From the IMG/VR virus record IMGVR_UViG_3300020048_000003: DNA of 64,000 nt. One strand, given 5' to 3'. Positions 1 to 64,000 of this stretch are shown one piece after another. The translations under genes and the position numbers were made by a program. The notes beneath the pieces are model-generated. The model did no database searches. It saw nothing but the letters and a program-made list of their open reading frames with translations, and was not told where the DNA came from. Positions within the stretch are counted from its first letter, which is position 1, and every line of letters begins with the position of its first letter. This stretch comes from a virus.

Positions 1-186
1 ACTAAACATAATTATGTAACAAAACAAGAAAGTGCAAAAGTAGGTGATAAATCAGAAGAATTTATTTTTTTAAGAGGTGAGTGGTTTGGATTGCAGAAAG
101 AAAAAGAAAAGAAAATTTTCCCAGCATCACAAGAAGAAATTGAATTTTATGAATTACATGATACTACAAATAAATATAATTTATGA
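1..186 (+). CDS. Fam-A small protein, 5'-truncated by window edge (ends ...TTNKYNL)
   Basis: Open frame from nt 1; C-terminal ...EEIEFYELHDTTNKYNL. Its TGA stop overlaps the next ATG (ATGA). Confidence 0.6.
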   Translation, partial: TKHNYVTKQESAKVGDKSEEFIFLRGEWFGLQKEKEKKIFPASQEEIEFYELHDTTNKYNL

Positions 187-452
187 AATATATAAAGACA
201 TACGAATCATATCCAAACCAAAAGAATAATGGAAGAATCAAAAAAGGTTCTTATGTTATATTAACTGGTTATTATGATATGAGATATTTTACTAAAGATA
301 AGCCATATAAAGTTGTTGATGTTAATAAAGCAGGTGATATAAAAATATATAATGATAAAAGAGAAATAGATATTATATCAAGAAGTCAATATGAAAAAGT
401 AAATAGAAAAGATATAAAACTTAATTTAGCAATAAGTAAATATAATTTATGA
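183..452 (+). CDS. Fam-A small protein (MKYIKTYE...SKYNL)
   Basis: Conserved N- and C-termini; ATGA coupling on both sides. Confidence 0.75.
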   Translation: MKYIKTYESYPNQKNNGRIKKGSYVILTGYYDMRYFTKDKPYKVVDVNKAGDIKIYNDKREIDIISRSQYEKVNRKDIKLNLAISKYNL

Positions 453-745
453 AATATTTGAAAATGTATGAAGATAATTTTGGGACACAGAAATATGAAG
501 TGGATGACTATGTTTTTTTATTAAATAATAGAAGATTCTGGAATTTAAACGTTTGTTGTAAAATTATAGATGTACTGGAAATTAAAAATGGAACAATAAG
601 TTATAAAATTAAAACTTTTTGGATTGATGATCCATCCAAAGAAGAAAAAGTATGGGTACTTCAGAAAGAAATTGAAAGAAAATTAACTCCAGAAGAAGTA
701 GAAGAATTTGAATTTAATCAAACTACAAATAAATATAATTTATGA
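449..745 (+). CDS. Fam-A small protein (MKYLKMYE...TNKYNL)
   Basis: Family termini; ATGA overlaps. Confidence 0.75.
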   Translation: MKYLKMYEDNFGTQKYEVDDYVFLLNNRRFWNLNVCCKIIDVLEIKNGTISYKIKTFWIDDPSKEEKVWVLQKEIERKLTPEEVEEFEFNQTTNKYNL

Positions 746-1101
746 GAACATACGAAAATTTTATAACGGATTTATTTAAGAAAAAGGAACCTATAATCAA
801 TAAATATAAAGTTGGTGATTATGTTGTTTATGATCCATTTTCTTTAAGAAATGATGATACTTTTTATGATTATGTTGGAAAAATTGTAGATATTCATAAT
901 AATACTGAGTTCAAGACTGGTTCATATACCATAGAAGGTGGAATACAATATGGAAGATCAGGAACATCAGGAGGTTTAGGTATGCCAGGAAAGAAGTTTA
1001 CTATATCACAATTAAATGATAGAGATTTTGAACGATTATTAACACCAGAAGAAATTGAAGAATTTGAATATAGAGAAAATATAAAAAAATATAATCTATG
1101 A
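742..1101 (+). CDS. Fam-A small protein (MRTYENF...KKYNL), VGDYV barrel core
   Basis: Variant N-terminus MRTYENF shared with the next gene; C-terminal LTPEEIEEFEY..KKYNL. Confidence 0.7.
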   Translation: MRTYENFITDLFKKKEPIINKYKVGDYVVYDPFSLRNDDTFYDYVGKIVDIHNNTEFKTGSYTIEGGIQYGRSGTSGGLGMPGKKFTISQLNDRDFERLLTPEEIEEFEYRENIKKYNL

Positions 1102-1433
1102 GAACATACGAAAATTTTATTGAAAATAAAAACCGATATTGGATAGTTGCGTCTAAATTTTTAGAGTCGGCATTAGAAGAAATTGGTACACCTAATTCAG
1201 GTGATGATTTATTTATAGAAGTTGATTCTTTCATAAATCATAAATTATCAGAACCAGGTCAATCATATGAATATGTAATAATCACTAATGATGTGAGGTT
1301 AAATCATAATGGTAAACATTGGGATTGGTTGTCTATGTCTGATGAAAACTTGGAATGGTTGAAAAACCATGAATATGAATATATGGGTACATTGCCAGAA
1401 TTTTATTCTGATACAAATAAATATAATTTATGA
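1098..1433 (+). CDS. Fam-A small protein (MRTYENF...TNKYNL)
   Basis: Family termini; ATGA overlaps. Confidence 0.7.
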   Translation: MRTYENFIENKNRYWIVASKFLESALEEIGTPNSGDDLFIEVDSFINHKLSEPGQSYEYVIITNDVRLNHNGKHWDWLSMSDENLEWLKNHEYEYMGTLPEFYSDTNKYNL

Positions 1434-1819
1434 AATATATAAAATTATTTGAATACGCCTTTAGAAAAGGAAAAGGAAATATAAATCTGAATGAGATTTA
1501 TATTTTATTTGATACTAATGAAGGTCATACACTTAATAAAGAAGTGGCAGAACAACAAAAAGTTCAATTGTTAGATATGTTTAAGAAACATTTTGAGATA
1601 GATGAAGACACAGAAGAATATGCTATGACTAACCACGCTTGGGCTTGGATAGTTAGATCATATACTATGAGTAGAGAAAGTTCACTTTCAATAAGTATAG
1701 TAACCACAAATGGTTGGTCAATTAGTGAAAAATCCACTGTAATAGAAGCAGAAGAACTTATAAGAATAGGATTAGAAAATTTAGATACTTATTTAGATGC
1801 AAAAAAGTATAATTTATGA
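1430..1819 (+). CDS. Fam-A small protein (MKYIKLFE...KKYNL)
   Basis: Family termini; ATGA overlaps. Confidence 0.75.
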   Translation: MKYIKLFEYAFRKGKGNINLNEIYILFDTNEGHTLNKEVAEQQKVQLLDMFKKHFEIDEDTEEYAMTNHAWAWIVRSYTMSRESSLSISIVTTNGWSISEKSTVIEAEELIRIGLENLDTYLDAKKYNL

Positions 1820-2157
1820 AATATATAAAATTGTTTGAAATGGAGAAGGATGAAGCAGATTTTTATTATCATGTGCCATATAATAATCTTACATTAATAG
1901 AGATTGTTTTAGAGAAGTTAAAGGTTTATAATGTTGATAAAATGATAACTGAAATTCGTGATAATTATAAAGAATTTAAAAGCTTATATCTTTTCATTTA
2001 TCTTGATAATGAATGGAAAAGAGCACAATTTTGGGTAATTAGAGATAATAAAGATGATTATCTTGCTAATTCGTATGCTGATGAAAATCATATTTATTAT
2101 AAAGGTGAATATGAATTAGAGCCTTATGAAGTATCAGCAGTAAAATATAATATTTAA
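1816..2157 (+). CDS. Fam-A small protein (MKYIKLFE...VKYNI)
   Basis: Family termini. Confidence 0.75.
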   Translation: MKYIKLFEMEKDEADFYYHVPYNNLTLIEIVLEKLKVYNVDKMITEIRDNYKEFKSLYLFIYLDNEWKRAQFWVIRDNKDDYLANSYADENHIYYKGEYELEPYEVSAVKYNI

Positions 2158-2159
2158 AG

Positions 2160-2462
2160 ATGAAATATATAAAAACATTTGAAAATCAAAACCCAAAATT
2201 AGTTGATGCCGCTAGATTTGGTGAATTTAAAAAACTTAAAGATATACTGCGTAATGGTGCGGATGTAAATACAGATTATAACGGAAGAAATGCTATATTT
2301 TGGGCAGTTTATAATGGAAATTTAGAAATGGTTAAGTATTTAATAAATTCTGGTGCTAATGTAGATGACCATATTTTAACAATTGCTAGAGGAAATTGGA
2401 ATAATCCAGAAATTATTAAAGAAATTCAGTTTGCTTTAGATGCAAATAAATATAATTTATAA
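2160..2462 (+). CDS. Fam-A small protein with ankyrin repeats
   Basis: MKYIKTFE...ANKYNL; interior GADVNTDYNGRNAIFWAVYNGNLEMVKYLINSGANVDD is a canonical ANK repeat pattern. Confidence 0.75.
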   Translation: MKYIKTFENQNPKLVDAARFGEFKKLKDILRNGADVNTDYNGRNAIFWAVYNGNLEMVKYLINSGANVDDHILTIARGNWNNPEIIKEIQFALDANKYNL

Positions 2463-2466
2463 AATG

Positions 2467-2826
2467 AAATATATAAAAGCATACGAATATGCAAAAAAAT
2501 CAGAATATTATTGGTTTATATGGGGAGATTATAAAACATTTTGTGATGTAGTAAAAGAATTTCTTTATCCAAAACAATATGAACACTTTTTAAGAAGTTC
2601 TGATACATATAAATTTGATGAAAGTGTAGTGGGTGGATTTATAACACAAAATTCCAAGAAAAAAGATGGGTATCTATTTTGGATATGTCACTCATTAGAA
2701 AATATGAAAGAAGCAGAAGAGTATTTTGAATTTGAGGGTGATATAATAGCAGGAGAACTTAAACTTATTGATAATAAATTAGTTAAAGATACGTTATATC
2801 GTGATATAAGAAAATATAACATTTGA
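2467..2826 (+). CDS. Fam-A small protein (MKYIKAYE...RKYNI)
   Basis: Start moved to the conserved MKYIK Met; the ORF-track start at 2440 is an in-frame upstream extension. Confidence 0.7.
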   Translation, partial: KYIKAYEYAKKSEYYWFIWGDYKTFCDVVKEFLYPKQYEHFLRSSDTYKFDESVVGGFITQNSKKKDGYLFWICHSLENMKEAEEYFEFEGDIIAGELKLIDNKLVKDTLYRDIRKYNI

Positions 2827-3107
2827 TGAAATATATAAAAACATACGAAATAATAGTCAATAAAAATACAGTTTATCCAAGTAAAAGTTTGGATAAATAT
2901 AAGTATAAAATTGGTGATTTGGTTCATGTTATAAATTACAGATTTGCTGGTAAAAGATGGAGTGAGAGTACAATATTTAAGATAGGTGCAATTGATACTG
3001 ACGCATATGATTGTTATTTTTTAGAACCAATATACTCTTATTTTAATGAAGAAAATTTAATACCAGTACCTGATTATGAATTAGATGCAATGAAATATAA
3101 TTTATAA
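2826..3107 (+). CDS. Fam-A small protein (MKYIKTYE...MKYNL), IGDLVHV barrel core
   Basis: Start taken at the second Met (MKYIK). Confidence 0.7.
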   Translation: MKYIKTYEIIVNKNTVYPSKSLDKYKYKIGDLVHVINYRFAGKRWSESTIFKIGAIDTDAYDCYFLEPIYSYFNEENLIPVPDYELDAMKYNL

Positions 3108-3108
3108 A

Positions 3109-3447
3109 ATGAAATATATAAAATTATTTGAACAAAAAGATGAATTAGAAATAGGAGACTATGTAATTTGTGTTGCTATGGATGAAAAAGATGATGAAAC
3201 AACATTAAATGATTTTTTGAAAGTGAACATTGGACGATTTATTGGAATTAAACCTAAGAAAATGAAAAAAAATAGAGATGCTTATATTGTTAAATTTGAT
3301 AAGGTGCCTAGTGATATACAAGCTGAGTTTGGTTCTAGTACAGATGGTATTAATGAAATATTTTTTGATAGATTTGAAATAATAGATTTTTCAAAGCACA
3401 AAGAAGACTTAGAACATTTTATACAAGCAAATAAATACAATTTATGA
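3109..3447 (+). CDS. Fam-A small protein (MKYIKLFE...ANKYNL)
   Basis: Family termini. Confidence 0.75.
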   Translation: MKYIKLFEQKDELEIGDYVICVAMDEKDDETTLNDFLKVNIGRFIGIKPKKMKKNRDAYIVKFDKVPSDIQAEFGSSTDGINEIFFDRFEIIDFSKHKEDLEHFIQANKYNL

Positions 3448-3851
3448 AATATATAAAATTATTTGAACAAAAAAATAAGGATCCTGAAAATGTTTTTTGG
3501 ATAATAAATGGCGATTTTGAGTATATCTTAAGTGTACTTAGAAAATTTTTGAAAAACAAGAGACATAGATTAGATTCTGGCTATGTAGATGCAGAGGAAA
3601 GAATTGCTGGAAATTTTGAAAATAATGTAAAAACTGATATTAGATATAATGAAAGTAATATTTTCGGTTTTTATTTAGCACATAGAGATGATAGATACAC
3701 TTATTGGGTTATAGATGAAAAAAGTGACGTAGAAGAAGGAAAAGAAAACTATATTGAAAACGATTATAAATTTGATGGTGAAATTAAATTAGAAAATAAT
3801 GAAATTGTAATAGATAGATTTATGGTAGATGTAGAAAATTATAATTTATAA
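3444..3851 (+). CDS. Fam-A small protein (MKYIKLFE...ENYNL)
   Basis: Family termini; last member of this array. Confidence 0.75.
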   Translation: MKYIKLFEQKNKDPENVFWIINGDFEYILSVLRKFLKNKRHRLDSGYVDAEERIAGNFENNVKTDIRYNESNIFGFYLAHRDDRYTYWVIDEKSDVEEGKENYIENDYKFDGEIKLENNEIVIDRFMVDVENYNL

Positions 3852-3866
3852 ATAATATATAGATTA

Positions 3867-4667
3867 ATGATAACTAAATTTCAATTATATGAACGTGTTA
3901 AAGCCAGAAGCAATGAAGATTTTATCAAAATTGCAAAATCTATTCATGGTGATAAATACGATTACTCCAAAATTGATTATAAAAATACTAAAGAGCCAAT
4001 AATAATAATATGTCCTGAACATGGTGAATTTTTACAATCACCGGAAAAACACCAATATCAAAAAAGTGGTTGTCCTGTTTGTGCTGGTAATTTACAACAT
4101 ACAAATGAAACTTTTAAAGAGAAAGCACAACAAATACACGGTGATAAATATAATTATGATAAAGTAGATTATAAAAATGTAAAAACAAATGTAATTATAA
4201 CTTGTAGAAAGCACGGTGATTTTTCACAAAGACCAAATAATCATTTATCTGGTGATGGTTGCCCAAGATGTAATAGTTCTAAAGGAGAGGCAAAAGTTAT
4301 TCAATATCTTTTGAAACATAACATAGATTTTGAACCTCAGAAAAAATTTCCTGATTGTAAATTAATTAATCCTTTACCATTTGATTTTTATTTGCCAGCA
4401 CATCATATGTGTATAGAATATGATGGCGAACAACATTTTGGACAATCAAGAAAATTTACATCAGAACAGTATGAGAAAACTATAATGAAAGATGAAATTA
4501 AAAATCAATATTGTAGAGATAACGATATAATCATGTTGAGAATTAAATATACTGATTTTAAGAATGTTGATAAAATTTTAGATGAAAATTTAGAAGATGT
4601 CTTGTCCAATAGATGGAGACTCAGGAAGTTTAGAGCATCTTCTAGATATTACCAATATTACCACTAA
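3867..4667 (+). CDS. Homing-endonuclease-like protein: two tandem Zn-ribbon repeats plus a C-terminal PD-(D/E)xK-like (DUF559/Vsr-like) nuclease
   Basis: Two copies of IHGDKY(D/N)Y.K(I/V)DYKN....II.C..HG.F...P..H....GCP.C; C-terminal FDFYLP...IEYDGEQHF resembles the DUF559/Vsr nuclease core. Confidence 0.5.
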   Translation: MITKFQLYERVKARSNEDFIKIAKSIHGDKYDYSKIDYKNTKEPIIIICPEHGEFLQSPEKHQYQKSGCPVCAGNLQHTNETFKEKAQQIHGDKYNYDKVDYKNVKTNVIITCRKHGDFSQRPNNHLSGDGCPRCNSSKGEAKVIQYLLKHNIDFEPQKKFPDCKLINPLPFDFYLPAHHMCIEYDGEQHFGQSRKFTSEQYEKTIMKDEIKNQYCRDNDIIMLRIKYTDFKNVDKILDENLEDVLSNRWRLRKFRASSRYYQYYH

Positions 4668-4748
4668 ATTTTAGATAAACTTCTATTATATTTTAGAATA
4701 TATATTGTATGAAAAAATTAAACTCTTCTTAGTCCATATCATTACGAT

Positions 4749-4964
4749 ATGGAAACAAATAATTCTATAAGACTTTGGAGAGTCTTATTGGTACACCGTA
4801 ATGGATACCAAGCACCATCACAAATGATAGAGTGTAAAAAGAGTGAAGTACACACTGTAGTACGAAAATTAAATCTAAGATTACTTGATTTTCCTGAAAA
4901 ATGGAGTTATCATTTAATAGACCTAAAAAAAGAATTTAATTCTAGAAAGGGTAAATGGATTTAA
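4749..4964 (+). CDS. Hypothetical 71-aa ORF; may be non-coding (sits in a GC-elevated structured segment)
   Basis: The ORF lies in a locally GC-richer stretch with inverted repeats (ccatatcattacgatatgg) between two endonuclease genes. No family signal. Confidence 0.25.
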   Translation: METNNSIRLWRVLLVHRNGYQAPSQMIECKKSEVHTVVRKLNLRLLDFPEKWSYHLIDLKKEFNSRKGKWI

Positions 4965-4967
4965 CAA

Positions 4968-4996
4968 AAAAGAGGCTTTCGCCTCTTTTTTTATTT
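4968..4996. terminator. Bidirectional intrinsic terminator
   Basis: aaaaaagaggctttcgcctctttttttatttt: a GC stem flanked by an A-run and a T-run, between convergent genes. Confidence 0.65.
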
Positions 4997-5293
4997 TAAA
5001 TTTGCACTCATTTTAATTGCTAACTCTTTTGAACTTTTGATTTTTTTATATAAATCATTAGGATGAAATCCATCAACACTTATACCAGTTTCATGAAACT
5101 TTTCAGCCAATATATGATGTGTAGAACATAAAGATATACCATTTTCTTTTACATATCCACCATTAATAATTTCGGTTCTATCTGTAATATGATGTGCATC
5201 AACTGCTTGCGCATTACAAAAAACACACTTTCCACCATCTCTAGTAAAAACTGCGTTTCTGAATTTTTCTCTTATTTGTTTCTTTGTTGACAT
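4991..5293 (-). CDS. HNH endonuclease
   Basis: GGKCVFCNAQAVDAHHI...NG...LCSTHH is the HNH/zinc-finger nuclease motif. Confidence 0.8.
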   Translation of the reverse strand: MSTKKQIREKFRNAVFTRDGGKCVFCNAQAVDAHHITDRTEIINGGYVKENGISLCSTHHILAEKFHETGISVDGFHPNDLYKKIKSSKELAIKMSANLK

Positions 5294-5664
5294 TAGTAAC
5301 TTTGAGTTCTTTCGTTTTGAATTGCATCTTCTCTTGCATTTGATATCTCTTCTGAAATAGCATCATCTAAATCTATAACTCTATATAGACATTTTATTTT
5401 AGATAGATCATGTTTTTTATCTTCAAATTCTTTAATTTTCTTTTTCTGATAATCTTTATAATCTTTAGATGAAGGTAATCGTTTTAAGTATGCTGTGTGT
5501 TTTTCAATTTCCTTATCAAGTTCTTTATTAAACGCGATTTTTTCAGTAAGACCATTATTGGAATTATTTTTTGCTTCTGCTTCTGCTTTATCAGTAAAAA
5601 TAGTGTCAATACCATAACCATAACGGTATGATACATATAAATTGAATTTGGTATATTTTGCCAT
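5293..5664 (-). CDS. Hypothetical Lys/Glu-rich protein
   Basis: Start taken at the ATG 'MAKYTKF'. The ORF-track start at 5697 is a TTG that overlaps the promoter motif. Confidence 0.5.
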   Translation of the reverse strand: MAKYTKFNLYVSYRYGYGIDTIFTDKAEAEAKNNSNNGLTEKIAFNKELDKEIEKHTAYLKRLPSSKDYKDYQKKKIKEFEDKKHDLSKIKCLYRVIDLDDAISEEISNAREDAIQNERTQSY

Positions 5665-5692
5665 AATTTTTTGTTTTTTAGAACTATAAGAG

Positions 5693-5707
5693 TGCAAAGA
5701 TACGGAA
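5693..5707 (-). promoter_or_regulatory. Conserved promoter element TTCCGTATCTTTGCA (Bacteroidetes-type -7 TAnnTTTG)
   Basis: Reverse complement of tgcaaagatacggaa; the same motif recurs upstream of at least 8 other genes. Confidence 0.55.
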
Positions 5708-5725
5708 GATTTTTTGATTAAAAAA

Positions 5726-6127
5726 TTATAAATTGTAATTTATCATATCAATTTCTAACTCTGTTGCTTTAACAAAATATTCATTTTTAGAAATTAATTT
5801 ACCTCTTTTATATGCTGAACTATCTCTTATCAAAGCAAAATAATACCAGAACGTTTTTAGTTTTTCATATTTATTCTCATAAATAAGAACTCTGATTTTA
5901 TATCCTTGATCACTAGTTATATAACAAGATAGAGAATCAGAGTCAGTATCATTTTGCTCTGGATTTATGTCTTCTATTTTGTATAATTTATCTTTAGTTG
6001 TATCAAAAAATATTTGGTGTATACCCGTAGGTAATTCATCAAACCAATATGCAGGAAAACCAGTACTAGGTTTCCTCCATATTGCAACTTTACATTTGAT
6101 ATAATCACCTACTTTATAATTGTTCAT
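5726..6127 (-). CDS. Fam-A-like small protein (ends ...MINYNL), KVGDYIKCKV barrel core
   Basis: C-terminal YNL junction motif; ATGA overlap with the downstream gene. Confidence 0.65.
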   Translation of the reverse strand: MNNYKVGDYIKCKVAIWRKPSTGFPAYWFDELPTGIHQIFFDTTKDKLYKIEDINPEQNDTDSDSLSCYITSDQGYKIRVLIYENKYEKLKTFWYYFALIRDSSAYKRGKLISKNEYFVKATELEIDMINYNL

Positions 6128-6744
6128 AACGCTAACTTATTAGGAATTACTTTTTTATTCATCCAATGTTCACTTGTTTGAACATGGTTTTCTCTAACCC
6201 ATTTAGCAACAGATGTATCAAAATCTTCAAAATTGAAACTATCTGCTAATCTGATTACATAACCTTCGTGCTTTTCAGTATCAAGTTTATAATTTCTAAG
6301 GAAGTTTTCATCAAATGTCCCACGCCATAAAACAGGTACCAGAGTTAATCCTAAGAGATTACACCACTCTTCAGTTTCATCCCAAGATAAGCATTCATTT
6401 TTTTCGTTCCAGATGGAGAACACTTGAAAATAACTCGTTAAATTGTTGTAACCAAGTGAATGTTCGGCATAAAGATTTTCACCACAAATACGCCAATCTT
6501 CTGGTATATTGTAACATATTGTACTCCAAAAACCTTTTAACCAATGTCTTGATGGATGATCAACACTATCTAATGAACGAGCGTGTGTATAATCTCTTGA
6601 AATTGTGGTATTTTCCCCGTCCATTTTTTCGGTCATTACAATTTCTTTTCCATGAAAGTGTGCAACAGATGATAATTTCTTATCGTCTGATGTAACACCT
6701 TGACTGAAAGGTAAATGATATGTACGAGGATATTTTGTTTTCAT
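6124..6744 (-). CDS. ATP-dependent RNA-ligase-like nucleotidyltransferase (Rnl family)
   Basis: N-terminal KYPRTYHLPFS followed by a KxDGxN motif-I-like sequence (EKMDGEN). Confidence 0.45.
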   Translation of the reverse strand: MKTKYPRTYHLPFSQGVTSDDKKLSSVAHFHGKEIVMTEKMDGENTTISRDYTHARSLDSVDHPSRHWLKGFWSTICYNIPEDWRICGENLYAEHSLGYNNLTSYFQVFSIWNEKNECLSWDETEEWCNLLGLTLVPVLWRGTFDENFLRNYKLDTEKHEGYVIRLADSFNFEDFDTSVAKWVRENHVQTSEHWMNKKVIPNKLAL

Positions 6745-6746
6745 AA

Positions 6747-6760
6747 TGCAAAGGTACGGA
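6747..6760 (-). promoter_or_regulatory. Conserved promoter element (CCGTACCTTTGCA) 2 nt from the ATG
   Basis: tgcaaaggtacgg lies immediately 5' of the 6744 start on the minus strand. Confidence 0.5.
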
Positions 6761-6779
6761 AAACTTTTGCATTAAAAAA

Positions 6780-7466
6780 TTAAATTTCAGTTATAATAGC
6801 AAAAGGTGAAATATTAGAATATGTATAATATGCGCCCCAATCTTCACCAAATTTAGGGTCTTCATACAATTGGATTTTATTAACTAATCTAGTATCAATT
6901 TCTAAAATAAGTATATCATCATTTTTCTTATTATATCTTTCAATTATATCATTTCTATAATAAGATGCAGAATCCATATTATCAAATAAATAGATTCTAT
7001 CAGGGTGATTTTCTATTTTTGAATGTGAAATAGGTATTAAACCTTGTTTTTTTATTTTATTAATATAAAGTTTTTCTGTAACATGATACATTTTTAGTGG
7101 AACACCATTTGAATCAGAATCAAATTTTTTATTTAATTGTAATTTTATTTGATAATACGAATTAAACCATTCTGGTAATGATGGTAATCCTTTTCCCTTA
7201 TTATTATCAATATAATAAATTGAAACGTAATATCCTGCTAAATTTAATATTTGATATAATTTATCAACTACTTCTTTTGTTATATTTGTTCTATCAAAAG
7301 TGATTTCTAAACAAAAATCTTTAAAATTATATTCAAAAATTAATTGATTCTTAAGTGCATTTAATAATTTATCATACTCCCAACTAAGTATTAATCCTTC
7401 GTTGATTAAAGAAACAGGAAATTCTCGTATTTTATCTTCTCTTAAATGTTCTCTGAAATTATTCAT
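6780..7466 (-). CDS. Hypothetical protein
   Basis: 228-aa ORF with ATGA coupling. Confidence 0.55.
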   Translation of the reverse strand: MNNFREHLREDKIREFPVSLINEGLILSWEYDKLLNALKNQLIFEYNFKDFCLEITFDRTNITKEVVDKLYQILNLAGYYVSIYYIDNNKGKGLPSLPEWFNSYYQIKLQLNKKFDSDSNGVPLKMYHVTEKLYINKIKKQGLIPISHSKIENHPDRIYLFDNMDSASYYRNDIIERYNKKNDDILILEIDTRLVNKIQLYEDPKFGEDWGAYYTYSNISPFAIITEI

Positions 7467-7699
7467 GTGTTATATATAAAAGTCTGAATTTTCTTTAATT
7501 TTTCTTTTCTTTTTAAAACACGAATTTTTTGTTTTAATTGTTCTTCGGTTAACATTGGATATGAAAATAAAGGACTTTCACCATTTTTTATGAGTGAAAA
7601 TCTAGGACCTTCATCAGTAAAAAATCCAGTTACATATAAACCAAAATCTGATATTAAAAATGGATCATCAGAATATCCAAACATTCCATTTATTCTCAT
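7463..7699 (-). CDS. Fam-B small protein (tail KRKEKLKKIQ)
   Basis: Conserved basic C-terminal tail. Confidence 0.6.
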   Translation of the reverse strand: MRINGMFGYSDDPFLISDFGLYVTGFFTDEGPRFSLIKNGESPLFSYPMLTEEQLKQKIRVLKRKEKLKKIQTFIYNT

Positions 7700-7700
7700 G

Positions 7701-8543
7701 CTAATAATTCATTATAATCATTTCAATACTTTCTTTATCACCTTTGCGACTAACACCATTGTAATTAAAATCTAATTGTTTTGATTTAAATCCATCTTGA
7801 ATTAATTTATTCATTATCCATGATTGTTTTCCATCGTGTTCTAAAAGACCAGATAGCATAAAAGAATGTCCTTTTAAATTTAAATCTAAAATATAGTTAT
7901 AAAGTTTAATATCATCTTCTTTTTTATAAAACACATTATATCCCGCCTCTGAGATTTGTTTATTTCCCATTTGACCATTCTCTATTACATAACCATAGGG
8001 TGGATCAATATAAACCATTGAAGGTTTAGTTATTTTTATATCTGAAAATGATTTTGAAGAGAATAAGATTTTATCCTTAAAAGGTGTAATATATTCAATA
8101 TATTCAATTAATTTCTTCTCTGTTGAAGGATTAAAAGTTCTTTTACCAAAGGTTTGATTGTATTCAAACTTGAGATTGAACCGCATCATATTGTTGGTGG
8201 AACAAAGCATAAGAGCATACAATTTCTCAGGTGTTTTTTCGCTGTTAAATGATGTTCTTAGTTGATTAAAACCACTTTGATCATCTTTTGATACACTTAG
8301 TTCTTTAACTTTTTTGATGAACTCAGAAGAGTTATTTATAATTTCTCTATGTATACCAACTAATTCAGCAATTACATCATTTGCTAATATCTTTTTATAT
8401 TTATCTGTAACGTTTGACCCTACAACAAAACTACCACAAAACAAATCTACAAAGTATGATTTTGTATAATCCATTTCGGGTAGTATTTGTTCAAGTAATT
8501 TGAATTTACTTCCAGTAAAATTAAGTGCTGTATTTATATACAT
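7701..8543 (-). CDS. DNA N6-adenine methyltransferase (Dam-like, D12 class)
   Basis: LNFTGSKFKLL (AdoMet motif) ... YIDPPYGY (DPPY catalytic motif). Confidence 0.8.
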   Translation of the reverse strand: MYINTALNFTGSKFKLLEQILPEMDYTKSYFVDLFCGSFVVGSNVTDKYKKILANDVIAELVGIHREIINNSSEFIKKVKELSVSKDDQSGFNQLRTSFNSEKTPEKLYALMLCSTNNMMRFNLKFEYNQTFGKRTFNPSTEKKLIEYIEYITPFKDKILFSSKSFSDIKITKPSMVYIDPPYGYVIENGQMGNKQISEAGYNVFYKKEDDIKLYNYILDLNLKGHSFMLSGLLEHDGKQSWIMNKLIQDGFKSKQLDFNYNGVSRKGDKESIEMIIMNY

Positions 8544-8800
8544 TTTAATTTTTCTAATTTCTTTTTACGATATTCTTTATTAGTCATATAAGGTATTTCA
8601 TTTGATACTGATAATTCTTGATCCCCACTAAAATGTCTCAATCCCATTATACCAGAAATATTAGGTTGAATTTGAATTTGATAATTGTTAATCATTTTAT
8701 AAAATCTGTCATCATGTCCTTTTGAAACCCAGAAAGTGTTTCTATTTATATCATATTTAGATATACCATAAAACCTAATATATTTATCTACTATTATCAT
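8534..8800 (-). CDS. Fam-B small protein (tail YRKKKLEKLKCI)
   Basis: Conserved tail. Confidence 0.6.
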   Translation of the reverse strand: MIIVDKYIRFYGISKYDINRNTFWVSKGHDDRFYKMINNYQIQIQPNISGIMGLRHFSGDQELSVSNEIPYMTNKEYRKKKLEKLKCI

Positions 8801-9065
8801 TTAATTTTACTATTTTTTCTTTTCTAACTTCTTTTAATCGTTTGAATGTATAACTTCTTACCAAATAACCAGCCTCTAAACCAATATCACTTTCTATCCA
8901 AATAGAAAAATCTGGATTAGAATCTTTTATTATGGTATAAATTTTACCTACAGTTAAATGAATTGGAAAACTAAAATTTGCTTCTACTAAAACAACTTTT
9001 TCGCCTTTCTTAAGATAAGTAAGGTTACTTTCCTCCTCCTCAAAAGGTTTGAAACTTTTTATCAT
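8784..9065 (-). CDS. Fam-B small protein (tail RLKEVRKEKIVKLN)
   Basis: Conserved tail. Confidence 0.6.
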   Translation of the reverse strand: MIKSFKPFEEEESNLTYLKKGEKVVLVEANFSFPIHLTVGKIYTIIKDSNPDFSIWIESDIGLEAGYLVRSYTFKRLKEVRKEKIVKLNDNSR

Positions 9066-9562
9066 ATTGTATTAAGTTTTTGTAATTTTTCTTTTCTTCC
9101 TTCAGTTTTTAGATAAGAATCAAATCTAAATTGTAAAATAATTCTAGAACCTTGAAATGTTAGATAGTCCACCCAAGGTTTTACATTATTTTTAATATCA
9201 TATAATTCTGCTCTCCATTTTTCAGTTAAAAATAATTTAGCAAATAATTCATAATCAGATGTTTTTATTTTATATCCACCACCGTAAACACCTTCTGAAT
9301 TTGGAAAATTGAAACAGAATTTATAGGTAAAAGATGTATATGACTGACCTTCAAATTTAATAATATCTGGTGTGTTGTTAAACAACATACCATTTTCAAT
9401 GAATTGATTCATCCATTTTTCATACAAATAGCCAACTTTACACTCTTCATAATAAAATTGGCTATAAGAGAAACGACGGTTATCATCAAAACTATTGCAA
9501 TAATCATGTAAATCCGTTCTAGTTGGATGTAATATACTTCTATTCATAGTTTTCTTCTTCAT
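9062..9562 (-). CDS. Fam-B-tailed protein (GRKEKLQKLNTI)
   Basis: 166-aa ORF; ATGA coupling. Confidence 0.55.
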   Translation of the reverse strand: MKKKTMNRSILHPTRTDLHDYCNSFDDNRRFSYSQFYYEECKVGYLYEKWMNQFIENGMLFNNTPDIIKFEGQSYTSFTYKFCFNFPNSEGVYGGGYKIKTSDYELFAKLFLTEKWRAELYDIKNNVKPWVDYLTFQGSRIILQFRFDSYLKTEGRKEKLQKLNTI

Positions 9563-9785
9563 CGTAAAACCATACTGTTGATTTATTCAATTTTTTAGCA
9601 ACATATTCAGCAACAGAATTTATACTATATCCTCCAAAGTGTTCATGAAATTTACTCTTTGGATTCATAATACATGAATTTCCACCATCGGTTAATACAA
9701 TGGTGTCTTTTGAATAATCTACTTGAAAATAATCAAGAAAATCATAACATTCTTCTAAAAATTCTTCTTCTGATATTTTTGCCAT
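9540..9785 (-). CDS. Hypothetical small protein
   Basis: 81-aa ORF. Confidence 0.45.
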   Translation of the reverse strand: MAKISEEEFLEECYDFLDYFQVDYSKDTIVLTDGGNSCIMNPKSKFHEHFGGYSINSVAEYVAKKLNKSTVWFYDEEENYE

Positions 9786-9875
9786 TCATTTATTTTTAAT
9801 AATTTATCCTTACGAAGTTTTATTTTCTTCTTTTTTTCTTGTTCTCTTAGTTTATTTAGAAAAATCTGATATAAA

Positions 9876-10145
9876 TCAATCCCCATTTATCTTATTTATT
9901 TTATATTTTCTATTCTTTTTAAGAAAAAGTTTTTTAATCTCATTAAACATTTTAATATCATTTTCTACTCCCAATTCCGTATATGTTATATTATTATCAT
10001 ATTCTTCATAAAAATAATTACAATCTTCGCAAAGATATTCTTGAAGAACTTTACCCAAAACGACTGGGCAATCTCTATCGCCATATTTACACCCATGTTT
10101 TATACAACAATGTGTTCTATGTACTCCAATTTTATCTACTCTCAT
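9876..10145 (-). CDS. Cys-rich (zinc-binding) small protein
   Basis: HRTHCCIKHGCKYGDRDCP...CEDC. Confidence 0.45.
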   Translation of the reverse strand: MRVDKIGVHRTHCCIKHGCKYGDRDCPVVLGKVLQEYLCEDCNYFYEEYDNNITYTELGVENDIKMFNEIKKLFLKKNRKYKINKINGD

Positions 10146-10160
10146 ATGTGAATTTTTAAA

Positions 10161-10667
10161 TCATAAAATTATCATATCCAAAAGTTCCCACATTGGTTCA
10201 TATTCACCAGGTACATAAAGCATTTTCTTAAAATGTTCATGTTCTTTTCTGTAAAGATCAATCATTCTGTTTCCTTTTTTAAGGCTATATTCAACATTAG
10301 CCAACCTATCACAAAGTTTAACAAATGTTGCGTACTTGGTGTTTCTTATACCTTCATAATATTTATCACTTGCTCTTTCGGCACGATTACGACCTTTTTC
10401 ATTCGTACAAGCGTAAGCCAATTCAGCAATTCTTTCGTTTGTTGCTTTTTTTACATCATTAAAAGTTAAACCACAATCTTCAATTGAGTCATGTTCCCAG
10501 ATTCCACCAATAACATCATTTAAGTCATTTTCAGGAATAAGGTGACTAAACCTTAATCCAAAACTTTCTGCTAAAGACAAATGAACTTCATATGATTCTC
10601 CATCATATAAATGATTTACTGCTTTATGGGCTAAAATTGCGTGTTTTCTTATTTCTGAGATTGTCAT
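10161..10667 (-). CDS. HD-domain phosphohydrolase
   Basis: H..H...HD: YEVHLSLAE...IWEHDSIED. Confidence 0.65.
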   Translation of the reverse strand: MTISEIRKHAILAHKAVNHLYDGESYEVHLSLAESFGLRFSHLIPENDLNDVIGGIWEHDSIEDCGLTFNDVKKATNERIAELAYACTNEKGRNRAERASDKYYEGIRNTKYATFVKLCDRLANVEYSLKKGNRMIDLYRKEHEHFKKMLYVPGEYEPMWELLDMIIL

Positions 10668-10691
10668 ATTATTTTCCTTTAGAACACAAAT

Positions 10692-10961
10692 TTACGGATT
10701 TTTTTCTTCTAAAAAAATTTTCAACTTCTTTAATTTTTTTTTTCTTACATCTTTGATACAATCAAAATAATCCCATAATAGAGCAACACATTCATCCTCA
10801 TTAAGATATGTGTAAAATGATGATGAAGTTTTAAAATCATTTAATATACTCACAGTTCTTTTACCTGATAAATAGTAGACTTTATAAGGTTTACCTACAG
10901 TAAACCCCAGTCCCACTCCTTTTATACAAATTAATTCATCACCAAGTTTAAGAGTTTTCAC
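10692..10961 (-). CDS. Fam-B small protein (tail RKKKLKKLKIF), LGDELICIKG barrel
   Basis: Conserved tail. Confidence 0.6.
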   Translation of the reverse strand: MKTLKLGDELICIKGVGLGFTVGKPYKVYYLSGKRTVSILNDFKTSSSFYTYLNEDECVALLWDYFDCIKDVRKKKLKKLKIFLEEKNP

Positions 10962-11160
10962 TTATCTCTTTTAGTTTTTTTAATCTTTTATTTCTTATAA
11001 ATGCTTTTATTTTTATTTCAGGAATAAATTTAAGATCTTCTGAAAAGCATATATAACACATATTTACACCATCAAGTTCATAACAATTATTCATGAGTTT
11101 GTTACATTCCTTACAATAGTAAATTCCAGGTGTGTGTTGTTTAAATGTCCATTGAAACAT
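10948..11160 (-). CDS. Fam-B small zinc-ribbon protein (tail KRLKKLKEI)
   Basis: CKECN...CYIC plus the conserved tail. Confidence 0.55.
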   Translation of the reverse strand: MFQWTFKQHTPGIYYCKECNKLMNNCYELDGVNMCYICFSEDLKFIPEIKIKAFIRNKRLKKLKEISENS

Positions 11161-11165
11161 TTGTT

Positions 11166-12020
11166 TTATTTTCTTTTTAATTTAATTTTTGTCATTAAGC
11201 AAGAACTATTATGTTGACAATATCTCTTATCAAATTCATAATCAGATTGAAACTTCTGGTTTACTATATCATAAGGACATTGAATGATTTTTCCTCCTAT
11301 AGAATAGTTCGCAAATTTACATTTGTTGCCATTTAAATTAACTGTGCTTTCAAAGACACCTCTTTTACTTATATGTATTTCCATGTCGCCTTCATATTTT
11401 TCTAAAAAATTGTGAACCAATTCTTTATATTCCATAACAGGCATTGTTAATTCTGTATCATCAAAAAATTCTTGATTTTCATTATCTAATTCTCTTAAAC
11501 TAGATATAAAGAAAACTTTACAACCCATTTTTTCAACATGGTCAGCAGTTTCTATTAATTCATCAACTGTAGTTGTACTTGATACCATAAAACAAATATC
11601 ATAAGGTATGTTTGTATCTGGTAAGTGTTTTAGACTTTTTAATTTACCAGTTTTGCAATATAGAGATATTCTAAGTTTAGCACCTTGAAAGTCTTTTTCG
11701 GTGTATTTATCTAAATAATAACCGTTTGTGTAAATTGTTGTTTTGAGACCTATTAGGTTGTTCTCATAAATCATTTCACGAAGAAAAGGATGCATAAGAG
11801 GTTCGCCACCAATAAGTGTGATTCTTTGACATCCTTTTTCTTTTGCATTTTTGATAACTTCTTTATATTCATCAATTTGCATAAATGCTTTTCTATCACC
11901 CATAATGTTACGGGCGAAGCAACCTGTGCATCTTAGATTGCAATCATTTGTAATAAAAATTTGTAATGTGTTGATTCTATCAACTTTTTGTTCTTCGTAT
12001 TTATACCAGGGGAATTTCAT
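11166..12020 (-). CDS. Radical SAM enzyme with a C-terminal Cys-rich (SPASM/twitch-like) region
   Basis: CNLRCTGC (CxxxCxxC) and GGEPLMHP; C-terminal CKF..C..CQHNSSC. Confidence 0.8.
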   Translation of the reverse strand: MKFPWYKYEEQKVDRINTLQIFITNDCNLRCTGCFARNIMGDRKAFMQIDEYKEVIKNAKEKGCQRITLIGGEPLMHPFLREMIYENNLIGLKTTIYTNGYYLDKYTEKDFQGAKLRISLYCKTGKLKSLKHLPDTNIPYDICFMVSSTTTVDELIETADHVEKMGCKVFFISSLRELDNENQEFFDDTELTMPVMEYKELVHNFLEKYEGDMEIHISKRGVFESTVNLNGNKCKFANYSIGGKIIQCPYDIVNQKFQSDYEFDKRYCQHNSSCLMTKIKLKRK

Positions 12021-12255
12021 AGAGTTTTTTTTTAATCAATGGTTTCCATTGATTGTTTCTGTTGTGCTTCCAAGTTTTATACATTCTAACTTGATATGAC
12101 ATTATAGTTTTGTTTGAATTTTTGAATCCTCGTCTATATCTAGGATAGAAGGTAATACATTCATCCCAATAAGGATCATCATTTCTTGTAGCTACATTGT
12201 ATTCTTTTCTATACATTGTAGTTTTTGCTTTTACATTTTTTTTGTAAGGTTTCAT
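12001..12255 (-). CDS. Hypothetical basic protein
   Basis: 84-aa ORF. Confidence 0.45.
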   Translation of the reverse strand: MKPYKKNVKAKTTMYRKEYNVATRNDDPYWDECITFYPRYRRGFKNSNKTIMSYQVRMYKTWKHNRNNQWKPLIKKKLYEIPLV

Positions 12256-12285
12256 ATATTAGGTTATTTTTTAACCTAATATGCA

Positions 12286-12594
12286 TCAAATTGTTTTTTC
12301 ATTTGTAATTTTATTTATCTCCTTTATTTTATTTTTTCGTTCTCTTTTCTTCAAAAACATAGAGAAAATTTCAAAAGATAAAGTATCTAAGCCTTTGAGA
12401 ATCATTCTTTCATAAGGATTTTCAGTATCAACAAATAAAACAACTGGAGTACCAGCACAATATTTAACAATTGCGGTATTTAGTGCTTTTACTGCATCAG
12501 CAGAACCTATACCACCAACAAAATTTTCAACTCTAAGAATTGCCATTTTTGCATTATCACCTAGATTTTGTTCAAAAAGTTTAATATCATTCAT
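12286..12594 (-). CDS. Fam-B-tailed protein (KKRERKNKIKEINKI)
   Basis: Tail motif; the N-terminal region weakly resembles a BMC-type fold (uncertain). Confidence 0.55.
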   Translation of the reverse strand: MNDIKLFEQNLGDNAKMAILRVENFVGGIGSADAVKALNTAIVKYCAGTPVVLFVDTENPYERMILKGLDTLSFEIFSMFLKKRERKNKIKEINKITNEKTI

Positions 12595-12823
12595 GTTCTA
12601 ATTTTTTCAATTTTTGTTTTCTTATAGTTGAAAGAAGTTCAAAATGATAATAGTCAAGATTAAGACCAAGTTTATGATTTGTATCATTATTAATTGTTAT
12701 CCAAGAATTTTTACATGTTACCTCAATTAAAGTGTATTTTTTATCCATACTTAATTCTAAGTTAGGGTCCATTTTTCGTCCGTTTTTTGTACCTAAAAAA
12801 ACTACACTTTCGCCTTTATTCAT
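12587..12823 (-). CDS. Fam-B small protein (tail RKQKLKKLEHE)
   Basis: Tail. Confidence 0.6.
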   Translation of the reverse strand: MNKGESVVFLGTKNGRKMDPNLELSMDKKYTLIEVTCKNSWITINNDTNHKLGLNLDYYHFELLSTIRKQKLKKLEHE

Positions 12824-13161
12824 TATTCTTCTAATTTTTTAATCTTTTCTTTTCTAATATCTTTAATTTCTTTTATTGGTTTATAATCTTGTAATACTTT
12901 CCAATTGTGAAATGTTTTCTTTCTTACTACAAATTCTCTCACAATATTAAAAAGATGTAGATATTCTATATTTGTTTCTCTCCAAGAAAATTCATCATTA
13001 AATAATATTTCAAAACTTTGTTTCTTTGTTAATGATTTATTAAGTACACTAGTTTTATCAGGTTGAAAACTATCTCTGATTGATTCTTTTAATTGTAAAT
13101 ATTCTTCTTTTGTTATTGTTGGTTTGCCATTGTAATTATAATCAACTTTTATTGATCTCAT
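12823..13161 (-). CDS. Fam-B small protein (tail IRKEKIKKLEE)
   Basis: Tail. Confidence 0.6.
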   Translation of the reverse strand: MRSIKVDYNYNGKPTITKEEYLQLKESIRDSFQPDKTSVLNKSLTKKQSFEILFNDEFSWRETNIEYLHLFNIVREFVVRKKTFHNWKVLQDYKPIKEIKDIRKEKIKKLEE

Positions 13162-13234
13162 TAATTTTAATTATTTTTATTATCAAATTCTTGATATTCC
13201 ATTTTAATTTTAGATTTTAAATTTGATTAAGTTT

Positions 13235-13534
13235 TTATTTTTTGTTAACTTCATCTTTCCAATTCAACATAAACCTTTTTATTCTTTCTTCCGCTGAGGT
13301 AAAATTTCTCTTTTTCTTTGGTGTGGTTTGTTTCTTGACTACTGGTTTAACAATTGGTTTAGTGTGAATTTTTGTGTCATTTTTAATGGAATTTCTTATG
13401 GAATTAGCAATAAGTTCTTTGTAATAAATTGTAGTTTTTTTCTCATAATAATATTTATTGAAGTAAACTATATTAGTTATCAATAAAATAAGTATAATAA
13501 AAATAAGAAAACCTGTTAACTTCTTGTTATTCAT
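13235..13534 (-). CDS. N-terminally membrane-anchored basic protein
   Basis: TM helix LTGFLIFIILILLITNIVYF. Confidence 0.5.
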   Translation of the reverse strand: MNNKKLTGFLIFIILILLITNIVYFNKYYYEKKTTIYYKELIANSIRNSIKNDTKIHTKPIVKPVVKKQTTPKKKRNFTSAEERIKRFMLNWKDEVNKK

Positions 13535-13636
13535 GTTATTAAAAAATGTTTAGAAAAAAGTAAATAAAAAAAACAACCATCTCATTTTAATATATATTAC
13601 TTAAGGTATATTGTTGTAAAATAATTAAAAAATAAT

Positions 13637-14827
13637 ATGTTATGTATGTTAGGTATTCTAAAATTAGTTAAAGATTATATTGCTAAGTATAGCGTAATAA
13701 TATTATTTGTAATTATTGCGGCTGTTATTGCCACTCTTTTTATAATGAGAGCAAGAAATATTTCTCTTAAAGAGCAAGTTAAAACTGAGAAAGCAGAAAA
13801 AGACCGTTATATTAATAATATAGAAGCGGCAAATGATACTATTAGAGTCACCAGAGATAGAAATGGTGCACTAGTTAGTGAAATATCAGGATATAAATTA
13901 AAGATAAGTGAATTAAATACAAATTATAAGAAACTATTTACTCTTTATACAGAGGAAAAAAATAAACCACCTATTTATATTGTTGAAACAACTAATACAA
14001 TTGAAGAAAAAATAACTAATGTCTATGCAAATGCAAATGATACAACTATATCATTTCTTGATACAGCAACTTATAGCGTTGGTAACTATAGAAATATAAG
14101 TGGAAGCATACCGTATAAATTAACCTATCATATAAAGAAAAATATGGTCAATAGATTTGGTTTGGAACAGGCTCTATATCAGGCATTTATTTTAAAACAA
14201 AATGGATGTGATGATGCTGCTGTTGTTGCTTATAAGGATAATAAATTAATTCCGATTAAACAAGCATTGAATGAGACTTCTGTTATTACTTATAAAGTTT
14301 TGATATATGAAAGTAAAACTAAACTAGATGTTGCAACAGTTGGTGCTAAATGTAATGTAGATCCTAAGTCTATAACTATGAAATTAGATGATGGAACATT
14401 TAATTATCTTGTTGGAAATATTATAACATATCAGAATGTTGAACCTGTAGTTGAAAATAAAGAATTGAATACTTATGCTAAACTTACTGTTTTTCCTGCT
14501 AAAATTGATTTTTCACAATCAATGATAATTCAAACAGGATTATACAAAGATAAAAAAACTGGTAAAGTTATGATTTTTGCAAAATCAAAATATCCTAATT
14601 TAGTTTTTTCAGATATTGTAGGTGCTGATATAATGCAAGATCCAGAATCAAGAAAAGTGACAAGAGCATTTAGAAAAGAATTTGGTGTTGGTATTCATTT
14701 AGGATATGGCGCAACATTAGTAAGAAGTGATGTATCAAATGAATTTATTATGAAAACTGGACCAACTATTTCTGTTGGAGTGAATTGGTCTCCTAGGTTT
14801 TTACAATTCGGACCCTCTAAAAAGTAA
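13637..14827 (+). CDS. Membrane-anchored coiled-coil / beta-rich protein (396 aa)
   Basis: N-terminal TM followed by a coiled-coil; it has its own upstream AT-rich intergenic region. Confidence 0.6.
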   Translation: MLCMLGILKLVKDYIAKYSVIILFVIIAAVIATLFIMRARNISLKEQVKTEKAEKDRYINNIEAANDTIRVTRDRNGALVSEISGYKLKISELNTNYKKLFTLYTEEKNKPPIYIVETTNTIEEKITNVYANANDTTISFLDTATYSVGNYRNISGSIPYKLTYHIKKNMVNRFGLEQALYQAFILKQNGCDDAAVVAYKDNKLIPIKQALNETSVITYKVLIYESKTKLDVATVGAKCNVDPKSITMKLDDGTFNYLVGNIITYQNVEPVVENKELNTYAKLTVFPAKIDFSQSMIIQTGLYKDKKTGKVMIFAKSKYPNLVFSDIVGADIMQDPESRKVTRAFRKEFGVGIHLGYGATLVRSDVSNEFIMKTGPTISVGVNWSPRFLQFGPSKK

Positions 14828-14830
14828 AAA

Positions 14831-15562
14831 ATGAAAAAAGTATTTTATTTATTATTTGTATTGTTATTTATATCATGTAGCAACACAGTAAATTACCATC
14901 CATCTATAAATTTTATAGGTGGAAATGGTTTAATATCAGAAGATGTAGTATTAAAACCTAATCAACAATTTAGAGTTGGAATAAATTCATTTTCAAAAGG
15001 AAATTCTAACCTTTATAATTTTAAAGTAACGAGAATATTTAATAATACATCAGAGATTATAGTTGATTCTATTATTGATAATAAAAATTTTAACATGATA
15101 ATGACTTGTCCATCAGCAGTTTCAGAGGGAACTGAACGCTGGACTTTTTCTATAACTTGTAAAGATGGATATAGTAGTGAAGTATCATTTCAAATAAAAA
15201 CCTCTCTAAGTGATACAACACAGATTAACTCAACACAAAGTCTTATAAAAGAATATGTTGTGTTAGATTTACCAAACAAAATTTCGCGTGATGATATTCT
15301 TATATATGTAAGTTTATTTGTACTTCTAGTATTTGGTGCTATTGTTTATTTCATTAGAAAATCTAAATTAACAACAAAAGAGTATGTTTTACTTAAGTCT
15401 AATTATTTAGATGATATGAAAAAAGAATTAATAGATAAAATTGAATCTCAGAAAAGTCCGAGAATAGAAGGAAATAAAGGAAATTTTATTGTTTTTGTTG
15501 CAGTATCTATTGTTATAATAGTATTTTTACTATTTTTATTATTAGGTGAAATTTATTTTTAA
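14831..15562 (+). CDS. Putative lipoprotein with a C-terminal TM anchor
   Basis: Signal peptide with a lipobox-like FISC; C-terminal hydrophobic helices. Confidence 0.55.
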   Translation: MKKVFYLLFVLLFISCSNTVNYHPSINFIGGNGLISEDVVLKPNQQFRVGINSFSKGNSNLYNFKVTRIFNNTSEIIVDSIIDNKNFNMIMTCPSAVSEGTERWTFSITCKDGYSSEVSFQIKTSLSDTTQINSTQSLIKEYVVLDLPNKISRDDILIYVSLFVLLVFGAIVYFIRKSKLTTKEYVLLKSNYLDDMKKELIDKIESQKSPRIEGNKGNFIVFVAVSIVIIVFLLFLLLGEIYF

Positions 15563-15882
15563 CAATCAAATATTTTTCTGATATTTTTAATTTTCTCTTT
15601 TCGTTGTTCACCAATATTCACAAAATAGATATTTACATGACTTTCCACCCAAAGAGTACATTCATTTTTTATTCTCTTATTCCTCTCAATTTCACCTAAT
15701 TGATTAATCTCAGTATAATATCTTCTCTGCTTAGGTGTTTCATCATTTGAAATGTAATAAGCACCTTTTTCATTAATATCAATAATTTGATATCTTAAGC
15801 CTAATGTATATATAGGTGTGCTAACATATTGCCGTGGTGGCATTTCCTTAATTAAGGTCAAAAAATCTCCTACTTTATTCAT
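15559..15882 (-). CDS. Fam-B small protein (tail [10 protein letters not shown]), VGDFLTL barrel
   Basis: Tail. Confidence 0.6.
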
Positions 15883-16868
15883 TTTAAATCGTGTAACATC
15901 ATTATTTTTACTAGTTCTTTAAATTTAACTTTTGCTTCCCAACCTAATATGGCTTTGGCTTTTGTAGGATCACCTAATAATAAATCAACTTCGGTTGGTC
16001 TAAAGTATTTTGGATCACTTTCAACAACAATTTTACCTGTTTTTTTATCTACTCCTATATCATTTGAAAGCCAATTAATTTCAACATCAATATATTTACA
16101 TGCTTCTTCTATAAATTCCCTAACAGAATGACATTCTCCTGTTGCTAAAACAAAATCATCTGGCTCATCTTGCTGAAGCATTAAATACATACCATATACA
16201 TAATCTTTTGCATATCCCCAATCTCTTTTAGCATCTAGATTACCAATCTTTATAGTTTCACCAGTTTTTTTCCAATTTGCCAAACCTCTTGTTATTTTTT
16301 TGGTAACAAAAGTTTCTCCTCTTCTTTCACTTTCATGATTAAATAGTATACCATTAGAAATGAATAAGTTATAGCCTTCACGATAATTTCTAGTCATCCA
16401 AAAAGCATATAATTTTGCTACTCCATAAGGTGATCTAGGATAGAATGTTGTTTTTTCATTTTGAGGTACTTCTTGTGCTTTTCCATAGAGTTCACTTGTT
16501 GATGCTTGATAAATTTTGGTATGTGGAGAGTAGTTTCTAACTGTTTCTATTAATCTTAAAACTCCCATTGCATCAACCTGTCCAGTATATTCTGGTAATT
16601 CAAAACTAACCTGTACATGTGATTGAGCAGCAAGGTTATATATTTCATCAGGTTTTACTTTTTGAATTATGTGTTCTATTGATAATGTATCTGTTACATC
16701 TCCATAATGTAAATGGAGTTTTGGATAAATATGATCAATACGACTAGTATTAAATGAACTTGATCTTCTTATAATGCCATGTACTTCATATCCTTTATCA
16801 AGTAATAATTCAGCAAGGTACGAACCATCTTGTCCCGTAATTCCAGTAATTAGTGCAATTTTTTTCAT
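15879..16868 (-). CDS. gmd: GDP-mannose 4,6-dehydratase
   Basis: [48 protein letters not shown] is near-identical to the bacterial Gmd N-terminus. Confidence 0.9.
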
Positions 16869-17647
16869 TGTATATTTAAATATTTTTTTGAATCTTCATA
16901 AAATTCTTTAACTCTTTCACTACCAATGTATTTACAATTTTTATTCAAACAGCCTCTTGCTGTTGTGCCTATTCCCATAAATGGATCGTATATTATGGAT
17001 CCTTCCGGAAAATATATATGAATAAGTTTTTCAACTAATTCACTTGAATATGTAGCTTTTAGTTTACTTTTGAAACCATCATTATTTTTAGCTTCAATTG
17101 TATTTAGGTAATTCTTATAAAATTTTTGATTTGTTTTTTCATTAATTGTGCTAATTTCTTTATTGGCTTTAAAAGTATTTAGAAATTTTTTATTTACAAT
17201 TATATAGATTAGTTCTGATATTCTTGTTAGTTTATTAGGACTTGTTTGAAAAGGACTTGCTGAATTTTTTCTCCAAATTACAATATCCGTTAATGTTAAA
17301 TCAGTTTCTTGATGAATTTTATTTAATAGAAGAGTTGGTAATATAGGATTATCTCCTGAATAAGACATGTTATAGCAAATAACACCATCTGCTTTTAGAA
17401 TCCTTTGAAACTCTTTGAATTCTTTTAATCTTAATTCTAAATATTCATCTGTTGTAAGATTATCAACATCATTTTCATATAAATGAAAATCATCTTGATC
17501 TTTCCTTCTATGATTAGGATTACGACCCATATTATATGGCGGACTGCATATTACACCATCTATAAAATTATTAGGCATCTTACTCATCGTGAGTAAGTTA
17601 TCTTCATTATAAATTTCGTTTAATTTTCTCATAATTTTATTAACCAA
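16865..17647 (-). CDS. DNA methyltransferase (beta-class N6A/N4C)
   Basis: Motif IV SPPY lies N-terminal to motif [11 protein letters not shown]. Confidence 0.75.
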
Positions 17648-18414
17648 CTTATATTGAATGTTTCCAGTTTGTGATTAGGAAAATTTTCTTCTATGGCTTT
17701 TACAACTGTATCAATTTGAATATCATTATAATCATGACCACAAATAAATCCACCACTTTTTATCTTATTTTTCCAATTTATTATATCTGTACTTACTCCT
17801 TTATAGGAGTGATCTCCATCAATATAAATAAAATCAATGCTATTGTCCATAATTATATTAGCAAATTTATCTGAGAACATTTTTATTTTTATAATATTTG
17901 GATATTTTTTTGTTAGTGTATCAAAATTGTTTTCAATATCCATCATGTTGTAATTATTTATAACATCTTCACGTTCATCATAATTATTTATCCAAGGGTC
18001 TATTGCAAATATTTTTGCATCTGGAAAATTCTTTTGAAAAACTGTTGTAGATTCTCCTTGATAAGAACCTATTTCAACTATATTTTCAATTTTTTTACCA
18101 TCTCTTTTTATGAAATTACATAATTCTTCTAGTTCCTGAACATTTGATCTCATAAAATTAACATATGTTAAAGGTGTTTCAGAACAGTATATTAAATCAT
18201 TTTCATCTTTGAGTGTGACATTTATTTTTGAGATGTCCACCATTTTTAAATAAGGTGAAAACCATACAATAGAATTACTTGGTAATTCAACATCATAAGA
18301 ATATACTTCTGTATCAAAATATTTAATTATTATTCTTCCTTTGAATCTATAATCATAAAGATTATTTAGATATACTCTATTATTTGGTATATCAGCTGAT
18401 ATCAGTACCTTCAT
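17629..18414 (-). CDS. Class I SAM-dependent O-methyltransferase (TylF/CmcI-like)
   Basis: VEIGSYQGEST ... IDPW ... YIDGDHSY ... GHDY. Confidence 0.7.
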   Translation of the reverse strand: MKVLISADIPNNRVYLNNLYDYRFKGRIIIKYFDTEVYSYDVELPSNSIVWFSPYLKMVDISKINVTLKDENDLIYCSETPLTYVNFMRSNVQELEELCNFIKRDGKKIENIVEIGSYQGESTTVFQKNFPDAKIFAIDPWINNYDEREDVINNYNMMDIENNFDTLTKKYPNIIKIKMFSDKFANIIMDNSIDFIYIDGDHSYKGVSTDIINWKNKIKSGGFICGHDYNDIQIDTVVKAIEENFPNHKLETFNISWLIKL

Positions 18415-18553
18415 TTCTTTTATTTATTTTTATTAATTTCTTTTTTCTTTTTAAAGAAATTTTATTGTAAAATTTCTTATTTTCAAATAAGAATACTTTA
18501 CCTTTTGCGGTTGGATCTTCCAATTCTATTGAAATTTTCTTATCTTTAAACAT
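18392..18553 (-). CDS. Fam-B mini-protein (about 53 aa, tail LKRKKKLIKINK), absent from the ORF track
   Basis: Hand-translated; its stop overlaps the downstream start. Confidence 0.4.
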   Translation of the reverse strand: MFKDKKISIELEDPTAKGKVFLFENKKFYNKISLKRKKKLIKINKRNEGTDIS

Positions 18554-18788
18554 TTTCTAATTTCATTATTTTTAATTTTCTAATTTCCTTATTAGTATAA
18601 AAATGCTCATAAAAATTTGGATATCTTTCATATAAAGTTTTTTCAAAACCAAATCTTTGAAATGCTGTATTATTTTGAATCCAATATGAATCTTGATAAC
18701 TATATTCAGATACTACATTATAATACTTACCTTTCTTAAAAGTATGAATTTCTGACGATTTATAATCTTTTTTACACAAAACTTTCAT
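18546..18788 (-). CDS. Fam-B small protein (tail RKLKIMKLENV)
   Basis: Tail. Confidence 0.6.
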   Translation of the reverse strand: MKVLCKKDYKSSEIHTFKKGKYYNVVSEYSYQDSYWIQNNTAFQRFGFEKTLYERYPNFYEHFYTNKEIRKLKIMKLENV

Positions 18789-19222
18789 TAGAAATTTTTA
18801 TCATGTTTTGGTGGTCTCATAGAATTAAAAACCATTTTCATCTGAATATATTTTTCTATATCTATATCCATTTTTTCACAAAGTTCTGCTAATCTAATAA
18901 AAGTGTCAGCGAGTTCATCTTCAAAAGTATCTTTAACATGATGTATAAATCTCATTTGAAATAAATTTGGATTGCTTTCTGATTGTTCAACAAGTTCATC
19001 CAATAGTTCTTTTGTTCCATTGTAAGACCTATCTTTTCTAATTGCTTCCATTGATTCAGTTAATTCAGAGACTGCTAACAATAATTTTTGAGAAATAAAT
19101 AAATCCCTATAAATTTTTTGTTCTCTTTCTGATTCTAAGTTGTTTGCGATATCATAATCTTCCCAAAAACCTTTTTCAACTGCAATTTTGTGTGCGTTCT
19201 TTTTTAAATCTTCTATTTTCAT
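18788..19222 (-). CDS. Hypothetical protein
   Basis: 144-aa ORF. Confidence 0.5.
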   Translation of the reverse strand: MKIEDLKKNAHKIAVEKGFWEDYDIANNLESEREQKIYRDLFISQKLLLAVSELTESMEAIRKDRSYNGTKELLDELVEQSESNPNLFQMRFIHHVKDTFEDELADTFIRLAELCEKMDIDIEKYIQMKMVFNSMRPPKHDKNF

Positions 19223-19226
19223 AATT

Positions 19227-19454
19227 TTAGTTTTTATTTTCTATTTCTTTTAATTTTTCATTTCTTATTTTAGTGAGTAAAAATGGGCACCAAAAAGGAG
19301 TTTTTAGATGTGAATATAATTTATTTCCAAATATTTTAGAGTTATGTAAGCACTTTTTACCTGGAATTATACCATAATCAGCACCTAACCACTTACAACC
19401 CTCACAAGAAAATTCTTTTTTTAATGTTGGTCCATTTTTACCATTGATATTCAA
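19227..19454 (-). CDS. Fam-B small Cys-rich protein (tail RNEKLKEIENKN)
   Basis: CEGCKW...C...WCPF plus the tail. Confidence 0.55.
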   Translation of the reverse strand: MNINGKNGPTLKKEFSCEGCKWLGADYGIIPGKKCLHNSKIFGNKLYSHLKTPFWCPFLLTKIRNEKLKEIENKN

Positions 19455-19463
19455 ATCATTATA

Positions 19464-21347
19464 TTATTTTTTAAATGTACTTATAGTATCAATTACAACT
19501 CCCTTAATTTCTTCTTGTGAAATTAGTTTTAATTTTGATATTTCTAACATTCTATTAAATAGTTCTGGATTCATATTTGACCGACCAGCAACATTCTTTT
19601 TTGATTCTATATTTCCATCAAAAAAGAATGAATGATGTATATAGCCTACTCCATTTGGTTTAAGTACTCTATAAATTTCACTCAAATAATTCTGAATAAC
19701 AAATTTATCCATATGAACAAAAGAATCCCAAGAAAAAACAAAATCCAAAGATTCATCTTTAAAATCGCTAAGACTTTTACCATTATTTATTGAATATTTT
19801 TCAATATAGTTACCAAACCTTTCTCTGCATTTTATAATACAATTCTCATTCAAATCAACAACACTAAGGTTATTTGTATATTTAAGCAAATATGTTGTTA
19901 TTCTACCATGTCCTGGCGCAATCTCTAAAACATTTCCTTTTATATAATCTTTAATTTTTGGATAGATAATTTCATTCCAAACTTTTTCTGTACCACCAAA
20001 AACATCTGACCATTCTTCACCATCTCTTTCCCATTCTGAATCATTATTCCAGAATTTTTGTTCTTTTGTATTATCATATACTTCAGTTTTTTCAATTTTA
20101 ACTTCTTTATTATGAGTTGATTTTAGAATTTCATATGCCTTTTTTGCTGAATTTTCCCAAGAAAATTCTTCTCTTATGAGTTCTGAATCTTTGATTGCTT
20201 TTTCTTTATATTGCCAATAGTTTATATAAACATCTCTCATAACTCTTGATAAGTCATGAAAATCTGGTTCTATATAATTACCAACTGAATTTGGAATTGG
20301 TTTTTCATCTAACACATTGACTGGATGACCTTTACCACTTGCAAATTCTAATTGACCACTCCAATTTGAATATATTGATGGTGTACCACAAGCCATAGCC
20401 TCTATAAGAGGTAAATTCCAACCTTCTGATCTTGCACAAGATAGAAATACATGACCATTTCTTAAATAGTTTATATAATCTTCTCTTTCAAGAAAATGAA
20501 GAACTTTTAATCTATCATCTTTAAAGTTGAATTTTTCTAATCTCTCTTCGGTAGTTTTCATTCCATCTACGGCATAATCAGCATTATCCACAGCTAAAAT
20601 TAAGTCAACTGGCTCGTTATTTTGAAATGTTTTAAGAAAGGTCTCAATGATTTCTTTGGTCGCTTTACGATACTCCCAACGACCTATAAGTATAAATTTA
20701 AATCTATTATCTTTATACAAATCTAAATTTTGATTAAAATAATCTGGTGAGAATATTTTACCGTCAACTGCTTCAGGTACTACATAAATTTTATCAGATG
20801 GATATCCTTGTTTTATAGCACATTCTTTCTGCCATTTAGAAGGAACCCATAGTTGATCAAATTTTTTAAGTTTTTCAAAAAAATTATCTTCGTATCTTGT
20901 TGATTCCCAGACATTATATGCTATTTTAGTTCCTTTATATTTTTCAATAGAATTAAAATAGTGATGATTTGTTTCACTTAGAACTATATCTATTATATCT
21001 TCTTGTTTGTATTCATTAAGATAAGTAAGTCCATCATTAACAGGATAATCACATATTCCAGAATCATATCTATTTTTTTCACTTTTACCACAGTAAAGTG
21101 TTTGCTCACATATTAGATTTCTTTGATAATCAGTAAGGTATGTTTCATTTTTATGTGGATCTCCATAAACACCTTTAGAATCAATTGTACCTAAACCATT
21201 CCAAGTTTTTCCAACTGTAAAATTTTTAACTTTTACTGGTGTTAGATGGCTTAGAGCAGTAAAAAAATCTCTTGCATGTGCATTATATCCTGTGTGTCCA
21301 ACGAAACTTGTATTACCTTTTACAAAAAAATTATTATTGATTTCCAT
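19464..21347 (-). CDS. Bifunctional glycosyltransferase (GT4-like) with a C-terminal class I SAM methyltransferase
   Basis: EGWNLPLIEAMACGTP (EX7E) in the N-terminal half; VLEIAPGHGRIT...LKPNGVGYIHHS in the C-terminal half. Confidence 0.7.
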   Translation of the reverse strand: MEINNNFFVKGNTSFVGHTGYNAHARDFFTALSHLTPVKVKNFTVGKTWNGLGTIDSKGVYGDPHKNETYLTDYQRNLICEQTLYCGKSEKNRYDSGICDYPVNDGLTYLNEYKQEDIIDIVLSETNHHYFNSIEKYKGTKIAYNVWESTRYEDNFFEKLKKFDQLWVPSKWQKECAIKQGYPSDKIYVVPEAVDGKIFSPDYFNQNLDLYKDNRFKFILIGRWEYRKATKEIIETFLKTFQNNEPVDLILAVDNADYAVDGMKTTEERLEKFNFKDDRLKVLHFLEREDYINYLRNGHVFLSCARSEGWNLPLIEAMACGTPSIYSNWSGQLEFASGKGHPVNVLDEKPIPNSVGNYIEPDFHDLSRVMRDVYINYWQYKEKAIKDSELIREEFSWENSAKKAYEILKSTHNKEVKIEKTEVYDNTKEQKFWNNDSEWERDGEEWSDVFGGTEKVWNEIIYPKIKDYIKGNVLEIAPGHGRITTYLLKYTNNLSVVDLNENCIIKCRERFGNYIEKYSINNGKSLSDFKDESLDFVFSWDSFVHMDKFVIQNYLSEIYRVLKPNGVGYIHHSFFFDGNIESKKNVAGRSNMNPELFNRMLEISKLKLISQEEIKGVVIDTISTFKK

Positions 21348-22200
21348 AAAGTTCTTTTATTCTTTGTAGTTTTAGATTTCTGTAATATGAGATATCTCTT
21401 GTATTCATAGCATAATATTGATAGTATGGATGTAATCCACAATCTACTATACTATAGTGCATCATAAGATTTTTGTTTTTATTATAATTTCCAACTTCAA
21501 AAAATTCAAATTCATCAAATTTTATAAATCCTTGATTATCAACTTCAATTATACAATGAACACCAGGTTGATCTATAGAATTTTTACGACCAACAAAAAT
21601 ATAATCATCTTCAAGTGAGTTATCAATATGGTATACTATATTACCAATTGTTAATTCGTTTTTATCATTAAATAAGAATGAAATATCATCTAAATATTGA
21701 AGAATATATTGATATGTTTTATTATTTGATATTAAAAATTGTGCTGGACCAATTCTACCTTCAATTGCAATATAATTACTCACATGATTAATTTTTGCGA
21801 TAATTTTTCTTGCTATGATTGAATTATTACGTTCAGTATCAGTATCTAATGCTTTTTTCATTTCTCTGATATTTATATCAAAGTTTTTTATTGCTGTATA
21901 TTCTCTATGATGTTTACCTAATTCTGCAATTTTTTCAAAAATATCTTTTTGTATCTGGTTCATTATATCTTTAACTGTTAGATTTTGAAAGTCTTCAAAA
22001 ACTAATGGCTTTAAGTTAGCGGTTTTTTGATAAATACTTGGACCTATAACAGTTGGATATGTTGTGTTAGAAGATGTTGCCGGTTGAATATTGTTTGAGT
22101 ACTGAAAATCAACAAACATTATATTAACTGTTTGTGATGTTGCTCCTTTTAGTTGGAAAAAATTGTTTTCAAGTTCATCTAATTTAATTTTTGGAATCAT
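21334..22200 (-). CDS. Hypothetical protein
   Basis: 288-aa ORF. Confidence 0.55.
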   Translation of the reverse strand: MIPKIKLDELENNFFQLKGATSQTVNIMFVDFQYSNNIQPATSSNTTYPTVIGPSIYQKTANLKPLVFEDFQNLTVKDIMNQIQKDIFEKIAELGKHHREYTAIKNFDINIREMKKALDTDTERNNSIIARKIIAKINHVSNYIAIEGRIGPAQFLISNNKTYQYILQYLDDISFLFNDKNELTIGNIVYHIDNSLEDDYIFVGRKNSIDQPGVHCIIEVDNQGFIKFDEFEFFEVGNYNKNKNLMMHYSIVDCGLHPYYQYYAMNTRDISYYRNLKLQRIKELYGNQ

Positions 22201-22276
22201 TAATGAATATTATTTTTAAACATATATGTTGAAAATGTAAATTTGTTTTTTAATATATAAAAGAAAAAGTTTTTTC

Positions 22277-22864
22277 ATGGAAAAATTTACAAAAATGAAA
22301 GATAATCCAGTCATACCAGAAGAACAAGTTTTATATAATGGAAAATTCCTTGATGTGATTTCTTATAAAGATACAGAATTATTAAAAATTAGAGATAAAG
22401 TTGCTATTTTACCTTATTTTAGAGATGAAGCAACATTTTTAATGAGATTAGAATATACTCCTGCGTATCAATATAAAAATCGTGATAAATCAAATCTTAA
22501 AAGAATTACAAATTATTTAACAATTATGACAGAGGGAATGGAAGAAGGTGAAACTCCTGAAAAAACAATTAGAAGAGGCTTATACGAAGAAGGTGGACTT
22601 GTTTTGAATAATTTATATCCATTTGAGGTTGAAGGTCCTTTTTTTGTTGATAAATATACTACTGGACAAGTATGGGTTTGTTTTTTGGAACTTCCAGTTA
22701 ATTCATATCGTCAAATTAAACCACCAACAGATGGTTCAACAGCAGAAAAATTATCAAAATGTATAAGAGTTTCAGTTGGTGATATAGACCAGATTGTTAA
22801 TAATGATTTGATTTCTAAGTATATGATTACCAAATTAAAAACTAGGATTGAAAATGGTATATGA
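22277..22864 (+). CDS. Hypothetical protein (weak, degenerate Nudix-box-like ExxxxxxxRGLYEEGGL)
   Basis: 195-aa ORF; an upstream TAAATTTG promoter-like element is present. Confidence 0.5.
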   Translation: MEKFTKMKDNPVIPEEQVLYNGKFLDVISYKDTELLKIRDKVAILPYFRDEATFLMRLEYTPAYQYKNRDKSNLKRITNYLTIMTEGMEEGETPEKTIRRGLYEEGGLVLNNLYPFEVEGPFFVDKYTTGQVWVCFLELPVNSYRQIKPPTDGSTAEKLSKCIRVSVGDIDQIVNNDLISKYMITKLKTRIENGI

Positions 22865-23244
22865 ATCATTTAAAATTATTTGAAGGTTTTCTATCTACAA
22901 AGGCGACATATGAAGAAGAAGGTAGTGTATATTGGAAAATTAGTACTAAATCATTAGCATATATATTATTATCATTGGAAAAAATAGGTTTAGATTCTGA
23001 TGATATGATTTATATTGATGTTTATACTAATTTTCAAAAAGAAGATTTTAATGCAATATATTATGGAAATTTTTATATTGGAAGAGGATTAGATACTTTT
23101 GGAGTATTTTATTGGTACTGGTCCTATGATGTTTATTCATTCAAAGGTAAACGTTCTAATGAAATGGGTGGTGATAAATACAAATATAAAGGTTTAATTA
23201 AAATTGAAGATTGGGAATTAGCCGCAAATAAATATAACTTATAA
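22861..23244 (+). CDS. Fam-A small protein (MNHLKLFEG...ANKYNL)
   Basis: Family termini. Confidence 0.7.
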   Translation: MNHLKLFEGFLSTKATYEEEGSVYWKISTKSLAYILLSLEKIGLDSDDMIYIDVYTNFQKEDFNAIYYGNFYIGRGLDTFGVFYWYWSYDVYSFKGKRSNEMGGDKYKYKGLIKIEDWELAANKYNL

Positions 23245-23246
23245 CT

Positions 23247-23537
23247 ATGGAATATGCTAATGTGAAGACAATCAAAGAGTTTCAAAAATTAAAAGGTGAT
23301 ATTGAAAAGCAACTTGTTGATTTTATGAAAAATTATGATCAATTTATTAAATCTGTCGCACCATCACATTGGAGAACAACAGGAACACATTATCATCATT
23401 TAAGAGATTTGAAAGGTGATTTGAAATATTTTACGCCTGTACAATTAAAAGATTTGGAGCATGAAATGGTTAGAGACCAAGTTTTAACGGATGAAGAAAA
23501 AGATTTTTATAATACAGCAAAAAAATACAATATATGA
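23247..23537 (+). CDS. Fam-A-like protein (C-terminal ...AKKYNI only)
   Basis: C-terminal motif. Confidence 0.55.
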   Translation: MEYANVKTIKEFQKLKGDIEKQLVDFMKNYDQFIKSVAPSHWRTTGTHYHHLRDLKGDLKYFTPVQLKDLEHEMVRDQVLTDEEKDFYNTAKKYNI

Positions 23538-23773
23538 AAATAAGAAAGTTTAACGAATCCTCCTTTATTCCATCTAATGATGAGGAAATGAAAAATTTTA
23601 TTTATGATATTATAAGTAGTTATGTTGATATTAGAACTGTTGAATATCACCCTGATGATTATGAAGCAGATCCTGAATCAGAAGAAAAAGCCGCTGAACA
23701 AATTATAATTGAATTAAAGAAATTAGGAGTAGATTTTGATTTTATCTATAATGTAAAAAAATATAATGTATGA
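23534..23773 (+). CDS. Fam-A-like protein (MKIRKFNE...KKYNV)
   Basis: Termini. Confidence 0.55.
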   Translation: MKIRKFNESSFIPSNDEEMKNFIYDIISSYVDIRTVEYHPDDYEADPESEEKAAEQIIIELKKLGVDFDFIYNVKKYNV

Positions 23774-23958
23774 AATATTTACAAAAATTTGAAGAATATA
23801 CTCCAGTTGAATTTGTTGCACCTTTTCGTGAGCATCCATCATATAAAAATGAAGAAAAAAAGAAGAAGCGAAAAAGAAAAGGTCAATCTGCTGAAGCACC
23901 TGTAATGGTTCCACCAAATCACACAAAAGATGCGATTTCTTTTAAAGGTAGCTCTTAA
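23770..23958 (+). CDS. Fam-A N-terminus (MKYLQKFEEY) with a Lys-rich C-terminus; no KYNL
   Basis: N-terminal motif only. Confidence 0.45.
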   Translation: MKYLQKFEEYTPVEFVAPFREHPSYKNEEKKKKRKRKGQSAEAPVMVPPNHTKDAISFKGSS

Positions 23959-25358
23959 AATCTCTTGAACCTAGTAATAAGTTTTTCTGTTGTTGATATT
24001 TGTTTAAATTTATCCTTAGTTCTATAAGAAGATTTCATTTCACCTCCTAAATCATAAAGTATTAAATTTTCGTGATTTTCATCCCAACCTAAATTACCCT
24101 GGTGAAAATCTGTATCATGTACACCTTTTAATTTAAGTTCTTTAACTATATTTAAGATTTTTGGATAAATATCAATTGCGATTTTCTCTACATCTTTAGG
24201 GTCTCTCTCATTTGCTAATATCCTTTTATTTTCTACTGAATTTGGTCTAAATAACACAAATTGAATATGATCTATCATATTTTTTTTGTCTTTAACGTTT
24301 TCATAATATTCAGGATTATTCTGAATCATACCTTTATAACAATGAATTGCATCTTTCTCATTTTCAGTTAATTCTCCTACATAATCCATTAATATATACC
24401 ATTTATAAACATTAGTATCTAATCCAATATTTTTGTTCAAAATATTGATTTCTCCCACGTTATAATAGTTGACTATATATTTAGACCATTTCTTATTTTT
24501 AGATAATTTATATGCAATATGTACTTCATTTTCATCCGAAGTTATTTTTAAAACTTTACCAGATTTTGTTTTATATGCAAATCCATATCCACCACCACCA
24601 AGATAACTATCAATTTCTTCACCTAAATCATCAGCGATTTCTAGTATTCTCTTTTTTATTGTAGGTGTTGGATAATTATATTCTTCTAATACGGAATATT
24701 TTTTCAATTTAACTTTTGGTTGTTTACCATATGGATCATATCTTTTTGTTATATCAAATAAGATTAACCTTGTATGATCATGATTCCAACCTAAATTACC
24801 ACCATGAAAATCACATTGTTCTATGTTATGTTTTTTTAATTCTTTTGCAATATTTTTAATATGAGGAATAAAACTTATAGCATTTTTTTTCATTTCATAA
24901 ATATCATACATACTTGAAAGTAGTGGTCGGTTTTGTTTAAGTTTAATAGTAGTAAAACTGTGATTGATATTATCTATTAATTCATCATCAAATGCACTTT
25001 TATAAAAAGATTTTGAAAATTGAAAAATAGGTTTAAAGACATAATCAATCATTACTTTTTCTTCTTTTGGTAATGGTTCAACGTAATCCATTAATATAAA
25101 ATACTTAAAGTCATTTGTTGTATTCTCTATTTCACCTACATTGTAATAATTTAGAATATATTTAAATAAATTTTTGTGTCTTGCCAACTTCTTTGCTATA
25201 ATGATTTCATTTGTATCATAAGTAAGTTTCAATACTCTTCCTGACTCAAGTGAAAAAACAACACCAAAATCACCTGAACCTATTTCTTCAATAAGTTTTT
25301 CTCCTAATTCATCGGCAATTTTAATTGCTAATTTTTCTGTTGCACTAAGAAATTTCAT
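23955..25358 (-). CDS. Tandem protein-kinase-like (PKL/APH-like) domain protein
   Basis: Two copies of a Gly loop plus VLK (IGSGDFGVVF...VLKL; LGGGGYGFAY..VLKI) and of DFH(G/Q)GNLGW, which resembles the HGDLHPGN catalytic loop. Confidence 0.5.
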   Translation of the reverse strand: MKFLSATEKLAIKIADELGEKLIEEIGSGDFGVVFSLESGRVLKLTYDTNEIIIAKKLARHKNLFKYILNYYNVGEIENTTNDFKYFILMDYVEPLPKEEKVMIDYVFKPIFQFSKSFYKSAFDDELIDNINHSFTTIKLKQNRPLLSSMYDIYEMKKNAISFIPHIKNIAKELKKHNIEQCDFHGGNLGWNHDHTRLILFDITKRYDPYGKQPKVKLKKYSVLEEYNYPTPTIKKRILEIADDLGEEIDSYLGGGGYGFAYKTKSGKVLKITSDENEVHIAYKLSKNKKWSKYIVNYYNVGEINILNKNIGLDTNVYKWYILMDYVGELTENEKDAIHCYKGMIQNNPEYYENVKDKKNMIDHIQFVLFRPNSVENKRILANERDPKDVEKIAIDIYPKILNIVKELKLKGVHDTDFHQGNLGWDENHENLILYDLGGEMKSSYRTKDKFKQISTTEKLITRFKRF

Positions 25359-25882
25359 AAATTATAATTATTTGCTGTTGATTTTAATTTATCAATTGTT
25401 ATATATTCCTCACAATATCCATCTTCTCTTTTTGGATGACCTTTTAATTTAAATGATATAAAACAACTATTTCCATCAAAAAGGTAACCAATACCTTCAA
25501 TTGTACCTTCAAATGGTTCCTGAGTTAATAAATCTATGAAACCACTAGAAATATATTTACCAGTAAGTTCTTTATTTAAGAAAATTTTGAAATGTTTTGG
25601 TGCGGCATATATTGACATCATGAAATCTTCCCAAAGTTTTTTGATGTTTATAATTATTTCATCTTCATCTTCTTGAAAATTTCTTTCTCTAACTAATGGA
25701 AGAAAATCTTCTTTATATAATTGTTTTTCAGATTTTTCATTATGATCCCAAGGTTCATCATCTTCTGGATCTATTGTACCGTTTTCAAACCCAGGCACAA
25801 CTTCAGGCTCATATTTTTCTGGTTCAAACATTCCAGGAAATTCATCTTTTATACTATCTTCAAAATATTTTAAATATATCAT
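25355..25882 (-). CDS. Fam-A small protein (MIYLKYFE...NNYNL)
   Basis: Termini. Confidence 0.7.
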   Translation of the reverse strand: MIYLKYFEDSIKDEFPGMFEPEKYEPEVVPGFENGTIDPEDDEPWDHNEKSEKQLYKEDFLPLVRERNFQEDEDEIIINIKKLWEDFMMSIYAAPKHFKIFLNKELTGKYISSGFIDLLTQEPFEGTIEGIGYLFDGNSCFISFKLKGHPKREDGYCEEYITIDKLKSTANNYNL

Positions 25883-26289
25883 AGGTTATATCTCTTTATA
25901 TTTTTAGAATATTCAATTTTCTCAACTGCTTGATTAAATTCCTCTTTTGTATTGAATTTTCTCACATAATCTTCACATACCCAACTATCATATTGTTCTT
26001 TTTTAAAAGAATTTGATATTATTGAACTTATAGATGCTTCTTTTATGTTTCTTTTTTGCTCCGGTGTTAATTCACATAAATGATGAATTAGAAACAATTT
26101 ATTATTTTCTTTTTTATCAAAATGACCAATATCTACGACAATTCCATATGTATTGTGCCAACATGCTTTTGTGTTTTTATCATTTCGTCCTGTCCATGTA
26201 TCTTCTATAACTACATAATCTCCTATATTAATATCAGTATTGAAAGATTCAAATCTTTTAATAAAACGCATAGAAAAGAAATCTCTCAT
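25879..26289 (-). CDS. Fam-A small protein (..FIKRFE...KRYNL), IGDYVVIED barrel
   Basis: Termini. Confidence 0.65.
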   Translation of the reverse strand: MRDFFSMRFIKRFESFNTDINIGDYVVIEDTWTGRNDKNTKACWHNTYGIVVDIGHFDKKENNKLFLIHHLCELTPEQKRNIKEASISSIISNSFKKEQYDSWVCEDYVRKFNTKEEFNQAVEKIEYSKNIKRYNL

Positions 26290-26331
26290 TAAAAAGTTTT
26301 CTTTTATATATAAAAATTTGTGTGTGATTTT

Positions 26332-26628
26332 TTACAAAGAAGATATCTTTGCTATTGCTTTTAACTTCTCAAGTCTTGAGAATGTACTAATTCCAAATTG
26401 TTTTTTTATTTCTTCTGCACTATAAAGATGATGATCAACATCACCCCATTCACCCCATTCTAAAACACAAATATACATTTGCGGGTTAGACCAACCAGAT
26501 TTAAATATATGAAGAGCAACTATATTTTGTTCATCATAATATTCAAAAATTCTATTTTTTTGAAGCGGACTATACTTAAATTTTAATGTGTCCTTTGGTG
26601 TGGTTATCATTGTTTTACTTTGCCACAT
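26332..26628 (-). CDS. Hypothetical protein
   Basis: 98-aa ORF. Confidence 0.45.
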   Translation of the reverse strand: MWQSKTMITTPKDTLKFKYSPLQKNRIFEYYDEQNIVALHIFKSGWSNPQMYICVLEWGEWGDVDHHLYSAEEIKKQFGISTFSRLEKLKAIAKISSL

Positions 26629-26815
26629 CTTATTATAAATCGTTTAAATGTTCTAATTTATCTTTTCTTGTTTCTTTTTCAAGTAAAATAATTAATGTAC
26701 TAGTTTCAATAACTGACATATTTACAATTTTCCATCCCTTCTCTAAATATTCTCTATTAAAAGAATCTATATCTTGATTATATGGATTTCTTAATCTAAC
26801 CAATTTTTGCATATT

Positions 26816-27289
26816 TTATTCCTTTATTTTCCATCTTTTGTATGGTTTTTTTATCAAATTTGAATTATAATATTTTGATTCTTCACTTACTTCTTTTATA
26901 GTCCAAGGTGGAATTGCAAAATATTCTTTTTCATCTTTTAACTCAATTTCGGCTATAACCAAGCCTTGATTTGCTCCTGAAAACACATCAACAGTCCAAT
27001 ACTTCTCACTAAAATATATTGTAGTTCTTTTTTTAGTAATTGTTTTCTTGCACATACCAATTAACTGAATACCATCAGCATGAGGAATTTCATACTCAAA
27101 TTCATCCCTTGATATACCTTCTGTTTTTCCTTTTATTGTGATGAATGCTTTATCATCCTCTATTCTTATCCTAATGACTTTTTTACCATCATCAGTAAGA
27201 TATCCTTGTTGAATATCAGTTGTTTTAAAAGGATTTAAGTTGACTCTTGTTAAGTCAACTAAAAATTTTCTTTCTATTTCTTTTCCCAT
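26816..27289 (-). CDS. CYTH-domain protein (triphosphate tunnel metalloenzyme)
   Basis: N-terminal EIERKFLV (ExExK) and a later IEIELKDE. Start set at MGKEIERKF. Confidence 0.7.
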   Translation of the reverse strand: MGKEIERKFLVDLTRVNLNPFKTTDIQQGYLTDDGKKVIRIRIEDDKAFITIKGKTEGISRDEFEYEIPHADGIQLIGMCKKTITKKRTTIYFSEKYWTVDVFSGANQGLVIAEIELKDEKEYFAIPPWTIKEVSEESKYYNSNLIKKPYKRWKIKE

Positions 27290-27296
27290 ATATTTT

Positions 27297-27575
27297 TTAA
27301 TTAAATGATGCAAACATTAAAATAAAACCAGCGAAAAAAACTAAAAACCCAATACTAAAAAAATATTTAGTAAAACTACTTAGTTTATTTTCAAAATTTA
27401 ACCATTTTCCAAATTTTGTATTTGAAAATAAAGTTTTACACATTGCTACAATACCAAGAAAGCCTAAAAATATTAGATTAAACCATTGGCAATCAATATG
27501 GTAGAAAGTTAATAATCCCATGCTGAATATTGATAAGAAGATTGATCCGAAGAAGATGTAGTCTGAATTTCTCAT
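27297..27575 (-). CDS. Small membrane protein (3 TM)
   Basis: Hydrophobic helices. Confidence 0.5.
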   Translation of the reverse strand: MRNSDYIFFGSIFLSIFSMGLLTFYHIDCQWFNLIFLGFLGIVAMCKTLFSNTKFGKWLNFENKLSSFTKYFFSIGFLVFFAGFILMFASFN

Positions 27576-27982
27576 TTTAAGATTTCTTTTAATTTTTCTT
27601 TTCTTTGTTCTTTAACTGGTAGTAAATTATATACTCTTTTTGTGGTCTCATTCATGCTTTTTTTACTGAAAAAATTTAATATTTCTTCTCTTTTACGAGC
27701 AATTTCTATTCTTTTTATCCTACTTTTAATATCCCACCATTTATATGTATCACGACTATAACTATAACTACCAACTTCTATAGATATGACTTTTCCACCT
27801 GTATTGTGATTAGGGTCACGTACATAAATACTAAACAAATAATCTAAAGAACTTATATTTATATGAATATTTCCTTTTATCATTTCTTTATTAGGATTAT
27901 CCCAATCTTCAAATTTAGAATTTAGAATTAGATTATCTATATAGATACTAATTTCTCTTTCCATTTCTTTTTCTGTCTTCAT
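27572..27982 (-). CDS. Fam-B small protein (tail RKEKLKEILK)
   Basis: Tail. Confidence 0.6.
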   Translation of the reverse strand: MKTEKEMEREISIYIDNLILNSKFEDWDNPNKEMIKGNIHINISSLDYLFSIYVRDPNHNTGGKVISIEVGSYSYSRDTYKWWDIKSRIKRIEIARKREEILNFFSKKSMNETTKRVYNLLPVKEQRKEKLKEILK

Positions 27983-28497
27983 ATTGTTTTATCTATATTT
28001 TTTATTTTTTCAAGTTTTTGTTTTCTCATTTCTTTTACCTCATTTTGACTTTCAAGCCATTCTATATCAACTGTGTTTTTTATAGAAACAAATCTTTTTC
28101 GTACTATATTTTTTACATACTCATATTGTTCTGACGCAAAACCAGATTCAATTTCTATTTCCATTATTTGAGTTTTTGATTCTCCATTTGTAAATCTTTC
28201 TATTTCTTTTACATAAACTATACACACATACTTATCTCCAGGAATATTATTTTTTTTATCTTCCTCAGATACAAGAGTTACGTTTTCCTTGTAATATCCC
28301 CATTTTTTCTTAGGTGATAAATCTTCAATAGCAATTGTGAGTTTTCTATTTAAATTTTTAATTTCAAGATTTAAATTTTCAAATTCTTTGTTTTCTTTCC
28401 CTATTATATTTCTTAATTTCATATCAGCCTTTGTGTATAAAACTAAAAATAAAATAGTTAAGCAAAAGAAAACAGCGGATAATATTATGTAAATCAT
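27979..28497 (-). CDS. Fam-B protein with an N-terminal TM (tail RKQKLEKIKNI)
   Basis: Tail. Confidence 0.6.
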   Translation of the reverse strand: MIYIILSAVFFCLTILFLVLYTKADMKLRNIIGKENKEFENLNLEIKNLNRKLTIAIEDLSPKKKWGYYKENVTLVSEEDKKNNIPGDKYVCIVYVKEIERFTNGESKTQIMEIEIESGFASEQYEYVKNIVRKRFVSIKNTVDIEWLESQNEVKEMRKQKLEKIKNIDKTI

Positions 28498-28799
28498 TTT
28501 GTTTTATTTTTTATATGTTTTAATTTAAATTTTCTAATTTCATTTTCATTGCAAAAATAATCATAAAAATAAGGTAGATTATAATTTTCTTCAAGTTTTG
28601 TAATCTTAAAACGAATTCCACCTTTTCTATTATTATTCCAAATATAAATATATTCACTATCAATGATTGTTGGATTAAAGTGAATATCTTCTAATTGAAA
28701 TCTTTTACTAAATTCATTTTTAAAAAACTCACCAAAAAACTCACAACCACCATAATGGTAATATTTTTTACATAGAACTTCTTTTATTGGTTTATTCAT
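28494..28799 (-). CDS. Fam-B small protein (tail IRKFKLKHIKN)
   Basis: Tail. Confidence 0.55.
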   Translation of the reverse strand: MNKPIKEVLCKKYYHYGGCEFFGEFFKNEFSKRFQLEDIHFNPTIIDSEYIYIWNNNRKGGIRFKITKLEENYNLPYFYDYFCNENEIRKFKLKHIKNKTK

Positions 28800-28838
28800 A
28801 AAAACAAATATAGTTTTTTATTTAAAATAAAAAAAATA

Positions 28839-29096
28839 TCAACAAATTTTTGTTGATATTTTAAAATTCTTATCATTTACTTGAACTTGATAAAACCAAT
28901 AATCATCTTCAATATTAATATCAATAGGTTTCAAAATTAATTTGTGATTGAAATATTCTATAACTTTGAAAGTATCATTTAATTTAAGTTTGTAAGTTTT
29001 TTTTATAATACCTTGTGCGCCATATAAATATATGTTATTTTTACCAACTAAAGAAGGTTTACCTTGAAAATTTATAATATCTCCTTTGTTGAACAT
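28839..29096 (-). CDS. Small beta-barrel-like protein (FNKGDIINFQGK)
   Basis: 85-aa ORF. Confidence 0.5.
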   Translation of the reverse strand: MFNKGDIINFQGKPSLVGKNNIYLYGAQGIIKKTYKLKLNDTFKVIEYFNHKLILKPIDINIEDDYWFYQVQVNDKNFKISTKIC

Positions 29097-38498: not shown

Positions 38499-39020
38499 AT
38501 GAAACATTTAAAAACATACGAAGGAAGAGAATTAAATAAATATGAACGTAAGGTTATTTATAAACATTTAAATAAAAATGATTCTCTAAAATTAGAAGAA
38601 CATATTGAAAAATATGTTCTTGATAATAATATTATAGGTAAAATATCCAAATTAAAATTGAAAGATTATACTTCAAATTCTTTGGATTATGATTCTCTTT
38701 GGGAATCTGATATTATTTCATCTGGTATGTATGATGAACCAACAAATATTTATCGTGTTTGTGATGAATTTTGTTTTAATAATTGTGAGGTTGTTGGAAG
38801 AACAAATACACCAGCTGTACGAAATACACTTTCTGATATTTCAAAAAAATTATATAAAAAATATAATGTAAGAGATAAATTAAATAAACAACTTATAAAA
38901 CTATTAGAGAAAAATCCTCCAAATTATAGAGATTTTTATGAAACTTGGGAAGAAGAATTAACAAACGAAGTAAGATTAGCATGTCAATATATGCTGGATT
39001 CAGAAAATTATAATCTATAA
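38499..39020 (+). CDS. Fam-A protein (MKHLKTYEG...SENYNL)
   Basis: Termini. Confidence 0.7.
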   Translation: MKHLKTYEGRELNKYERKVIYKHLNKNDSLKLEEHIEKYVLDNNIIGKISKLKLKDYTSNSLDYDSLWESDIISSGMYDEPTNIYRVCDEFCFNNCEVVGRTNTPAVRNTLSDISKKLYKKYNVRDKLNKQLIKLLEKNPPNYRDFYETWEEELTNEVRLACQYMLDSENYNL

Positions 39021-39114
39021 TGAAATACCTTAAGAAAAAAATAAGTGCAAACAGATTAACGTCAAAAGAAAGAGTAGAGTTTGAATATCAAAGAAATATA
39101 AGGAAATATAATTT

Positions 39115-39579
39115 ATGAAATTTTTAAAAGTTTTTGAAGAATACAGAGTTTATAATCATAAACTATATATTGATCATGTTATGGAAGAAGAATTAAAAGT
39201 AGAAATTCAATATCCAGAAGATTCTATTGTTATACCAGAAAGTAAATATGATATTGATGTTATAGAATATTTCAAAGAAATATTTTTAGATAAATATATT
39301 ACATTTAAGAGTGTAGATACACCCAAAGGACACCCACAAATGCAAGGTTTTGTTTTAGATGTTGATCAACTTGCGTATCAAGATGAATTTTATATTAGAG
39401 TTAAATTAGCACAGGCAGTATATTCAGAATTTCCAGAGTGGCTTGGTCATAATAATTTAGATGATTGGTATTTAATAAATAATACAAAACCAGTACTTGT
39501 ACAACACTATGATGCTGATACTAAACCATTACATAAAGAAGTAGAATTTAAAAAAGAGGCAGGAAGATATAATTTATGA
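39115..39579 (+). CDS. Fam-A protein (MKFLKVFEEY...GRYNL)
   Basis: Termini. Confidence 0.7.
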   Translation: MKFLKVFEEYRVYNHKLYIDHVMEEELKVEIQYPEDSIVIPESKYDIDVIEYFKEIFLDKYITFKSVDTPKGHPQMQGFVLDVDQLAYQDEFYIRVKLAQAVYSEFPEWLGHNNLDDWYLINNTKPVLVQHYDADTKPLHKEVEFKKEAGRYNL

Positions 39580-40079
39580 AATATATTAAAACATTTGAAA
39601 ATAAAGAACTAAATCTTCATTTAATGATGTGTGATTTTTTATCTAAAATAAATGATAAAGAATATTTAGTTACTAGATTTTTTTATTATAGAGGTATGAC
39701 AGAGGGTAATACTTTAGCATTTAAAAGATATGAAAATTATCCCCGTGTTAATACATATCCTATTTTTTCAATTACATTTAAAGATGTAAATGACACAAAA
39801 TTACGAGGTGTTGCAAATAAGCCAAAGATGAAAGTTATTGTAAATTATGAATATGATATGGCTGGTGTTAAGGATGTTCAGTTCGTTACAATGTTGAAAG
39901 ACTTTATTGTTGATGTGTTTACAAAATATTCTTATTTTCATAAAAAGCGTGATAAATATTATAGAAAAGATTTTTGTAGTCATGATTTCTATATTAATAC
40001 ATCTGAAATTTCAAATATTATGAATGATTTTGAGAATGAATTTGATTTTTATGTTAATACAAGAAAATATAACTTATAA
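39576..40079 (+). CDS. Fam-A protein (MKYIKTFE...TRKYNL)
   Basis: Termini. Confidence 0.75.
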   Translation: MKYIKTFENKELNLHLMMCDFLSKINDKEYLVTRFFYYRGMTEGNTLAFKRYENYPRVNTYPIFSITFKDVNDTKLRGVANKPKMKVIVNYEYDMAGVKDVQFVTMLKDFIVDVFTKYSYFHKKRDKYYRKDFCSHDFYINTSEISNIMNDFENEFDFYVNTRKYNL

Positions 40080-40339
40080 TGAAATATATTAAAACATTTG
40101 AATCTGATAAATATACTTTTGGTGAGTATGTTATGTTTTTTAATAAGATGAAACGTTTAGATGAGTTAGATGGACTATTGTGGGACAAACTAGAGTTAGC
40201 AGAAATTCTTGCGTTAGATTCTGATAGAGATGAATATTATATTGAGATAAAAGAAGATGGTGATGAACTTTGGGTAGGTGCTGACCAAATTCGTAAATTG
40301 ACTGATTTTGAAAAAGATACATTAAAATATAATTTATGA
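40079..40339 (+). CDS. Fam-A small protein (MKYIKTFE...TLKYNL)
   Basis: Termini. Confidence 0.75.
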   Translation: MKYIKTFESDKYTFGEYVMFFNKMKRLDELDGLLWDKLELAEILALDSDRDEYYIEIKEDGDELWVGADQIRKLTDFEKDTLKYNL

Positions 40340-40653
40340 AACATATAAAAACATTTGAAAGTAGTTCTGATGATAGAAAAAAAGCCGAAGATGAATTTGT
40401 AGGAAAATTATATAAAATATATCCTACACATAATCCAAGTGAAATGATAGCTATAGCAAAATGTGTAAGTATATTAGGAATGCATAGTAATTGGGGTGAT
40501 TTTGAAGGTTATATTATTCACCCACCAATGTCTAAAGGTAGATTTTATGCAGATTCTGAATTTTTAAATGGAATTGGTAAAGAAAATGAAGTAAGTAAAG
40601 AAGATATTGAAGAATATGAATTATATAATACAATGAATAATTATAACCTATGA
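40336..40653 (+). CDS. Fam-A small protein (MKHIKTFE...MNNYNL)
   Basis: Termini. Confidence 0.75.
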   Translation: MKHIKTFESSSDDRKKAEDEFVGKLYKIYPTHNPSEMIAIAKCVSILGMHSNWGDFEGYIIHPPMSKGRFYADSEFLNGIGKENEVSKEDIEEYELYNTMNNYNL

Positions 40654-41150
40654 TAAAATTATTTGAATCTTATTCGTTAAAAAGTGATATAGAAGAACTT
40701 TCTAGTGCTATACTAGATTTATCTAAAAATGTTTTTAAAGATATTAAACCAAAACCTTTTGGTGTTTGCTCTTGGATAAGTATTCCTGTTTGTCAATTTT
40801 CACTTTATTATAATAGTCAAACAATATTTTATTGTATTATGGAAATATCTAAAGAAATGGATAATGAATTTGCAAGAAATCAATTTAACGGACAGATACC
40901 AGATGAATATTATACACAAGATATTACTATCAAAATAATTAGGCAATATCCTTTTAATACAAAGTTTATTGAACCTTTTTTTAACTATTTAAGATATATA
41001 GTATTATCAGTTAGTGAAGTTACAAATAAGAGGATATCTTCTACTAGTTTTATTAGTTCAATAAAACAGGAGAATGTTAAAGAAATTATATCAAAGTTAA
41101 ATATAGAAGATTATGAACTTTGGTTAGAAGCAAGTAAATACAATTTATAA
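40650..41150 (+). CDS. Fam-A protein (MIKLFESY...ASKYNL)
   Basis: Termini. Confidence 0.7.
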   Translation: MIKLFESYSLKSDIEELSSAILDLSKNVFKDIKPKPFGVCSWISIPVCQFSLYYNSQTIFYCIMEISKEMDNEFARNQFNGQIPDEYYTQDITIKIIRQYPFNTKFIEPFFNYLRYIVLSVSEVTNKRISSTSFISSIKQENVKEIISKLNIEDYELWLEASKYNL

Positions 41151-41318
41151 ATCAATCATCTGATTTTCAACTATCAAATATTGCATTTTTGTACCTTCAA
41201 AGATTATAGAACAATCTTTTTTCTTTGCTTTATCAAGGTTCTGATACATAAAAACTTTAGTAATTTTAAGTTTCTGTAAATCATCCAATTGGCTATATTT
41301 TTTAGTAGTTTTTTCCAT
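41145..41318 (-). CDS. Unlisted 57-aa ORF (MEKTTKKYSQLDDLQK...) with a promoter motif 3 nt upstream
   Basis: Hand translation; its TTA stop abuts the TAA of the convergent Fam-A gene. Confidence 0.35.
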   Translation of the reverse strand: MEKTTKKYSQLDDLQKLKITKVFMYQNLDKAKKKDCSIIFEGTKMQYLIVENQMIDL

Positions 41319-41334
41319 AGCACAAAGATAGACA
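41319..41334 (-). promoter_or_regulatory. Conserved promoter element (GTCTATCTTTGTGC) adjacent to the ATG
   Basis: gcacaaagatagac. Confidence 0.45.
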
Positions 41335-41381
41335 TTTTTTCTGACTTAAAAAATTAATTTTCATTTTTTATATATAATAAT

Positions 41382-42422
41382 ATGAAATATATTAAAGAGT
41401 ATAAAATATTTGAAAGAAAAGGAAATTATCAGTTATTTCATAAAACTAACGAATATGCTCTAAATCTTATTGTTAATAGTGGTTTTATAAAATGTGGTGG
41501 TGATTCAAATGATGATGAAGATGATTACAAATGGTGGAATTATGGATTAAGAAAAAATGTTTTTTCTGATTGGAAGCAAGATGATAAAAAATTCAAAACT
41601 ATCTCAGCGACAAGAAATTTAGATTATCTTTGGTTGCCAGCATTAGAATTAGATGTTGAAAAAATTTCAGATAAATATAGAATTGTACCATTTAGTGAGA
41701 ATCCAGATTATTATTTAGATTTTTATGGTGGTGATGATGGATTTGCTAGTAGTGGTGAAAAATATGGAAAAATGAAATCTAGAAAAAATCCTATATTACC
41801 ATTAAAAAATAAGAAGAAATTAACTAATTTTCAAAATATGATAAGATCAAAATCAAAAGATGCTGGTAAATTATTTTGGAGATTTAAGACAGATAAAGAT
41901 GTTATGGATTATGGTATAGCAGAAGAGTTAATTCTTACTGATAAATTAGATTTCGGAAAATATGTAAAAAGAGTAATTTTGAGAAAAGATTTTGGAAATG
42001 AAAATGAAAAATTAATTAAACTAATTAATAAAAAATATCCTAATGTTGAAGTTGTTGAAATTGATAGAAGAAATAGTGGTGGTTTCAATTATATGGATGT
42101 TAAAAGAGTATCTAAACAGAAAGAAAAAGAAAAAGAATTAGCATTACAAGAAAGCAAAAAACCTATACCAGAATATAAAAAAGGTGATTATGTTCATTTA
42201 GAAGATGATGAAACTTGGACAGTTTATCAAACCGCAAAAGTAATTAGTTTAAATTCAAATGTTGATTTACAAAATAATGATTATTATATAGAAGCATTTT
42301 TGAAACAAAATAATAAACCTGTTGAATTTTGGGTTGATGATTACGATATAGATAGAAAATCTACAAATGAAGAAATTGCAGAGTTAGAAATAATAAAAAA
42401 TGCAATTAAATATAATTTATGA
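41382..42422 (+). CDS. Fam-A large member (346 aa; MKYIKEYK...IKYNL)
   Basis: Termini; C-terminal STNEEIAELEII helix. Confidence 0.7.
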   Translation: MKYIKEYKIFERKGNYQLFHKTNEYALNLIVNSGFIKCGGDSNDDEDDYKWWNYGLRKNVFSDWKQDDKKFKTISATRNLDYLWLPALELDVEKISDKYRIVPFSENPDYYLDFYGGDDGFASSGEKYGKMKSRKNPILPLKNKKKLTNFQNMIRSKSKDAGKLFWRFKTDKDVMDYGIAEELILTDKLDFGKYVKRVILRKDFGNENEKLIKLINKKYPNVEVVEIDRRNSGGFNYMDVKRVSKQKEKEKELALQESKKPIPEYKKGDYVHLEDDETWTVYQTAKVISLNSNVDLQNNDYYIEAFLKQNNKPVEFWVDDYDIDRKSTNEEIAELEIIKNAIKYNL

Positions 42423-42814
42423 AATATATAAAATTATTTGAGAATCAAGATAATATTGATATTTGTAAAATGTTATTGAGTCACTTGACAAATACTTTTG
42501 AAGAAATTGGTTACGATTACAATAATTATCTTGTTTATGGTTTATATGAAACAGAATTTGATAAAAATAAAGAAAATTTATTCAAATTTATATATGATGC
42601 TCATACTAAACAATTTTCAATAAGATTATTTGATATGGCAGATGAAGTATTATTTATACCAGAATATTTTAAAACTATTACAGGATTAAAATTTCAAGAT
42701 ACTAAGTATTTTAATAGATATATTTATGATATTATAGATATTGATAAAGCAATTGAACAAATATCAAAAGAAGATTTTGAATTAAAATTTACATCAAATA
42801 AATACAATATATAA
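42419..42814 (+). CDS. Fam-A protein (MKYIKLFE...SNKYNI)
   Basis: Termini. Confidence 0.75.
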   Translation: MKYIKLFENQDNIDICKMLLSHLTNTFEEIGYDYNNYLVYGLYETEFDKNKENLFKFIYDAHTKQFSIRLFDMADEVLFIPEYFKTITGLKFQDTKYFNRYIYDIIDIDKAIEQISKEDFELKFTSNKYNI

Positions 42815-42845
42815 TGTCAAGTTTTCTGTTCAGAAAACTTGACGC

Positions 42846-43955
42846 TTATTGTCCTCTACCATATAATACTGTAAAGAAAGTCTTAAAGAATATTTTTATA
42901 TCTTGAGTAATAGACCAATTATTAATGTAATCCATATCTAACTGCATCCAATCATCAAACTTTATATCATTTCTATTTTTTTGAATTTGCCATAAACAAG
43001 TTATACCAGGTTTTGTTAACAATCTTAAAAAATATTTCTTTTTATACTTTTTAATTTCTTCTTCTAACGAAGGTCTTGGACCAATTATGGACATATCACC
43101 TTTTAAAACATTAAGAAATTGTGGAAATTCATCAATGCCAGTTTTTCTTAAAAAAGATCCAATATTTGTTATTCTTGGGTCTTTTTTTATTTTAAAAACC
43201 GGACCATCTGCCTCATTTAATTTCATTAAGTCCTTTTTAATATCCTCGGCATCAGAAACCATAGTTCTAAATTTATATAAAGTAAATTCTTTACCATGTA
43301 GACCTATTCTTTTTTGCTTGAATATAATAGGACCTTTTGATGTTAGTTTTATTAATAATGCAATAACAAAAAGAAAAGGTGCTGACAATAAGAGAATAGA
43401 AAAAGATAAAATCATATCGGTTATTTTCTTTTTTCTCAAATCACACATAGGTAACAATTCAATATCTTTGTGATAATTTATTCTTGATATTAATTTTTTA
43501 GCAGTTCCTTCCCTACCACTAATTAGAAAATTTTCAGTCATTGTACTATTTTCAATGATTTCAGGATTTTTAATTTTTTCTTTTGCACAACTACCATCAC
43601 TTAATACATTTTTTACACTTTCTAGTAATTGTTCTGAATGAACAGGTTTTTCTATATAATCACACGCACCTAATTGCATTGACTTGATTATCAATGGTAC
43701 TTCATCATAACCAGTAAACATAATTACTGGTATAACATAATTGCTTTTAATATATTTTAGAATTTCAATTCCTGACATACCACCTGGTATATCATAATCA
43801 GTTATAATTAAATCTATATTAGAATTTTTTAGTCTTTCAATTCCTATTTCACCGGAAATTGCGGTATATACTTTGTACCCGTTATCTTTTAATGTTTTTT
43901 TCACTAACATTAAAATTATTTCATCATCATCTATAAGTAAAATTGATTTTTTCAT
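42846..43955 (-). CDS. Response-regulator receiver (REC) domain fused to a bacterial sugar transferase (WbaP/WcaJ/PglC-type polyprenyl-phosphate hexose-1-phosphate transferase)
   Basis: ILLIDDDE...DLIITDYDIPGGMSG...MFTGY is a REC domain. C-terminal TM plus RIGLHGKEFTLYKFRTM...GPRP is the sugar-transferase signature. Start set at MKKSILL (43955); the longer ORF-track N-terminus is translated terminator hairpin. Confidence 0.8.
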   Translation of the reverse strand: MKKSILLIDDDEIILMLVKKTLKDNGYKVYTAISGEIGIERLKNSNIDLIITDYDIPGGMSGIEILKYIKSNYVIPVIMFTGYDEVPLIIKSMQLGACDYIEKPVHSEQLLESVKNVLSDGSCAKEKIKNPEIIENSTMTENFLISGREGTAKKLISRINYHKDIELLPMCDLRKKKITDMILSFSILLLSAPFLFVIALLIKLTSKGPIIFKQKRIGLHGKEFTLYKFRTMVSDAEDIKKDLMKLNEADGPVFKIKKDPRITNIGSFLRKTGIDEFPQFLNVLKGDMSIIGPRPSLEEEIKKYKKKYFLRLLTKPGITCLWQIQKNRNDIKFDDWMQLDMDYINNWSITQDIKIFFKTFFTVLYGRGQ

Positions 43956-44020
43956 ACTAGCTATATTAGAATTTGTATTGTTGCAATGATAAGGAATAAT
44001 TTTTAAAATAAAAAATAAAA

Positions 44021-44046
44021 AGAGCCAATTTGGCTCTTTTTTTGCT
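44021..44046. terminator. Bidirectional intrinsic terminator
   Basis: aaaaagagccaatttggctctttttttg. Confidence 0.7.
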
Positions 44047-44072
44047 ATCAGGTTCATTTGAATATCGCATTT

Positions 44073-44681
44073 TTATTTTTGAAATAAATTCTCTTTTACA
44101 TCAGTTGAAGCGTAATATGCTGTTGCTTTTGAAATATTTGCATAAGCAACGGTTATACCTTCATTTGTGGCTGCGTAATCAAACGCATTACTCCTGTCCA
44201 TACCCATCATTTCTGCTTCAAAAGCAGAATCTTGATTTGCACCTAAATAAATAAATTCAGAATTAAATTCTTCTCTCATGTGAGTTACTAATAATTTAAT
44301 TGATTGTTTATGATAAACTGTAGAAGCATTTTCACCACCATCTGTTATAATAACAAATAATGATTTATCACTTCTATCTTCTTTTTTTATTGATGCTAAA
44401 TTATCTAAATAATCATCAATCATTTTTCCTATAGCATCATACAAAGCGGTCATACCACAATGGTAATAAGTTTTTTCATTAACTTTTTTTACTTTTTGTA
44501 TATTCACTTGATTATATGGCATATAAAAATTATCATCAAAAAATAACAATGAGAAATTTATTTTATTATCACTATTTTTCTGGTCTTTCAAAAACTGATT
44601 GAAACCTTCTCTTGCCTTTTCTATAATAGAACCCATAGAACCGGACATATCTAATATACAAATTATATCTATCTTTTTCAT
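44073..44681 (-). CDS. von Willebrand factor A (vWA) domain protein
   Basis: ILDMSGSMGS is a MIDAS DxSxS motif; the later ITDGGEN also fits. Confidence 0.75.
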   Translation of the reverse strand: MKKIDIICILDMSGSMGSIIEKAREGFNQFLKDQKNSDNKINFSLLFFDDNFYMPYNQVNIQKVKKVNEKTYYHCGMTALYDAIGKMIDDYLDNLASIKKEDRSDKSLFVIITDGGENASTVYHKQSIKLLVTHMREEFNSEFIYLGANQDSAFEAEMMGMDRSNAFDYAATNEGITVAYANISKATAYYASTDVKENLFQK

Positions 44682-44695
44682 ATTTTTCTATTATT

Positions 44696-45754
44696 TTAGA
44701 TTAAATGACTTCCACATTTTGGACAAAATTCCCAAGTATTCTTTCTGATTCTATAACCACAATGAGTACAATATTCTCTTACTTCTTTTATTGTACGATT
44801 CATTGTTGAGATTGGCATAATCTTATATGTCATTGAATGAAAAGGTAAATCAGCAAATTGTAAATTTACTCCTTTTAATGTTTGTCTTGAAGTGTCGCCT
44901 TTTTCTATTCTACCAGTTTCTAAAGGATCATAAGTTCTGCTATTTTTATTTATAACATCAAATTCAGAAAATGAAGAATTGATATAATCATTATAATCAA
45001 TAGATTTATCTGTATTTTCACAAAGATATTCAGACCAAGCAATACTTGATTCTAAGTTTGAATTTAGATAATTTGAATATGTATTTGTTGTATTTGTTGT
45101 ATAAGTTGATGATGTTGTTGTACCACCACCTGTTGTATTAATAGTTGTATTAATGTTTGTGAAATGTGGTAAACCAGCACCTCCACCTGAACCAGAGAAT
45201 CCTGCAGGTCCAGCACAACCTTGTATACCTGATACTCCTGAACTACCTGATGTTCCTGATGTTCCAGAGGTACCTGAAGATCCAGAATAACCAGAAGTAC
45301 CTGATCCCCAAGCCATACCTTTATTTTTATAAGGTTTAGGAGGTTTAGGTGGAAAACTATACTTAATGTTTACTTCTTCATTATAAGTACGGTATGAGTG
45401 TCTTTCTTTAAAAAAGTTGAAAGAAATTACTCCGTTTTCTTCTATTGCTTTAACAGCCGCTTCATTATTACCATTAACAACATAAGTTTCAAATAACATT
45501 TTACGTTGTTCATCTAAGAAGCGATCTAATATTATATCTTGCCCTGGATTTAGGACTAGATAACCATCTCCTTTATTTATACCATTGAAATTAATTTGTA
45601 CTCCAATTTTTTCAGGTAAAGGATTAAAAAACCTTAGTTCAAAGTTATCACCATCGTTTAGAAAAACGGTGTTGTCTTGATATAACTTTAACTCATTGCG
45701 ATTGCTTGTAATCACGACCGATGGAGCACGGTCTAGCATTTTGTAGTGTGTCAT
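44696..45754 (-). CDS. Protein with a Gly/Ser/Thr-rich collagen-like low-complexity core and a C-terminal zinc ribbon
   Basis: WGSGTSGYSGSSGTSGTSGTSGSSGVSG...; C-terminal CTHCGYRIRKNTWEFCPKCG. Confidence 0.55.
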   Translation of the reverse strand: MTHYKMLDRAPSVVITSNRNELKLYQDNTVFLNDGDNFELRFFNPLPEKIGVQINFNGINKGDGYLVLNPGQDIILDRFLDEQRKMLFETYVVNGNNEAAVKAIEENGVISFNFFKERHSYRTYNEEVNIKYSFPPKPPKPYKNKGMAWGSGTSGYSGSSGTSGTSGTSGSSGVSGIQGCAGPAGFSGSGGGAGLPHFTNINTTINTTGGGTTTSSTYTTNTTNTYSNYLNSNLESSIAWSEYLCENTDKSIDYNDYINSSFSEFDVINKNSRTYDPLETGRIEKGDTSRQTLKGVNLQFADLPFHSMTYKIMPISTMNRTIKEVREYCTHCGYRIRKNTWEFCPKCGSHLI

Positions 45755-45926
45755 AACATTTTTTTATTTTTTATTTCTGACCTGCTAATTTATTTATTGC
45801 TTTTCAACAATTCCAAAGCCAATTGACTCTAAACTAACAAGATCCAAAAAATGAACCTGACCGCAGTTTAAGTGCGATACGATAGTATATATTAATTTTT
45901 TAGGACCCCTTTTTTATTTTTCAAAA

Positions 45927-45941
45927 ATTTTCCGTACTTTT
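45927..45941 (+). promoter_or_regulatory. Promoter element TTCCGTACTTTTGTG 5 nt upstream of the ATG
   Basis: The same TTCCGTAnnTTTG core as the minus-strand copies, here in plus orientation. Confidence 0.45.
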
Positions 45942-45946
45942 GTGCT

Positions 45947-46438
45947 ATGAAATACTATAAACAAGAAAAAAACTATACTTGTGGCGTTGCTTGTCTTCGT
46001 ATGGTTCTTTCTGCTCAAGGTTTACCAGATATAGATGAAGATACATTAGAAGAAATGATTGAATGTGTTCCAGAATCTGGAACTCATTATAAATCAATGG
46101 TTTCATTTGCTGATAAATTTGATTTAGATTGTATATCTCATGAAGGTGGTACAGTTGAAGAAATAGATGAATTAACTAAGCAAGGTTGGAGTGTAGTAGT
46201 TGCATATAGTGTTGATGTTCCTCACTTTGCGTTATATGAAAAATGTAACGACAATCATTTATTTTTATGTGATCCTTTCTTTGGTGAACATGTTGCACAC
46301 TTAAAAAAGAAATTTGCAAGAGTATTATGGCAAATAGATGTTTCAAGATATAAATTTGCAATTGCCGAAATGGATTTGAAATTAGATAAATCATTAGATA
46401 CTAAATGTTGGTATGTTGCTTATAAACAAAAAATATAA
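45947..46438 (+). CDS. C39-like papain-fold cysteine peptidase domain protein
   Basis: YKQEKNYTCGVACLRMVLS (Gln...Cys) with a downstream His (VPHFA) and Asp (CDP). Confidence 0.6.
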   Translation: MKYYKQEKNYTCGVACLRMVLSAQGLPDIDEDTLEEMIECVPESGTHYKSMVSFADKFDLDCISHEGGTVEEIDELTKQGWSVVVAYSVDVPHFALYEKCNDNHLFLCDPFFGEHVAHLKKKFARVLWQIDVSRYKFAIAEMDLKLDKSLDTKCWYVAYKQKI

Positions 46439-46959
46439 TGTCAAAATATGTATCATACTCTGCTGAAGATTTACATTCATTTGATGATATCTCACGATAT
46501 GCTTGTGTGAATAATGCTGATGATATTGAATTTGAATTGAATAAACTGTATATTGATGAAATTCTGGCTGTTAGAAAAATTGCAAGAGAAAGAAAAAATT
46601 GGAAATTATCTGATATTTTAAGGAATTATCTTGATGATGAATTGGTTTTTGTTTTTGATACAAAAGATTTTCAAGATGTTTATTATTATACAGGAAAGTT
46701 TTTTGATAATATTGAAAAAATTGAAAGATTACACAATATTAAATTTGATACTTTAAGAAAATTTGTTGAATGGAAAATTAAAGACGATATAAATAGTCAG
46801 AAATACTTTGACGCTTGGCTTTATACTGAGCAGCAAAAAATTCGTGAGGCTGAAAACAAACGAAATGATGCTGAAATTGAAAAAATTAACAATGATGAAT
46901 TTGGTTACAAAAATTTAAGAATTTACTTATTAAACTGGAGGTGTAATGAAAATACTTAG
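46438..46959 (+). CDS. Hypothetical protein
   Basis: 173-aa ORF. Confidence 0.5.
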   Translation: MSKYVSYSAEDLHSFDDISRYACVNNADDIEFELNKLYIDEILAVRKIARERKNWKLSDILRNYLDDELVFVFDTKDFQDVYYYTGKFFDNIEKIERLHNIKFDTLRKFVEWKIKDDINSQKYFDAWLYTEQQKIREAENKRNDAEIEKINNDEFGYKNLRIYLLNWRCNENT

Positions 46960-47100
46960 CATTCTTTTATTTCATTGGGGTAGTTATGGTTGGGGTATGA
47001 AAAACGGACTTATCCCTGACAAACCAAGTGATTATATCATTATAGGTGCAATCTTTGCACTTATTGTCCTTATTCAATATTATCGGGTTAAACTAAGAAA

Positions 47101-47418
47101 ATGAAAAATCTATATAAAATAGGTGATAGAATCAAAATTAAAGATGAATTTGGTGAATGGGTTGAAGGTCATGTTGTTCTGATTATGAATCCATTTTCTG
47201 ATGAACATAGAGAATATTATTGCTCTATGTATCCAGGTGCAATGAGTAATTATTACTATGTTGAAGTTGTGGATTTGAGTCTTGGTTGTATTGATGATGG
47301 TAAATTTTCTACTACTCAAGCACTTAATAAATTCAAAGAAAAAGATTTATATTATTCTGATGATCAAAGAATTAGATTGGAAAAACTAAAAAAATTAAAT
47401 AGTAATGAAAATCTTTAA
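47101..47418 (+). CDS. Fam-B small protein on the plus strand (tail IRLEKLKKLNSNENL), IGDRIKIKD barrel
   Basis: Tail. Confidence 0.6.
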   Translation: MKNLYKIGDRIKIKDEFGEWVEGHVVLIMNPFSDEHREYYCSMYPGAMSNYYYVEVVDLSLGCIDDGKFSTTQALNKFKEKDLYYSDDQRIRLEKLKKLNSNENL

Positions 47419-47716
47419 AGTTAAAATAGATAATAGACCTGGTGATTGGAAGACAGGTGAAGATCCTTCGGTTCTTGTACCGGCGAATACAGAAGAAGAA
47501 GCGATTGATAAGGTGAAGAATGGTTGGTCAGAAAAATATGATTTTGATAAACATTGTATTATCTATGGAAAAACAGAAGGTAAAGGTTATCCCTATATTA
47601 GTGATAGAGCAATACTAAGTGCAACTGAAATAATTTTTGAAGGTTGTGAAATCATTGTAGGTAAAGCAGAAATTAGAAAAGAAAAACTTAAAAAAATAAA
47701 AACAAATGAACATTGA
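47405..47716 (+). CDS. Fam-B small protein (tail IRKEKLKKIKTNEH)
   Basis: Tail. Confidence 0.6.
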   Translation: MKIFKVKIDNRPGDWKTGEDPSVLVPANTEEEAIDKVKNGWSEKYDFDKHCIIYGKTEGKGYPYISDRAILSATEIIFEGCEIIVGKAEIRKEKLKKIKTNEH

Positions 47717-48194
47717 AAAATTCAAAGGAATTTCATTAGAAGAATATAAAAGAAATATTCAAAATGTTATTTATAAGATTAAAGAATTAGAAAAAAACGA
47801 ATTGTTTATCAGATTAATAAATTATGATAGACAACTTCTTTATGCTAGTTGTGAAAAGGTTATTTATTCATCACATAACAATGGTGAATTAGGATTTTTT
47901 GAAAGTATAACACATTTCATAAGTTATTATATTTTTGATGATGGTGAACTCACTATCAGATATCATAAATATGATATGAAAGAAGGTAAAATGATTACAG
48001 CCGAAGAAGGACATAAAAGGTCAATTCCATATTTAGATTTTGCTAAGGATTATGATAAACTTGCAGGTGAAAAAGAAGTAATGTGGGTACTTGATTGGCA
48101 CGAAAATCATCAGGAGGAATATAAACAGCAATTAATTGATGCTGGTATGTATGATGGTTCATTTGATGAAAAAGAATTTATTGATTATAATTAA
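47706..48194 (+). CDS. Hypothetical protein
   Basis: 162-aa ORF. Confidence 0.5.
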   Translation: MNIEKFKGISLEEYKRNIQNVIYKIKELEKNELFIRLINYDRQLLYASCEKVIYSSHNNGELGFFESITHFISYYIFDDGELTIRYHKYDMKEGKMITAEEGHKRSIPYLDFAKDYDKLAGEKEVMWVLDWHENHQEEYKQQLIDAGMYDGSFDEKEFIDYN

Positions 48195-48513
48195 TAATCT
48201 TTTTCAATTTGTTTCTACGAATTTGTTGTTCAGTATCAAAGTAATCATTAAAGATATATGGTTCATTATCAAGGTATTCAAATTCATATCTTATATCTAT
48301 ATCATTTGATTCGTGAAAACAATTATATGAAAAATCTGTTGCATCAGAGTATGGAATGAAAATATAACCATTTTCAATATAACTAATTCTATAATATGTT
48401 CCTTTTTTATAAACAGTTCCACTCATACCGTAAATTCCTTTACTATATAAGTTTTTTTTACAAAAAACCTTTTCATTTATTTTCATATATAATTTATATA
48501 AATATATCATCAA
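48178..48513 (-). CDS. Fam-B small protein (tail IRRNKLKKIINYNQ)
   Basis: Tail. Confidence 0.55.
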   Translation of the reverse strand: MMIYLYKLYMKINEKVFCKKNLYSKGIYGMSGTVYKKGTYYRISYIENGYIFIPYSDATDFSYNCFHESNDIDIRYEFEYLDNEPYIFNDYFDTEQQIRRNKLKKIINYNQ

Positions 48514-48523
48514 AGTTTAAAAT

Positions 48524-48552
48524 AAAAAAGCCTTGTTTAACAAGGCTTTTTT
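48524..48552. terminator. Bidirectional intrinsic terminator
   Basis: aaaaaagccttgtttaacaaggcttttttttatt. Confidence 0.7.
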
Positions 48553-48576
48553 TTATTGATAGAATTCCAGTTTTAT

Positions 48577-49062
48577 TTATTTATTCTTTTTTTCACTTTT
48601 TTCATTAAATCTTGAATTGATTAATTCAGTTAATGCTTTAAATTGTTTATCAAATCTAGAATCAATACTACGTTCTATATTTGCAATATGTGTAGTAGTT
48701 TGCTCACTATTTTTATCAATTTTATCATAAAGTGAACTTATTGAATTACGATGTAATTCATCTACTTCTGTTCCTATTCTATTATAAACACGCTCAAATT
48801 CTGTTGCAGTTTCAGTTTTGTGTTTATCAATATACTCAATTGTTTTATATCTAGTATCATCAATATTTTGATATATTTCATCTGCCTTTTTATAAAGTGC
48901 GATGTCGGTTTCCTCAATTTTCTTTTCTAAATTACTAAAATTTAGAATAGATTCTCTTTTAAATTTTATTGATTTCCAAGACACCACACTTAACCATACC
49001 AAAAGTACAACTAAACCAGCACCTAACAAAGTCAACAAAATTGTCAACAAAATTATATTCAT
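48577..49062 (-). CDS. N-terminally membrane-anchored coiled-coil protein
   Basis: TM helix followed by a helical Glu/Lys-rich region. Confidence 0.5.
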   Translation of the reverse strand: MNIILLTILLTLLGAGLVVLLVWLSVVSWKSIKFKRESILNFSNLEKKIEETDIALYKKADEIYQNIDDTRYKTIEYIDKHKTETATEFERVYNRIGTEVDELHRNSISSLYDKIDKNSEQTTTHIANIERSIDSRFDKQFKALTELINSRFNEKSEKKNK

Positions 49063-49186
49063 CTTTTATTAATTATTTTTTTATGTTTTCACATAGGAAT
49101 TCTATCTAATTCTAATATAATAAATTAATTGATTAAAGTTTATAAAATCAGTTTGATAATTAAATATATAGATAAAATAAATTTTT

Positions 49187-49534
49187 TTGATGAAAATAAA
49201 AAAGTTCAATCAAATTAACGAAGCATCTGAGGATGATGTTGATAAACATATAATTATAACGGTTAGTATGAAAGACGAATTCCAATGTACTTTAGCTGAT
49301 ATCAAAGAAACAACAGCTTATTGGAATCATTTAAAATATATACAAGATAAAAATTTTAATGAAACTGATGAAGAGATAGAAAGACAAGCTGTTTATTATG
49401 GATTAGAGGAATATTGTTATAATCAAGGTAAGGGTGGATTTTCTTATAATTTTGTAGATAATGCTGGCAATAAAATTGAAAATTTAGATACATATAGAGA
49501 ATTTATAAAAGATACAAAAAAATATAATATATGA
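49187..49534 (+). CDS. Fam-A protein (..KIKKFNQINE...TKKYNI)
   Basis: C-terminal motif; starts an 11-gene array. Confidence 0.65.
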   Translation: MMKIKKFNQINEASEDDVDKHIIITVSMKDEFQCTLADIKETTAYWNHLKYIQDKNFNETDEEIERQAVYYGLEEYCYNQGKGGFSYNFVDNAGNKIENLDTYREFIKDTKKYNI

Positions 49535-49818
49535 AAATTAGAAAATTTTTTGAGCAATATGAGTTAGATGTTGATGGTGATGGTGGTATAGCAGAAGAAT
49601 ATGTCAAATTAATAATATCAACATATATTGATAAACAACATTTGGAGCATGTTACTTTAGAAAAAGTGTATAGAGATGTTGTAAAAGGTGACGACTTAGA
49701 TGAATCTCAATGTGAAATAATAAGAGATGAATTAAAAATATACATTACATTTCTATTAAGATATGCTAAACAAATTAGAAAAATATTTGAAATAGACGCT
49801 GAGGATTATAACTTATGA
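49531..49818 (+). CDS. Fam-A-like protein (MKIRKFFEQYE...AEDYNL)
   Basis: Termini. Confidence 0.65.
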   Translation: MKIRKFFEQYELDVDGDGGIAEEYVKLIISTYIDKQHLEHVTLEKVYRDVVKGDDLDESQCEIIRDELKIYITFLLRYAKQIRKIFEIDAEDYNL

Positions 49819-50150
49819 AACATTTAAAATTATTTGAAAAAAAAGGAAAATTTGAAGTAGAAATTAAAGAATCACTAAAAAAGTTTTGTGGTGAATTTGG
49901 TTTTTTTGATTATGAATATAACTATTATACTTATACGAAGGTGACAAACATTTCATTTAGAATTACAGGTAAAATAAATCAAGAAAATGAAAAAAAATTT
50001 AATGAGGTACTTAATTTTATTAAAAATTATCATAATTGGGAAATAACACCATATATGAATACATTTCGTGTATTTTTTTGTCCGACAGATCCAGAACAGT
50101 TTTTAAATGATTTAGAAACTATTATATCAGCAAAAATTTATAATTTATGA
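49815..50150 (+). CDS. Fam-A protein (MKHLKLFE...AKIYNL)
   Basis: Termini. Confidence 0.7.
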   Translation: MKHLKLFEKKGKFEVEIKESLKKFCGEFGFFDYEYNYYTYTKVTNISFRITGKINQENEKKFNEVLNFIKNYHNWEITPYMNTFRVFFCPTDPEQFLNDLETIISAKIYNL

Positions 50151-50476
50151 GATATATTAAAACATTTGAGAAAAAATATGTAGAACCTTTTAGAAGAAAT
50201 AGAAAAAAAAATGGTCCGAAACCAAAATTTAATGTTGGTGATGAGGTTATTGTTATGTATGATTTAACACAATTTGGTTACCCATATGGGATCGTAAAAG
50301 GTGATATCGTTACAATAGTTGATTATTGGATAAATGCAAATGATGATATATCATATAAAATAGATAGTCCTAAACTTCGTGAGATAAAAAAAGGTAGAGA
50401 CATAGAATATGATATGTTTGATGAATTTCATTTCGCGTATGAATATGAAGAAGATGCAAATAAATATAATTTATGA
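50147..50476 (+). CDS. Fam-A protein (MRYIKTFE...ANKYNL), VGDEVIVMYD barrel
   Basis: Termini. Confidence 0.75.
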   Translation: MRYIKTFEKKYVEPFRRNRKKNGPKPKFNVGDEVIVMYDLTQFGYPYGIVKGDIVTIVDYWINANDDISYKIDSPKLREIKKGRDIEYDMFDEFHFAYEYEEDANKYNL

Positions 50477-50796
50477 AATATATTAAAACATTTGAAAAAA
50501 GATATAAACAAGAGGAGGATTTTGAAATTCCAGATGGAACTAAATTGTTGTGTGTTAGAAGTGATTACCATATGTTTAAGGTTGGTGATATTGTAGAAAT
50601 GAATTATTATAAAGCATATGGTGGTGTTGGATATTATTCTGGTATATCAAAAAATAATACAACTTATAGTGCTACGGTTATTGATGCAAATACAGTTCTA
50701 TTGGATAAATATCAAAGTACAGATGCGACTTTCACAACAGATGCTACAATAGAAGATTATAAATTAAGAAAAGCAACGGAGAAATATAATTTATGA
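50473..50796 (+). CDS. Fam-A protein (MKYIKTFE...TEKYNL), VGDIVEMNY barrel
   Basis: Termini. Confidence 0.75.
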   Translation: MKYIKTFEKRYKQEEDFEIPDGTKLLCVRSDYHMFKVGDIVEMNYYKAYGGVGYYSGISKNNTTYSATVIDANTVLLDKYQSTDATFTTDATIEDYKLRKATEKYNL

Positions 50797-51233
50797 AATA
50801 TATTAAAATGTATGAAATAAAGAGTTTAGAAAAAAGAACTGACATTTTTGCTGATGCTGTCAAAAATGATAAGAAAGCTTTGATTAATAAGATGATTGAT
50901 AATGATATTAATCAAAATGAAGGAGAATTTATATTAATAGCAGTGATTTATAATGATGAGAAGATTTTGAAAAAATTAATAAAAAAAGGCGTTGACTTAA
51001 ATGCATTAACTCAAGCAGGATATTCGCCATTAATTTTTACTGCTATTCAAGGTTTTCATAGTTGTATGAATACACTTATAGAAGCAGGTGCAGATTGGAA
51101 TATTATAGATGATAGTGGACATGATTTTTTAAGATATTTACCATCTTATTTAAGAAATAAAACAATAGAAAAATATCCAGAGCAATATAAAGAATATTTA
51201 TTTAGAAAAGAATCAGAAAAATATAACTTATGA
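50793..51233 (+). CDS. Fam-A protein with ankyrin repeats (MKYIKMYE...SEKYNL)
   Basis: KKGVDLNALTQAGYSPLIFTAIQGFHSCMNTLIEAGADWNIIDDSGHDFL is an ANK repeat pattern. Confidence 0.75.
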   Translation: MKYIKMYEIKSLEKRTDIFADAVKNDKKALINKMIDNDINQNEGEFILIAVIYNDEKILKKLIKKGVDLNALTQAGYSPLIFTAIQGFHSCMNTLIEAGADWNIIDDSGHDFLRYLPSYLRNKTIEKYPEQYKEYLFRKESEKYNL

Positions 51234-51562
51234 AATATATTAAAACATATGAAACTATAAATATTCCTTCATCACGACCGAGTGATGCGTGGCTTAATGT
51301 ATATACTGATTATAGAGTAGGTGACATTGTAAAAATTTGGAACGAATTTTATGCTGGTGAGATAGTTTATTTGTGCCGTTCATATGGCGGAAGATATACT
51401 AGTCATGATGTTAAAGGTATTATGAATTATGATGGTTCATTAAGAAATGGTGATATAAAGACGATAGATGAAGAATATATGAGAAAATTAGATCCTAATG
51501 AGTTGAAAGGATTTAAAGATTTGTTAAGTATGCACGATGATGTAAAAAAATATAATTTATGA
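51230..51562 (+). CDS. Fam-A protein (MKYIKTYE...VKKYNL), VGDIVKIWN barrel
   Basis: Termini. Confidence 0.75.
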   Translation: MKYIKTYETINIPSSRPSDAWLNVYTDYRVGDIVKIWNEFYAGEIVYLCRSYGGRYTSHDVKGIMNYDGSLRNGDIKTIDEEYMRKLDPNELKGFKDLLSMHDDVKKYNL

Positions 51563-51819
51563 AATATATTAAAATATATGAAATGAAAAAACAAAAACCA
51601 AAATTTTCTGTTGGTGAGAAGGTGGAATGTATTTTCTCTAGATGGGGAAATCTAAAGGAGGGTGAAATATATGAAATTGAAAGAATTACTTGGTCTAGAA
51701 GAAAAGGTAAATTTGTGTGTAAATTAAAAGGTGTTGGTGCAGATGATGAGTATTCTTATTTTTCAGAGAATAATTTTATTAGTGAACTTGAACATGATAT
51801 GAAAAATTATAACTTATGA
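51559..51819 (+). CDS. Fam-A protein (MKYIKIYE...MKNYNL)
   Basis: Termini. Confidence 0.75.
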   Translation: MKYIKIYEMKKQKPKFSVGEKVECIFSRWGNLKEGEIYEIERITWSRRKGKFVCKLKGVGADDEYSYFSENNFISELEHDMKNYNL

Positions 51820-52250
51820 AATATATTAAAACATTTGATAATACTAGTCAGAAATTAGAAGATATTAAAAAACTTCAATTGTCTAAACTTGCTATTTTTA
51901 AATTTTCAAAAAAAATAAACGAATTATTTCAAAAACATTATAATGTATCAACAATATTAAGAGAAGAAGATTCAAATCACCACCAAATAAAAAATAGATA
52001 TGATATATCTGATAGTGTTTTAAAAAGAAAAACATATTTTTCAATTTCAATTACACCTAATTATAAAATAGATATTTTTCCTCTTAGTGTAAGCAACGAT
52101 TTAGAAAAATTTTTTATAGAATTTTTTGATTTGGATTCACAAAATTATAGTATAAGAATATTCTGCACTTCAGAAGAATTGAATGATTATTGCGATATAA
52201 TTGTTGATGAATTTGATTTGTATGTTGCCACAAAAAAATATAACTTATGA
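51816..52250 (+). CDS. Fam-A protein (MKYIKTFD...TKKYNL)
   Basis: Termini. Confidence 0.75.
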   Translation: MKYIKTFDNTSQKLEDIKKLQLSKLAIFKFSKKINELFQKHYNVSTILREEDSNHHQIKNRYDISDSVLKRKTYFSISITPNYKIDIFPLSVSNDLEKFFIEFFDLDSQNYSIRIFCTSEELNDYCDIIVDEFDLYVATKKYNL

Positions 52251-52687
52251 AATATTTACATTTATTTGAAAATCAAAATGAATCATACCCTTATGAATGG
52301 GAAAATATTGTTCAAAAAGGTAACAAATTATATATTTATGTCTATGAATTAGCAAACGAAATGGAAAGTGATGTTGCTGGAAAAGGTAAAGAAGAATTAG
52401 TTAAAATGGAACATACTTATTATAAGTTAATTAGAAATTTATTAATTGGTAAAGTTATAACCTTTGACTGTGAAGAATGTTCAATTGAACATACTGGTAT
52501 TTGTGATACCGTAGGTTTTTCTTCTGGACGTTATGAAGAAGGATCCGATGATACATTTCAAGTTCAGTTTGTACATATATCAACAGAAGATATAGATGAC
52601 CAGCATAATATTGAAGATGAAGAAATAATTGTTCACTTAGACATTGATCCTGAAACTTATAGAACAGCAAATAAATACAATTTATAA
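52247..52687 (+). CDS. Fam-A protein (MKYLHLFE...ANKYNL)
   Basis: Termini. Confidence 0.75.
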   Translation: MKYLHLFENQNESYPYEWENIVQKGNKLYIYVYELANEMESDVAGKGKEELVKMEHTYYKLIRNLLIGKVITFDCEECSIEHTGICDTVGFSSGRYEEGSDDTFQVQFVHISTEDIDDQHNIEDEEIIVHLDIDPETYRTANKYNL

Positions 52688-52695
52688 TATAATTT

Positions 52696-53010
52696 ATGAA
52701 ATATATACTGGAAATGAAACATATGAAATCTGCAATTTATTATAGTGATGGATCCGCTTATTATGAGGACTATAATGACATGGATGAATTTGATTTAGAG
52801 ATAGTTAAAAATTATAAATTTAGAATAGGTGATTGTGTTAGAATAAACGACACTATTGTTGTATATAAAATATTAGCAGTTTCTCCTGACTCAAAGTATC
52901 AATATAAAATTGGAAGATACGATCAAGGATTTGGTACAAATAGAATAGAAGAAAAAGATTTAGTTCCAATATCAGACTTTGAAAGAAATATAATGAAGTA
53001 TAATTTGTAA
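52696..53010 (+). CDS. Fam-A protein (MKYILEMKHMK...IMKYNL), IGDCVRIND barrel
   Basis: Termini. Confidence 0.7.
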   Translation: MKYILEMKHMKSAIYYSDGSAYYEDYNDMDEFDLEIVKNYKFRIGDCVRINDTIVVYKILAVSPDSKYQYKIGRYDQGFGTNRIEEKDLVPISDFERNIMKYNL

Positions 53011-53063
53011 TTTATTTTTAAATATATAGATAAGATCTATACTTTTAAAAACTAATTATACTT

Positions 53064-53294
53064 ATGAACACAGAAATTCTAAAATCGGAAGAAATTACTA
53101 AAGAAATGGCAATTAATGAACTATCTTTTGCATCTATTTTAACGGAAGCAGAAGTAAATGAATATCTTGACATATTAAGTGCAATAAATAATGGTGAATC
53201 TGTTTTTAATCTTACCACAAATAAGGGAGAATATCTATTGTTTGTTAAAGGAGAGGCAATTAAAGACACTAAGCCAAAGTATAAAAAAGAATAA
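53064..53294 (+). CDS. Hypothetical small acidic protein
   Basis: Normal amino-acid composition; the antisense ORF 53045..53269 is low-complexity Ser/Phe-rich. Confidence 0.45.
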   Translation: MNTEILKSEEITKEMAINELSFASILTEAEVNEYLDILSAINNGESVFNLTTNKGEYLLFVKGEAIKDTKPKYKKE

Positions 53295-53296
53295 AA

Positions 53297-53608
53297 TTAT
53301 AAATTATATTTATCTGCAATATCTTCCATTTCAATTTTGAATCTTGTTGATTCCCAGCCCTTTGAAATTTCACCCGTTTCAATATTTTCAACATCAACTC
53401 TTAAAAAATCATTTTTAAGAAAAATATCTTCTCCTAATCTGTATATTTTTATGACTTTAAATTTATCTCCGATTTCTAATACATGCTTCACACTACCTTT
53501 TATAGTTGACATATATCCAGTATCTCTTACACAGACTACAGTATCACCAACACCATAATCAATAAGTTGACCTGTTGTATATAATTCAAATAATTTTAAA
53601 TATTTCAT
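53297..53608 (-). CDS. Fam-A protein on the minus strand (MKYLKLFE...ADKYNL), VGDTVVCVRD barrel
   Basis: Termini; first gene of a 6-gene inverted array. Confidence 0.75.
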   Translation of the reverse strand: MKYLKLFELYTTGQLIDYGVGDTVVCVRDTGYMSTIKGSVKHVLEIGDKFKVIKIYRLGEDIFLKNDFLRVDVENIETGEISKGWESTRFKIEMEDIADKYNL

Positions 53609-53611
53609 ATT

Positions 53612-53971
53612 TTATAAGTTATATTTTTGTCCTTCTATTGCAATATCTATTTCATCTTTGTTGGCAAACCTTATATAAGCATCAAACCCATTTGGTGTTT
53701 TACCACATTGAAGAATCCAATAATTATCTAGTACCCAACCAATTTTATTTAATTTTAAAAAACTCTTTTTAAGTTTAATAATTCCTTTTAATACTTCATC
53801 AAAAGTTCCTCTTGTGTTATGTGTCTCATTTTTTATACCATTTACTGTATATGTATATCTACTTAAATAATCTCTTTCACCTGGTGCGAATAAATCATCA
53901 GAATCATATTCTTGAATTTGAAGTCCGTGTTTAATCCATTCAACTTCTTCAAATAATTTTAAATATTTCAT
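53612..53971 (-). CDS. Fam-A protein (MKYLKLFE...GQKYNL)
   Basis: Termini. Confidence 0.75.
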   Translation of the reverse strand: MKYLKLFEEVEWIKHGLQIQEYDSDDLFAPGERDYLSRYTYTVNGIKNETHNTRGTFDEVLKGIIKLKKSFLKLNKIGWVLDNYWILQCGKTPNGFDAYIRFANKDEIDIAIEGQKYNL

Positions 53972-54321
53972 AAGTTATATTTATTTGTTTCTTCAAGAAA
54001 TTTGAATTTTTCAATTTCTTCTTCTGTTGCTGGTCTTAATATTTTTACATCTGACTTTACCTTTATAATTTCTCTCATACCATCTAAATCAAATATTTGC
54101 TCTATAAAACTTATCTTTGTATGTCCTTTTGCTTCTAATAATAATATTTTATAATAAAAACCATCAGCACCGTAATATTTACCAGTTGTAAATTTTTCTA
54201 ATTTCATTATACAATCAAGCATATCATTCTTATATCTCCAATATGTATTGTTTATAAAATCAGATAAAGATATTTCATCTGGCGTTTCTAAAACTATTTC
54301 AAATGTTTTAATATACTTCAT
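53968..54321 (-). CDS. Fam-A protein (MKYIKTFE...TNKYNL)
   Basis: Termini. Confidence 0.75.
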   Translation of the reverse strand: MKYIKTFEIVLETPDEISLSDFINNTYWRYKNDMLDCIMKLEKFTTGKYYGADGFYYKILLLEAKGHTKISFIEQIFDLDGMREIIKVKSDVKILRPATEEEIEKFKFLEETNKYNL

Positions 54322-54659
54322 AAGTTATATCTTTTTGCATCTTGTTTAAATTTGAATTCTTCAATTCTATCTTTAAATTTTTCAATTTCAGCAGGATAAG
54401 CATGTCTTATCCAACTATTTATTTTCCATGGGTCTGCATCATCAACAACAAAACTATATTGCCAACCTTTTAAATATGTCAAAGTATATTTTTTATTATA
54501 TTTTGTATGTTGCTTAATGCTAGTTATTTGTGCTGGTTCATATAGGACTAAATTTTTTAAATGTGTACCAACATTCACATCATCTAAATAAACCCAATCC
54601 CCAACATTGAATTGAGTTGAATTTTCAAAATTTTCAAATATTTTAAAATTAGTTATCAT
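54318..54659 (-). CDS. Fam-A protein (MITNFKIFE...AKRYNL), VGDWVYLDD barrel
   Basis: Termini. Confidence 0.7.
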   Translation of the reverse strand: MITNFKIFENFENSTQFNVGDWVYLDDVNVGTHLKNLVLYEPAQITSIKQHTKYNKKYTLTYLKGWQYSFVVDDADPWKINSWIRHAYPAEIEKFKDRIEEFKFKQDAKRYNL

Positions 54660-54976
54660 AAATTGTATTTATTTGCATGTGTAAATACCTCTATATCTTC
54701 TTTTTCTGATGAATATTTTAATATTTCATCACTATTAAACCAAGTTGGATTTGCAAAAGTATAGCTTCTATCAACACAATCCTCATCAAATTCTACTAAT
54801 ATTCTAAATTGTAATGGGATTTTATTAGTTATTTTAATATCAAGTACTTTTCCTATACTAACACTTAGATAACTATTATATAAAGGATCAAAATAATCCT
54901 CAGCATCAATCAATACATAATCACCAATCTCTAATTGTTTATCTACTTCCGCTTCAAATAATTTAATATATTTCAT
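54656..54976 (-). CDS. Fam-A protein (MKYIKLFE...ANKYNL), IGDYVLID barrel
   Basis: Termini. Confidence 0.75.
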   Translation of the reverse strand: MKYIKLFEAEVDKQLEIGDYVLIDAEDYFDPLYNSYLSVSIGKVLDIKITNKIPLQFRILVEFDEDCVDRSYTFANPTWFNSDEILKYSSEKEDIEVFTHANKYNL

Positions 54977-55437
54977 ATATTATATTTTTTTGCATCTTTT
55001 TTGATTTGAAAATTTTCAATATCTGATTTAATTTCTTCTTTTACTTTTTTTACTTTTTTAATAAATTTTTTTGTCTTGAAATCATAATTCTCATTCTCAT
55101 TAAATTCTATATTTTCAACCTGTTCAACAAATTTAGTAAAATCATCTGTTACAAATATAATATTACATTCGTGAACAAATAGAGTCAAAGGTTCTAAATC
55201 AGGTTCGTGTTCATTATTATGTGCTAATTCCTTTAATTCTTTTTCATTTAGATCTGATAATAGTTTTATCAAAAATACTTTTCTATCATCATAAATGTAA
55301 TCTGTATAATTTTGAACTACAATACCATACAAATGAAACCAAAAAACATTATCTTTACCGGTATTATCGCCTAAGATAACATATTGACCTTCTTTTATAT
55401 TGTATAGTTCAAATTCAAATAATTTTAAATATTTCAT
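54973..55437 (-). CDS. Fam-A protein (MKYLKLFE...AKKYNI)
   Basis: Termini. Confidence 0.75.
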   Translation of the reverse strand: MKYLKLFEFELYNIKEGQYVILGDNTGKDNVFWFHLYGIVVQNYTDYIYDDRKVFLIKLLSDLNEKELKELAHNNEHEPDLEPLTLFVHECNIIFVTDDFTKFVEQVENIEFNENENYDFKTKKFIKKVKKVKEEIKSDIENFQIKKDAKKYNI

Positions 55438-55482
55438 ATAACAATTATATATAAAAATAATTTTTAAATTTATATATAGTGT

Positions 55483-56379
55483 ATGATAATAAGATTTAAT
55501 AAGTATGAATTAGTTGAAGAAAAATTAAACATAAATTTCGGCAATTTAATAAATTGTGTGCTTATTTATTTTGCATTTTTTAATGGATTGGATGATACAA
55601 AGCAGATTAAAATATCGGAGGTTATTAAATATACCAAAAATTTTGATATTAAAAACAATGATAAAATAGTTAAAGACGCTCTTAACGATATGAAAGATAA
55701 AGTGTTAAGTGATGATAAAATTCTTAATAAGAAAGAAGTTGTTGCGTATTTGGATTCTATTGCAATAGTTAGAAAAAAAGATGATAAAATCTCAAAAGCT
55801 ATGTATGGACTTTCTACCTCAAATGGTACAAAAGCATCATCTTTTGCAATATCATTAGATAAAAGTGATTTTGGATATAATTGTGATATGATTTTCTTAG
55901 ATGATGATGCAGATTATAATGAAATTATACATGAATTAACTCATGTTATAAAAAATCACATGAAATTAAATACAAGTTTAGATTTTGAAAAATTATTTAA
56001 TTTTAATAAATCAGTTAGACAGCAAAAAAAAGATATAAAGGTTTTAACAGGTGGACTTTTTGAGTATTCAATAGATACAAAGAAAGAATCTGAATTTATA
56101 GAATATATACAGACACCATCAGAATTATATTCAAGACTAACAAGTTTCAAAATGTTTTTATATAAAAGAGGATATTTGAAAACTCCAAATGAAGACTTCT
56201 CACCACAGTTAATTAGAAGAATAACTAATGGTAGTTTGTATGCAGGTATGTCAGCAAGAGATAGACATTTATTTATAAATTCTGATTTCCTTGATATTTT
56301 ATTGTTTATTGACAGAACAAAAATTCATATGTTGGATCAATTTGTTCAAAATATTTCTAAAAATAATGATTTAGCATGA
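55483..56379 (+). CDS. Hypothetical protein with an HExxH motif (possible Zn-metallopeptidase)
   Basis: IIHELTHVI; no other diagnostic motifs seen. Confidence 0.4.
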   Translation: MIIRFNKYELVEEKLNINFGNLINCVLIYFAFFNGLDDTKQIKISEVIKYTKNFDIKNNDKIVKDALNDMKDKVLSDDKILNKKEVVAYLDSIAIVRKKDDKISKAMYGLSTSNGTKASSFAISLDKSDFGYNCDMIFLDDDADYNEIIHELTHVIKNHMKLNTSLDFEKLFNFNKSVRQQKKDIKVLTGGLFEYSIDTKKESEFIEYIQTPSELYSRLTSFKMFLYKRGYLKTPNEDFSPQLIRRITNGSLYAGMSARDRHLFINSDFLDILLFIDRTKIHMLDQFVQNISKNNDLA

Positions 56380-56843
56380 AGTACTTAAAATTATTTGAAG
56401 ACTATTCAAAAGAAGAAATACGAAATTTTCTGATAAAAGCACAACAAAATTCTCAAATTGATATTAAAACTAATATTGATAATTTAATGGACAATTTATC
56501 AAAAATAAAAAGACCAGAACTTGGAACTTTTGAATATTTCGTAAATAGCGAAGCTAGATTTATATCTGAAGGTGATTATAAACGAATGGGAGAATATATA
56601 GAAGGTTTTAAAAAATTAGGTATAGATGTATCAAAAGTTGAAAAACTCTATCCAAAATTGCTTAGATATAAGACAATTCAATTAAAAGAACTTGATAATT
56701 ACGAACATGGATATTCTCAAAAAGAGAAAGAAAAGAATTTAGATAGATTATATGATGAATTGAATGATTTAGAACCATATAAAGTTCAATTTGACGATGA
56801 AGTAAAAATATTAACAAAAAAAGCAAAACAACTTGATAACTAA
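56376..56843 (+). CDS. Fam-A N-terminal type protein (MKYLKLFEDY...) lacking the KYNL end
   Basis: Ends ..KQLDN* within a degenerate junction. Confidence 0.6.
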   Translation: MKYLKLFEDYSKEEIRNFLIKAQQNSQIDIKTNIDNLMDNLSKIKRPELGTFEYFVNSEARFISEGDYKRMGEYIEGFKKLGIDVSKVEKLYPKLLRYKTIQLKELDNYEHGYSQKEKEKNLDRLYDELNDLEPYKVQFDDEVKILTKKAKQLDN

Positions 56844-57309
56844 ATTATTTGAATTTGTGAGTGGATATATCATATCTTATGAAGATATTAAGAAAAAATT
56901 ATCTAATTATAAGAGTATTACATTTACAGAAGATAAAATTGAATTTATTTTTGATGAACTTTCTAAAGAAACAAATGGTGAATGCTATTATCAATGGAAT
57001 TTAGATAAAATGGTGAACCTCTTTGAGAATTATATAATTAGTTTTTATAAATATAATAGTGATACTGAATATTGGAAAACAGAACCAAAGAAAGAGGATT
57101 TTATCATAACTGATCAAATTATGACAATGACATATAAAAAACTTTTTAGAAAATCTCCCATAAAGTTAGGAACAGGAACTGTTAATATTGAATATTATGA
57201 TAAAAATAGTTATAAAGCATTTAATGTTATAATAGATAAGACTAAACCATTTACAGTTTATATTGACGAAACTACTTTTATAAGAGATGCTGATAAATAT
57301 AATTTATAA
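56833..57309 (+). CDS. Fam-A C-terminal type protein (..ITKLFEF...ADKYNL) with no ATG (TTG start or frameshifted junction)
   Basis: The junction is 'ttgataactaaattatttgaa' instead of 'ttatgaaatatataaaattatttgaa'. The ORF starts at a TTG and overlaps the upstream gene by 11 nt in the +1 frame. Confidence 0.5.
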   Translation: MITKLFEFVSGYIISYEDIKKKLSNYKSITFTEDKIEFIFDELSKETNGECYYQWNLDKMVNLFENYIISFYKYNSDTEYWKTEPKKEDFIITDQIMTMTYKKLFRKSPIKLGTGTVNIEYYDKNSYKAFNVIIDKTKPFTVYIDETTFIRDADKYNL

Positions 57310-57403
57310 TGCCGGATATTGCCGGATATTGCCGGATAAAATCATATTGTTTTGATAATCAAACACTTAATTTTTAGAAAATTGCCGTTAATTGCCGGTT
57401 TCA
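57309..57403. repeat. GC-island tandem repeats: (A)TTGCCGGATA x3, then ATTGCCGTTAATTGCCGGTTTC
   Basis: Five copies of a TTGCCGK core within about 95 bp, in an otherwise AT-rich convergent intergenic region. Confidence 0.7.
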
Positions 57404-57618
57404 TTTTCATCATGTTTTTGCTCAGTAATTTTATGAACGAGTGTCAATATACCCTCAATAGCATGTTCTCTTCTTGATTGACTTAGAGTTTCTTCCATTT
57501 CTAATACTCTATTTATGAGAAACGCAATTTGAACAATGTTTCCTGTTTCAATTAAACTTGAACCAACAAAAATTTCAAGTAGGTTTGTTATTTCTTCCAT
57601 TCTATTACTGACTTTCAT
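57388..57618 (-). CDS. Hypothetical small protein
   Basis: 76-aa ORF; its 3' end overlaps the TTGCCGG repeats. Confidence 0.45.
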   Translation of the reverse strand: MKVSNRMEEITNLLEIFVGSSLIETGNIVQIAFLINRVLEMEETLSQSRREHAIEGILTLVHKITEQKHDENETGN

Positions 57619-57935
57619 ATATTATATTTTCTACATTCATATTCAAATTTCAAATCCATTGTGTACTTATCAAAATCTAAAATAGGTTCCCATTCATCTT
57701 CTGTTTCTTTAAACTTAGTATAAGTTGTTTCCCCTTTATGATGTCTACCAGTTGTAGAATAATGACCATAAGGAATTAAATCTGATGGTTCGCACCATAC
57801 TACCTCAGATTCGTGAATAAAGGTAACTCTATCAACCCAATAGTATGAGCGGTGAGCCGTTATACTCATATCTATTTTTGAATACCAGTATCTACCACCC
57901 CATTTATTTTGCCAATATGTTTTATCTTCTTCCAT
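57615..57935 (-). CDS. Fam-A-like protein (C-terminal ...ECRKYNI)
   Basis: C-terminal junction motif. Confidence 0.55.
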   Translation of the reverse strand: MEEDKTYWQNKWGGRYWYSKIDMSITAHRSYYWVDRVTFIHESEVVWCEPSDLIPYGHYSTTGRHHKGETTYTKFKETEDEWEPILDFDKYTMDLKFEYECRKYNI

Positions 57936-58115
57936 TTACAAAAATAAGGAATAGTTTTAAATAAAAAAACTATTCCTCATTTTCTTTTTTTAGTTGTTCT
58001 AACTTCTTTTTACGTAAGTATTGCTCTATGATTTTTAAATCTACTGTTTCAAGTATAGCATAAGGATCATATTCTTCCTCGACACCAACACCATCATCCC
58101 AAAAGAAACTATCTT

Positions 58116-58790
58116 CTATTCCCATATTACATCATTATTTTCTTTATTCCATTCAATTGTTAATGGTTGATTAGCATAATTATATTGCTCATTCAACACA
58201 GAAGCATTAAAGAAATGTGTGTTACCATTTGTGGTATATCCATAACCACTATGAACATGACCACAAACATGTATTTTTGGCTTAATTAAATCAATTCTTT
58301 CTCTCAATATCTCACAACCTTTATGAGAATTATCACCAATCATTGTGTCAAGATATCCAAATACAGGTCCATGAGTTATAAGTATGTCGGTATCAGCAGG
58401 AATTTGATTCCATTTATCAACCATTTCTTGGCTATTTCTTTCAATATTGAAAGCCCAATTTAAAAATTTTGGTTGATATGGTGAACCATATATTTTGACA
58501 AGATTAGGATGTTCACCAATATAAACAAAATCATCTTCAAGATAGATAACATCATATTCTTTTAGAAGTTCTTGAATTTTTGAAGGATTATCTTGAAAGA
58601 AAAAATCGTGATTACCAGCAACCAATATCTTATAAGTATATGGTAATTTATTATACCACTTTAAGAAGTTTTTTATCTCATGTTCATATCCCATGCTTGA
58701 TATATCACCAGCACATATAACTACATCACCACCAGGTAAATGTAGTTGTTTTTGTTTGTTGTGTGTGTCAGAGATAAAAGTTATTTTCAT
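58116..58790 (-). CDS. Calcineurin-like metallophosphoesterase
   Basis: MKITFISDTH...GDIS...GNHD...GHVH. Start set at the Met adjacent to the promoter motif. Confidence 0.8.
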   Translation of the reverse strand: MKITFISDTHNKQKQLHLPGGDVVICAGDISSMGYEHEIKNFLKWYNKLPYTYKILVAGNHDFFFQDNPSKIQELLKEYDVIYLEDDFVYIGEHPNLVKIYGSPYQPKFLNWAFNIERNSQEMVDKWNQIPADTDILITHGPVFGYLDTMIGDNSHKGCEILRERIDLIKPKIHVCGHVHSGYGYTTNGNTHFFNASVLNEQYNYANQPLTIEWNKENNDVIWE

Positions 58791-58805
58791 AAGGCAAAGA
58801 TAGGG
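58791..58805 (-). promoter_or_regulatory. Conserved promoter element (CCCTATCTTTGCCTT) abutting the ATG (leaderless)
   Basis: aaggcaaagataggg lies immediately 5' of the 58790 start. Confidence 0.5.
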
Positions 58806-58824
58806 AATTAATTTAAAAGAAAAA

Positions 58825-58851
58825 AGCCGCAATTTTACTTGCGGCTTTTTT
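58825..58851. terminator. Bidirectional intrinsic terminator
   Basis: aaaaaagccgcaattttacttgcggctttttt. Confidence 0.7.
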
Positions 58852-59078
58852 AGACAAAAACAGAATAATCAAAAGTACTCAATAAACCAGCATTCAATAG
58901 TATTTATATCTAAAAAAATTTCAATAGTTTAATAAAAGTTACCCTCGTGTCTCCAATAAGTAACGAATAAACTTATTTGATAATCAACATTGCGTTACCC
59001 CCGTGTCTCCAGTAAGTAACTTTATATAGTTTTTGTTTTTAGTTAAAAATTAGTTGTTACTAGTTATTGTTTCAATCA
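58852..59078 (-). ncRNA. Candidate about 230-nt non-coding transcript (promoter to terminator, no ORF) carrying two 27-nt direct repeats GTTACCCYCGTGTCTCCARTAAGTAAC
   Basis: The promoter motif at 59081-59096 points leftward and a terminator sits at 58825-58851. The repeats lie at 58938-58964 and 58994-59020, each with 5-bp inverted ends (GTTAC/GTAAC). The ORF track lists no ORF here. Confidence 0.4.
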
Positions 59079-59080
59079 GA

Positions 59081-59096
59081 GTACAAAGATAGGGAA
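59081..59096 (-). promoter_or_regulatory. Conserved promoter element (GTTCCCTATCTTTGTAC)
   Basis: gtacaaagatagggaac. Confidence 0.5.
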
Positions 59097-59212
59097 CATT
59101 CTTGAATAAAAAAAATTATTTGAAAAAATAATTAAACAATCTGTAAATAGTTAGTAATATGCCTGTTATAAACAATATTATAGCACTATATGCGATTGTG
59201 TTGAATATTCCT

Positions 59213-59407
59213 TTACCTGTTATTTTCTTCATGTGCTTTATCCATTAAATATTTTGCAAACCATAGTCCATATACTACACTTATCGTTAATAGAATAAAC
59301 CAAATCCAAGTGTTATTCTTGATTGCTATGTTACCTAATGATAGACCTAATAATAGTCCCATAAATAAGTGTATTGATTCTAAAAATTTTTCTATTTTCT
59401 TTCTCAT
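59213..59407 (-). CDS. Small membrane protein (2 TM)
   Basis: Hydrophobic helices. Confidence 0.5.
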   Translation of the reverse strand: MRKKIEKFLESIHLFMGLLLGLSLGNIAIKNNTWIWFILLTISVVYGLWFAKYLMDKAHEENNR

Positions 59408-59420
59408 ATTACTTGATTTG

Positions 59421-59579
59421 TTAAGATATTAAACTAACTGCTAACCAAATCAATCCACAAATTACAAGAGCAAGTACAAATGTACCTAATGCAATTAAAA
59501 AACTAGTTTGAACCATCATTCCAACAAATATTACACCGAATACTAAAGCTAGTATAAACCAACCAAAAAATTTTTTCAT
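59421..59579 (-). CDS. Unlisted 52-aa membrane mini-protein (MKKFFGWFILALVFGVIF...)
   Basis: Hand translation; ATGA overlap with the upstream gene. Confidence 0.4.
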   Translation of the reverse strand: MKKFFGWFILALVFGVIFVGMMVQTSFLIALGTFVLALVICGLIWLAVSLIS

Positions 59580-59938
59580 CTTACTGTTATTACGTTTTTA
59601 TTTGTTAATTTATTTATATAATCCTTTACAAGGTAAAATCCATCACTAACATTTGAATGTTGATTATCATATTTACAATAAAGTAATTTTTTAAATTCAC
59701 CTTTTGATATACTATTCCATTCATCACGAATCTTATCAATATCTGATATACGAATAACAATGTCATAATCGTAAATACCATCCACATATTTATCAATAAC
59801 AGCAACCATAGAATCGTTATTTTTAGTGATAAATTTCGTTAATTTATTTTTCATTGTACCTAATCTAATGGTATTGAATAAAACTACACCAAAAGCTACT
59901 GCGGCACCTAAAGCGGCTAAAATTAATAAGATTGTCAT
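59576..59938 (-). CDS. N-terminally TM-anchored protein
   Basis: MTILLILAALGAAVAFGVVLF. Confidence 0.55.
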   Translation of the reverse strand: MTILLILAALGAAVAFGVVLFNTIRLGTMKNKLTKFITKNNDSMVAVIDKYVDGIYDYDIVIRISDIDKIRDEWNSISKGEFKKLLYCKYDNQHSNVSDGFYLVKDYINKLTNKNVITVR

Positions 59939-59939
59939 G

Positions 59940-60170
59940 TTATTTTACTTTTAGTTTCTTTATTACATTTATTGTAAACCAGATTATTCCAATGCCATAT
60001 ACACCGAGAAAAATTGTTGCTACTGTGTTTGGAGCGCCATTAAAAAATCCTAAATTGAATCCCAATTTTAGTATTGCAAAAGAATACATTAAATATGTAA
60101 CAATTGCAATAAGTAGCATACCTTTGTAAAAGATTCTACCTTGTTCATTTAATACCCTTTTCTCTTTCAT
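59940..60170 (-). CDS. Small membrane protein (2-3 TM)
   Basis: Promoter motif 10 nt upstream; the antisense ORF 59932..60129 is rejected. Confidence 0.5.
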   Translation of the reverse strand: MKEKRVLNEQGRIFYKGMLLIAIVTYLMYSFAILKLGFNLGFFNGAPNTVATIFLGVYGIGIIWFTINVIKKLKVK

Positions 60171-60183
60171 AGTTTTGAATTAG

Positions 60184-60199
60184 AATACAAAGATAGGGA
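60184..60199 (-). promoter_or_regulatory. Conserved promoter element (CTTCCCTATCTTTGTAT)
   Basis: atacaaagatagggaag. Confidence 0.5.
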
Positions 60200-60219
60200 A
60201 GTTTTTTGAAATAAAAAAA

Positions 60220-61095
60220 TTATCTACAATTAAATACATCTTGTCTTGGAACACCACCAAATAATAATATTAAAGCATTACCAAAACTTTCTTTATAAGG
60301 AGTACCATTATCTCTGGCTCTTATGTTTAATGTATACCTATCATTAGTTTTCATCCAAGTATTTATTGCTGATACATTATTGATTGTAATATCTCCTGAT
60401 GTACCATTAATTTTAAATGCTGTTGAATAGTTACCAGACATTATATAATAATTCAAGGTTTGAATTGTTGTATTTTTATTATCAGGATCTGTTGCAATCA
60501 TTTTACCTATAAGTTTACCATTAGTCATATTAAGTATTCTAATGGTTCTCATAGTATCTGCTAAAATCACAGTATTACCGTTTACTTTTGTTGAATATCT
60601 CAACCTAACGACTAACATGTATCTCCAGCCATAAGCATCAATAGCTGTTTGATTGTTGATAAAGATTGCACCGACATTAGGATCAATGGTGAATGCTGTT
60701 GATGGATTACCAGACATTATATAAAAGTTGATAGATTGTCCATTTGGTACAGGATTGACCCTTATTTCATTAACTAATTTTGCATATTGTGGTGTAATAT
60801 TAAATGTAACCATTGAATCTCTTATGATTACATTATTTTTAGAATATCTCAATCTTATACTTAATGAATAATTCCAGCCATGTGAATTAATAGCATTCTG
60901 ATTGTTAATGAATAGTTCACCAGTTTTAGCATCTAATTTAAATGCTGTTGATGGATTACCAGACATTATATTAAAATTTAATGATTGTCCAGTAGGAATA
61001 GGATTAATTTTTACTTGCCCCATATATTTACCATTCTGAGAAAATACAGATGTGGTAAATAAAAGGGCAAATAAAAATAATACAAATTTATTCAT
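60220..61095 (-). CDS. Secreted protein with three about 95-aa cadherin-like repeats
   Basis: Signal peptide; internal repeat NPIPTGQSLNFNIMSGNPSTAF..D...G.(I/L)FINNQ.AI...GW.Y.L..RLRYS occurs three times; C-terminal ...NIRARDNGTP is a cadherin-type ARDxGxP motif. Confidence 0.55.
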   Translation of the reverse strand: MNKFVLFLFALLFTTSVFSQNGKYMGQVKINPIPTGQSLNFNIMSGNPSTAFKLDAKTGELFINNQNAINSHGWNYSLSIRLRYSKNNVIIRDSMVTFNITPQYAKLVNEIRVNPVPNGQSINFYIMSGNPSTAFTIDPNVGAIFINNQTAIDAYGWRYMLVVRLRYSTKVNGNTVILADTMRTIRILNMTNGKLIGKMIATDPDNKNTTIQTLNYYIMSGNYSTAFKINGTSGDITINNVSAINTWMKTNDRYTLNIRARDNGTPYKESFGNALILLFGGVPRQDVFNCR

Positions 61096-61097
61096 AA

Positions 61098-61694
61098 TTA
61101 AAATTTTACTTCTGGTGCTTTTTGTGCAGATTCATCAGCTTCAAAGTATGGAAGTTTGTCAAAACCTAACATACTTGCAAATAATACAACAGGGAACTTT
61201 CGCCTTGCATTATTATATTGATTTGCGGCTTCATTAAAATTCCTTCGTTCCACATTAATTCGGTTTTCTGTTCCTTCTAACTGTGCTTGTAATTGTAAGA
61301 AATTTTCATTTGCTTTTAAATTTGGATATTGTTCTACCGAAACTAACAATCTACTAAGAGTTGAACTCATTTCACTCTGAGCCTTTTGAAATTTAGCCAT
61401 TGCGTTAGCATCTAATTTTGAAGGATCTACATTAAGGGTTGTTTTTGTTGCGTTTGCCCTCTGTTCAATAACTCCAATAAGTGTTTTCTGTTCGTGGTCA
61501 GCATATCCCTTTACCACATTCACAAGGTTTGGAATAAGGTCCGCCCTTCGTTGATATGCTCCCTGAACATCTGCCCATTTGTTGTTTGCATTTTCTTGGA
61601 ATTTAACTAGTCCATTATATGAACCAATCACCCCCATAATTGCTAATCCAATTGCTCCTAATACTACAATTAATACAATCCATCCTGTTTTCAT
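61098..61694 (-). CDS. lemA: LemA family protein
   Basis: N-terminal TM then YNGLVKFQENANNKWADVQGAYQRRADLIPNLVNVVKGYADHE is the LemA signature. Confidence 0.8.
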   Translation of the reverse strand: MKTGWIVLIVVLGAIGLAIMGVIGSYNGLVKFQENANNKWADVQGAYQRRADLIPNLVNVVKGYADHEQKTLIGVIEQRANATKTTLNVDPSKLDANAMAKFQKAQSEMSSTLSRLLVSVEQYPNLKANENFLQLQAQLEGTENRINVERRNFNEAANQYNNARRKFPVVLFASMLGFDKLPYFEADESAQKAPEVKF

Positions 61695-61746
61695 AATTTT
61701 TCTGTTTTTAGTTTAAGTTATTTATATTTAATTTTTATTTAATTGT

Positions 61747-62229
61747 TTAAGATTTGATTGAATATGTGTTCAAAAATATTTTTCTTGCAACAATCCAAGT
61801 ATCTGTGCTATCAACCCTATCCTGACAAATAAAATCTCCCTCTTTACAGAATTGTCGCAATCCATCTTCATGTTGTTCACCATACTTTCCAAGTATATAT
61901 TCATTTTCTGAACCTATCATTTCTTTTGTGATTTCTACGCAATTTACAGCGTTGTCTGGTTTAGGATTACAGAGCATCCAACCATCTTTATCAATTTCTA
62001 CTACATCATATTTCTGAAGTAATTTCTTTGGCATTTGTTGCCAAACATCACCAGCCTCACCTAAGCAAATAACGACACCATCTTGTAAAGGTTCTTTACC
62101 TTCAATACAATCAACAAGAAATTTACTTGTTACTGACCTATCAACCATTATAGATATTAATGGTTTTGCTCTTACAGATTTAGTCTTAGATGCTAAATTC
62201 CATTTTTTTATTAGTGTTGTGTTTATCAT
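61747..62229 (-). CDS. Hypothetical protein
   Basis: 160-aa ORF. Confidence 0.5.
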   Translation of the reverse strand: MINTTLIKKWNLASKTKSVRAKPLISIMVDRSVTSKFLVDCIEGKEPLQDGVVICLGEAGDVWQQMPKKLLQKYDVVEIDKDGWMLCNPKPDNAVNCVEITKEMIGSENEYILGKYGEQHEDGLRQFCKEGDFICQDRVDSTDTWIVARKIFLNTYSIKS

Positions 62230-62576
62230 AATGATAATGAATTTATTTTTTGTAATTTTTGTTTCCTATATTCTGATAGAGTTATAAAATAAGTATTATA
62301 ACGTTCTATATTCCAACCATTCCAGAATCCAGTATTATTAAGGAGAAATTTATTACCTACCGTACCACCAAAGTAAGTTCTTACATATTCCGAAGGATAA
62401 TAAATATATATTGCATCAGGTGGATCAAATCTAAATTTATATCTATGTCCCTCTTTATATTTAAGAATAGATTTGATACAAACCAATTCTTCTCTTTCGT
62501 TTAATTTACCATTTAGAGCCACTTCCACCTCCTCCAAATTTACCGCCACCAAAGCCACCACTTTTACCTCCACCAC
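62226..62576 (-). CDS. Fam-B small protein (tail YRKQKLQKINSLSL); true start probably downstream of 62506
   Basis: The N-terminal 23 aa overlap the Gly-rich end of the TPM gene in another frame. Confidence 0.45.
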   Translation of the reverse strand: MVEVKVVALVAVNLEEVEVALNGKLNEREELVCIKSILKYKEGHRYKFRFDPPDAIYIYYPSEYVRTYFGGTVGNKFLLNNTGFWNGWNIERYNTYFITLSEYRKQKLQKINSLSL

Positions 62577-63222
62577 CTCTCATAAGTCCTAAAAACAACA
62601 ATTGAAGTGCCAAATCTGGTGAGAATATAAACAATATAATCCAAAGTACTATAATGATTATCCAAACATACCAAGGTACATTATCAATCATCCAACCAAT
62701 TATACTTTCTTCTTTTCCTTCTTCGTTTTTCTTTATTAATTCTTTATTAGTATCTTGTGAATATTCATAACCAATTTTGTTTTTTACTTTATCAATTACA
62801 TCAAGTGTACCTTCAAAATATTTACCTGGATATGCCTTCGTGACACTATCTTGAATCCCTTTTAGCCAACCATCTGGAAGATAACCCTCTAAACCATAAC
62901 CAGTTGAACACCATATAAGTTTTTTAGTTTTAGATACAACAATTAAAAGACCATTATCTACATCTTTTTTACCAATCCCCCAAGATTCTGCTGTTTTCTG
63001 TGAAAAATCAGCAATATCACTTTCAAAATCCGATACTGTTAACACAGCAATTTCAATTGAAGTTTCAGCCTCATAATCAGTAAGAATTTTTGTGAGTTGA
63101 GCATTTTGCTCTGGAGTGAAAACATTATCATAATCAGATACATAACCTTTACTTTTTGGTAAGGTTTGACTGAATGATAAGAAAGTTAATAAAATAAAGA
63201 AAAGTGTGATTAATTTTTTCAT
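62506..63222 (-). CDS. TPM-domain protein (TLP18.3/Psb32/MOLO-1 family phosphatase-like) with a C-terminal TM and Gly-rich tail
   Basis: Signal peptide MKKLITLFFILLTFLSFSQ; ..YVSDYDNVFTPEQ...IEIAVLTV...GIGKKDVDNGLLIVVSKTKKLIWCSTGYGLEG. It sits next to LemA, the typical LemA-TPM pairing. Confidence 0.75.
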   Translation of the reverse strand: MKKLITLFFILLTFLSFSQTLPKSKGYVSDYDNVFTPEQNAQLTKILTDYEAETSIEIAVLTVSDFESDIADFSQKTAESWGIGKKDVDNGLLIVVSKTKKLIWCSTGYGLEGYLPDGWLKGIQDSVTKAYPGKYFEGTLDVIDKVKNKIGYEYSQDTNKELIKKNEEGKEESIIGWMIDNVPWYVWIIIIVLWIILFIFSPDLALQLLFLGLMRGGGGKSGGFGGGKFGGGGSGSKW

Positions 63223-63241
63223 ATTTGAGAATGGTTTTGGA

Positions 63242-63568
63242 TTATACATTATATTTATCACAAGTAGCTTTATATTTTGCTTCATTTGCCTTAACAAGTG
63301 CAAAAGTTTTTGCCAATTCTTTGTTTACCTGATCATACAAACCAGAAGGAAAATCTGACATATTTCCCTTTTCATCAACTGTGATTTTTTTATCTTTCCA
63401 AAGAAAGTAATATTTATCAGTTACTTCGTTCAAAAGCATCTGATTACGAAATTTATTAAATTCGTGCTCATTGTTGATTAAGCCAACAAATTCACTTGTT
63501 TTTTCACCTGTGATTTTGTATGCCTCAACTTTTGGAGTCTTATATCTTTCAATTACAATTTCTTTCAT
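63242..63568 (-). CDS. Hypothetical protein
   Basis: Promoter motif 13 nt upstream. Confidence 0.55.
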   Translation of the reverse strand: MKEIVIERYKTPKVEAYKITGEKTSEFVGLINNEHEFNKFRNQMLLNEVTDKYYFLWKDKKITVDEKGNMSDFPSGLYDQVNKELAKTFALVKANEAKYKATCDKYNV

Positions 63569-63580
63569 GACTTTTTTATT

Positions 63581-63594
63581 TGATACTGCAAAGA
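63581..63594 (-). promoter_or_regulatory. Conserved promoter element (TTCCCTATCTTTGC)
   Basis: gcaaagatagggaa. Confidence 0.5.
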
Positions 63595-63610
63595 TAGGGA
63601 AAATATCCGA

Positions 63611-63973
63611 TTAAAAAATATTTTTAAGTTTATTTAATTTTTCCTTTCTGAGTAATGTTTCTATTTTTAAAGCTCGTGGTAGCTTATTGTGTATGAAATA
63701 TCTATCTAGATTATAGTAATAATGATTTAATTCTTCTTCCCATGATGTAACATTTAATAATTTTTCTCTTGTAAGTTCACCTGTATTATTTTCAAGTAAT
63801 ATTTTTACTTTATTTATAACATGTTGAACAACTTTTTGGTCTGATATAAAATGTTGATGTTCTGGATCCATGCTATCCAGAATCTTTTCAAATTCGGCAA
63901 TTAAATATTTATTATACTTTTCGTATATATCAGTAGGATATATAACGGAATTATCTTTATATACTGCTATCAT
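63611..63973 (-). CDS. Fam-B small protein (tail LRKEKLNKLKNIF)
   Basis: Tail. Confidence 0.6.
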   Translation of the reverse strand: MIAVYKDNSVIYPTDIYEKYNKYLIAEFEKILDSMDPEHQHFISDQKVVQHVINKVKILLENNTGELTREKLLNVTSWEEELNHYYYNLDRYFIHNKLPRALKIETLLRKEKLNKLKNIF

Positions 63974-64000
63974 TTATCTTATCTAATTTTAATTTTCTAT

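Follow-up and report, generated by a model that had tools for sequence, protein, structure and literature searches.

What keeps both ends of neighboring proteins nearly the same while everything between them differs? We asked this of an array on the + strand at 49190-53010 of the window (the whole 64-kb stretch of viral DNA that was analyzed), in which 11 genes of a family we call Fam-A, encoding 86-146 aa, lie head-to-tail, most of them joined by ATGA stop/start overlaps. The array comprises:

49164..49174 (+), class A promoter-like motif ATATATAGATA, 15 nt upstream of the array's first ATG
49190..49534 (+), Fam-A, 114 aa, array-first gene; variant N-end MKIKKFNQ, C-end KYNI
49531..49818 (+), Fam-A, 95 aa; MKIRKFFE ... 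DYNL
49815..50150 (+), Fam-A, 111 aa; MKHLKLFE ... IYNL
50147..50476 (+), Fam-A, 109 aa; MRYIKTFE ... KYNL, VGDxV (SH3-like) core type
50473..50796 (+), Fam-A, 107 aa; MKYIKTFE ... KYNL
50793..51233 (+), Fam-A, 146 aa; MKYIKMYE ... KYNL, ankyrin-repeat payload (Pfam Ank_2, 2.1e-9)
51230..51562 (+), Fam-A, 110 aa; MKYIKTYE ... KYNL, SH3-like core
51559..51819 (+), Fam-A, 86 aa, minimal member; MKYIKIYE ... NYNL
51816..52250 (+), Fam-A, 144 aa; MKYIKTFD (Asp8) ... KYNL
52247..52687 (+), Fam-A, 146 aa; MKYLHLFE ... KYNL
52696..53010 (+), Fam-A, 104 aa, array-last gene, with no coupled gene downstream; degenerate N-end MKYILEMK, C-end KYNL

All 11 genes ended in YN[LI], 9 of the 11 began with an octapeptide of the M[KR][YH][IL]K type, and Glu8 was present in 8. 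The first-pass annotation had called the octapeptide invariant and its Glu8 strictly conserved, which overstates the case for this array because 49190 (Q), 51816 (D) and 52696 (K) deviate at position 8; the glutamate did hold in 31 of the 32 motif-bearing members of the window, and in 142 of 145 metagenomic relatives. Position 6, described as L or T, carried both of these residues and M, I, V, A and K as well; among the 145 relatives it was T in 92, K in 15 and L or I in 26 (~18%). Contigs of 286,618 bp (JGI) and 209 kb (ENA) encode a protein identical to that of 50473..50796.

The shared-end gene family proved to be real and larger than the 11 genes first noted. It numbers 49 genes in the window, occupying 19.6 kb or 30.6% of the 64 kb, and the window start cuts a 50th member. 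A C-end of YN[LIV] was found in 48 window genes, with 0.12 expected from amino-acid composition, and the N motif in 32, with an expectation of 0.0009. The other loci in the window are:

1..3851 (+), 11 Fam-A genes in array, with a 12th truncated at the window start
5726..6127 (-), lone Fam-A gene, C motif only
22246-22260, class A motif before the NUDIX gene (22277) that heads the next operon
22861..23958 (+), four Fam-A-type genes, in the operon headed by the NUDIX gene
25355..26289 (-), two Fam-A genes; class A motif at 26304-26316 (-)
34807..37350 (+), four Fam-A genes, one of 457 aa; class A motif at 34776-34789
38499..42814 (+), eight Fam-A genes; class A motifs at 38453-38466 and 41364-41377
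39020-39118 (+), within the preceding locus, a 32-aa mini-ORF with nothing but the two end motifs
53297..55437 (-), six Fam-A genes; class A motif at 55445-55457 (-)
56376..57309 (+), two Fam-A-type genes, 56376 with the N motif only and 57010 with the C motif only
57615..57935 (-), Fam-A gene, C motif only

The junction pattern recurred in 43 IMG/VR stretches, as against 1 occurrence in 596 Gb of cellular genomes, and a profile of one Fam-A subfamily matched 1,354 metagenomic clusters at E<=1e-3. Between phages with portals 85-97% identical, median identity was 73% for other genes, and the best Fam-A matches stood at ~31%. Small, mostly acidic proteins (median pI 5.3) make up Fam-A, a very large family of Mahaphage-type huge phages with fast turnover. 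The predicted hosts are Bacteroidota, and the nearest genomes to this uncultured clade are metagenomic Mahaphages and Lak phages. Source databases label the proteins "hypothetical protein". Searches of Pfam and PHROGs gave no significant match over the terminal motifs, only over payload domains (ankyrin), and the PHROGs matches were weak and to families of unknown function.

The payloads are as hypervariable as first described. When the ends were trimmed, only 3 of 1,176 pairs of cores matched by BLASTP at E<1e-3, and a weak "VGDxV" SH3/chromo-barrel-like core was shared by ~14 window members. Payload types include ankyrin, LRR-like, zinc ribbon and chromo/SH3-like barrel, among others, and those that can be identified are mostly of a binding type. 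We examined AF2 models of two members. The model of the minimal member (51559..51819; mean pLDDT 74) had its best structural matches among chromo-barrel/Tudor folds; residues 1-10 were without secondary structure (pLDDT 53), and the C motif formed a strand (73-75) followed by a helix (76-83). The ankyrin member (50793..51233; mean pLDDT 90.9) had residues 1-7 below 50 and a C-terminal helix at 129-143. A linker of variable length separates the N-end peptide from the first strand. Because it is disordered in models of two unrelated payload folds, the octapeptide behaves like a free tag, predicted to lie outside either fold.

The N-end consensus is MKY[IL]K[TLK][YF]E, 8 residues long. The C-end was agreed to be conserved and longer than the four residues that close it ([KN]YN[LI]): its consensus spans 12-14 residues, [FLIY]-[ED]-[FLY]-x-x-[DNE]-[AT]-x-K-Y-N-L, with KYNL at the free carboxyl end. 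Y-3 and N-2 stood at 100%, far above the conservation of any core residue. We found no covariation between the N and C motifs, and in LR756500 the N motif was paired with a different C-end. Codons at the conserved positions were used at background frequency (I, ATT 11/ATA 10; Y-3, TAT 40/TAC 8; N-2, AAT 35/AAC 13; E8, GAA 27/GAG 4), substitutions within the motifs were conservative (I/L, F/Y, K/R), KYNL was kept in 8 C-motif genes with no downstream gene within 30 nt, and MKYIK was kept in array-first genes. Because synonymous codons are at background and genes at array ends keep the motifs, it is selection on the protein, not on the DNA junction, that maintains both ends.

Promoter-like motifs indicated with which genes the arrays keep company. 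In related loci, the class A motif stood upstream of 27 of 28 portal genes, 16 of 20 protease genes and 15 of the 21 Fam-A genes with an upstream gap. In the window it preceded 6 of 10 Fam-A genes, compared with 5 of 43 other genes and 5.9% of shuffled regions; across the whole window its enrichment was modest (9 matches vs 3.3 expected). The class B motif, of the host type (Bacteroidota), preceded 0 of 10 Fam-A genes and 6 of 43 others. As read from these motifs, Fam-A arrays share a promoter-like element with portal, protease and capsid genes, and a host-type promoter stands before none of them. We infer that class A is late-acting from the genes that stand behind it.

The head module itself lies outside the window, in related contigs. 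In one of these (L006), two Fam-A genes lead, on one strand, into genes for a portal of the T4 type (Portal_T4), then a scaffold-like protein and a protease (Peptidase_S77), and the module and Fam-A also occur together on contigs of L091, L081 and L063, with Fam-A genes interspersed with the module in several relatives. At 52 portal loci the gene order was portal, scaffold-like protein, a 790-aa protease fusion and a gp23-like capsid protein. A search for a prohead protease, which the first-pass annotation had recommended, therefore succeeded in Fam-A-carrying relatives, where the S77 enzyme belongs to the same family as T4 gp21, and none was seen in the window. The protease fusion carries ~14 scaffold-type Y[SAT]EY[IL]AE repeats, of which YSEYIAE resembles the YQEFIAE of the T4 capsid-targeting sequence (CTS). 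Counting against the T4 analogy, another protein of the clade (L019, 4027-4911) has a start much more CTS-like than the Fam-A octapeptide.

We propose that Fam-A proteins are built in three parts, a flexible 8-residue N-end, an unrelated payload and a 12-14-residue C-terminal strand-plus-helix motif, and that both ends would serve as short docking peptides, or address labels, bringing every payload to one phage-encoded partner. The most likely partner would be the core of the assembling prohead, because Fam-A genes share the head genes' motif and the phage group has a T4-type portal, a scaffold and a gp21-family protease. The proteins would be made late, packed into the head and carried into the next host cell along with the DNA, where the payloads may bind host proteins such as defence factors; the C-terminal motif could add another point of contact, perhaps on the inner face of the capsid, or act in retention or ejection. 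That the ends are address labels, with the proteins packaged in the prohead and the payloads delivered to the next host, is a reading that we favor tentatively. Fam-A would then be a probable arsenal of packaged effectors. The weakest step, trimming at Glu8 by the S77 protease, seems doubtful. T4-family proteases cut after Glu (PMC5694885). For a cut at Glu8 of Fam-A, P3 is position 6, where the [LI]xE rule calls for L or I; the residue is mostly Thr, which leaves the majority of members without such a site. The L-F-E type fits in ~18% of members, and the majority T-[YF]-E does not.

The octapeptide also does not resemble the clade's own scaffold repeat, which counts against a T4-type reading. 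On a PSSM built from the Y[SAT]EY[IL]AE repeats, Fam-A N-ends scored a median of -24.2 and other N-termini -24.1 (p=0.62), whereas the T4 CTS of IPII scored -2.3, higher than over 99% of random windows. This result speaks for docking to a shared partner outside the virion, in which case the proteins would act late in infection within the cell that makes them. Candidate partners would be a chaperone of the phage, a compartment it builds, or an AAA+ unfoldase or protease setting the time of turnover. Tag-like ends, disordered or helical, on unrelated folds would suit such a hub, their strict confinement to the first and last residues suggests that free termini are what is recognized, acidic payloads set the family apart from internal proteins embedded in DNA, and a vault-like protein of 809 aa (MVP shoulder/SPFH; 30777-33206), with 51-52% identity to proteins of 462-kb and 735-kb Mahaphages, is encoded in the window. 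However, in several relatives Fam-A genes lie in among those of the head module, and why at least 100 fast-diversifying binding proteins would be made only alongside head genes is harder to account for this way. We consider a hub of this kind, with partners of the sort listed, rather unlikely.

The conserved ends might instead be structural, the last recognizable secondary structure of an ancestral fold after ordinary paralog expansion. The SH3/chromo-barrel-like core, found in the ~14 window members and in more than 1,300 metagenomic clusters, argues for this, as does the C motif, which forms the last strand and helix of that core. Yet payloads as different as ankyrin, LRR-like and zinc-ribbon types carry the same ends, neither model gives the N-end peptide an ordered structure, Y-3 and N-2 exceed every core residue in conservation, and LR756500 joins the N motif to a different C-end, all of which leaves this explanation improbable.

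Still harder to believe, in our view, is display on the virion surface, in which the end motifs would hold variable binding domains to the exterior of capsid or tail and widen adhesion in the manner of decoration proteins. The motif shared with head genes and the binding-type repeats (ankyrin, LRR, SH3-like) would be expected of such proteins, but ankyrin and chromo-like domains usually meet their targets inside cells, searches of the payloads turned up no Ig-like or carbohydrate-binding domain, and with more than 100 competitors for one site a useful particle is hard to see.

The vault-like protein allows one more reading, in which the two ends together form a cargo code in two parts, addressed to a compartment that the phage builds apart from the capsid, such as a vault-like-protein shell holding at least 100 host-binding proteins. 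If that were true, the infected cell would contain a whole library of such proteins that the phage keeps sequestered or deploys; we regard it as very improbable.

Least credible of all, and largely refuted, is a rival that the first-pass annotation had named, a boundary signal in DNA or RNA (for translational coupling, a promoter or the recombination handles of cassette shuffling), to which the ATGA overlaps at 31 of 48 junctions and the AT-rich junction, where the majority Tyr-Asn codons TAT-AAT spell TATAAT, lend some color, but against which stand the background variation of synonymous sites, the persistence of both motifs at array ends and non-overlapping junctions, changes that are distant in codon yet conservative in amino acid (TTA to ACA at position 6, I to L, F to Y), the use of T or C, not the favorable A, at base -3 of coupled ATGs, and the fact that Bacteroidota sigma A does not use TATAAT (PMC6847099).

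Returning to the packaging reading, its closest known parallel is T4, where IPI, IPII, IPIII and Alt are, like Fam-A, unrelated small proteins with only a ~10-residue peptide in common at the extreme N-terminus. This part of the analogy drawn in the first-pass annotation stands; the scaffold-repeat comparison and the basic pI of the T4 proteins count against the analogy. Taking the T4 sequences from AF158101 (MKTYQEFIAE, MKTFKEFTST), we note that the CTS and the octapeptide have in common K2, a hydrophobic position 4, F7 and a Glu, which lies at position 8 in Fam-A and 10 in T4. In both systems the content is hypervariable between close relatives. Related contigs that carry Fam-A also encode a protease of the T4 family (S77), a portal of the T4 type and a capsid protein like gp23. 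A few members come near the T4 CTS by eye, as rare variants: MRTYENFITD (742) and MRTYENFIEN (1098) in the 1..3851 array, and MKTFEKFIEKE. Fam-A differs in having at least 49 members per 64 kb, compared with 3-4 in T4, in its acidic pI (IPI-III are at 9.0-9.7, although Alt, also packaged, is at 6.0), and in adding a second, equally conserved C-terminal motif, which, as first noted, has no T4 counterpart.

Giant phages offer a second parallel. SPN3US has a 20-member paralog family B in its head, and gp53 and gp54 are diverged paralogs with identical N-termini (PMC5694885). Like Fam-A, these families and the inner-body proteins of phiKZ are large and lineage-specific; theirs are head proteins, accompanied by Glu-cutting proteases. 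Unlike Fam-A, the paralogs are larger and homologous over their whole length, with propeptides often of more than 100 residues and no conserved C-terminal tag, and PHROGs searches found no sequence similarity between the two groups.

The RxLR and PEXEL proteins of eukaryotic pathogens form huge, fast-evolving effector repertoires with only a short N-terminal motif in common, cleaved in the case of PEXEL. Their likeness to Fam-A is one of logic only, with other organisms and machinery and no homology, and Fam-A has no signal peptide. Encapsulin cargo-loading peptides and the encapsulation peptides of bacterial microcompartments are short, terminal and flexibly linked, and bring unrelated cargo into a protein shell. 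We saw no encapsulin or microcompartment shell gene. Those peptides occupy one terminus and serve few cargo types, whereas Fam-A carries its motifs at both termini, on hundreds of cargo types.

The Fam-A proteins, small proteins with unrelated middles and near-identical first 8 and last 12 residues, are encoded by 49 genes that lie in arrays on both strands and take up 30.6% of the window, and the window start cuts one additional member. The array at 49190-53010 comprises 11 tandem genes on the plus strand encoding 86-146 aa, with ATGA overlaps at most junctions. All 11 genes end in YN[LI], and most start with M[KR][YH][IL]K x [FY]E. [quoted passage not shown] The octapeptide itself was confirmed, but "strictly" is too strong for this array, in which 8 of the 11 genes carry Glu8 and the remaining three have Q, D and K. 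Across the window, the YN[LIV] ending was found in 48 genes, compared with 0.12 expected from composition, and the N motif in 32, compared with 0.0009 expected. About 12 residues make up the C motif (hydrophobic-E-hydrophobic-x-x-D-A-x-K-Y-N-L). Fam-A proteins are acidic, with a median pI of 5.3 versus 9.0 for other small ORFs of the window. A single ORF, a decayed Fam-A gene or else an "empty" cassette, carries essentially both end motifs and no payload:

39020-39118, plus strand: mini-ORF MKYLKKKISANRLTSKERVEFEYQRNIRKYNL, 32 aa, inside a Fam-A array and coupled to both neighbours

The payloads had been described as hypervariable, and this was borne out by BLASTP: once the ends had been trimmed, similarity was confined to 3 of 1,176 core pairs, although a weak VGDxV core is nonetheless common to approximately 14 members. 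The payloads that were identified are binding modules (ankyrin, LRR-like repeats, DnaJ-type zinc ribbons, and SH3-like combined with ankyrin), and no enzyme domains were detected among them. When 20 members were scanned against Pfam and PHROGs, only ankyrin and weak unknown-function matches came back, and domain scans of 10 larger members returned only a sub-threshold DnaJ zinc-finger match and a DMP19-like match.

We modeled two members with unrelated folds. The 86-aa minimal member (mean pLDDT 74) has a core resembling a chromo-barrel/Tudor/SH3-like barrel, with the C motif forming a short strand and helix, while residues 1-10 lack secondary structure (pLDDT 53). In the model of an ankyrin member (mean pLDDT 90.9), residues 1-7 fall below 50 and the C motif terminates a long helix, 129-143. 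Because the octapeptide is disordered in both models and is separated from the first structured element by a linker of variable length, it behaves like a free linear motif carried by unrelated folds. An intramolecular Lys-Asn isopeptide staple, for which invariant Lys, Asn and Glu residues are available, is unlikely, as the models give a disordered N-end, a helical C-end and no paired strands. Contact between the two ends was rejected because mutual information gave no convincing N-C covariation (maximum z = 3.5 over 96 tests); the only covariation in the end motifs was between positions 6 and 7.

A nucleotide junction element had been named as the alternative that would account for the conserved ends. 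We reject this explanation because synonymous codons at conserved positions occur at background frequencies (Ile, ATT 11/ATA 10; Tyr-3, TAT 40/TAC 8; Asn-2, AAT 35/AAC 13; Glu8, GAA 27/GAG 4), because the N motif is kept in array-first genes and KYNL in eight genes without a downstream neighbour within 30 nt, and because the coupled ATG has T or C at position -3, where A would be favourable in Bacteroidetes. That same base led us to reject an optimised translation-initiation context at the junctions. The TATAAT within the Tyr-Asn codons was rejected as a promoter, since it is broken by synonymous variants, is only 2 nt away from the ATG and is unused by the inferred host phylum. Non-synonymous changes at the conserved positions are few and conservative. 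The Fam-A ends, which are conserved at the protein level, most likely serve as address labels for a very large set of binding proteins.

The relatives of the window (G+C approximately 25%) are huge phages. A megablast search of GenBank phages with 18 kb of the window gave no match. A vault-like protein ties the window to huge phages:

30777-33206, minus strand: vault-like protein, 809 aa, with matches to the Major Vault Protein shoulder (1.3e-27), the Vault_3 repeat and SPFH/Band-7

Its counterparts in the metagenomic huge phages LR756500 (462 kb) and LR756501 (735 kb) share 51-52% identity with it across 97-98% of its length. The portal of related contigs matches that of the 735-kb phage at 62%, followed by other Mahaphages, a huge-phage group, at 47-49% and Lak phages at 32%. 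The clade was assigned to Bacteroidetes hosts by Al-Shayeb et al. (PMC7162821). A motif in the window, C[CG][GC]TAHHTTTG[CT], has nine intergenic copies versus 0.27 expected, matches the Bacteroidetes sigma-A -7 element TAHHTTTG (PMC6847099) and supports a Bacteroidota host:

5694-5706, 6748-6760, 10686-10698, 29530-29542, 45931-45943, 58794-58806, 59083-59095, 60187-60199 and 63588-63600: intergenic copies of the host-type motif, each fitting TCC[GC]TAHHTTTG[CT]

Several copies lie just 3 nt ahead of an ATG, which suggests that the transcripts may be leaderless.

The Fam-A junction pattern was found in 43 IMG/VR contig stretches, all of 21-30% G+C, and only once in bacterial and archaeal genomes totalling 596 Gb. 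That sole match (CAYVSY010000054.1, 2220-2626) lies on a 5.7-kb contig of 25% G+C in a Muribaculaceae MAG bin; the contig carries Fam-A genes and is probably a misplaced phage contig. One Fam-A protein was also recorded on a 286,618-bp JGI contig and a 209-kb ENA contig. A word-indexed protein search with one member retrieved only 3 proteins, and an exhaustive profile search was needed; the profile of the SH3-like subfamily yielded 1,354 clusters at E<=1e-3, and the top 145 short matches almost all read MKY[IL]K[TLK][YF]E ... KYNL. Source databases label these relatives hypothetical proteins, and a literature search on the motif strings and huge-phage paralog families found nothing on Fam-A. 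Between phages with portals 85-97% identical, the best Fam-A matches are approximately 31% identical versus a median of 73% for other genes, and 27 of 48 Fam-A genes have any match versus 563 of 681 others, consistent with rapid diversification. No Fam-A gene was found in the 41 kb around the portal of the 735-kb phage, and the 462-kb phage has the following:

LR756500, 11706-15077: four tandem genes, all with the N-end MKYIK[EG]YE[ED]F

Three of the four have another C-end, NADDFG[FM][FL]DN, and two contain leucine-rich repeats. Since the MKYIK start is here paired with a different C-end, the N motif is separable from the C motif, and older. The DDF-type C-end resembles that of the clade's scaffold-like protein (DDIDDFINTI).

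The capsid-targeting proposal suggested looking for a prohead-protease gene elsewhere in the genome, and one is present in L006, a related Fam-A-carrying contig. On a single strand, L006 encodes, in this order, two Fam-A proteins, a 254-aa ORF, a T4-type portal (PF07230, 214 bits), a scaffold-like protein that is acidic, and a protease of the T4 gp21 family, Peptidase_S77 (30.8 bits, cutoff 27). Motifs in the catalytic region of this protease align with gp21. At 52 portal-retrieved loci the gene order is portal, a scaffold-like protein of 150-200 aa, a 790-aa protease fusion and a gp23-like capsid protein, and Fam-A junctions also occur on at least four of these contigs. A conserved 124-aa ORF upstream of the portal was considered as a gp55-like late sigma factor and rejected, with no Pfam or solved-structure match. 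The protease fusion contains approximately 14 tandem 14-residue repeats, Y[SAT]EY[IL]AE[NH]LDxxIx, which the 735-kb phage has too:

L091, a related contig, 12320-14692: protease-scaffold fusion (S77 domain 12320-12900, repeats 13200-13689)
LR756501, 21945-24368: protease-scaffold fusion

The repeat unit comes very close to the T4 CTS (YQEFIAE) and contains the type of site cut by gp21, for which the rule in T4 is [LI]-x-E. This suggests that the T4 CTS mimics a scaffold repeat. The proteases of T4, phiKZ and SPN3US all cut after Glu (PMC5694885).

The octapeptide is not a copy of this repeat. With a PSSM of the scaffold repeat, Fam-A N-ends scored no better than other N-ends (p = 0.62), while T4 IPII scored above the 99th percentile of random windows. 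Position 6 of Fam-A is mostly Thr. The T4 internal proteins are basic whereas Fam-A is acidic, and T4 has no counterpart to the C motif. The best scaffold-repeat match among 1,656 ORF N-ends belonged to a pair of homologues on two related contigs:

L019, 4027-4911, minus strand: 294-aa protein of unknown function, starting MKNITKYSEFLTE
L036, 8339-9217, minus strand: its homologue, starting MMNKITTYSTFLFE

This protein is a candidate for a genuine CTS-bearing head protein of the clade, and the starts of both homologues are far better CTS candidates than the Fam-A N-ends. Cleavage after Glu8 is doubtful, and we consider it unlikely.

Putative expression signals link Fam-A to the head genes. A promoter-like intergenic motif, class A (a T-run, then AATATATA[AG]), stands ahead of the portal in 27 of 28 loci and of the protease in 16 of 20, with a variant ahead of the capsid gene in head-module loci, and ahead of 15 of 21 Fam-A genes with an upstream gap in the same portal loci. 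The window has 9 copies versus 3.3 expected, nearly all intergenic, and class A precedes 6 of 10 gap-bearing Fam-A genes versus 5 of 43 other genes; in upstream regions that had been shuffled, the rate is 5.9%. The host-type motif precedes none of the 10 versus 6 of the 43, and marks a gene class separate from Fam-A. As Fam-A shares class A with the head genes and lacks the host-type motif, the two are probably co-expressed. For proteins of host takeover this would be surprising, unless they are destined for the next infection. Delivery of Fam-A proteins to the prohead, from which they would be injected, is the best-supported destination, and we propose it tentatively. The main rival, in which a hub outside the virion binds the Fam-A ends, strikes us as somewhat unlikely.

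The window has a second family with a terminal motif, approximately 20 ORFs, small and mostly basic, whose bodies are unrelated but whose C-termini all read (I)RK(E)KL(K)K(L/I)(N)xx. It has no common N-end, most members lie apart from Fam-A arrays, and it also occurs in related loci (e.g., L006, 3503-3763). Fam-A has no double-glycine site. These and other features are as follows:

7463-13161, 18546-18788, 27979-28497, 33275-34298, 37347-38156, 47101-47716, 48178-48510 and 63611-63973, most on the minus strand: second terminal-motif family
45947-46438, plus strand: stand-alone Peptidase_C39 domain, 163 aa (4.5e-13), directly 3' of a host-type motif
57310-57387: G+C-rich direct repeat TGCCGGATAT three times, then AAATTGCCG 50 nt on, in an AT-rich intergenic region past a Fam-A gene
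15879-21347 and 42846-44057: surface-sugar genes

The surface-sugar genes encode a GDP-mannose 4,6-dehydratase, a glycosyltransferase-methyltransferase fusion and a response-regulator receiver-bacterial sugar transferase fusion. An RNA ligase, two DNA methyltransferases, a radical SAM enzyme, and LemA and TPM-domain proteins are encoded elsewhere in the window.

To our knowledge, a linear-motif address common to unrelated folds on this scale is undescribed for phages, whether or not the head turns out to be its partner. Should the ends prove to be packaging labels, no known arsenal of injected host-binding proteins made in advance would come near that of these uncultured megaphages in size, and a simple sequence rule could pick out such effectors from metagenomes, probably with anti-defence factors among them; more than 1,300 Fam-A clusters are already retrievable. 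T4 capsid targeting is presently used for loading foreign proteins into phage heads. That the T4 CTS is almost one unit of the Mahaphage scaffold repeat suggests that targeting sequences arise as scaffold mimics. Compared with the three or four effectors of T4, Fam-A packaging would mean dozens to hundreds per genome, and would extend the T4 capsid-targeting principle to a two-ended code.

Follow-up and report, generated by a model that had tools for sequence, protein, structure and literature searches.

A short array of TGCCGG repeats in a 64-kb stretch of viral DNA (hereafter the window) is a real, selected, and accessory cis-element, common to a few huge phages and to anti-phage defense loci of Bacteroidota-type bacteria. 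Its recurring form is a 20-bp signal, TGCCGG-N4-TGCCGG-ATA(A/G), which belongs to an apparently undescribed family and is probably a protein-binding site.

The array and its genomic setting

Two clusters of decameric units flank an AT-rich core at the junction of a plus-strand and a minus-strand operon (Table 1). Direct reading confirmed the repeated GC-rich cores that the original prediction had placed within 95 bp at this convergent boundary. From the stop codon of the 158-aa gene (TAA, 57307–57309), which abuts the first hexamer, the plus strand runs without a gap into TGCCGGATAT TGCCGGATAT TGCCGGATAA, with TGCCGG starting at 57310, 57320, and 57330, exactly 10 bp apart. The first unit is written ATGCCGGATA because its A doubles as the final base of that stop codon. 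The second cluster, 42 AT-rich nucleotides past the first, reads ATTGCCGTTA ATTGCCGGTT, with the hexamers TGCCGT at 57383 and TGCCGG at 57393; the last hexamer of cluster 1 and the first of cluster 2 are 53 bp apart. All five of the cores described as TTGCCGK are present, although only four match that heptamer exactly.

Table 1. Features of the array and its flanks in window coordinates
Feature	Position	Strand	Description
Plus-strand operon	55483–57309	+	Three genes
Last gene of the three-gene plus-strand operon	56833..57309	+	158 aa; MKYIKLFE...KYNL small-protein family
Cluster 1	57309..57338	+	Three tandem 10-bp units: ATGCCGGATA, TTGCCGGATA, TTGCCGGATA
AT-rich core between the clusters	57339..57381		Holds a conserved 19-mer, a palindrome, and an IHF-consensus-like match
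Core 19-mer	57344–57362		ATATTGTTTTGATAATCAA
Core palindrome	57351–57363		TTTGAT-A-ATCAAA
Putative IHF-like match	57357–57369		AATCAAacacTTA, by comparison with the IHF consensus WATCAANNNNTTR
Cluster 2	57382..57401	+	Two units: TTGCCGTTAA, TTGCCGGTTT
76-aa gene	57388..57618	-	Stop codon (57388–57390) and last codons (..ETGN*) inside cluster 2
Minus-strand operon	from at least 64000 down to 57388	-	

Counts and motif scores set the array apart from its surroundings. The window holds eight copies of TTGCCGK against 1.73 expected, a number that none of 100 shuffles reached, and half of the eight copies fall in the array; so do four of the five TGCCGG hexamers found in the 64 kb. A weight matrix trained on 76 doublets from other loci scored 42.1 and 37.7 bits at 57306–57345 and 11.4 at 57379 (cluster 2), the latter marginal by itself. 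With the next best score at 6.2 and a maximum of 11.9 over 50 shuffles, the array is the sole such site in the window. Random scatter of the decamer, which had been raised as a ground for rejecting the array, was accordingly not what we found over the 64 kb, where the matrix finds one site. A 209-kb ENA contig includes the window, whose proteins are also encoded on a 286.6-kb contig. Because the array region is base-for-base identical in contigs of two other samples, the array is not an assembly artifact. These results support a genuine, non-random repeat of the protein-binding (iteron- or operator-like) kind. To this extent the original prediction of an iteron-like array, typical of origins, parS or pac sites, or operators, stands; its reading as an origin or terminus is unsupported, as set out below.

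The junction itself is unusual. The gap between the convergent gene ends at 57309 and 57388 measures 78 bp, by far the widest in the window, whose other convergent junctions abut, overlap, or lie at most about 50 bp apart; it seems to exist to hold the element. The 76-aa open reading frame that ends inside cluster 2 is a real gene, because comparison with its counterpart in a related contig, L149, gives a pN of 0.088 and a pS of 0.345 (pN/pS about 0.25). Its product has a single homologue among 5.8 billion proteins, the one in L149, at 86% identity. The protein is modeled as a three-helix bundle (pLDDT 75), for which no fold match was found at E ≤ 0.001, and no family matches were found for the neighboring proteins.

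The window as a whole has a GC content of 26% and about 130 genes, most of them small, grouped into operon-like stretches with ATGA overlaps; ARAGORN found no tRNAs in it. Its recognizable domains are of accessory type: vault-shoulder-like, collagen, cadherin, ankyrin, LemA, and TPM domains, sugar-nucleotide enzymes, DNA methylases, and an RNA ligase. A receiver domain is also present, fused to a sugar transferase. An 809-aa vault-like protein is 51–52% identical to proteins encoded by the genomes of uncultured phages (462 kb and 735 kb). A study reporting a 735-kb phage genome predicted replication in Bacteroidetes for all of its genomes larger than 634 kb (PMC7162821). We infer a similar (Bacteroidetes) host for the present phage.

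Conservation and recurrence of the doublet

The element is carried by one relative, L149, with two units in cluster 1 rather than three and a core of 42 nt. The cluster 1 units there are identical to those of the window except for one base, and 37 of the 38 unit bases agree overall, including all 18 of ATTGCCGTTAATTGCCGG in cluster 2. Within the core, the central 19-mer is identical at 19 of 19 positions, whereas the remainder differs at about 10. With the synonymous divergence of the adjoining 76-aa gene (pS 0.345) as the neutral yardstick, binomial estimates from this one relative give P of about 2e-6 for the units and 3e-4 for the central 19-mer. Judged on L149, purifying selection maintains the units. 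The putative IHF-like match is likewise kept, its differences being confined to the N positions of the consensus.

Around this conserved element the gene content shifts. Cluster 1 marks the exact start of homology between the window and L149: upstream of it, the 158-aa gene is absent in L149, where the element comes directly after the previous gene; past the 76-aa gene, L149 has an additional 89-aa gene. Closer relatives exist for the neighboring 106-aa gene, at about 70–80% nucleotide identity across that gene, where the homology ends; the contigs that carry them contain no CCGG at all. Contigs with more distantly related copies of the 106-aa and 155-aa genes likewise lack the motif. Contigs with relatives of these two genes hold neither the 76-aa gene nor a TGCCGG repeat, L149 excepted; element and 76-aa gene are either both present or both absent. 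A scan of the complete 462-kb genome of a related phage (LR756500.1), with one mismatch allowed, found no doublet. Its absence from relatives both closer and more distant, as well as from this complete genome, makes the element accessory rather than core.

We searched public sequence collections for exact copies of the 16-mer and of the 19-mer. The matches comprised many GC-rich chance or coding occurrences and one coherent set of AT-rich loci, in which the doublet takes the form (T/C)TGCCGG-N4-TGCCGG-ATA(A/G). The hexamers are fixed and the linker varies (ATAT, ACTT, ATTT, GTAC, ATGT, and others). Each unit thus consists of a conserved hexamer and a variable A/T-rich 4-bp linker, with a period of exactly 10 bp, about one helical turn; units are grouped in twos or threes, and clusters in pairs or arrays at characteristic distances. 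Solitary doublets are almost never seen.

In other huge-phage contigs the exact doublet TGCCGGATATTGCCGGATA recurs in pairs 53–55 bp apart. The phage and phage-like settings are AT-rich and unrelated to one another: two clusters between the nrdA stop and the nrdB start of a 391-kb phage contig (L027/L068); clusters adjoining a tRNA array with a tmRNA gene in phage-like, tRNA- and tmRNA-rich contigs (L047/L065); a single unit plus a doublet in the phage-like contig L042; two clusters in the phage-like contigs L045/L088; and the sites L004 and L030 on one 88-kb contig, between a sigma-factor gene and a helicase gene. Measured from the final hexamer of a cluster to the first one of the next, the spacing of 53 bp seen in the window is also that of L149 and, by manual count, L042; it is 54 bp in L027, 55 bp in L047 and L112, and 64–67 bp in three other loci. 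Gaps of 53–55, 64–67, and 74–78 bp suggest helical phasing, with which those of 36–38 and 90 bp disagree. Longer tandem runs, made of this decamer or similar ones, occur in L072 (four units), L066 (five), and L041 and L122 (three each). Arrays of variant decamers were seen in L048 and L105.

Other searches returned little. Megablast of the region against GenBank phages gave no match, and querying those 50,697 GenBank phage records with a 30-nt doublet gave only partial chance matches. The relaxed pattern TGCCGGANNNTGCCGGA in viral contigs produced, among the matches listed, mostly chance matches in coding sequence. A full-text literature search for the decamer turned up primer matches only, with no description of the motif.

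Chromosomal doublets lie mostly in Bacteroidota and Chlorobiaceae, with one in Lentisphaerota. The exact 19-mer occurs at 35 loci among 185,579 species genomes, about one per genome. Bacterial arrays usually have up to four doublets, with gaps of 74–78, 36–38, and 63–67 bp that are conserved even where the spacers no longer align. The array starts in the extreme 3′ end of a 465-aa gene that encodes SLFN_AlbA_2 and HATPase_c_4 domains and is preceded by a DUF4062 gene; it ends 14–25 nt ahead of the start of an hsdM or SF1 helicase gene, in type I restriction–modification (R-M) islands. An SLFN_AlbA_2-type gene adjoins the doublets in 28 loci; its DUF4062 partner is present in 20 and hsdM in 7. 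These are the only protein families that recur, and they do so in bacterial loci; no family is common to bacterial and phage loci except for a LemA homologue in L072. In PADLOC, models of Argonaute-associated defense match the SLFN/HATPase part. The C-terminal ~100 residues of the protein contain no Pfam domain and could, from their sequence, form a winged helix-turn-helix.

The overlap of array and gene in these bacteria separates constraint on DNA from constraint on protein. The first doublet is translated as the C terminus ...KKLPDIAG* of the SLFN-type gene. In variant C termini (LPDFAG, LPGNAG, LPDNAG, and LPDVAG) the linker and the encoded amino acid are altered, and both hexamers, synonymous third positions included, are intact in four of six variant lineages. 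A Nanohalarchaeota contig (L122) has the motif reversed in orientation and in a different frame, at the 3′ terminus of a related gene. Because linker and amino acid vary while the synonymous positions of the hexamers stay, the constraint acts on the DNA, not on the protein.

Possible roles and rival explanations

The account that we favor, tentatively and as one that could well be right, is an accessory array to which a protein would bind in tandem, one hexamer per turn, forming an operator or a transcription roadblock. A sequence-specific DNA-binding protein would line up head to tail along the hexamers, on a single face of the helix, in the manner of winged-helix proteins at tandem half-sites. 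Bridging across the conserved, AT-rich, and possibly bendable core would join the clusters, which are five turns apart, in a single nucleoprotein complex with the role of operator or transcriptional roadblock (insulator). In the phage, such a complex would block mutual read-through between the plus and minus operons or would control a cryptic promoter in the core. A roadblock would fit all contexts, because the sites lie between co-directional genes, ahead of defense genes, and between convergent operons. Control of a cryptic core promoter is, we infer, a close alternative. In nearly all loci the doublets are oriented in the same direction as the flanking genes.

A candidate for the binding protein comes from the bacterial loci, where the SLFN_AlbA_2/HATPase_c_4 protein would be the most obvious one. 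Profile searches with this protein or its C-terminal 110 residues gave no match in the window, and the family was not found in viral contigs. No DNA-binding Pfam domain is on record within ±10 kb of the array. A consensus scan and inspection of 57310–57400 revealed no convincing promoter of the sigma-70 type, a consensus that may not be that of the phage or its host. Several observations run counter to parts of the tandem-binding account: operators seldom lie between two 3′ ends, the inter-cluster gaps of 36–38 and 90 bp are out of helical phase, and at some loci, listed below, the doublet must be transcribed.

The joint occurrence in phages and defense islands also admits a more specific and rather doubtful reading, in which the doublet would serve as a regulatory “password” common to huge phages and the defense module of Bacteroidota-type hosts. 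The SLFN_AlbA_2/HATPase_c_4 protein, with its DUF4062 partner in type I R-M islands, would bind the four-doublet array beside its own gene, and phage copies would titrate or misdirect this defense regulator as decoys. Alternatively, the host array would be bait: a phage-encoded binder would occupy it on infection and so turn on the defense genes. Either version, if true, would amount to a new kind of cross-talk between phage and defense island at the level of cis-elements.

The shifting gene content around the array raises the possibility of a recombination or module junction, either a gene-swap hotspot, working through short homology or site-specifically, or the footprint of a tiny mobile module made up of the element and the 76-aa gene. 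Such a junction would account for the start of window–L149 homology at cluster 1, the presence or absence of the 158-aa gene, the difference between three units and two, and the joint gain or loss of element and 76-aa gene. It would also suit the sporadic distribution among phages in variable regions such as nrdA–nrdB of L027, the bacterial loci that retain the array while downstream genes differ, and the genes read from sequence as putatively HNH endonuclease-like near the element in L046, L047, and L045/L088. However, no second copy of the motif marks the other border of the 158-aa or the 76-aa gene, and no recombinase has been recorded nearby. Alignment ends at doublets are to be expected in any case, because the doublets are conserved islands in diverged spacers. 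The conserved spacing and central block, moreover, suggest a working complex rather than a scar, and we consider a junction of this kind unlikely.

Action at the RNA level appears somewhat less likely again. Transcribed UUGCCGGAUA repeats would then bind a protein or RNA that controls the translation, processing, or stability of the neighbors. The prevailing match in orientation between doublets and flanking genes would be explained, and in several loci the last doublet lies only 4–30 nt upstream of a start codon (nrdB in L027; hsdM in L064, L132, L085, and L103; helicase in L129) or, in L047, 4 nt upstream of a tRNA 5′ end, so close that it must be transcribed there. Schlafen-type domains, in addition, are RNA-directed nucleases in other systems. 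Against this, we found no stable or conserved secondary structure (folding z = 0.62 and −0.57 for the two strands against shuffles) and no Rfam match in the window, which encodes nothing downstream on the plus strand. Units are arranged in inverted fashion in L046, L048, L053, L112, and L004, and in L122 the motif is on the strand opposite the gene; recognition of double-stranded DNA fits both observations better. Two specific RNA features were considered separately and rejected: an intrinsic terminator, since a scan of the gap found no terminator-like site and folding energies were no better than those of shuffles on either strand, and a known RNA family or tRNA, since neither Rfam nor ARAGORN gave a match in the window.

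A replication origin or terminus, a partition centromere, or a packaging site is very improbable, despite features that recall one. Two clusters of direct repeats surround an AT-rich core with a putative IHF-like site, the layout resembles that of parC of plasmid R1 or tubC of pBtoxis, and the site is single in 64 kb. The original prediction had rested such a role on a strand switch between two large gene blocks, a position that would suit an origin or terminus. The plus-strand block proved to contain only three genes, and the junction is one of 19 strand switches in the window. Cumulative GC skew has no extremum around 57.3 kb; its sign merely follows the coding strand, changing at 53.0, 55.45, and 57.35 kb as it does at every switch. 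Annotations within ±10 kb include no Rep, Par, TubZ, or terminase gene, and the listed Pfam families of the window (25 of 54) contain none of these either. The positional argument therefore fails on the number of switches, the size of the block, the skew, and the absence of replication, partition, or terminase domains within ±10 kb. Beyond position, the element is missing in relatives and in the complete 462-kb related genome, and its 10-bp units compare with 17–22 bp in iterons. The identical motif also sits, about once per genome, in chromosomal type I R-M and defense loci, a setting in which it could hardly serve as an origin, pac, or partition site.

Non-functional slippage, a short GC-rich tandem duplication, has the least to recommend it: it would explain the three units of the window against two in L149 and the longer or variant runs elsewhere (L072, L066, L041/L122; L048, L105), but the 19-mer, the pairing, and the 53–55-bp spacing are common to independent phage lineages and bacterial arrays, the units show far stronger conservation than synonymous sites do, and cluster 2 is not a tandem copy of cluster 1.

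Should the tandem-binding account hold, TGCCGG-N4-TGCCGG-ATAR would define an unrecognized family of regulatory arrays. These arrays would link huge phages of Bacteroidota-type hosts to a widespread, uncharacterized defense module, DUF4062 with SLFN_AlbA_2/HATPase_c_4 in type I R-M loci, and would offer a handle on the regulation of defense islands and on whether phages copy host operators or the reverse. For the annotation of the present phage, one false origin/terminus candidate would be removed.

Comparison with known systems

We file the array under none of the systems compared here, because it departs from them in testable features: partner genes, unit length, −10 position, copy number, and palindromy. 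Several candidates were set aside on direct reading. A DnaA box shares TTATCC and differs in its last three bases; the GG/GC spacing is wrong for a sigma-54 promoter; there is no fixed TAnnTTTG for a Bacteroidota −33/−7 promoter; and the repeats are too short for a CRISPR-like array, which is also without cas genes.

REP, BIME, and RIP elements resemble the array in sequence, the GCCGGAT/ATCCGGC core being similar to the base of the Escherichia coli REP stem. REPs number in the hundreds of copies per genome and are imperfectly palindromic, arranged as inverted pairs; RIP elements have an IHF site between REPs. The array units, by contrast, are direct repeats that occur about once per genome.

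The likeness to lambda CII and P22 C1 sites is literal, in that TTGCCGGATATTGC of the array reads TTGC-N6-TTGC. Lambda CII sites drive antisense promoters, and at pRE the −10 hexamer lies 13 nt past the second TTGC. A plus-strand promoter at the array would be antisense to the minus-strand genes. We rejected a lambda CII-type site: ATTGTT stands at the −10 position, we found no CII-like protein, and the conserved core is TGCCGG, not TTGC.

Iterons share with the array the direct repeats beside AT-rich DNA and a putative IHF-like site, here single in the window. They differ in their unit length, as noted above, and the array has neither an initiator gene on record within ±10 kb nor a skew signal, is accessory, and also occurs in chromosomes.

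Pho boxes and other OmpR-family half-sites, which are bound by winged-helix response regulators, are similar in architecture: a 6–7-bp half-site and a 4-bp A/T-rich linker, repeated head to tail at 10–11 bp, often in several boxes. The array differs in having no linked DNA-binding response regulator and no −10 element at a fixed distance from the doublet.

The parC site bound by ParR in plasmid R1, parC of pSK41, and tubC of pBtoxis are centromere-operators of actin- or tubulin-type partition systems. Compared with these, the array has only 3 + 2 units, no core promoter was read in it, and its motif also occurs in chromosomal defense loci; parM/parR, tubZ/tubR, and ParA/ParB are not on record within ±10 kb or among those 25 of 54 listed Pfam families. 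The likeness is one of layout, with direct repeats of 10–12 bp at about one per turn, in two clusters that flank a core of ~40 bp. In parC and tubC, one small protein binds such repeats cooperatively, and the site doubles as an operator.

Small proteins with fixed end peptides

Within the window, 47 ORFs of at least 60 aa share the C-terminus [KRN]YN[LIV]* (KYNL in 27 and KYNI in 8), and most of them begin with the N-terminal peptide MKY[IL]K[LT][FY]E. They are arranged head to tail, with ATGA overlaps between neighbours. Codons for the shared end peptides vary synonymously (AAT/AAC, TAT/TAC, TTA/CTA/ATT), so conservation lies at the protein level. These ORFs form a very large paralogous family whose members are small proteins with fixed peptides at both the N- and the C-terminus. 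Scanning window proteins, several members included, against Pfam and PHROGs gave no family attributable to it, and zero ORFs ending in [KR]YN[LIV] were found in LR756500.1, the 462-kb genome of a related phage.

Features of the window and of related loci
Feature	Location	Strand	Remarks
809-aa protein	30777-33206	-	major-vault-protein shoulder and repeat domains
Response-regulator receiver fused to bacterial sugar transferase	42846-44057	-	
Collagen-repeat protein	44696-45754	-	C-terminal zinc ribbon
Cadherin-domain protein	60220-61095	-	adjoins LemA and TPM genes
Example runs of [KRN]YN[LIV]* ORFs	183-3447, 34807-37350, 39115-42814, 49190-53010	+	spread over the whole window
Example run of [KRN]YN[LIV]* ORFs	53297-55437	-	
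Terminator-like hairpin and T run	58820-58851		within - operon; AAAAAAGCCGCAAGTAAAATTGCGGCTTTTTT
Terminator-like hairpin and T run	57947-57977		within - operon; 12-bp AT-rich stem
12-bp tandem repeats in SLFN_AlbA_2/HATPase_c_4 genes or remnants	L058:3620-3660; L132 about 1500-1580; L085 about 4630-4880		

Accessory genes and terminator-like sites of the window

The 809-aa vault-like protein shares 51-52% identity with proteins from the uncultured phage genomes LR756500 and LR756501 (462 and 735 kb), and homologues also occur in two further contigs, L139 and L141; its match to SPFH/Band 7 (PF01145) is weak and falls under the Pfam cut-off. The receiver-sugar transferase, collagen-zinc ribbon and cadherin genes represent accessory content unusual in phage.

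Both hairpin-plus-T-run sites of the minus-strand operon are clear, and their presence inside that operon indicates that the phage uses classical hairpins elsewhere; unlike these two sites, the convergent junction at 57.3 kb is without a classical hairpin terminator-like site.

Repeats and tRNA genes at other loci

Other short tandem DNA repeats, 12 bp in length, adjoin the 10-bp doublets (TGCCGG-N4-TGCCGG-ATA(A/G)) in members of the SLFN_AlbA_2/HATPase_c_4 defence gene family and in remnants of such genes. One example, AATGTCGGAGCA-ATTGTCGGAGCA-ATTGACGGAG, translates as NVGAIVGAIDG; others comprise a fourfold "CMIN" run and, on the opposite strand, PPFA/PPFV runs. Repeat-driven variability may be a trait of this gene family.

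In the phage-like contig L047 (and L065), an 8-kb stretch encodes 14 or more tRNAs together with a tmRNA, and the 5' end of one L047 tRNA lies 4 nt past the end of a doublet. A putative homing-endonuclease-like gene is located in the vicinity.

A 1.5-kb metagenome contig, L072, contains four exact TGCCGGATAT units at 1330-1400, flanked by degenerate units. A LemA fragment encoded on it shares 49% identity with the window LemA (61098-61694), and the contig may be a further relative bearing a longer array. Variant decamer arrays were observed in four metagenome and genome contigs (L048, L105, L053 and L046). On the motif strand of L048, at about 5040-5200, three copies of TGCTGGATAT adjoin two of TGCCGGATAT, with inverted copies about 45 nt further on; the Acidobacteriota contig L105 holds a run graded as AATAATGCAG...ATGTTGCGGA...ATATTGCCGG, and the clusters of L053 and L046 are inverted, facing one another. 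Because of these variant arrays, the doublet family may have a wider membership, with hexamers differing by lineage.

Follow-up and report, generated by a model that had tools for sequence, protein, structure and literature searches.

The -33/-7 promoters of sigma-ABfr are reportedly the subject of Bayley 2000, Vingadassalom 2005 and Chen 2007. In Bacteroidota these promoters carry TTTG or TTG at -33, some 19 bp before the -7 box, and TAnnTTTG at -7 (PMC6847099, PMC7366714, PMC9723704). The F. johnsoniae element comprises T-12, A-11, T-8, T-7, T-6 and G-5, with G excluded at -10/-9; the revised -7 consensus is TAHHTTTG, and a -33 motif is not evident in this species (PMC6847099). The -33 element is therefore weakly defining. 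Transcription start sites (TSSs) in Bacteroidota map 4-5 nt past the G of TTTG (PMC6847099), and YRY start triplets have been described (PMC12641261). Leaderless mRNAs make up about 4-6% (3.7-5.5%) in the three Bacteroidota studied, with 13% having leaders of at most 10 nt.

A motif that recurs in the window (the whole 64-kb stretch of viral DNA that was analysed) has this -7 box. We put at about 0.82 the probability that its copies are promoters read by the host primary sigma (sigma-A/'sigma-ABfr') in a huge, uncultured, Mahaphage-related phage. We infer, further, that the host RNA polymerase recognizes the sites, where exactly transcription starts, that some messages are translated leaderless and that expression is early. 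On this reading the phage modules are a new case of an already known promoter type.

The repeated module and its placement

The first-pass annotation had listed nine copies of a short motif upstream of genes. All nine exist, with coordinates that were off by 0-6 nt: the 15-mers lie on the minus strand at 5693-5707, 6747-6761, 29529-29543, ~41321-41335, 58793-58807, 59082-59096, 60186-60200 and 63587-63601, and on the plus strand at 45930-45944. The copy at 58791-58805 reads TTCCCTATCTTTGCC, followed by TT-ATG. Exact TTCCSTAYCTTTGYA occurs five times in the 64-kb window against 0.00 expected, and with up to two mismatches 13 times against 0.75 expected, a count that none of 100 shuffles attained. 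The motif as described was nevertheless too short, in that an invariant T6 (-35..-30) and an A-tract had been overlooked; TTCCSTAYCTTTGYA makes up the 3' half of an architecture that is fixed over ~36 bp. The T6 is followed one helical turn downstream by the A-tract at -24..-21, then by TTCCS at -17..-13, an extended element present in two thirds of the sites, and by TAYCTTTG at -12..-5. Beyond the box come a pyrimidine-purine step (Y-4 R-3) and a YRY triplet in which T-1, A+1 and T+2 are enriched (16, 12 and 15 of 21), and across the 21 sites the conserved positions span -37 to +2.

Two features of this architecture bear on its identity. The TAnnTTTG box is found in 21/21 sites with G in 0/21 at each n position, which upholds the earlier assignment to the Bacteroidetes sigma-A -7 element. 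Upstream, T occupies -35..-30 in 20-21/21 sites and thereby covers the TT of TTG at -34/-33; G never occurs there, -32 and -33 are T in 21/21 sites, and since the canonical -33 G is missing the upstream element differs from the textbook TTTG.

The two halves are held at a fixed distance. TTTTTT-N17-TAnnTTTG occurs 13 times exactly in the window, against 0.41 expected, or 0.04 when shuffling is restricted to intergenic DNA, and at two extra sites (45935+ and 63589-) the T-run is shifted by 1 nt. Scanning the spacing between T-run and -7 box gives a single peak, at N17; T7-8 runs account for what is counted at N16 and N18. Placement is equally strict. The window holds 143 TAnnTTTG octamers, 121 of them genic, and a T-run accompanies 0/121 of the genic ones, while the T-run sites are intergenic in 15/15 cases in a window of which 5.9% is intergenic. 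Sites between same-strand genes lie on the sense strand in 10/10 cases, and every site is co-oriented with a downstream ATG or with a candidate ncRNA (15/15 in the window, 6/6 in the flanks). The check proposed with the motif, for copies within genes or in random orientation, thus came out in its favour, with no genic or antisense copy of the full module in window or flanks. The model's prediction also held in the held-out flanks of the source contig (19.8 kb), where six further sites share the same architecture, against 0.18 expected in L141. This brings the total to 21 copies in the 84 kb covered (window plus flanks) from a contig no shorter than 209 kb, and to at least 15 predicted promoters in the 64-kb window, which are the following.

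5690..5725, minus strand: predicted promoter, TTCCG-TATCTTTG-CA; TTTG-ATG spacer 30 nt, predicted leader ~26 nt; gene 5293-5664
6744..6779, minus strand: predicted promoter, TTCCG-TACCTTTG-CA; 4-nt spacer, predicted leaderless; RNA ligase gene 6124-6744
10682..10717, minus strand: predicted promoter, ATCCG-TAAATTTG-TG; 19-nt spacer; gene 10161-10667, HD-phosphohydrolase-like
28800..28835, minus strand: predicted promoter without CC, AAAAC-TATATTTG; 5-nt spacer; gene 28494-28799; preceded by an AT-rich hairpin
29526..29561, minus strand: predicted promoter, GTCCG-TATCTTTG-TG; 21-nt spacer TGCTATCAAAACAGAAAAACT; gene 29354-29509
30057..30092, minus strand: predicted promoter without CC, TGTTG-TACTTTTG; 24-nt spacer; gene 29744-30037 (lysine-rich, histone-H1-like product); ATATATA at 30093, back-to-back
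34728..34763, minus strand: predicted promoter without CC, TTAAT-TAAATTTG; 4-nt spacer, predicted leaderless; gene 34285-34728 (cREC_REC); ATATATA at 34779, back-to-back
38416..38451, minus strand: predicted promoter without CC, ATATT-TATATTTG; 7-nt spacer; gene 38156-38413; ATATATA at 38459, back-to-back
41318..41353, minus strand: predicted promoter, ATGTC-TATCTTTG-TG; 4-nt spacer, predicted leaderless; gene 41145-41318; ATATATA at 41370, back-to-back
45911..45947, plus strand: predicted promoter, the sole plus-strand copy in the window, TTCCG-TACTTTTG-TG; T-run off by 1 nt; 4-nt spacer, predicted leaderless; gene 45947-46438 (peptidase C39-like)
57934..57969, minus strand: predicted promoter, TTCCT-TATTTTTG-TA; 3-nt spacer; gene 57615-57935
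58790..58825, minus strand: predicted promoter, T6 at 58825-58820, TTCCC at 58807-58803, TATCTTTG at 58802-58795, spacer CCTT, predicted leaderless; metallophosphoesterase gene 58116-58790, with the predicted +1 at the A of ATG (58790)
59079..59114, minus strand: predicted promoter, TTCCC-TATCTTTG-TA with T8; no ORF downstream
60183..60218, minus strand: predicted promoter, TTCCC-TATCTTTG-TA; 17-nt spacer; gene 59940-60170
63584..63619, minus strand: predicted promoter, TTCCC-TATCTTTG-CA; T-run off by 1 nt; 20-nt spacer; gene 63242-63568

Predicted starts and leaders

The distances from TTTG to ATG fall into a short class (4, 4, 4, 4, 4, 4, 3, 5 and 7 nt) and a long one (17-32 nt). The short class (3-7 nt) accounts for 9/19 sites, six of them with a spacer of exactly 4 nt, so that the predicted near-leaderless geometry is sharper than the first reading had stated. 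Compared with the leaderless rate of 5.5% in F. psychrophilum, 9/19 would be a marked excess (binomial p = 2.6e-7). A 4-nt spacer places the A of ATG at the distance at which Bacteroidota TSSs map, and about half of the sites are accordingly spaced as predicted for an mRNA that would begin at AUG. Neither the 3-nt spacer (57939) nor a 1-nt spacer (L138 3974) is compatible with a +1 at the fifth base.

The start codons themselves are backed by Pfam profile starts, a conserved N-terminus and the source's gene calls. The nine genes with short spacers all have ATG as start codon, which translation of a leaderless message demands, and 4 of the 5 in-window cases lack an in-frame start further upstream. 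For the start at 58790, position 1 of the Metallophos Pfam profile aligns with residue 1 and the source's gene call agrees. The product of 6124-6744 has RNA_ligase Pfam and PHROG matches, the gene has no in-frame start upstream, and its N-terminus MKxKYPR is kept in the LR756501 and LR756504 orthologues. For 45947-46438, position 3 of the C39 profile aligns with residue 2.

At the leadered sites, the predicted +1 gives leaders of 13-28 nt that are A-rich and without a Shine-Dalgarno (SD) sequence. ATC stands here where the leaderless sites have ATG, which suggests a common +1 for both kinds of site. The leader of four sites is nearly identical over 17 nt, ATCAAAACAGAAAAACT, which also forms the last 17 nt of the spacer TGCTATCAAAACAGAAAAACT at 29526..29561. 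Such sharing of promoter and leader, together with one IMG/VR contig in which three promoters are followed by identical downstream sequence, would be expected if the repeats were a small duplicated or recombining cassette, kept by recent common descent and not by selection for transcription. We regard this as very unlikely. The conservation is position-specific, with variable bases between the conserved ones and non-homologous flanks, as in a binding site; two functional classes can be told apart by their spacing to ATG; the architecture is common to phages with almost no protein similarity to the window; and promoter function would be compatible with a cassette origin anyway.

Read as host sigma-A promoters, the modules could work as follows. 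The T6 at -35..-30 would stand in for the -33 TTTG/TTG element, followed by the extended -7 element TTCCS, the canonical TAYCTTTG, Y-4 R-3 and the T-1/A+1/T+2 start element, and the polymerase would start at an A five bases past the G of TTTG. In one subclass this A would be the A of ATG, yielding a leaderless mRNA (exactly so at six sites, and within +/-3 nt at 9/19); in the other it would open an A-rich, SD-free leader of 13-28 nt.

A terminator overlap, a candidate RNA and a second motif

Upstream of the metallophosphoesterase gene, two further features accompany the promoters at 59079..59114 (the 59084 promoter) and 58790..58825 (the 58795 promoter).

58820..58851, minus strand: intrinsic terminator with a 13-bp stem (5 GC pairs) and a T6 tail, -17.6 kcal/mol
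58822..59079, minus strand: candidate ncRNA of ~250 nt, bounded by the 59084 promoter and the terminator

The U-tract of the terminator is the T6 (-35..-30) of the 58795 promoter, so that terminator and promoter overlap. From the 59084 promoter to the terminator there is no minus-strand ORF of at least 20 aa. Within the candidate ncRNA the 27-nt sequence GTTACTTAYTGGAGACACGRGGGTAAC is present twice as a direct repeat (59020-58994 and 58964-58938), and the fold of the RNA has z = -2.9. A search of Rfam gave no match at gathering score in the window, and terminator-like noise only for the candidate; its repeat had no match in IMG/VR.

The overlap at 58795 raises the question of whether the element acts on RNA or translation instead, by recruiting ribosomes in place of SD pairing, as a 5'-UTR signal, or by terminating or attenuating transcription with the T-run as U-tract. 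Start codons are 3-32 nt away, the genome has no SD sequences, and a real hairpin precedes the T-run at 58795 and 28805. A stable GC-containing stem directly 5' of the T-run is, however, present at 2/15 sites only (58795, -17.6 kcal/mol; 28805, -11.7 kcal/mol), the remaining T-runs having no adjacent stem and values of -5.6 kcal/mol or above. As a general account, a terminator U-tract is thus ruled out for the T-run, fitting 2/15 sites. A hairpin of T-run and A-tract is not credible either, because its energies are about 0 to -5 kcal/mol. The distance to ATG is bimodal and variable while the spacing within the motif is rigid, one copy has no downstream ORF, and the 4-nt class would leave most of the motif upstream of any plausible mRNA. 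A role at the RNA level therefore appears extremely unlikely.

A second intergenic motif, TTWATATATAR, precedes several small-gene arrays. The first-pass annotation had noted that the long arrays lack internal copies of the promoter motif, which is the case, and had called this consistent with polycistronic expression from few promoters, which is too simple: several of the small-gene arrays are preceded by ATATATA, and there are therefore at least two promoter classes, the second a candidate. The window thereby gains a usable transcription-unit map: at least 15 predicted promoters over its 64 kb, one terminator that overlaps a promoter, and a candidate for a second class.

Comparison with host and phage promoters

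Several signals independent of the module concern the host. Upstream of 132 starts, SD sequences show no enrichment (6.1% against a background of 6.1%), and sigma-70-type hexamer pairs are depleted (44 against 58.2 +/- 7.6 in shuffles). The closest protein relatives are the huge phages LR756500 and LR756501 (462-735 kb), members of a clade for which Bacteroidetes hosts are predicted (PMC7162821). The phage has a GC content of 26%. No nucleotide similarity was found between 24 kb of the window and 50,697 phage records, and tblastn with a 457-aa hypothetical protein gave no match. Among the first 80 of 116 GTDB loci with the exact extended motif, 48 are from Bacteroidota; in a scan of a genome collection the motif was single-copy in each bacterial genome matched and pointed to no specific host. 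Taken together, the -7 box, the start distance, the lack of SD, the sigma-70 depletion and the Mahaphage-type relatives point to a promoter for the sigma-A of a Bacteroidota host, in line, at the level of the phylum, with the host type proposed earlier. The motif allows the host of an uncultured huge phage to be assigned to Bacteroidota from sequence alone.

The modules resemble Bacteroidota sigma-A promoters in the -7 box without G at -10/-9, the predicted +1 distance, C/T at -4 and A at -3, the T-1/A+1/T+2 start triplet, the A-rich sequence near -20, the intergenic, gene-proximal placement and the SD-less context. They differ in that the upstream element is a T6 with no G and in that about half are predicted to be leaderless. 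TTCCS, the C-15/C-14 enrichment and T6 are absent from 101 candidate promoters of Bacteroidota chromosomes, a rough set that is noisy because its members were picked by sequence and not by TSS. The suggestion that TTCC(C/G) goes beyond the host consensus is borne out by this rough set, but the element is not peculiar to this phage, given TCC in phiB124-14 and TTCCG in IMG/VR contigs.

Other phages share the frame. T6-N17 is enriched in Prevotella Lak-B2 (4 against 0.21 expected) and in the 735-kb phage LR756501 (5 against 0.30), and also occurs in B. thetaiotaomicron phage DAC16, in IMG/VR contigs and in a gut microvirus of 6 kb whose annotation comprises just six genes, none of them for a transcription factor. 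In the stretches compared, the IMG/VR contigs with TTCCG or T6-N17 have next to no proteins in common with the window (a single weak match, L009). Lak and LR756501 have in common with the window the T-run, N17 and the TATCTTTG-YA box, with a similar A-rich spacer. At -17..-13, the TTCCS of this phage gives way to (A/T)TGTG in Lak, and LR756501 has variable pentamers; the Lak-B2 copies examined have long leaders, and LR756501 shares TTWATATATAR and several proteins with the window. The literature searched contained no account of T6-N17-TATCTTTG sites in Lak or LR756501, and nothing useful for literal TATCTTTGCA. Counting against the host-promoter reading, the promoter is absent upstream of the LR756501 RNA ligase and LR756500 cREC orthologues, both of which lie within operons, and no such sites occur in the 42 kb surrounding the LR756500 MVP homologue. 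Flavobacterium phage FCL-2 has TATATTTGTA boxes without T6-N17 or TTCCS, so the architecture is not universal in Bacteroidota phages.

A close known system is a repeated promoter family of phiB124-14, reportedly the source of the constitutive tool promoter P_BfP1E6 (Whitaker 2017). A promoter from this phage is active in uninfected B. thetaiotaomicron, where it is constitutive (PMC10746243), and its strength far exceeds that of rRNA or rpoD promoters (bioRxiv 10.1101/2025.03.18.644028; PMC10746243). Like the modules here, the family (five copies) is multi-copy and conserved beyond the host consensus, with T-16/C-15/C-14 directly before TA..TTTG-CA; unlike them, it has TTG at -34..-32, leaders of about 40 nt and no leaderless copies, and phiB124-14, a Bacteroides siphovirus, has a genome of 47 kb and 39% GC, compared with a huge phage of 26% GC.

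These comparisons bear on whether the promoters need a phage factor (a sigma, an activator or a modified polymerase) to read T6 and TTCCS and so form a phage-specific class, which we judge unlikely. C-15/C-14 and T6 are not part of the rough chromosomal consensus, the extended motif is present in about 8 copies in 64 kb here compared with one per bacterial genome matched, the pentamer varies by phage lineage, and huge phages may carry genes for sigma and anti-sigma factors (PMC7162821). Yet the -7 box and the distance to the start element are exactly of the host type, the T6-N17 frame recurs in phages that share nearly no proteins with the window, the 6-kb microvirus included, and the Pfam annotation of window and flanks contains no sigma or RNAP gene. 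With TCC at -16..-14 shared by the family of phiB124-14, a phage from which one promoter works without phage proteins, and TTCCG in IMG/VR contigs with almost no shared proteins, an extended -7 element read by the host polymerase is likelier than a phage-factor signal, and the polymerase of the host is probably all that is needed. That the module is instead a dedicated phage promoter grammar, and more than a strong host promoter, is a tentative and rather improbable extension: a T-tract would replace the -33 element, a lineage-specific pentamer (TTCCS here, TGTG in Lak) would act as a discriminator read by a phage factor or by a polymerase contact specific to the host lineage, +1 would be set on AUG to create a leaderless early regulon (RNA ligase, phosphoesterases, cREC, peptidase), and TTWATATATAR would serve small-gene arrays as a second, clade-specific class. 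If this is true, megaphages of an SD-less phylum would have a translation strategy of their own.

On the reading as host sigma-A promoters, the finding has practical uses. Since T6-N17-TATCTTTG occurs in Lak, the 735-kb phage, the microvirus and assorted low-GC viral contigs, such a simple pattern could help to recognize phages of Bacteroidota, and their early genes, in metagenomic data; the modules could also furnish promoters that are strong and compact for use in engineering Bacteroidota, as phiB124-14 did. The predicted leaderless excess is a testable statement on translation initiation in a phylum without SD pairing.

Two more distant systems offer parallels. The early promoters of T4, like other phage 'super-consensus' promoters for host sigma factors, are read by the unmodified host holoenzyme, are longer and more conserved than host promoters and have phased A/T tracts upstream; the modules described here differ in sigma family and elements, and are only predicted to be early. 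Leaderless mRNAs are known from lambda cI, transcribed from P_RM, and are common in Actinobacteria, Deinococcus and archaea. The phage modules resemble these systems in the predicted placement of +1 on the A of AUG and in the exclusive use of ATG by the short-spacer genes, and differ from them in belonging to a phylum where leaderless messages are rare and in a predicted density within one promoter class that is unusually high.

Architecture and placement of the motif

On the minus strand, the site at 58791-58805 reads ...GCCGCAAGTAAAATTGCGGC-TTTTTT-CTTTTAAATTAA-TTCCC-TATCTTTG-CCTT-ATG. Its 15-mer, TTCCSTAYCTTTGYA, has five exact copies in the window against 0.00 expected; with at most two mismatches there are 13 against 0.75 expected, and 0 of 100 shuffles reach 13. 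All nine motif copies listed by the first-pass annotation exist, with coordinates off by 0-6 nt. When all 143 TAnnTTTG octamers of the window are listed, it is apparent that in a subset of them a T-run at a fixed upstream distance is invariant. TTTTTT-N17-TAnnTTTG matches 13 times in the window against 0.41 expected (0.04 if shuffling is limited to the 4 kb of intergenic sequence), and a scan of spacings from 8 to 27 nt gives one peak, at N17, the N16 and N18 counts being a product of T7-T8 runs. Sites 45935 (plus) and 63589 (minus), with the T-run shifted by 1 base, were added to the 13 exact ones.

Placement was assessed with a simple model of 131 ORFs, which covers 94% of the window and matches the gene calls of the source wherever these exist. 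Enrichment upstream of genes rather than inside them, proposed earlier as a check, is clear: all 15 T-run sites are intergenic (5.9% of the window in this model), and the T-run is absent from all 121 genic octamers. An ATG lies 3-30 nt downstream of every window site, in the direction in which the site points, except at 59084, where no ORF follows; between same-strand genes, 10 of 10 sites are sense-oriented. As a held-out test, we used 19.8 kb of flanks of the 209 kb source contig (ENA ERZ27262924 k141_278361) that were left out of the motif definition. These hold six further sites of the same architecture, every one upstream of a gene. All 21 sites were aligned, and a window-only version was also made.

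Alignment of 21 sites (window 15, flanks 6), numbered with the G of TTTG as -5
-37: A
-35 to -30: T6, 20-21/21 at each position
-27/-26: TT
-24 to -21: A-tract, 15-18/21
-17 and -16: T, T
-15: C, 13/21
-14: C, 14/21
-13: S, 16/21
-12 to -5: TAYCTTTG
-4 and -3: Y, R
-1: T, 16/21
+1 (predicted): A, 12/21
+2: T, 15/21

CC at -15/-14 is present in 10 of the 15 window sites; the CC-less sites at 30062, 34733, 38421 and 41323 each share a divergent intergenic region, back-to-back, with a TTWATATATAR-type motif. Because a real hairpin precedes the T-run at two sites only (58795 and 28805), a general role as terminator tail is ruled out and the T-run is taken as a promoter element. At 58795 the T6 U-tract of a terminator with a 13-bp stem (58851-58820, minus) doubles as the -35 to -30 element. 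Several motif-bearing IMG/VR contigs and Bacteroides genomes likewise have a GC hairpin before the promoter T-run.

Sigma-A-type grammar and the host

Judged by their sequence, these predicted promoters are a phage family of the Bacteroidota sigma-A type, with a T-tract upstream element and an extended -7 TTCCS. In its -7 box, the numbering of that box and the predicted distance to the start, the family agrees with a Bacteroidota primary-sigma promoter. In F. johnsoniae, T-12, A-11, T-8, T-7, T-6 and G-5 are invariant, G is not found at -10/-9 and transcription begins 4-5 nt past the element (PMC6847099); the -7 consensus is identical in B. thetaiotaomicron and F. psychrophilum. The phage box, its exclusion of G (0 of 21 sites at both variable positions) and its predicted start distance match this grammar (PMC6847099), which bears out the Bacteroidetes-type -7 element first proposed. 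The Y-R-Y triplet at the predicted -1/+1/+2 matches the YRY start triplets on record (PMC12641261).

A Bacteroidota host, as the first reading had it, is backed by several independent lines of observation. SD-like motifs precede the 132 start codons at background frequency (6.1% vs 6.1%), and the region upstream of these starts is A-rich and G-poor. Sigma-70-type hexamer pairs are depleted across 56-64 kb of the window (44 vs 58.2 +/- 7.6 in shuffles). By protein similarity, the nearest relatives are LR756500 (462 kb) and LR756501/3 (735 kb), uncultured huge phages with identities of 52% for an MVP-like protein, 63% for the RNA ligase and 49-67% for others; Bacteroidetes are the predicted hosts of the Mahaphage clade, to which the largest genomes belong, and of the Lak phages (PMC7162821). 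A GTDB scan (one genome per species) for T6-N12-TTCCSTATCTTTG found 116 loci with a single copy in each; among the matches listed (80 of 116), 48 belong to Bacteroidota and for the most part sit in promoter-like contexts, and the non-Bacteroidota matches resemble coding sequence. ATGA start/stop overlaps make up about half of all gene junctions in the window, and stop codons comprise 73 TAA, 54 TGA and 5 TAG. The original observation is confirmed and extended, its interpretation essentially right; the family is no new mechanism.

The MVP-like protein (809 aa, 30777-33206, minus) is SPFH-like, with hits to MVP_shoulder (E = 1.3e-27) and Vault_3 (E = 9e-10), and is kept, at ~52% identity, only in huge phages LR756500 and LR756501/3. 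A vault-protein-like gene is unusual for phages.

Predicted transcripts and a second motif

The promoter family helps to assign hosts and to map transcripts in huge phages, and yields a testable prediction on leaderless mRNAs. The TTTG-to-ATG spacer is 4 nt at six sites (6749, 34733, 41323, 45935, 58795 and one flank site), 3, 5 and 7 nt at three others, and 17-32 nt at the remaining ten. If +1 is the fifth base after the G, the six 4-nt sites would start on the A of the ATG, a prediction from geometry. The near-leaderless transcripts proposed earlier agree with this geometry, their 5' ends being predicted only. The start codons of short-spacer genes are well supported: the Metallophos profile starts at residue 1 of its protein, C39 profile position 3 aligns with residue 2, the RNA ligase N-terminus MKxKYPR is kept in the LR756501 and LR756504 orthologues, an upstream in-frame start is absent for four of the five in-window ORFs with 4-nt spacers, and the source's gene caller picked identical starts. 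The published share of leaderless mRNAs is 5.5% for F. psychrophilum and 3.7% (<10 nt) for B. thetaiotaomicron, and 13% of F. johnsoniae leaders are <=10 nt (PMC6847099). The predicted leaderless share here would be unusually high, with short spacers at 9 of 19 sites (p = 2.6e-7 against the 5.5% baseline). Leadered sites have ATC exactly where leaderless sites have ATG, and four promoters are followed by a nearly identical 17-nt leader, ATCAAAACAGAAAAACT, before ATG; this equivalence and the common leader fit one common +1.

Copies of the ATCAAAACAGAAAAACT leader
29517-29533, minus, window
63575-63591, minus, window
~5880-5900, minus, flanking stretch L141 of the source contig
~3640-3660, minus, L141

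Among the products of genes behind the promoters are an RNA ligase, a calcineurin-like phosphoesterase, an HD-type phosphohydrolase-like protein, a cREC receiver-domain protein, a C39-like peptidase and a lysine-rich histone-H1-like protein, with a DEAD helicase and an Eco57I-like enzyme in the flanks. Such a set would suit early, host-polymerase-dependent expression like that from T4 early promoters, a timing we infer. RNA-end-processing-type genes are scattered, and four of five lie directly behind the described promoters, which suggests an RNA-repair or anti-defence module.

RNA-end-processing-type genes
6124-6744: RNA ligase
10161-10667: HD-phosphohydrolase-like protein
26816-27289: CYTH protein, the sole member not directly behind a promoter
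34285-34728: cREC cyclic-phosphate receiver domain
58116-58790: metallophosphoesterase

The phage also carries polysaccharide-type enzymes (15879-16868, 19464-21347, 42846-44057), a set comprising a GDP-mannose 4,6-dehydratase (E = 2e-141), a glycosyltransferase-methyltransferase fusion and a response-regulator receiver domain fused with a bacterial sugar transferase.

The 59084 promoter may serve a candidate phage sRNA:
58822-59079, minus: candidate sRNA, ~250 nt, from the 59084 promoter to the strong terminator

No minus-strand ORF of at least 20 aa lies between this promoter and the terminator. The region (fold z = -2.9) holds two 27-nt direct repeats, GTTACTTAYTGGAGACACGRGGGTAAC, at 59020-58994 and 58964-58938 (minus), each able to form a GTTAC/GTAAC-closed hairpin; it has no relative in Rfam or IMG/VR.

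ATATATA occurs 15 times in intergenic sequence of the window against 2.5 expected; for the full pattern TTWATATATAR the counts are nine against 3.3.

ATATATA starts, of the form (T)TTWATATATA(G/A)A
3855, 4698, 13590, 22253, 26306, 30093, 34779, 38459, 41370, 49164, 53022, 55447, 55472, 62404

The motif precedes several plus-strand small-gene runs (e.g. 49164, before the array 49190-53010), and also stands before 3867, 22277, 34807, 38499, 41382, 53064 and 55483. ATATATA lies 4-5 nt from the ATG at 3855, 41370 and 55472, and is back-to-back with sigma-A-like promoters in four divergent regions. TTWATATATAR is enriched in LR756501 too (10 vs 1.3) and shows no enrichment in Lak-B2. A second, clade-specific promoter class is the probable reading; the earlier picture of long coupled arrays expressed from few promoters therefore needs amending, several plus-strand runs being preceded by this motif.

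Recognition of the promoters and likeness to other phages

For a rough chromosomal comparison, we collected 101 TAHHTTTG sites before ORFs from 330 kb of Bacteroidota loci, leaving out the seeded sites. This rough set has the A-rich stretch near -20 and C-4/A-3, T near -35 is only weak, and C enrichment at -15/-14 is not found in it. Compared with the average host promoter, the phage class is thus more elaborate, and the claim that TTCC(C/G) is longer than the host consensus stands. That it marks a phage-specific class is harder to maintain, as these extra features turn up again in other phages, most of which resemble the window little or not at all in their proteins. T6-N17-TATCTTTG is likewise enriched in Prevotella megaphage Lak-B2 (4 vs 0.21 expected) and LR756501 (5 vs 0.30), and is present before a hypothetical gene of a 6 kb capybara-gut microvirus and in B. 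thetaiotaomicron phage DAC16. An IMG/VR scan for the extended motif found ~10 low-GC contigs with near-identical modules, TTTTTTATTTCAAAAAnTTTCCGTATCTTTGYA; the stretches examined gave one weak match to window proteins (contig stretch L009), otherwise none. In B. fragilis phage phiB124-14, a separate promoter family of five copies has T-16/C-15/C-14 immediately ahead of TA(T/A)(A/C)TTTG-CA, and TTG at -34 to -32. A promoter derived from this phage works constitutively in uninfected B. thetaiotaomicron (PMC10746243), where its strength exceeds that of rRNA promoters.

Taken together, these results lead us to favour recognition by the host holoenzyme, with TTCCS as a putative extended -7 element. 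A phage-encoded specificity factor that reads these promoters, more elaborate than the average host promoter as they are, seems to us improbable given the recurrence in other phages.

The -17 to -13 pentamer differs from lineage to lineage. Promoter-like sites of Lak-B2 (L133, 1-50000) have TG at -14/-13 (..ATGTG-TATCTTTG..), like the extended -10 'TGn', so that TGTG in Lak stands against CC at -15/-14 in the window.

Follow-up and report, generated by a model that had tools for sequence, protein, structure and literature searches.

A candidate small noncoding RNA with two near-identical hairpins between a promoter and a terminator in a predicted Bacteroidota jumbo phage

In IMG/VR virus record IMGVR_UViG_3300020048_000003, we observe two near-identical 27-nt repeats that fold into bulged hairpins as minus-strand RNA and that lie between a Bacteroidota-type promoter and a strong intrinsic terminator. 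The window, by which we mean the whole stretch of 64,000 nt analyzed here, is densely coding, and the reading of this locus as a small RNA (sRNA) gene is supported by the way in which a promoter of a recurring family and a strong terminator bracket a stretch free of open reading frames (ORFs). The explanation that we consider best, and that we hold with a little less than even confidence, is that the phage makes a stand-alone sRNA with twin hairpins as binding sites for a protein. Judged from its sequence, the locus is a credible and cleanly delimited candidate for an orphan noncoding RNA (ncRNA) outside the described families. A preliminary description of the region had offered two readings, a structured small RNA carrying two hairpins or a pair of operator sites for the downstream phosphoesterase operon. 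The former is now the best-supported reading, through strand-specific folds, a compensatory base pair, and the fold of the whole predicted transcript (z = -3.3), and may be regarded as partly supported, with the latter having become less likely.

The window has a GC content of ~25% and is tightly packed with short, often overlapping ORFs, with 134 non-overlapping ORFs covering ~96% of its length. Recognized products include DNA methyltransferases, an HNH homing endonuclease, an RNA ligase, cREC_REC and CYTH domain proteins, a viperin-like radical-SAM protein, ankyrin-repeat proteins, a major-vault-protein homologue, a LemA/TPM/cadherin-domain cluster, and sugar-modifying enzymes. A 209-kb contig from ENA carries the identical sequence, and a 286,618-bp JGI contig has records of the same proteins. 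The window probably forms part of a jumbo phage or phage-like element with a Bacteroidota host, since TAnnTTTG boxes (which we take, from the published consensus, to be the Bacteroidota -7 promoter element) stand before its genes, and since related AT-rich contigs share both the promoter type and the gene repertoire. Furthermore, the repeat region is identical in independent assemblies from three samples (ENA ERZ27262924, ENA ERZ27262927, and Logan SRR7760390, with ERZ27262927 covering only the 5' part, through hairpin A and the spacer) and is therefore no assembly artifact.

The locus lies in the largest noncoding gap of the window, at positions 58791-59115 (325 nt, with a GC content of ~0.27), the next largest gap being 192 nt long; all local genes around it are on the minus strand (Table 1). 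The earlier claim that this segment lacks ORFs holds, as no ORF of at least 20 aa is present within 58833-59115 in any frame, and the longest ATG ORFs in the predicted transcript have 4-5 codons. On this ground, a small protein gene in the gap was rejected. Read along the minus strand, the end of a membrane-protein operon is followed by a T-tract with the promoter, an A/C-rich leader of ~63 nt, hairpin A, a 29-nt spacer, hairpin B, ~86 nt of AU-rich sequence, the terminator, a second promoter, and the ATG of the phosphoesterase gene.

Table 1. Features in and around the noncoding gap, with positions in the window (arrows give the direction of reading).
Feature	Positions	Strand	Description
Upstream operon end	59116..59407	-	Small predicted membrane proteins; upstream limit of the noncoding unit
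64-aa predicted membrane protein	59213-59407	-	Retained by the gene caller
Possible 38-aa predicted membrane protein	59116-59232	-	Dropped by the gene caller
Promoter core	59084..59096	-	TTCCCTATCTTTG; holds the Bacteroidota-type -7 box TAnnTTTG (TATCTTTG, 59091->59084)
Predicted noncoding transcript	58820..59080	-	~255-260 nt; no ORF of at least 20 aa; largest gap; whole-RNA fold
Hairpin A	58994..59020	-	GUUACUU-A-CUG[GAGACA]CGG-GGGUAAC
Unique spacer	58965..58993	-	29 nt (GCAAUGUUGAUUAUCAAAUAAGUUUAUUC); between hairpins A and B
Hairpin B	58938..58964	-	Fold as in hairpin A, with U9-A20 replacing C9-G20; followed by UUUUAUU
Intrinsic terminator	58851->58820 (58820..58851)	-	AAAAAAGCCGCAAGUAAAAUUGCGGCUUUUUU; 13 pairs, then a T-run
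Second promoter 13-mer copy	58807->58795 (58795..58807)	-	Right after the terminator, ahead of the phosphoesterase ATG
Calcineurin-like metallophosphoesterase	58116..58790	-	224 aa; Pfam Metallophos, 2.6e-14

The left-pointing promoter motif named in the preliminary description is real in the sense that it belongs to a family of six members on the minus strand, the other five of which precede ATG ORFs. The 13-mer TTCCCTATCTTTG has four exact copies in the window, and the pattern CC[CG]TATCTTTG has six, each on the minus strand with a T-tract upstream; after all five copies outside the locus, an ATG ORF begins within 4-35 nt. TAnnTTTG boxes recur ahead of genes in the window, and related phage contigs show the same promoter motif ahead of genes. 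At the locus itself, the T-tract and the -33 region upstream of the core reach ~59119, and 63 nt separate the 13-mer from repeat A. Over 50 nt, including the first ~16 nt of the transcript, the sRNA promoter is 84% identical to the promoter at 60174-60223 (near 60198).

The hairpin terminator had also been correctly recognized and is the strongest terminator-like site in the 9 kb from 55000 to 64000. On the minus strand it reads GCCGCAAGUAAAAUUGCGGC, then U6, and its form is that of a bidirectional terminator, an A-run standing ahead of the stem and a U-run behind it. No terminator-like site was found ahead of the other promoters of the same class in 58-64 kb, and for this reason the terminator would fit a role in setting the 3' end of the predicted sRNA. 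In the proposed mechanism, the Bacteroidota-type phage promoter would start a minus-strand RNA near 59080, a few nucleotides downstream of the -7 box, and the terminator would end it in its T-run near 58820, giving a noncoding RNA of ~255 nt. The 259-nt predicted transcript as a whole has a minimum free energy (MFE) of -53.8 kcal/mol, compared with -40.1 +/- 4.1 kcal/mol in shuffles (z = -3.33), and both its MFE and centroid folds keep the two hairpins.

The two elements first noticed in the preliminary description were confirmed as 27-nt repeats at 58938-58964 (GTTACCCTCGTGTCTCCAATAAGTAAC on the plus strand) and 58994-59020 (GTTACCCCCGTGTCTCCAGTAAGTAAC), identical at 25 of 27 positions. They are the only matches to the 27-mer in the window even when 3 mismatches are allowed, with 0 expected in 100 shuffles, and a covariance model built from the two phage repeats (R1) detects no further copy across 84 kb, made up of the window and 10 kb on either side of it. 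They are also GC-richer than their surroundings, as had been stated (0.44 and 0.52, versus ~0.27 in the gap and ~0.25 in the window). As minus-strand RNA, hairpin A has 10 bp, including 3 G.U pairs, with a bulged A8 and a hexaloop, and folds at -7.5 kcal/mol (z = -3.0), whereas the plus strand reaches -1.4 kcal/mol (z = -0.8); the corresponding values for hairpin B are -5.9 kcal/mol (z = -3.0) and -1.2 kcal/mol. The plus-strand versions are no better than shuffles; there, each of the three G.U pairs turns into an A.C mismatch, which leaves the hairpins stable in minus-strand RNA only. The 5-bp inverted ends reported earlier are indeed present, but they are only the base of this 10-bp bulged hairpin, which forms in minus-strand RNA only. 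The halves of A and B can also be cross-paired in an alternative fold.

The copies differ at just two sites, position 9 (C/U) and position 20 (G/A), which together form one compensatory pair, C-G to U-A. All 10 pairs are standard in both copies, with one pair changed on both sides. In simulations, two random substitutions fell on one pair with pairing kept at p = 0.012-0.02; the mere keeping of all pairs after two random changes was not rare (0.18-0.55). As a single event between two copies, the compensatory change is suggestive. With respect to the spacer, we observe no similarity to the sequence after hairpin B, and the layout is therefore repeat-spacer-repeat and not a tandem repeat. A complementarity of 17 nt between the spacer and 59656-59672 does not extend and was dismissed as being at chance level.

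The twin-hairpin element is an orphan with exactly two local copies. Rfam 15 at gathering scores gave no match in the window, a lax Rfam scan of 58700-59250 gave sub-threshold matches to the terminator hairpin only and none over the repeats, and no tRNA or tmRNA was found. The 22-nt repeat core with two free positions had 0 matches in IMG/VR, GTDB genomes (185,579 species), and JGI metagenomes, in pattern scans that needed exact matches and that a diverged repeat could escape. In IMG/VR, a GTTAC..loop..GTAAC pattern and two-copy stems with a free loop likewise returned nothing, and neither did a blastn search of the 101-nt core against INPHARED (50,697 phage records) and PLSDB (72,556 plasmid records) at E <= 10. 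Two copies of the apical 10-mer, searched for in IMG/VR and GTDB, were found mostly in coding tandem repeats, for example collagen-like ones, and in a host family of hairpins resembling REP elements; a stricter two-copy scan with a 13-mer in JGI metagenomes retrieved only unrelated GC-rich or coding repeats.

The hairpins of this host family lie between genes in genomes of Sphingobacteriia, Chitinophagia, and Cytophagia, take the form GGUUCGUG-GAGA-CACGAACC-AUGGC, and have co-varying stems. The stems are perfect and 8-13 bp long, the loop is a GAGA (GNRA) tetraloop, and at least 13 loci are without an Rfam match. The 10-mer UGGAGACACG at the hairpin apex is common to the host and phage hairpins, and the host copies are found in Bacteroidota, the phylum to which the phage promoters point. 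Membership of the phage hairpins in this family was rejected, with a model of 18 host copies (R2, filters off) missing them at E <= 10. We regard the resemblance as a coincidence, both because R2 misses the phage hairpins and because the common 10-mer was imposed by the search query.

Neighboring genes were also followed into related genomes. The 106-aa protein encoded two genes downstream has homologues at 55-79% identity (loci L110-L120) in AT-rich phages that are clearly related and use the same type of promoter; their genes stand in a shuffled order, and the hairpin was not found in these loci by regular expressions or by model R1. The closest of these homologues, at 75-79% identity, are on short contigs of 1-1.6 kb. 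None of the fetched related-phage loci keeps the gene order of the twin-hairpin site, and the 120-aa upstream protein had no useful relatives. A homologous locus for cross-species covariation was thus found neither in the collections searched, nor in Rfam, nor in the fetched related-phage loci.

Among known systems, the closest likeness in how the RNA might work is to viral mimics of CRISPR repeats or mini-arrays (Racr, Cracr, mini-CRISPR), in which the hairpins would imitate repeats of a CRISPR-Cas system of the host or of the phage's own genome (at least 286 kb), the spacer would be a guide or filler, and the RNA would load or titrate Cas proteins. The locus has a 27-29-27 repeat-spacer-repeat arrangement, its hairpin repeats start with GTT and end with AAC, and an AT-rich leader of ~60 nt follows the promoter. 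This layout resembles those published for solitary repeat units acting as RNA anti-CRISPRs (PMC10651486) and for viral crRNA-like RNAs (bioRxiv 10.1101/2024.10.29.618823). As in Racr and Cracr elements, a small RNA of hairpin-forming direct repeats would be made from an intergenic viral locus directly behind a promoter (here within ~250 bp upstream), on a mobile element and with no cas genes nearby. In another sample, a 747-bp contig breaks off precisely where the second repeat begins, which is anecdotal only.

We nevertheless consider a CRISPR-repeat mimic unlikely, and membership in this class is not supported. Racr and Cracr elements are defined by similarity to a host CRISPR repeat or to CreA/CreR, whereas here no such repeat, cas promoter target, or protospacer was found. 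The repeat does not resemble that of any identifiable CRISPR-Cas system in exact-match scans of the genome collections, with neither a CRISPR array nor any other locus holding the repeat core among the 185,579 species-representative genomes or the JGI metagenomes, and the two-copy loop scan of the genome collection gave no CRISPR-like arrays. No protospacer for the spacer was found in IMG/VR, INPHARED, or PLSDB; full-length matches were absent from the window, INPHARED, and PLSDB, and IMG/VR gave only chance 18-mers, at 21-22 of 29 positions. Cas or other defense-type partners are lacking in 84 kb of genome, with no Cas or defense family among 126 window proteins and no Cas family in the Pfam annotations of the flanks (20 kb in total). 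In addition, the hairpin fills the whole repeat without a handle, and the repeat, at 27 nt, is short by CRISPR standards. In the survey of Cracr elements, the CRISPR-Cas loci reported as targets all belong to Pseudomonadota, Bacillota, and Actinomycetota (bioRxiv 10.1101/2024.10.29.618823).

The repeats might instead act as double-stranded DNA, as direct-repeat operators, iterons, or a partition or packaging site for a DNA-binding protein. They are two GC-rich 27-bp direct repeats spaced 56 bp apart in AT-rich intergenic sequence between two promoters, and a pair of protein-binding sites would likewise be conserved in sequence. This reading, which takes in the operator sites proposed in the preliminary description, is quite unlikely in our view, as ungapped dyad symmetry goes no further than the 5-bp ends, the repeats would lie at about +60 to +145 inside the transcribed unit, and the next promoter comes only after the terminator. 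Pairing of positions 9 and 20 requires a bulged A8, which is meaningless in B-form DNA, where the ungapped dyad partner of position 9 is position 19, and the three G.U pairs make the fold strand-specific. An RNA hairpin is favored over a palindromic DNA operator because of this bulge-dependent pairing and these G.U pairs. The lack of further repeat copies in 84 kb also speaks against sites of this kind.

Very unlikely, we judge, is a transcribed leader with antitermination hairpins similar to nut or put sites, in which RNA polymerase starting from 59094 would be modified at the hairpins and read through the terminator into the phosphoesterase operon, with a short RNA made when the factor is absent. 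The short RNA known as the lambda PR'-tR' "6S" transcript is made without the antitermination factor, and the order seen here (a constitutive-looking phage promoter, a hairpin-bearing noncoding RNA of ~230 nt, within the ~200-250 nt of such leaders, a strong terminator, and genes on the same strand) is that of lambdoid leaders. Unlike in lambda, the hairpins are two near-identical copies and not boxA/boxB or put stem-loops, they are unlike any Rfam cis-regulatory family, and no N- or Q-like protein was recognized in the window. The phosphoesterase gene also has its own, identical 13-mer promoter right after the terminator, and read-through would add nothing obvious. The last G of this second copy stands 4 nt ahead of the ATG at 58790, and the phosphoesterase mRNA would therefore have little or no leader. 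As for the control over the phosphoesterase operon suggested earlier, the terminator stands between the repeats and the gene's own promoter copy, which makes such control less likely. The phosphoesterase family is widespread, with the nearest homologues ~62% identical, and the twin-hairpin element is absent upstream of three relatives, where the upstream regions are unrelated. The gene is a neighbor of the predicted sRNA unit, and any functional tie between the two is putative.

Equally doubtful is a nonfunctional remnant, in which a promoter and 5' untranslated region were duplicated and the gene was lost, leaving a local duplicate of the 27-mer and a terminator. The 84% identity of the promoter and the first ~16 nt of the transcript to those of the gene at 60170 would fit such an origin, as would the lack of homologues in any scan, and near-identical stems and loops could also stem from a recent duplication without function. 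Against this reading, the genome is ~96% coding with other gaps of at most 192 nt, and dead DNA is not tolerated elsewhere; furthermore, both the hairpins and the strong terminator have kept a high GC content in a genome of 25% GC, and the sequence is identical in three samples.

Further systems were also rejected. Type III antitoxin RNAs (ToxI, CptI, TenpI) are head-to-tail tandem repeats of 36-45 nt that are processed by an adjacent endoribonuclease toxin, and phages are known to carry ToxI mimics (pseudo-ToxI); the locus shares with them a promoter, repeated RNA units, a terminator, and a downstream gene, but its repeats are separated by a unique spacer unrelated to the sequence after repeat B, and the next gene encodes a metallophosphoesterase with its own promoter and not an endoribonuclease toxin. 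Template and variable repeats of a diversity-generating retroelement (DGR), as well as a retron, were discarded, as the repeats are only 27 nt long, their differences are not adenine-specific, no flanking inverted repeats are present, and no reverse transcriptase is found among the 25 most-matched of the 37 Pfam families detected.

Under the preferred reading of a stand-alone phage sRNA, the functional core would be the two 27-nt bulged hairpins with their GGAGACA-containing apical loops and the 29-nt unique spacer between them. The hairpins would serve as a pair of sites at which a protein recognizing RNA hairpins binds or processes the RNA; this protein may come from the host or from a part of the phage genome outside the window. 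No candidate for an RNA-binding partner was identified in the window. The RNA would capture or load this protein, as a decoy, a sponge, or a guide-like molecule, and would not act by long antisense pairing. A protein-binding mode is favored because none of the 136 translation-initiation regions of the window is a conspicuous antisense target, and because the conserved part is the two near-identical hairpins. The best antisense duplex, at -26.9 kcal/mol, lies inside the range of 30 shuffles (-25.3 to -33.6 kcal/mol), and the lack of such a target fits protein binding better than base pairing. In this respect the candidate is similar to sponge sRNAs of the CsrB/RsmZ type, which carry repeated hairpins with GGA loops: both end in a terminator and have repeated hairpins with an apical GGA, which would suit a dimeric RNA-binding protein at two sites. 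It differs from them in having only two copies, with stems as well as loops near-identical, and in lacking an Rfam match.

Almost no work has been done on the noncoding RNAs of uncultivated giant phages, and repeat-mimicking phage RNAs are a recently recognized route to disarm bacterial immunity. In its boldest form, which we consider quite improbable, the RNA would be the first RNA-based counter-defense element of a Bacteroidota jumbo phage, a twin-hairpin decoy or mini-array that titrates or hijacks a hairpin-recognizing host immune protein, either a crRNA-binding protein similar to Cas6 or Cas13b, or a so far undescribed system, RNA-guided or RNA-sensing, with repeats absent from current genome collections. 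For now, this is one orphan locus from one metagenomic genome, of value as a clear, testable candidate and not as a discovery. Should it prove to be expressed and to bind a host protein, the RNA would be a pointer to an RNA-recognizing system in Bacteroidota and to a phage strategy to counter it, and it would supply a compact, defined hairpin ligand.

The promoter of the predicted non-coding RNA (ncRNA) unit belongs to a phage promoter family that recurs in the window, consisting of a T-tract followed by TTCC(C/G)TATCTTTG, a motif that we take to include a -7 box of the Bacteroidota type. Four of its 13-mers, all identical, cluster within 58-64 kb of the window, and genes of the related phage contigs L110-L117 are preceded by the same type of motif. 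The 58 nt around the copy at 60188 show 85% identity to LR756501 and LR756503, both from 735-kb uncultured phages.

The similarity between two of these copies extends beyond the motif itself. Window positions 59070-59119, which take in the ncRNA promoter plus roughly 16 nt from the start of its transcript, are 84% identical to 60174-60223, where the promoter and 5' untranslated region of a 76-aa gene (at 60170) lie. Near the position of this gene's ATG, the ncRNA unit carries an ATA, which suggests, at the level of sequence, that the unit derived from a promoter duplication.

Promoter copies also differ in their distance to the gene that follows. At 58790-58807, where the downstream metallophosphoesterase gene starts, only 4 nt separate the ATG from the final G of the -7 box, compared with leaders of 17 to 35 nt for the other genes with this promoter family, and the phosphoesterase mRNA therefore probably has no leader or almost none. 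On the upstream side, a 38-aa open reading frame (ORF) that is absent from the gene caller's output shares 20 nt with the end of the 64-aa gene and stops just ahead of the ncRNA promoter; it may add a fifth small membrane protein to the upstream operon.

Locations of promoter copies, host hairpins, and genes
Feature	Location	Strand	Remark
Promoter copies	5695-5707, 29531-29543, 58795-58807, 59084-59096, 60188-60200, 63589-63601	minus	
38-aa ORF	59116-59232	minus	clear hydrophobic helix
809-aa protein	30777-33206	minus	major-vault-protein shoulder and repeat domains (1.3e-27)
RNA ligase	6124-6744		
GAGA hairpin, Bacteroidota loci	L012, L014, L022, L024, L029, L035, L051, L070, L073, L083, L091, L093		
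GAGA hairpin, example	L083 5600-6060		

A 747-bp contig assembled from another sample (ENA ERZ27262927) is identical to window 58962-59520 and ends two bases inside the second 27-nt repeat, which could be chance or could reflect strain variation starting at the repeat.

Genomes of Sphingobacteriia, Chitinophagia, and Cytophagia carry a multicopy intergenic hairpin, GGUUCGUG-GAGA-CACGAACC-AUGGC. Its perfect 8- to 13-bp stem covaries between genera, and its copies are often in tandem at a spacing of 54 to 75 nt. The hairpin, which matches no Rfam family, resembles a REP-like element. A covariance model built from 18 host copies did not detect the phage hairpins in the window at E ≤ 10; by this test, the element is unrelated to them.

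With respect to other genes of the phage group, the 809-aa major-vault-protein homologue, unusual for a phage-like genome, is conserved in related contigs (L113 3490-4776 and L117 1-2287). The RNA ligase is likewise recurrent in this group, as are cREC_REC (cyclic-phosphate-processing receiver) and CYTH domain proteins, found elsewhere in the window and in L110, L113, and L117; judged from gene content, this combination may point to a module for RNA repair or nucleotide signalling.
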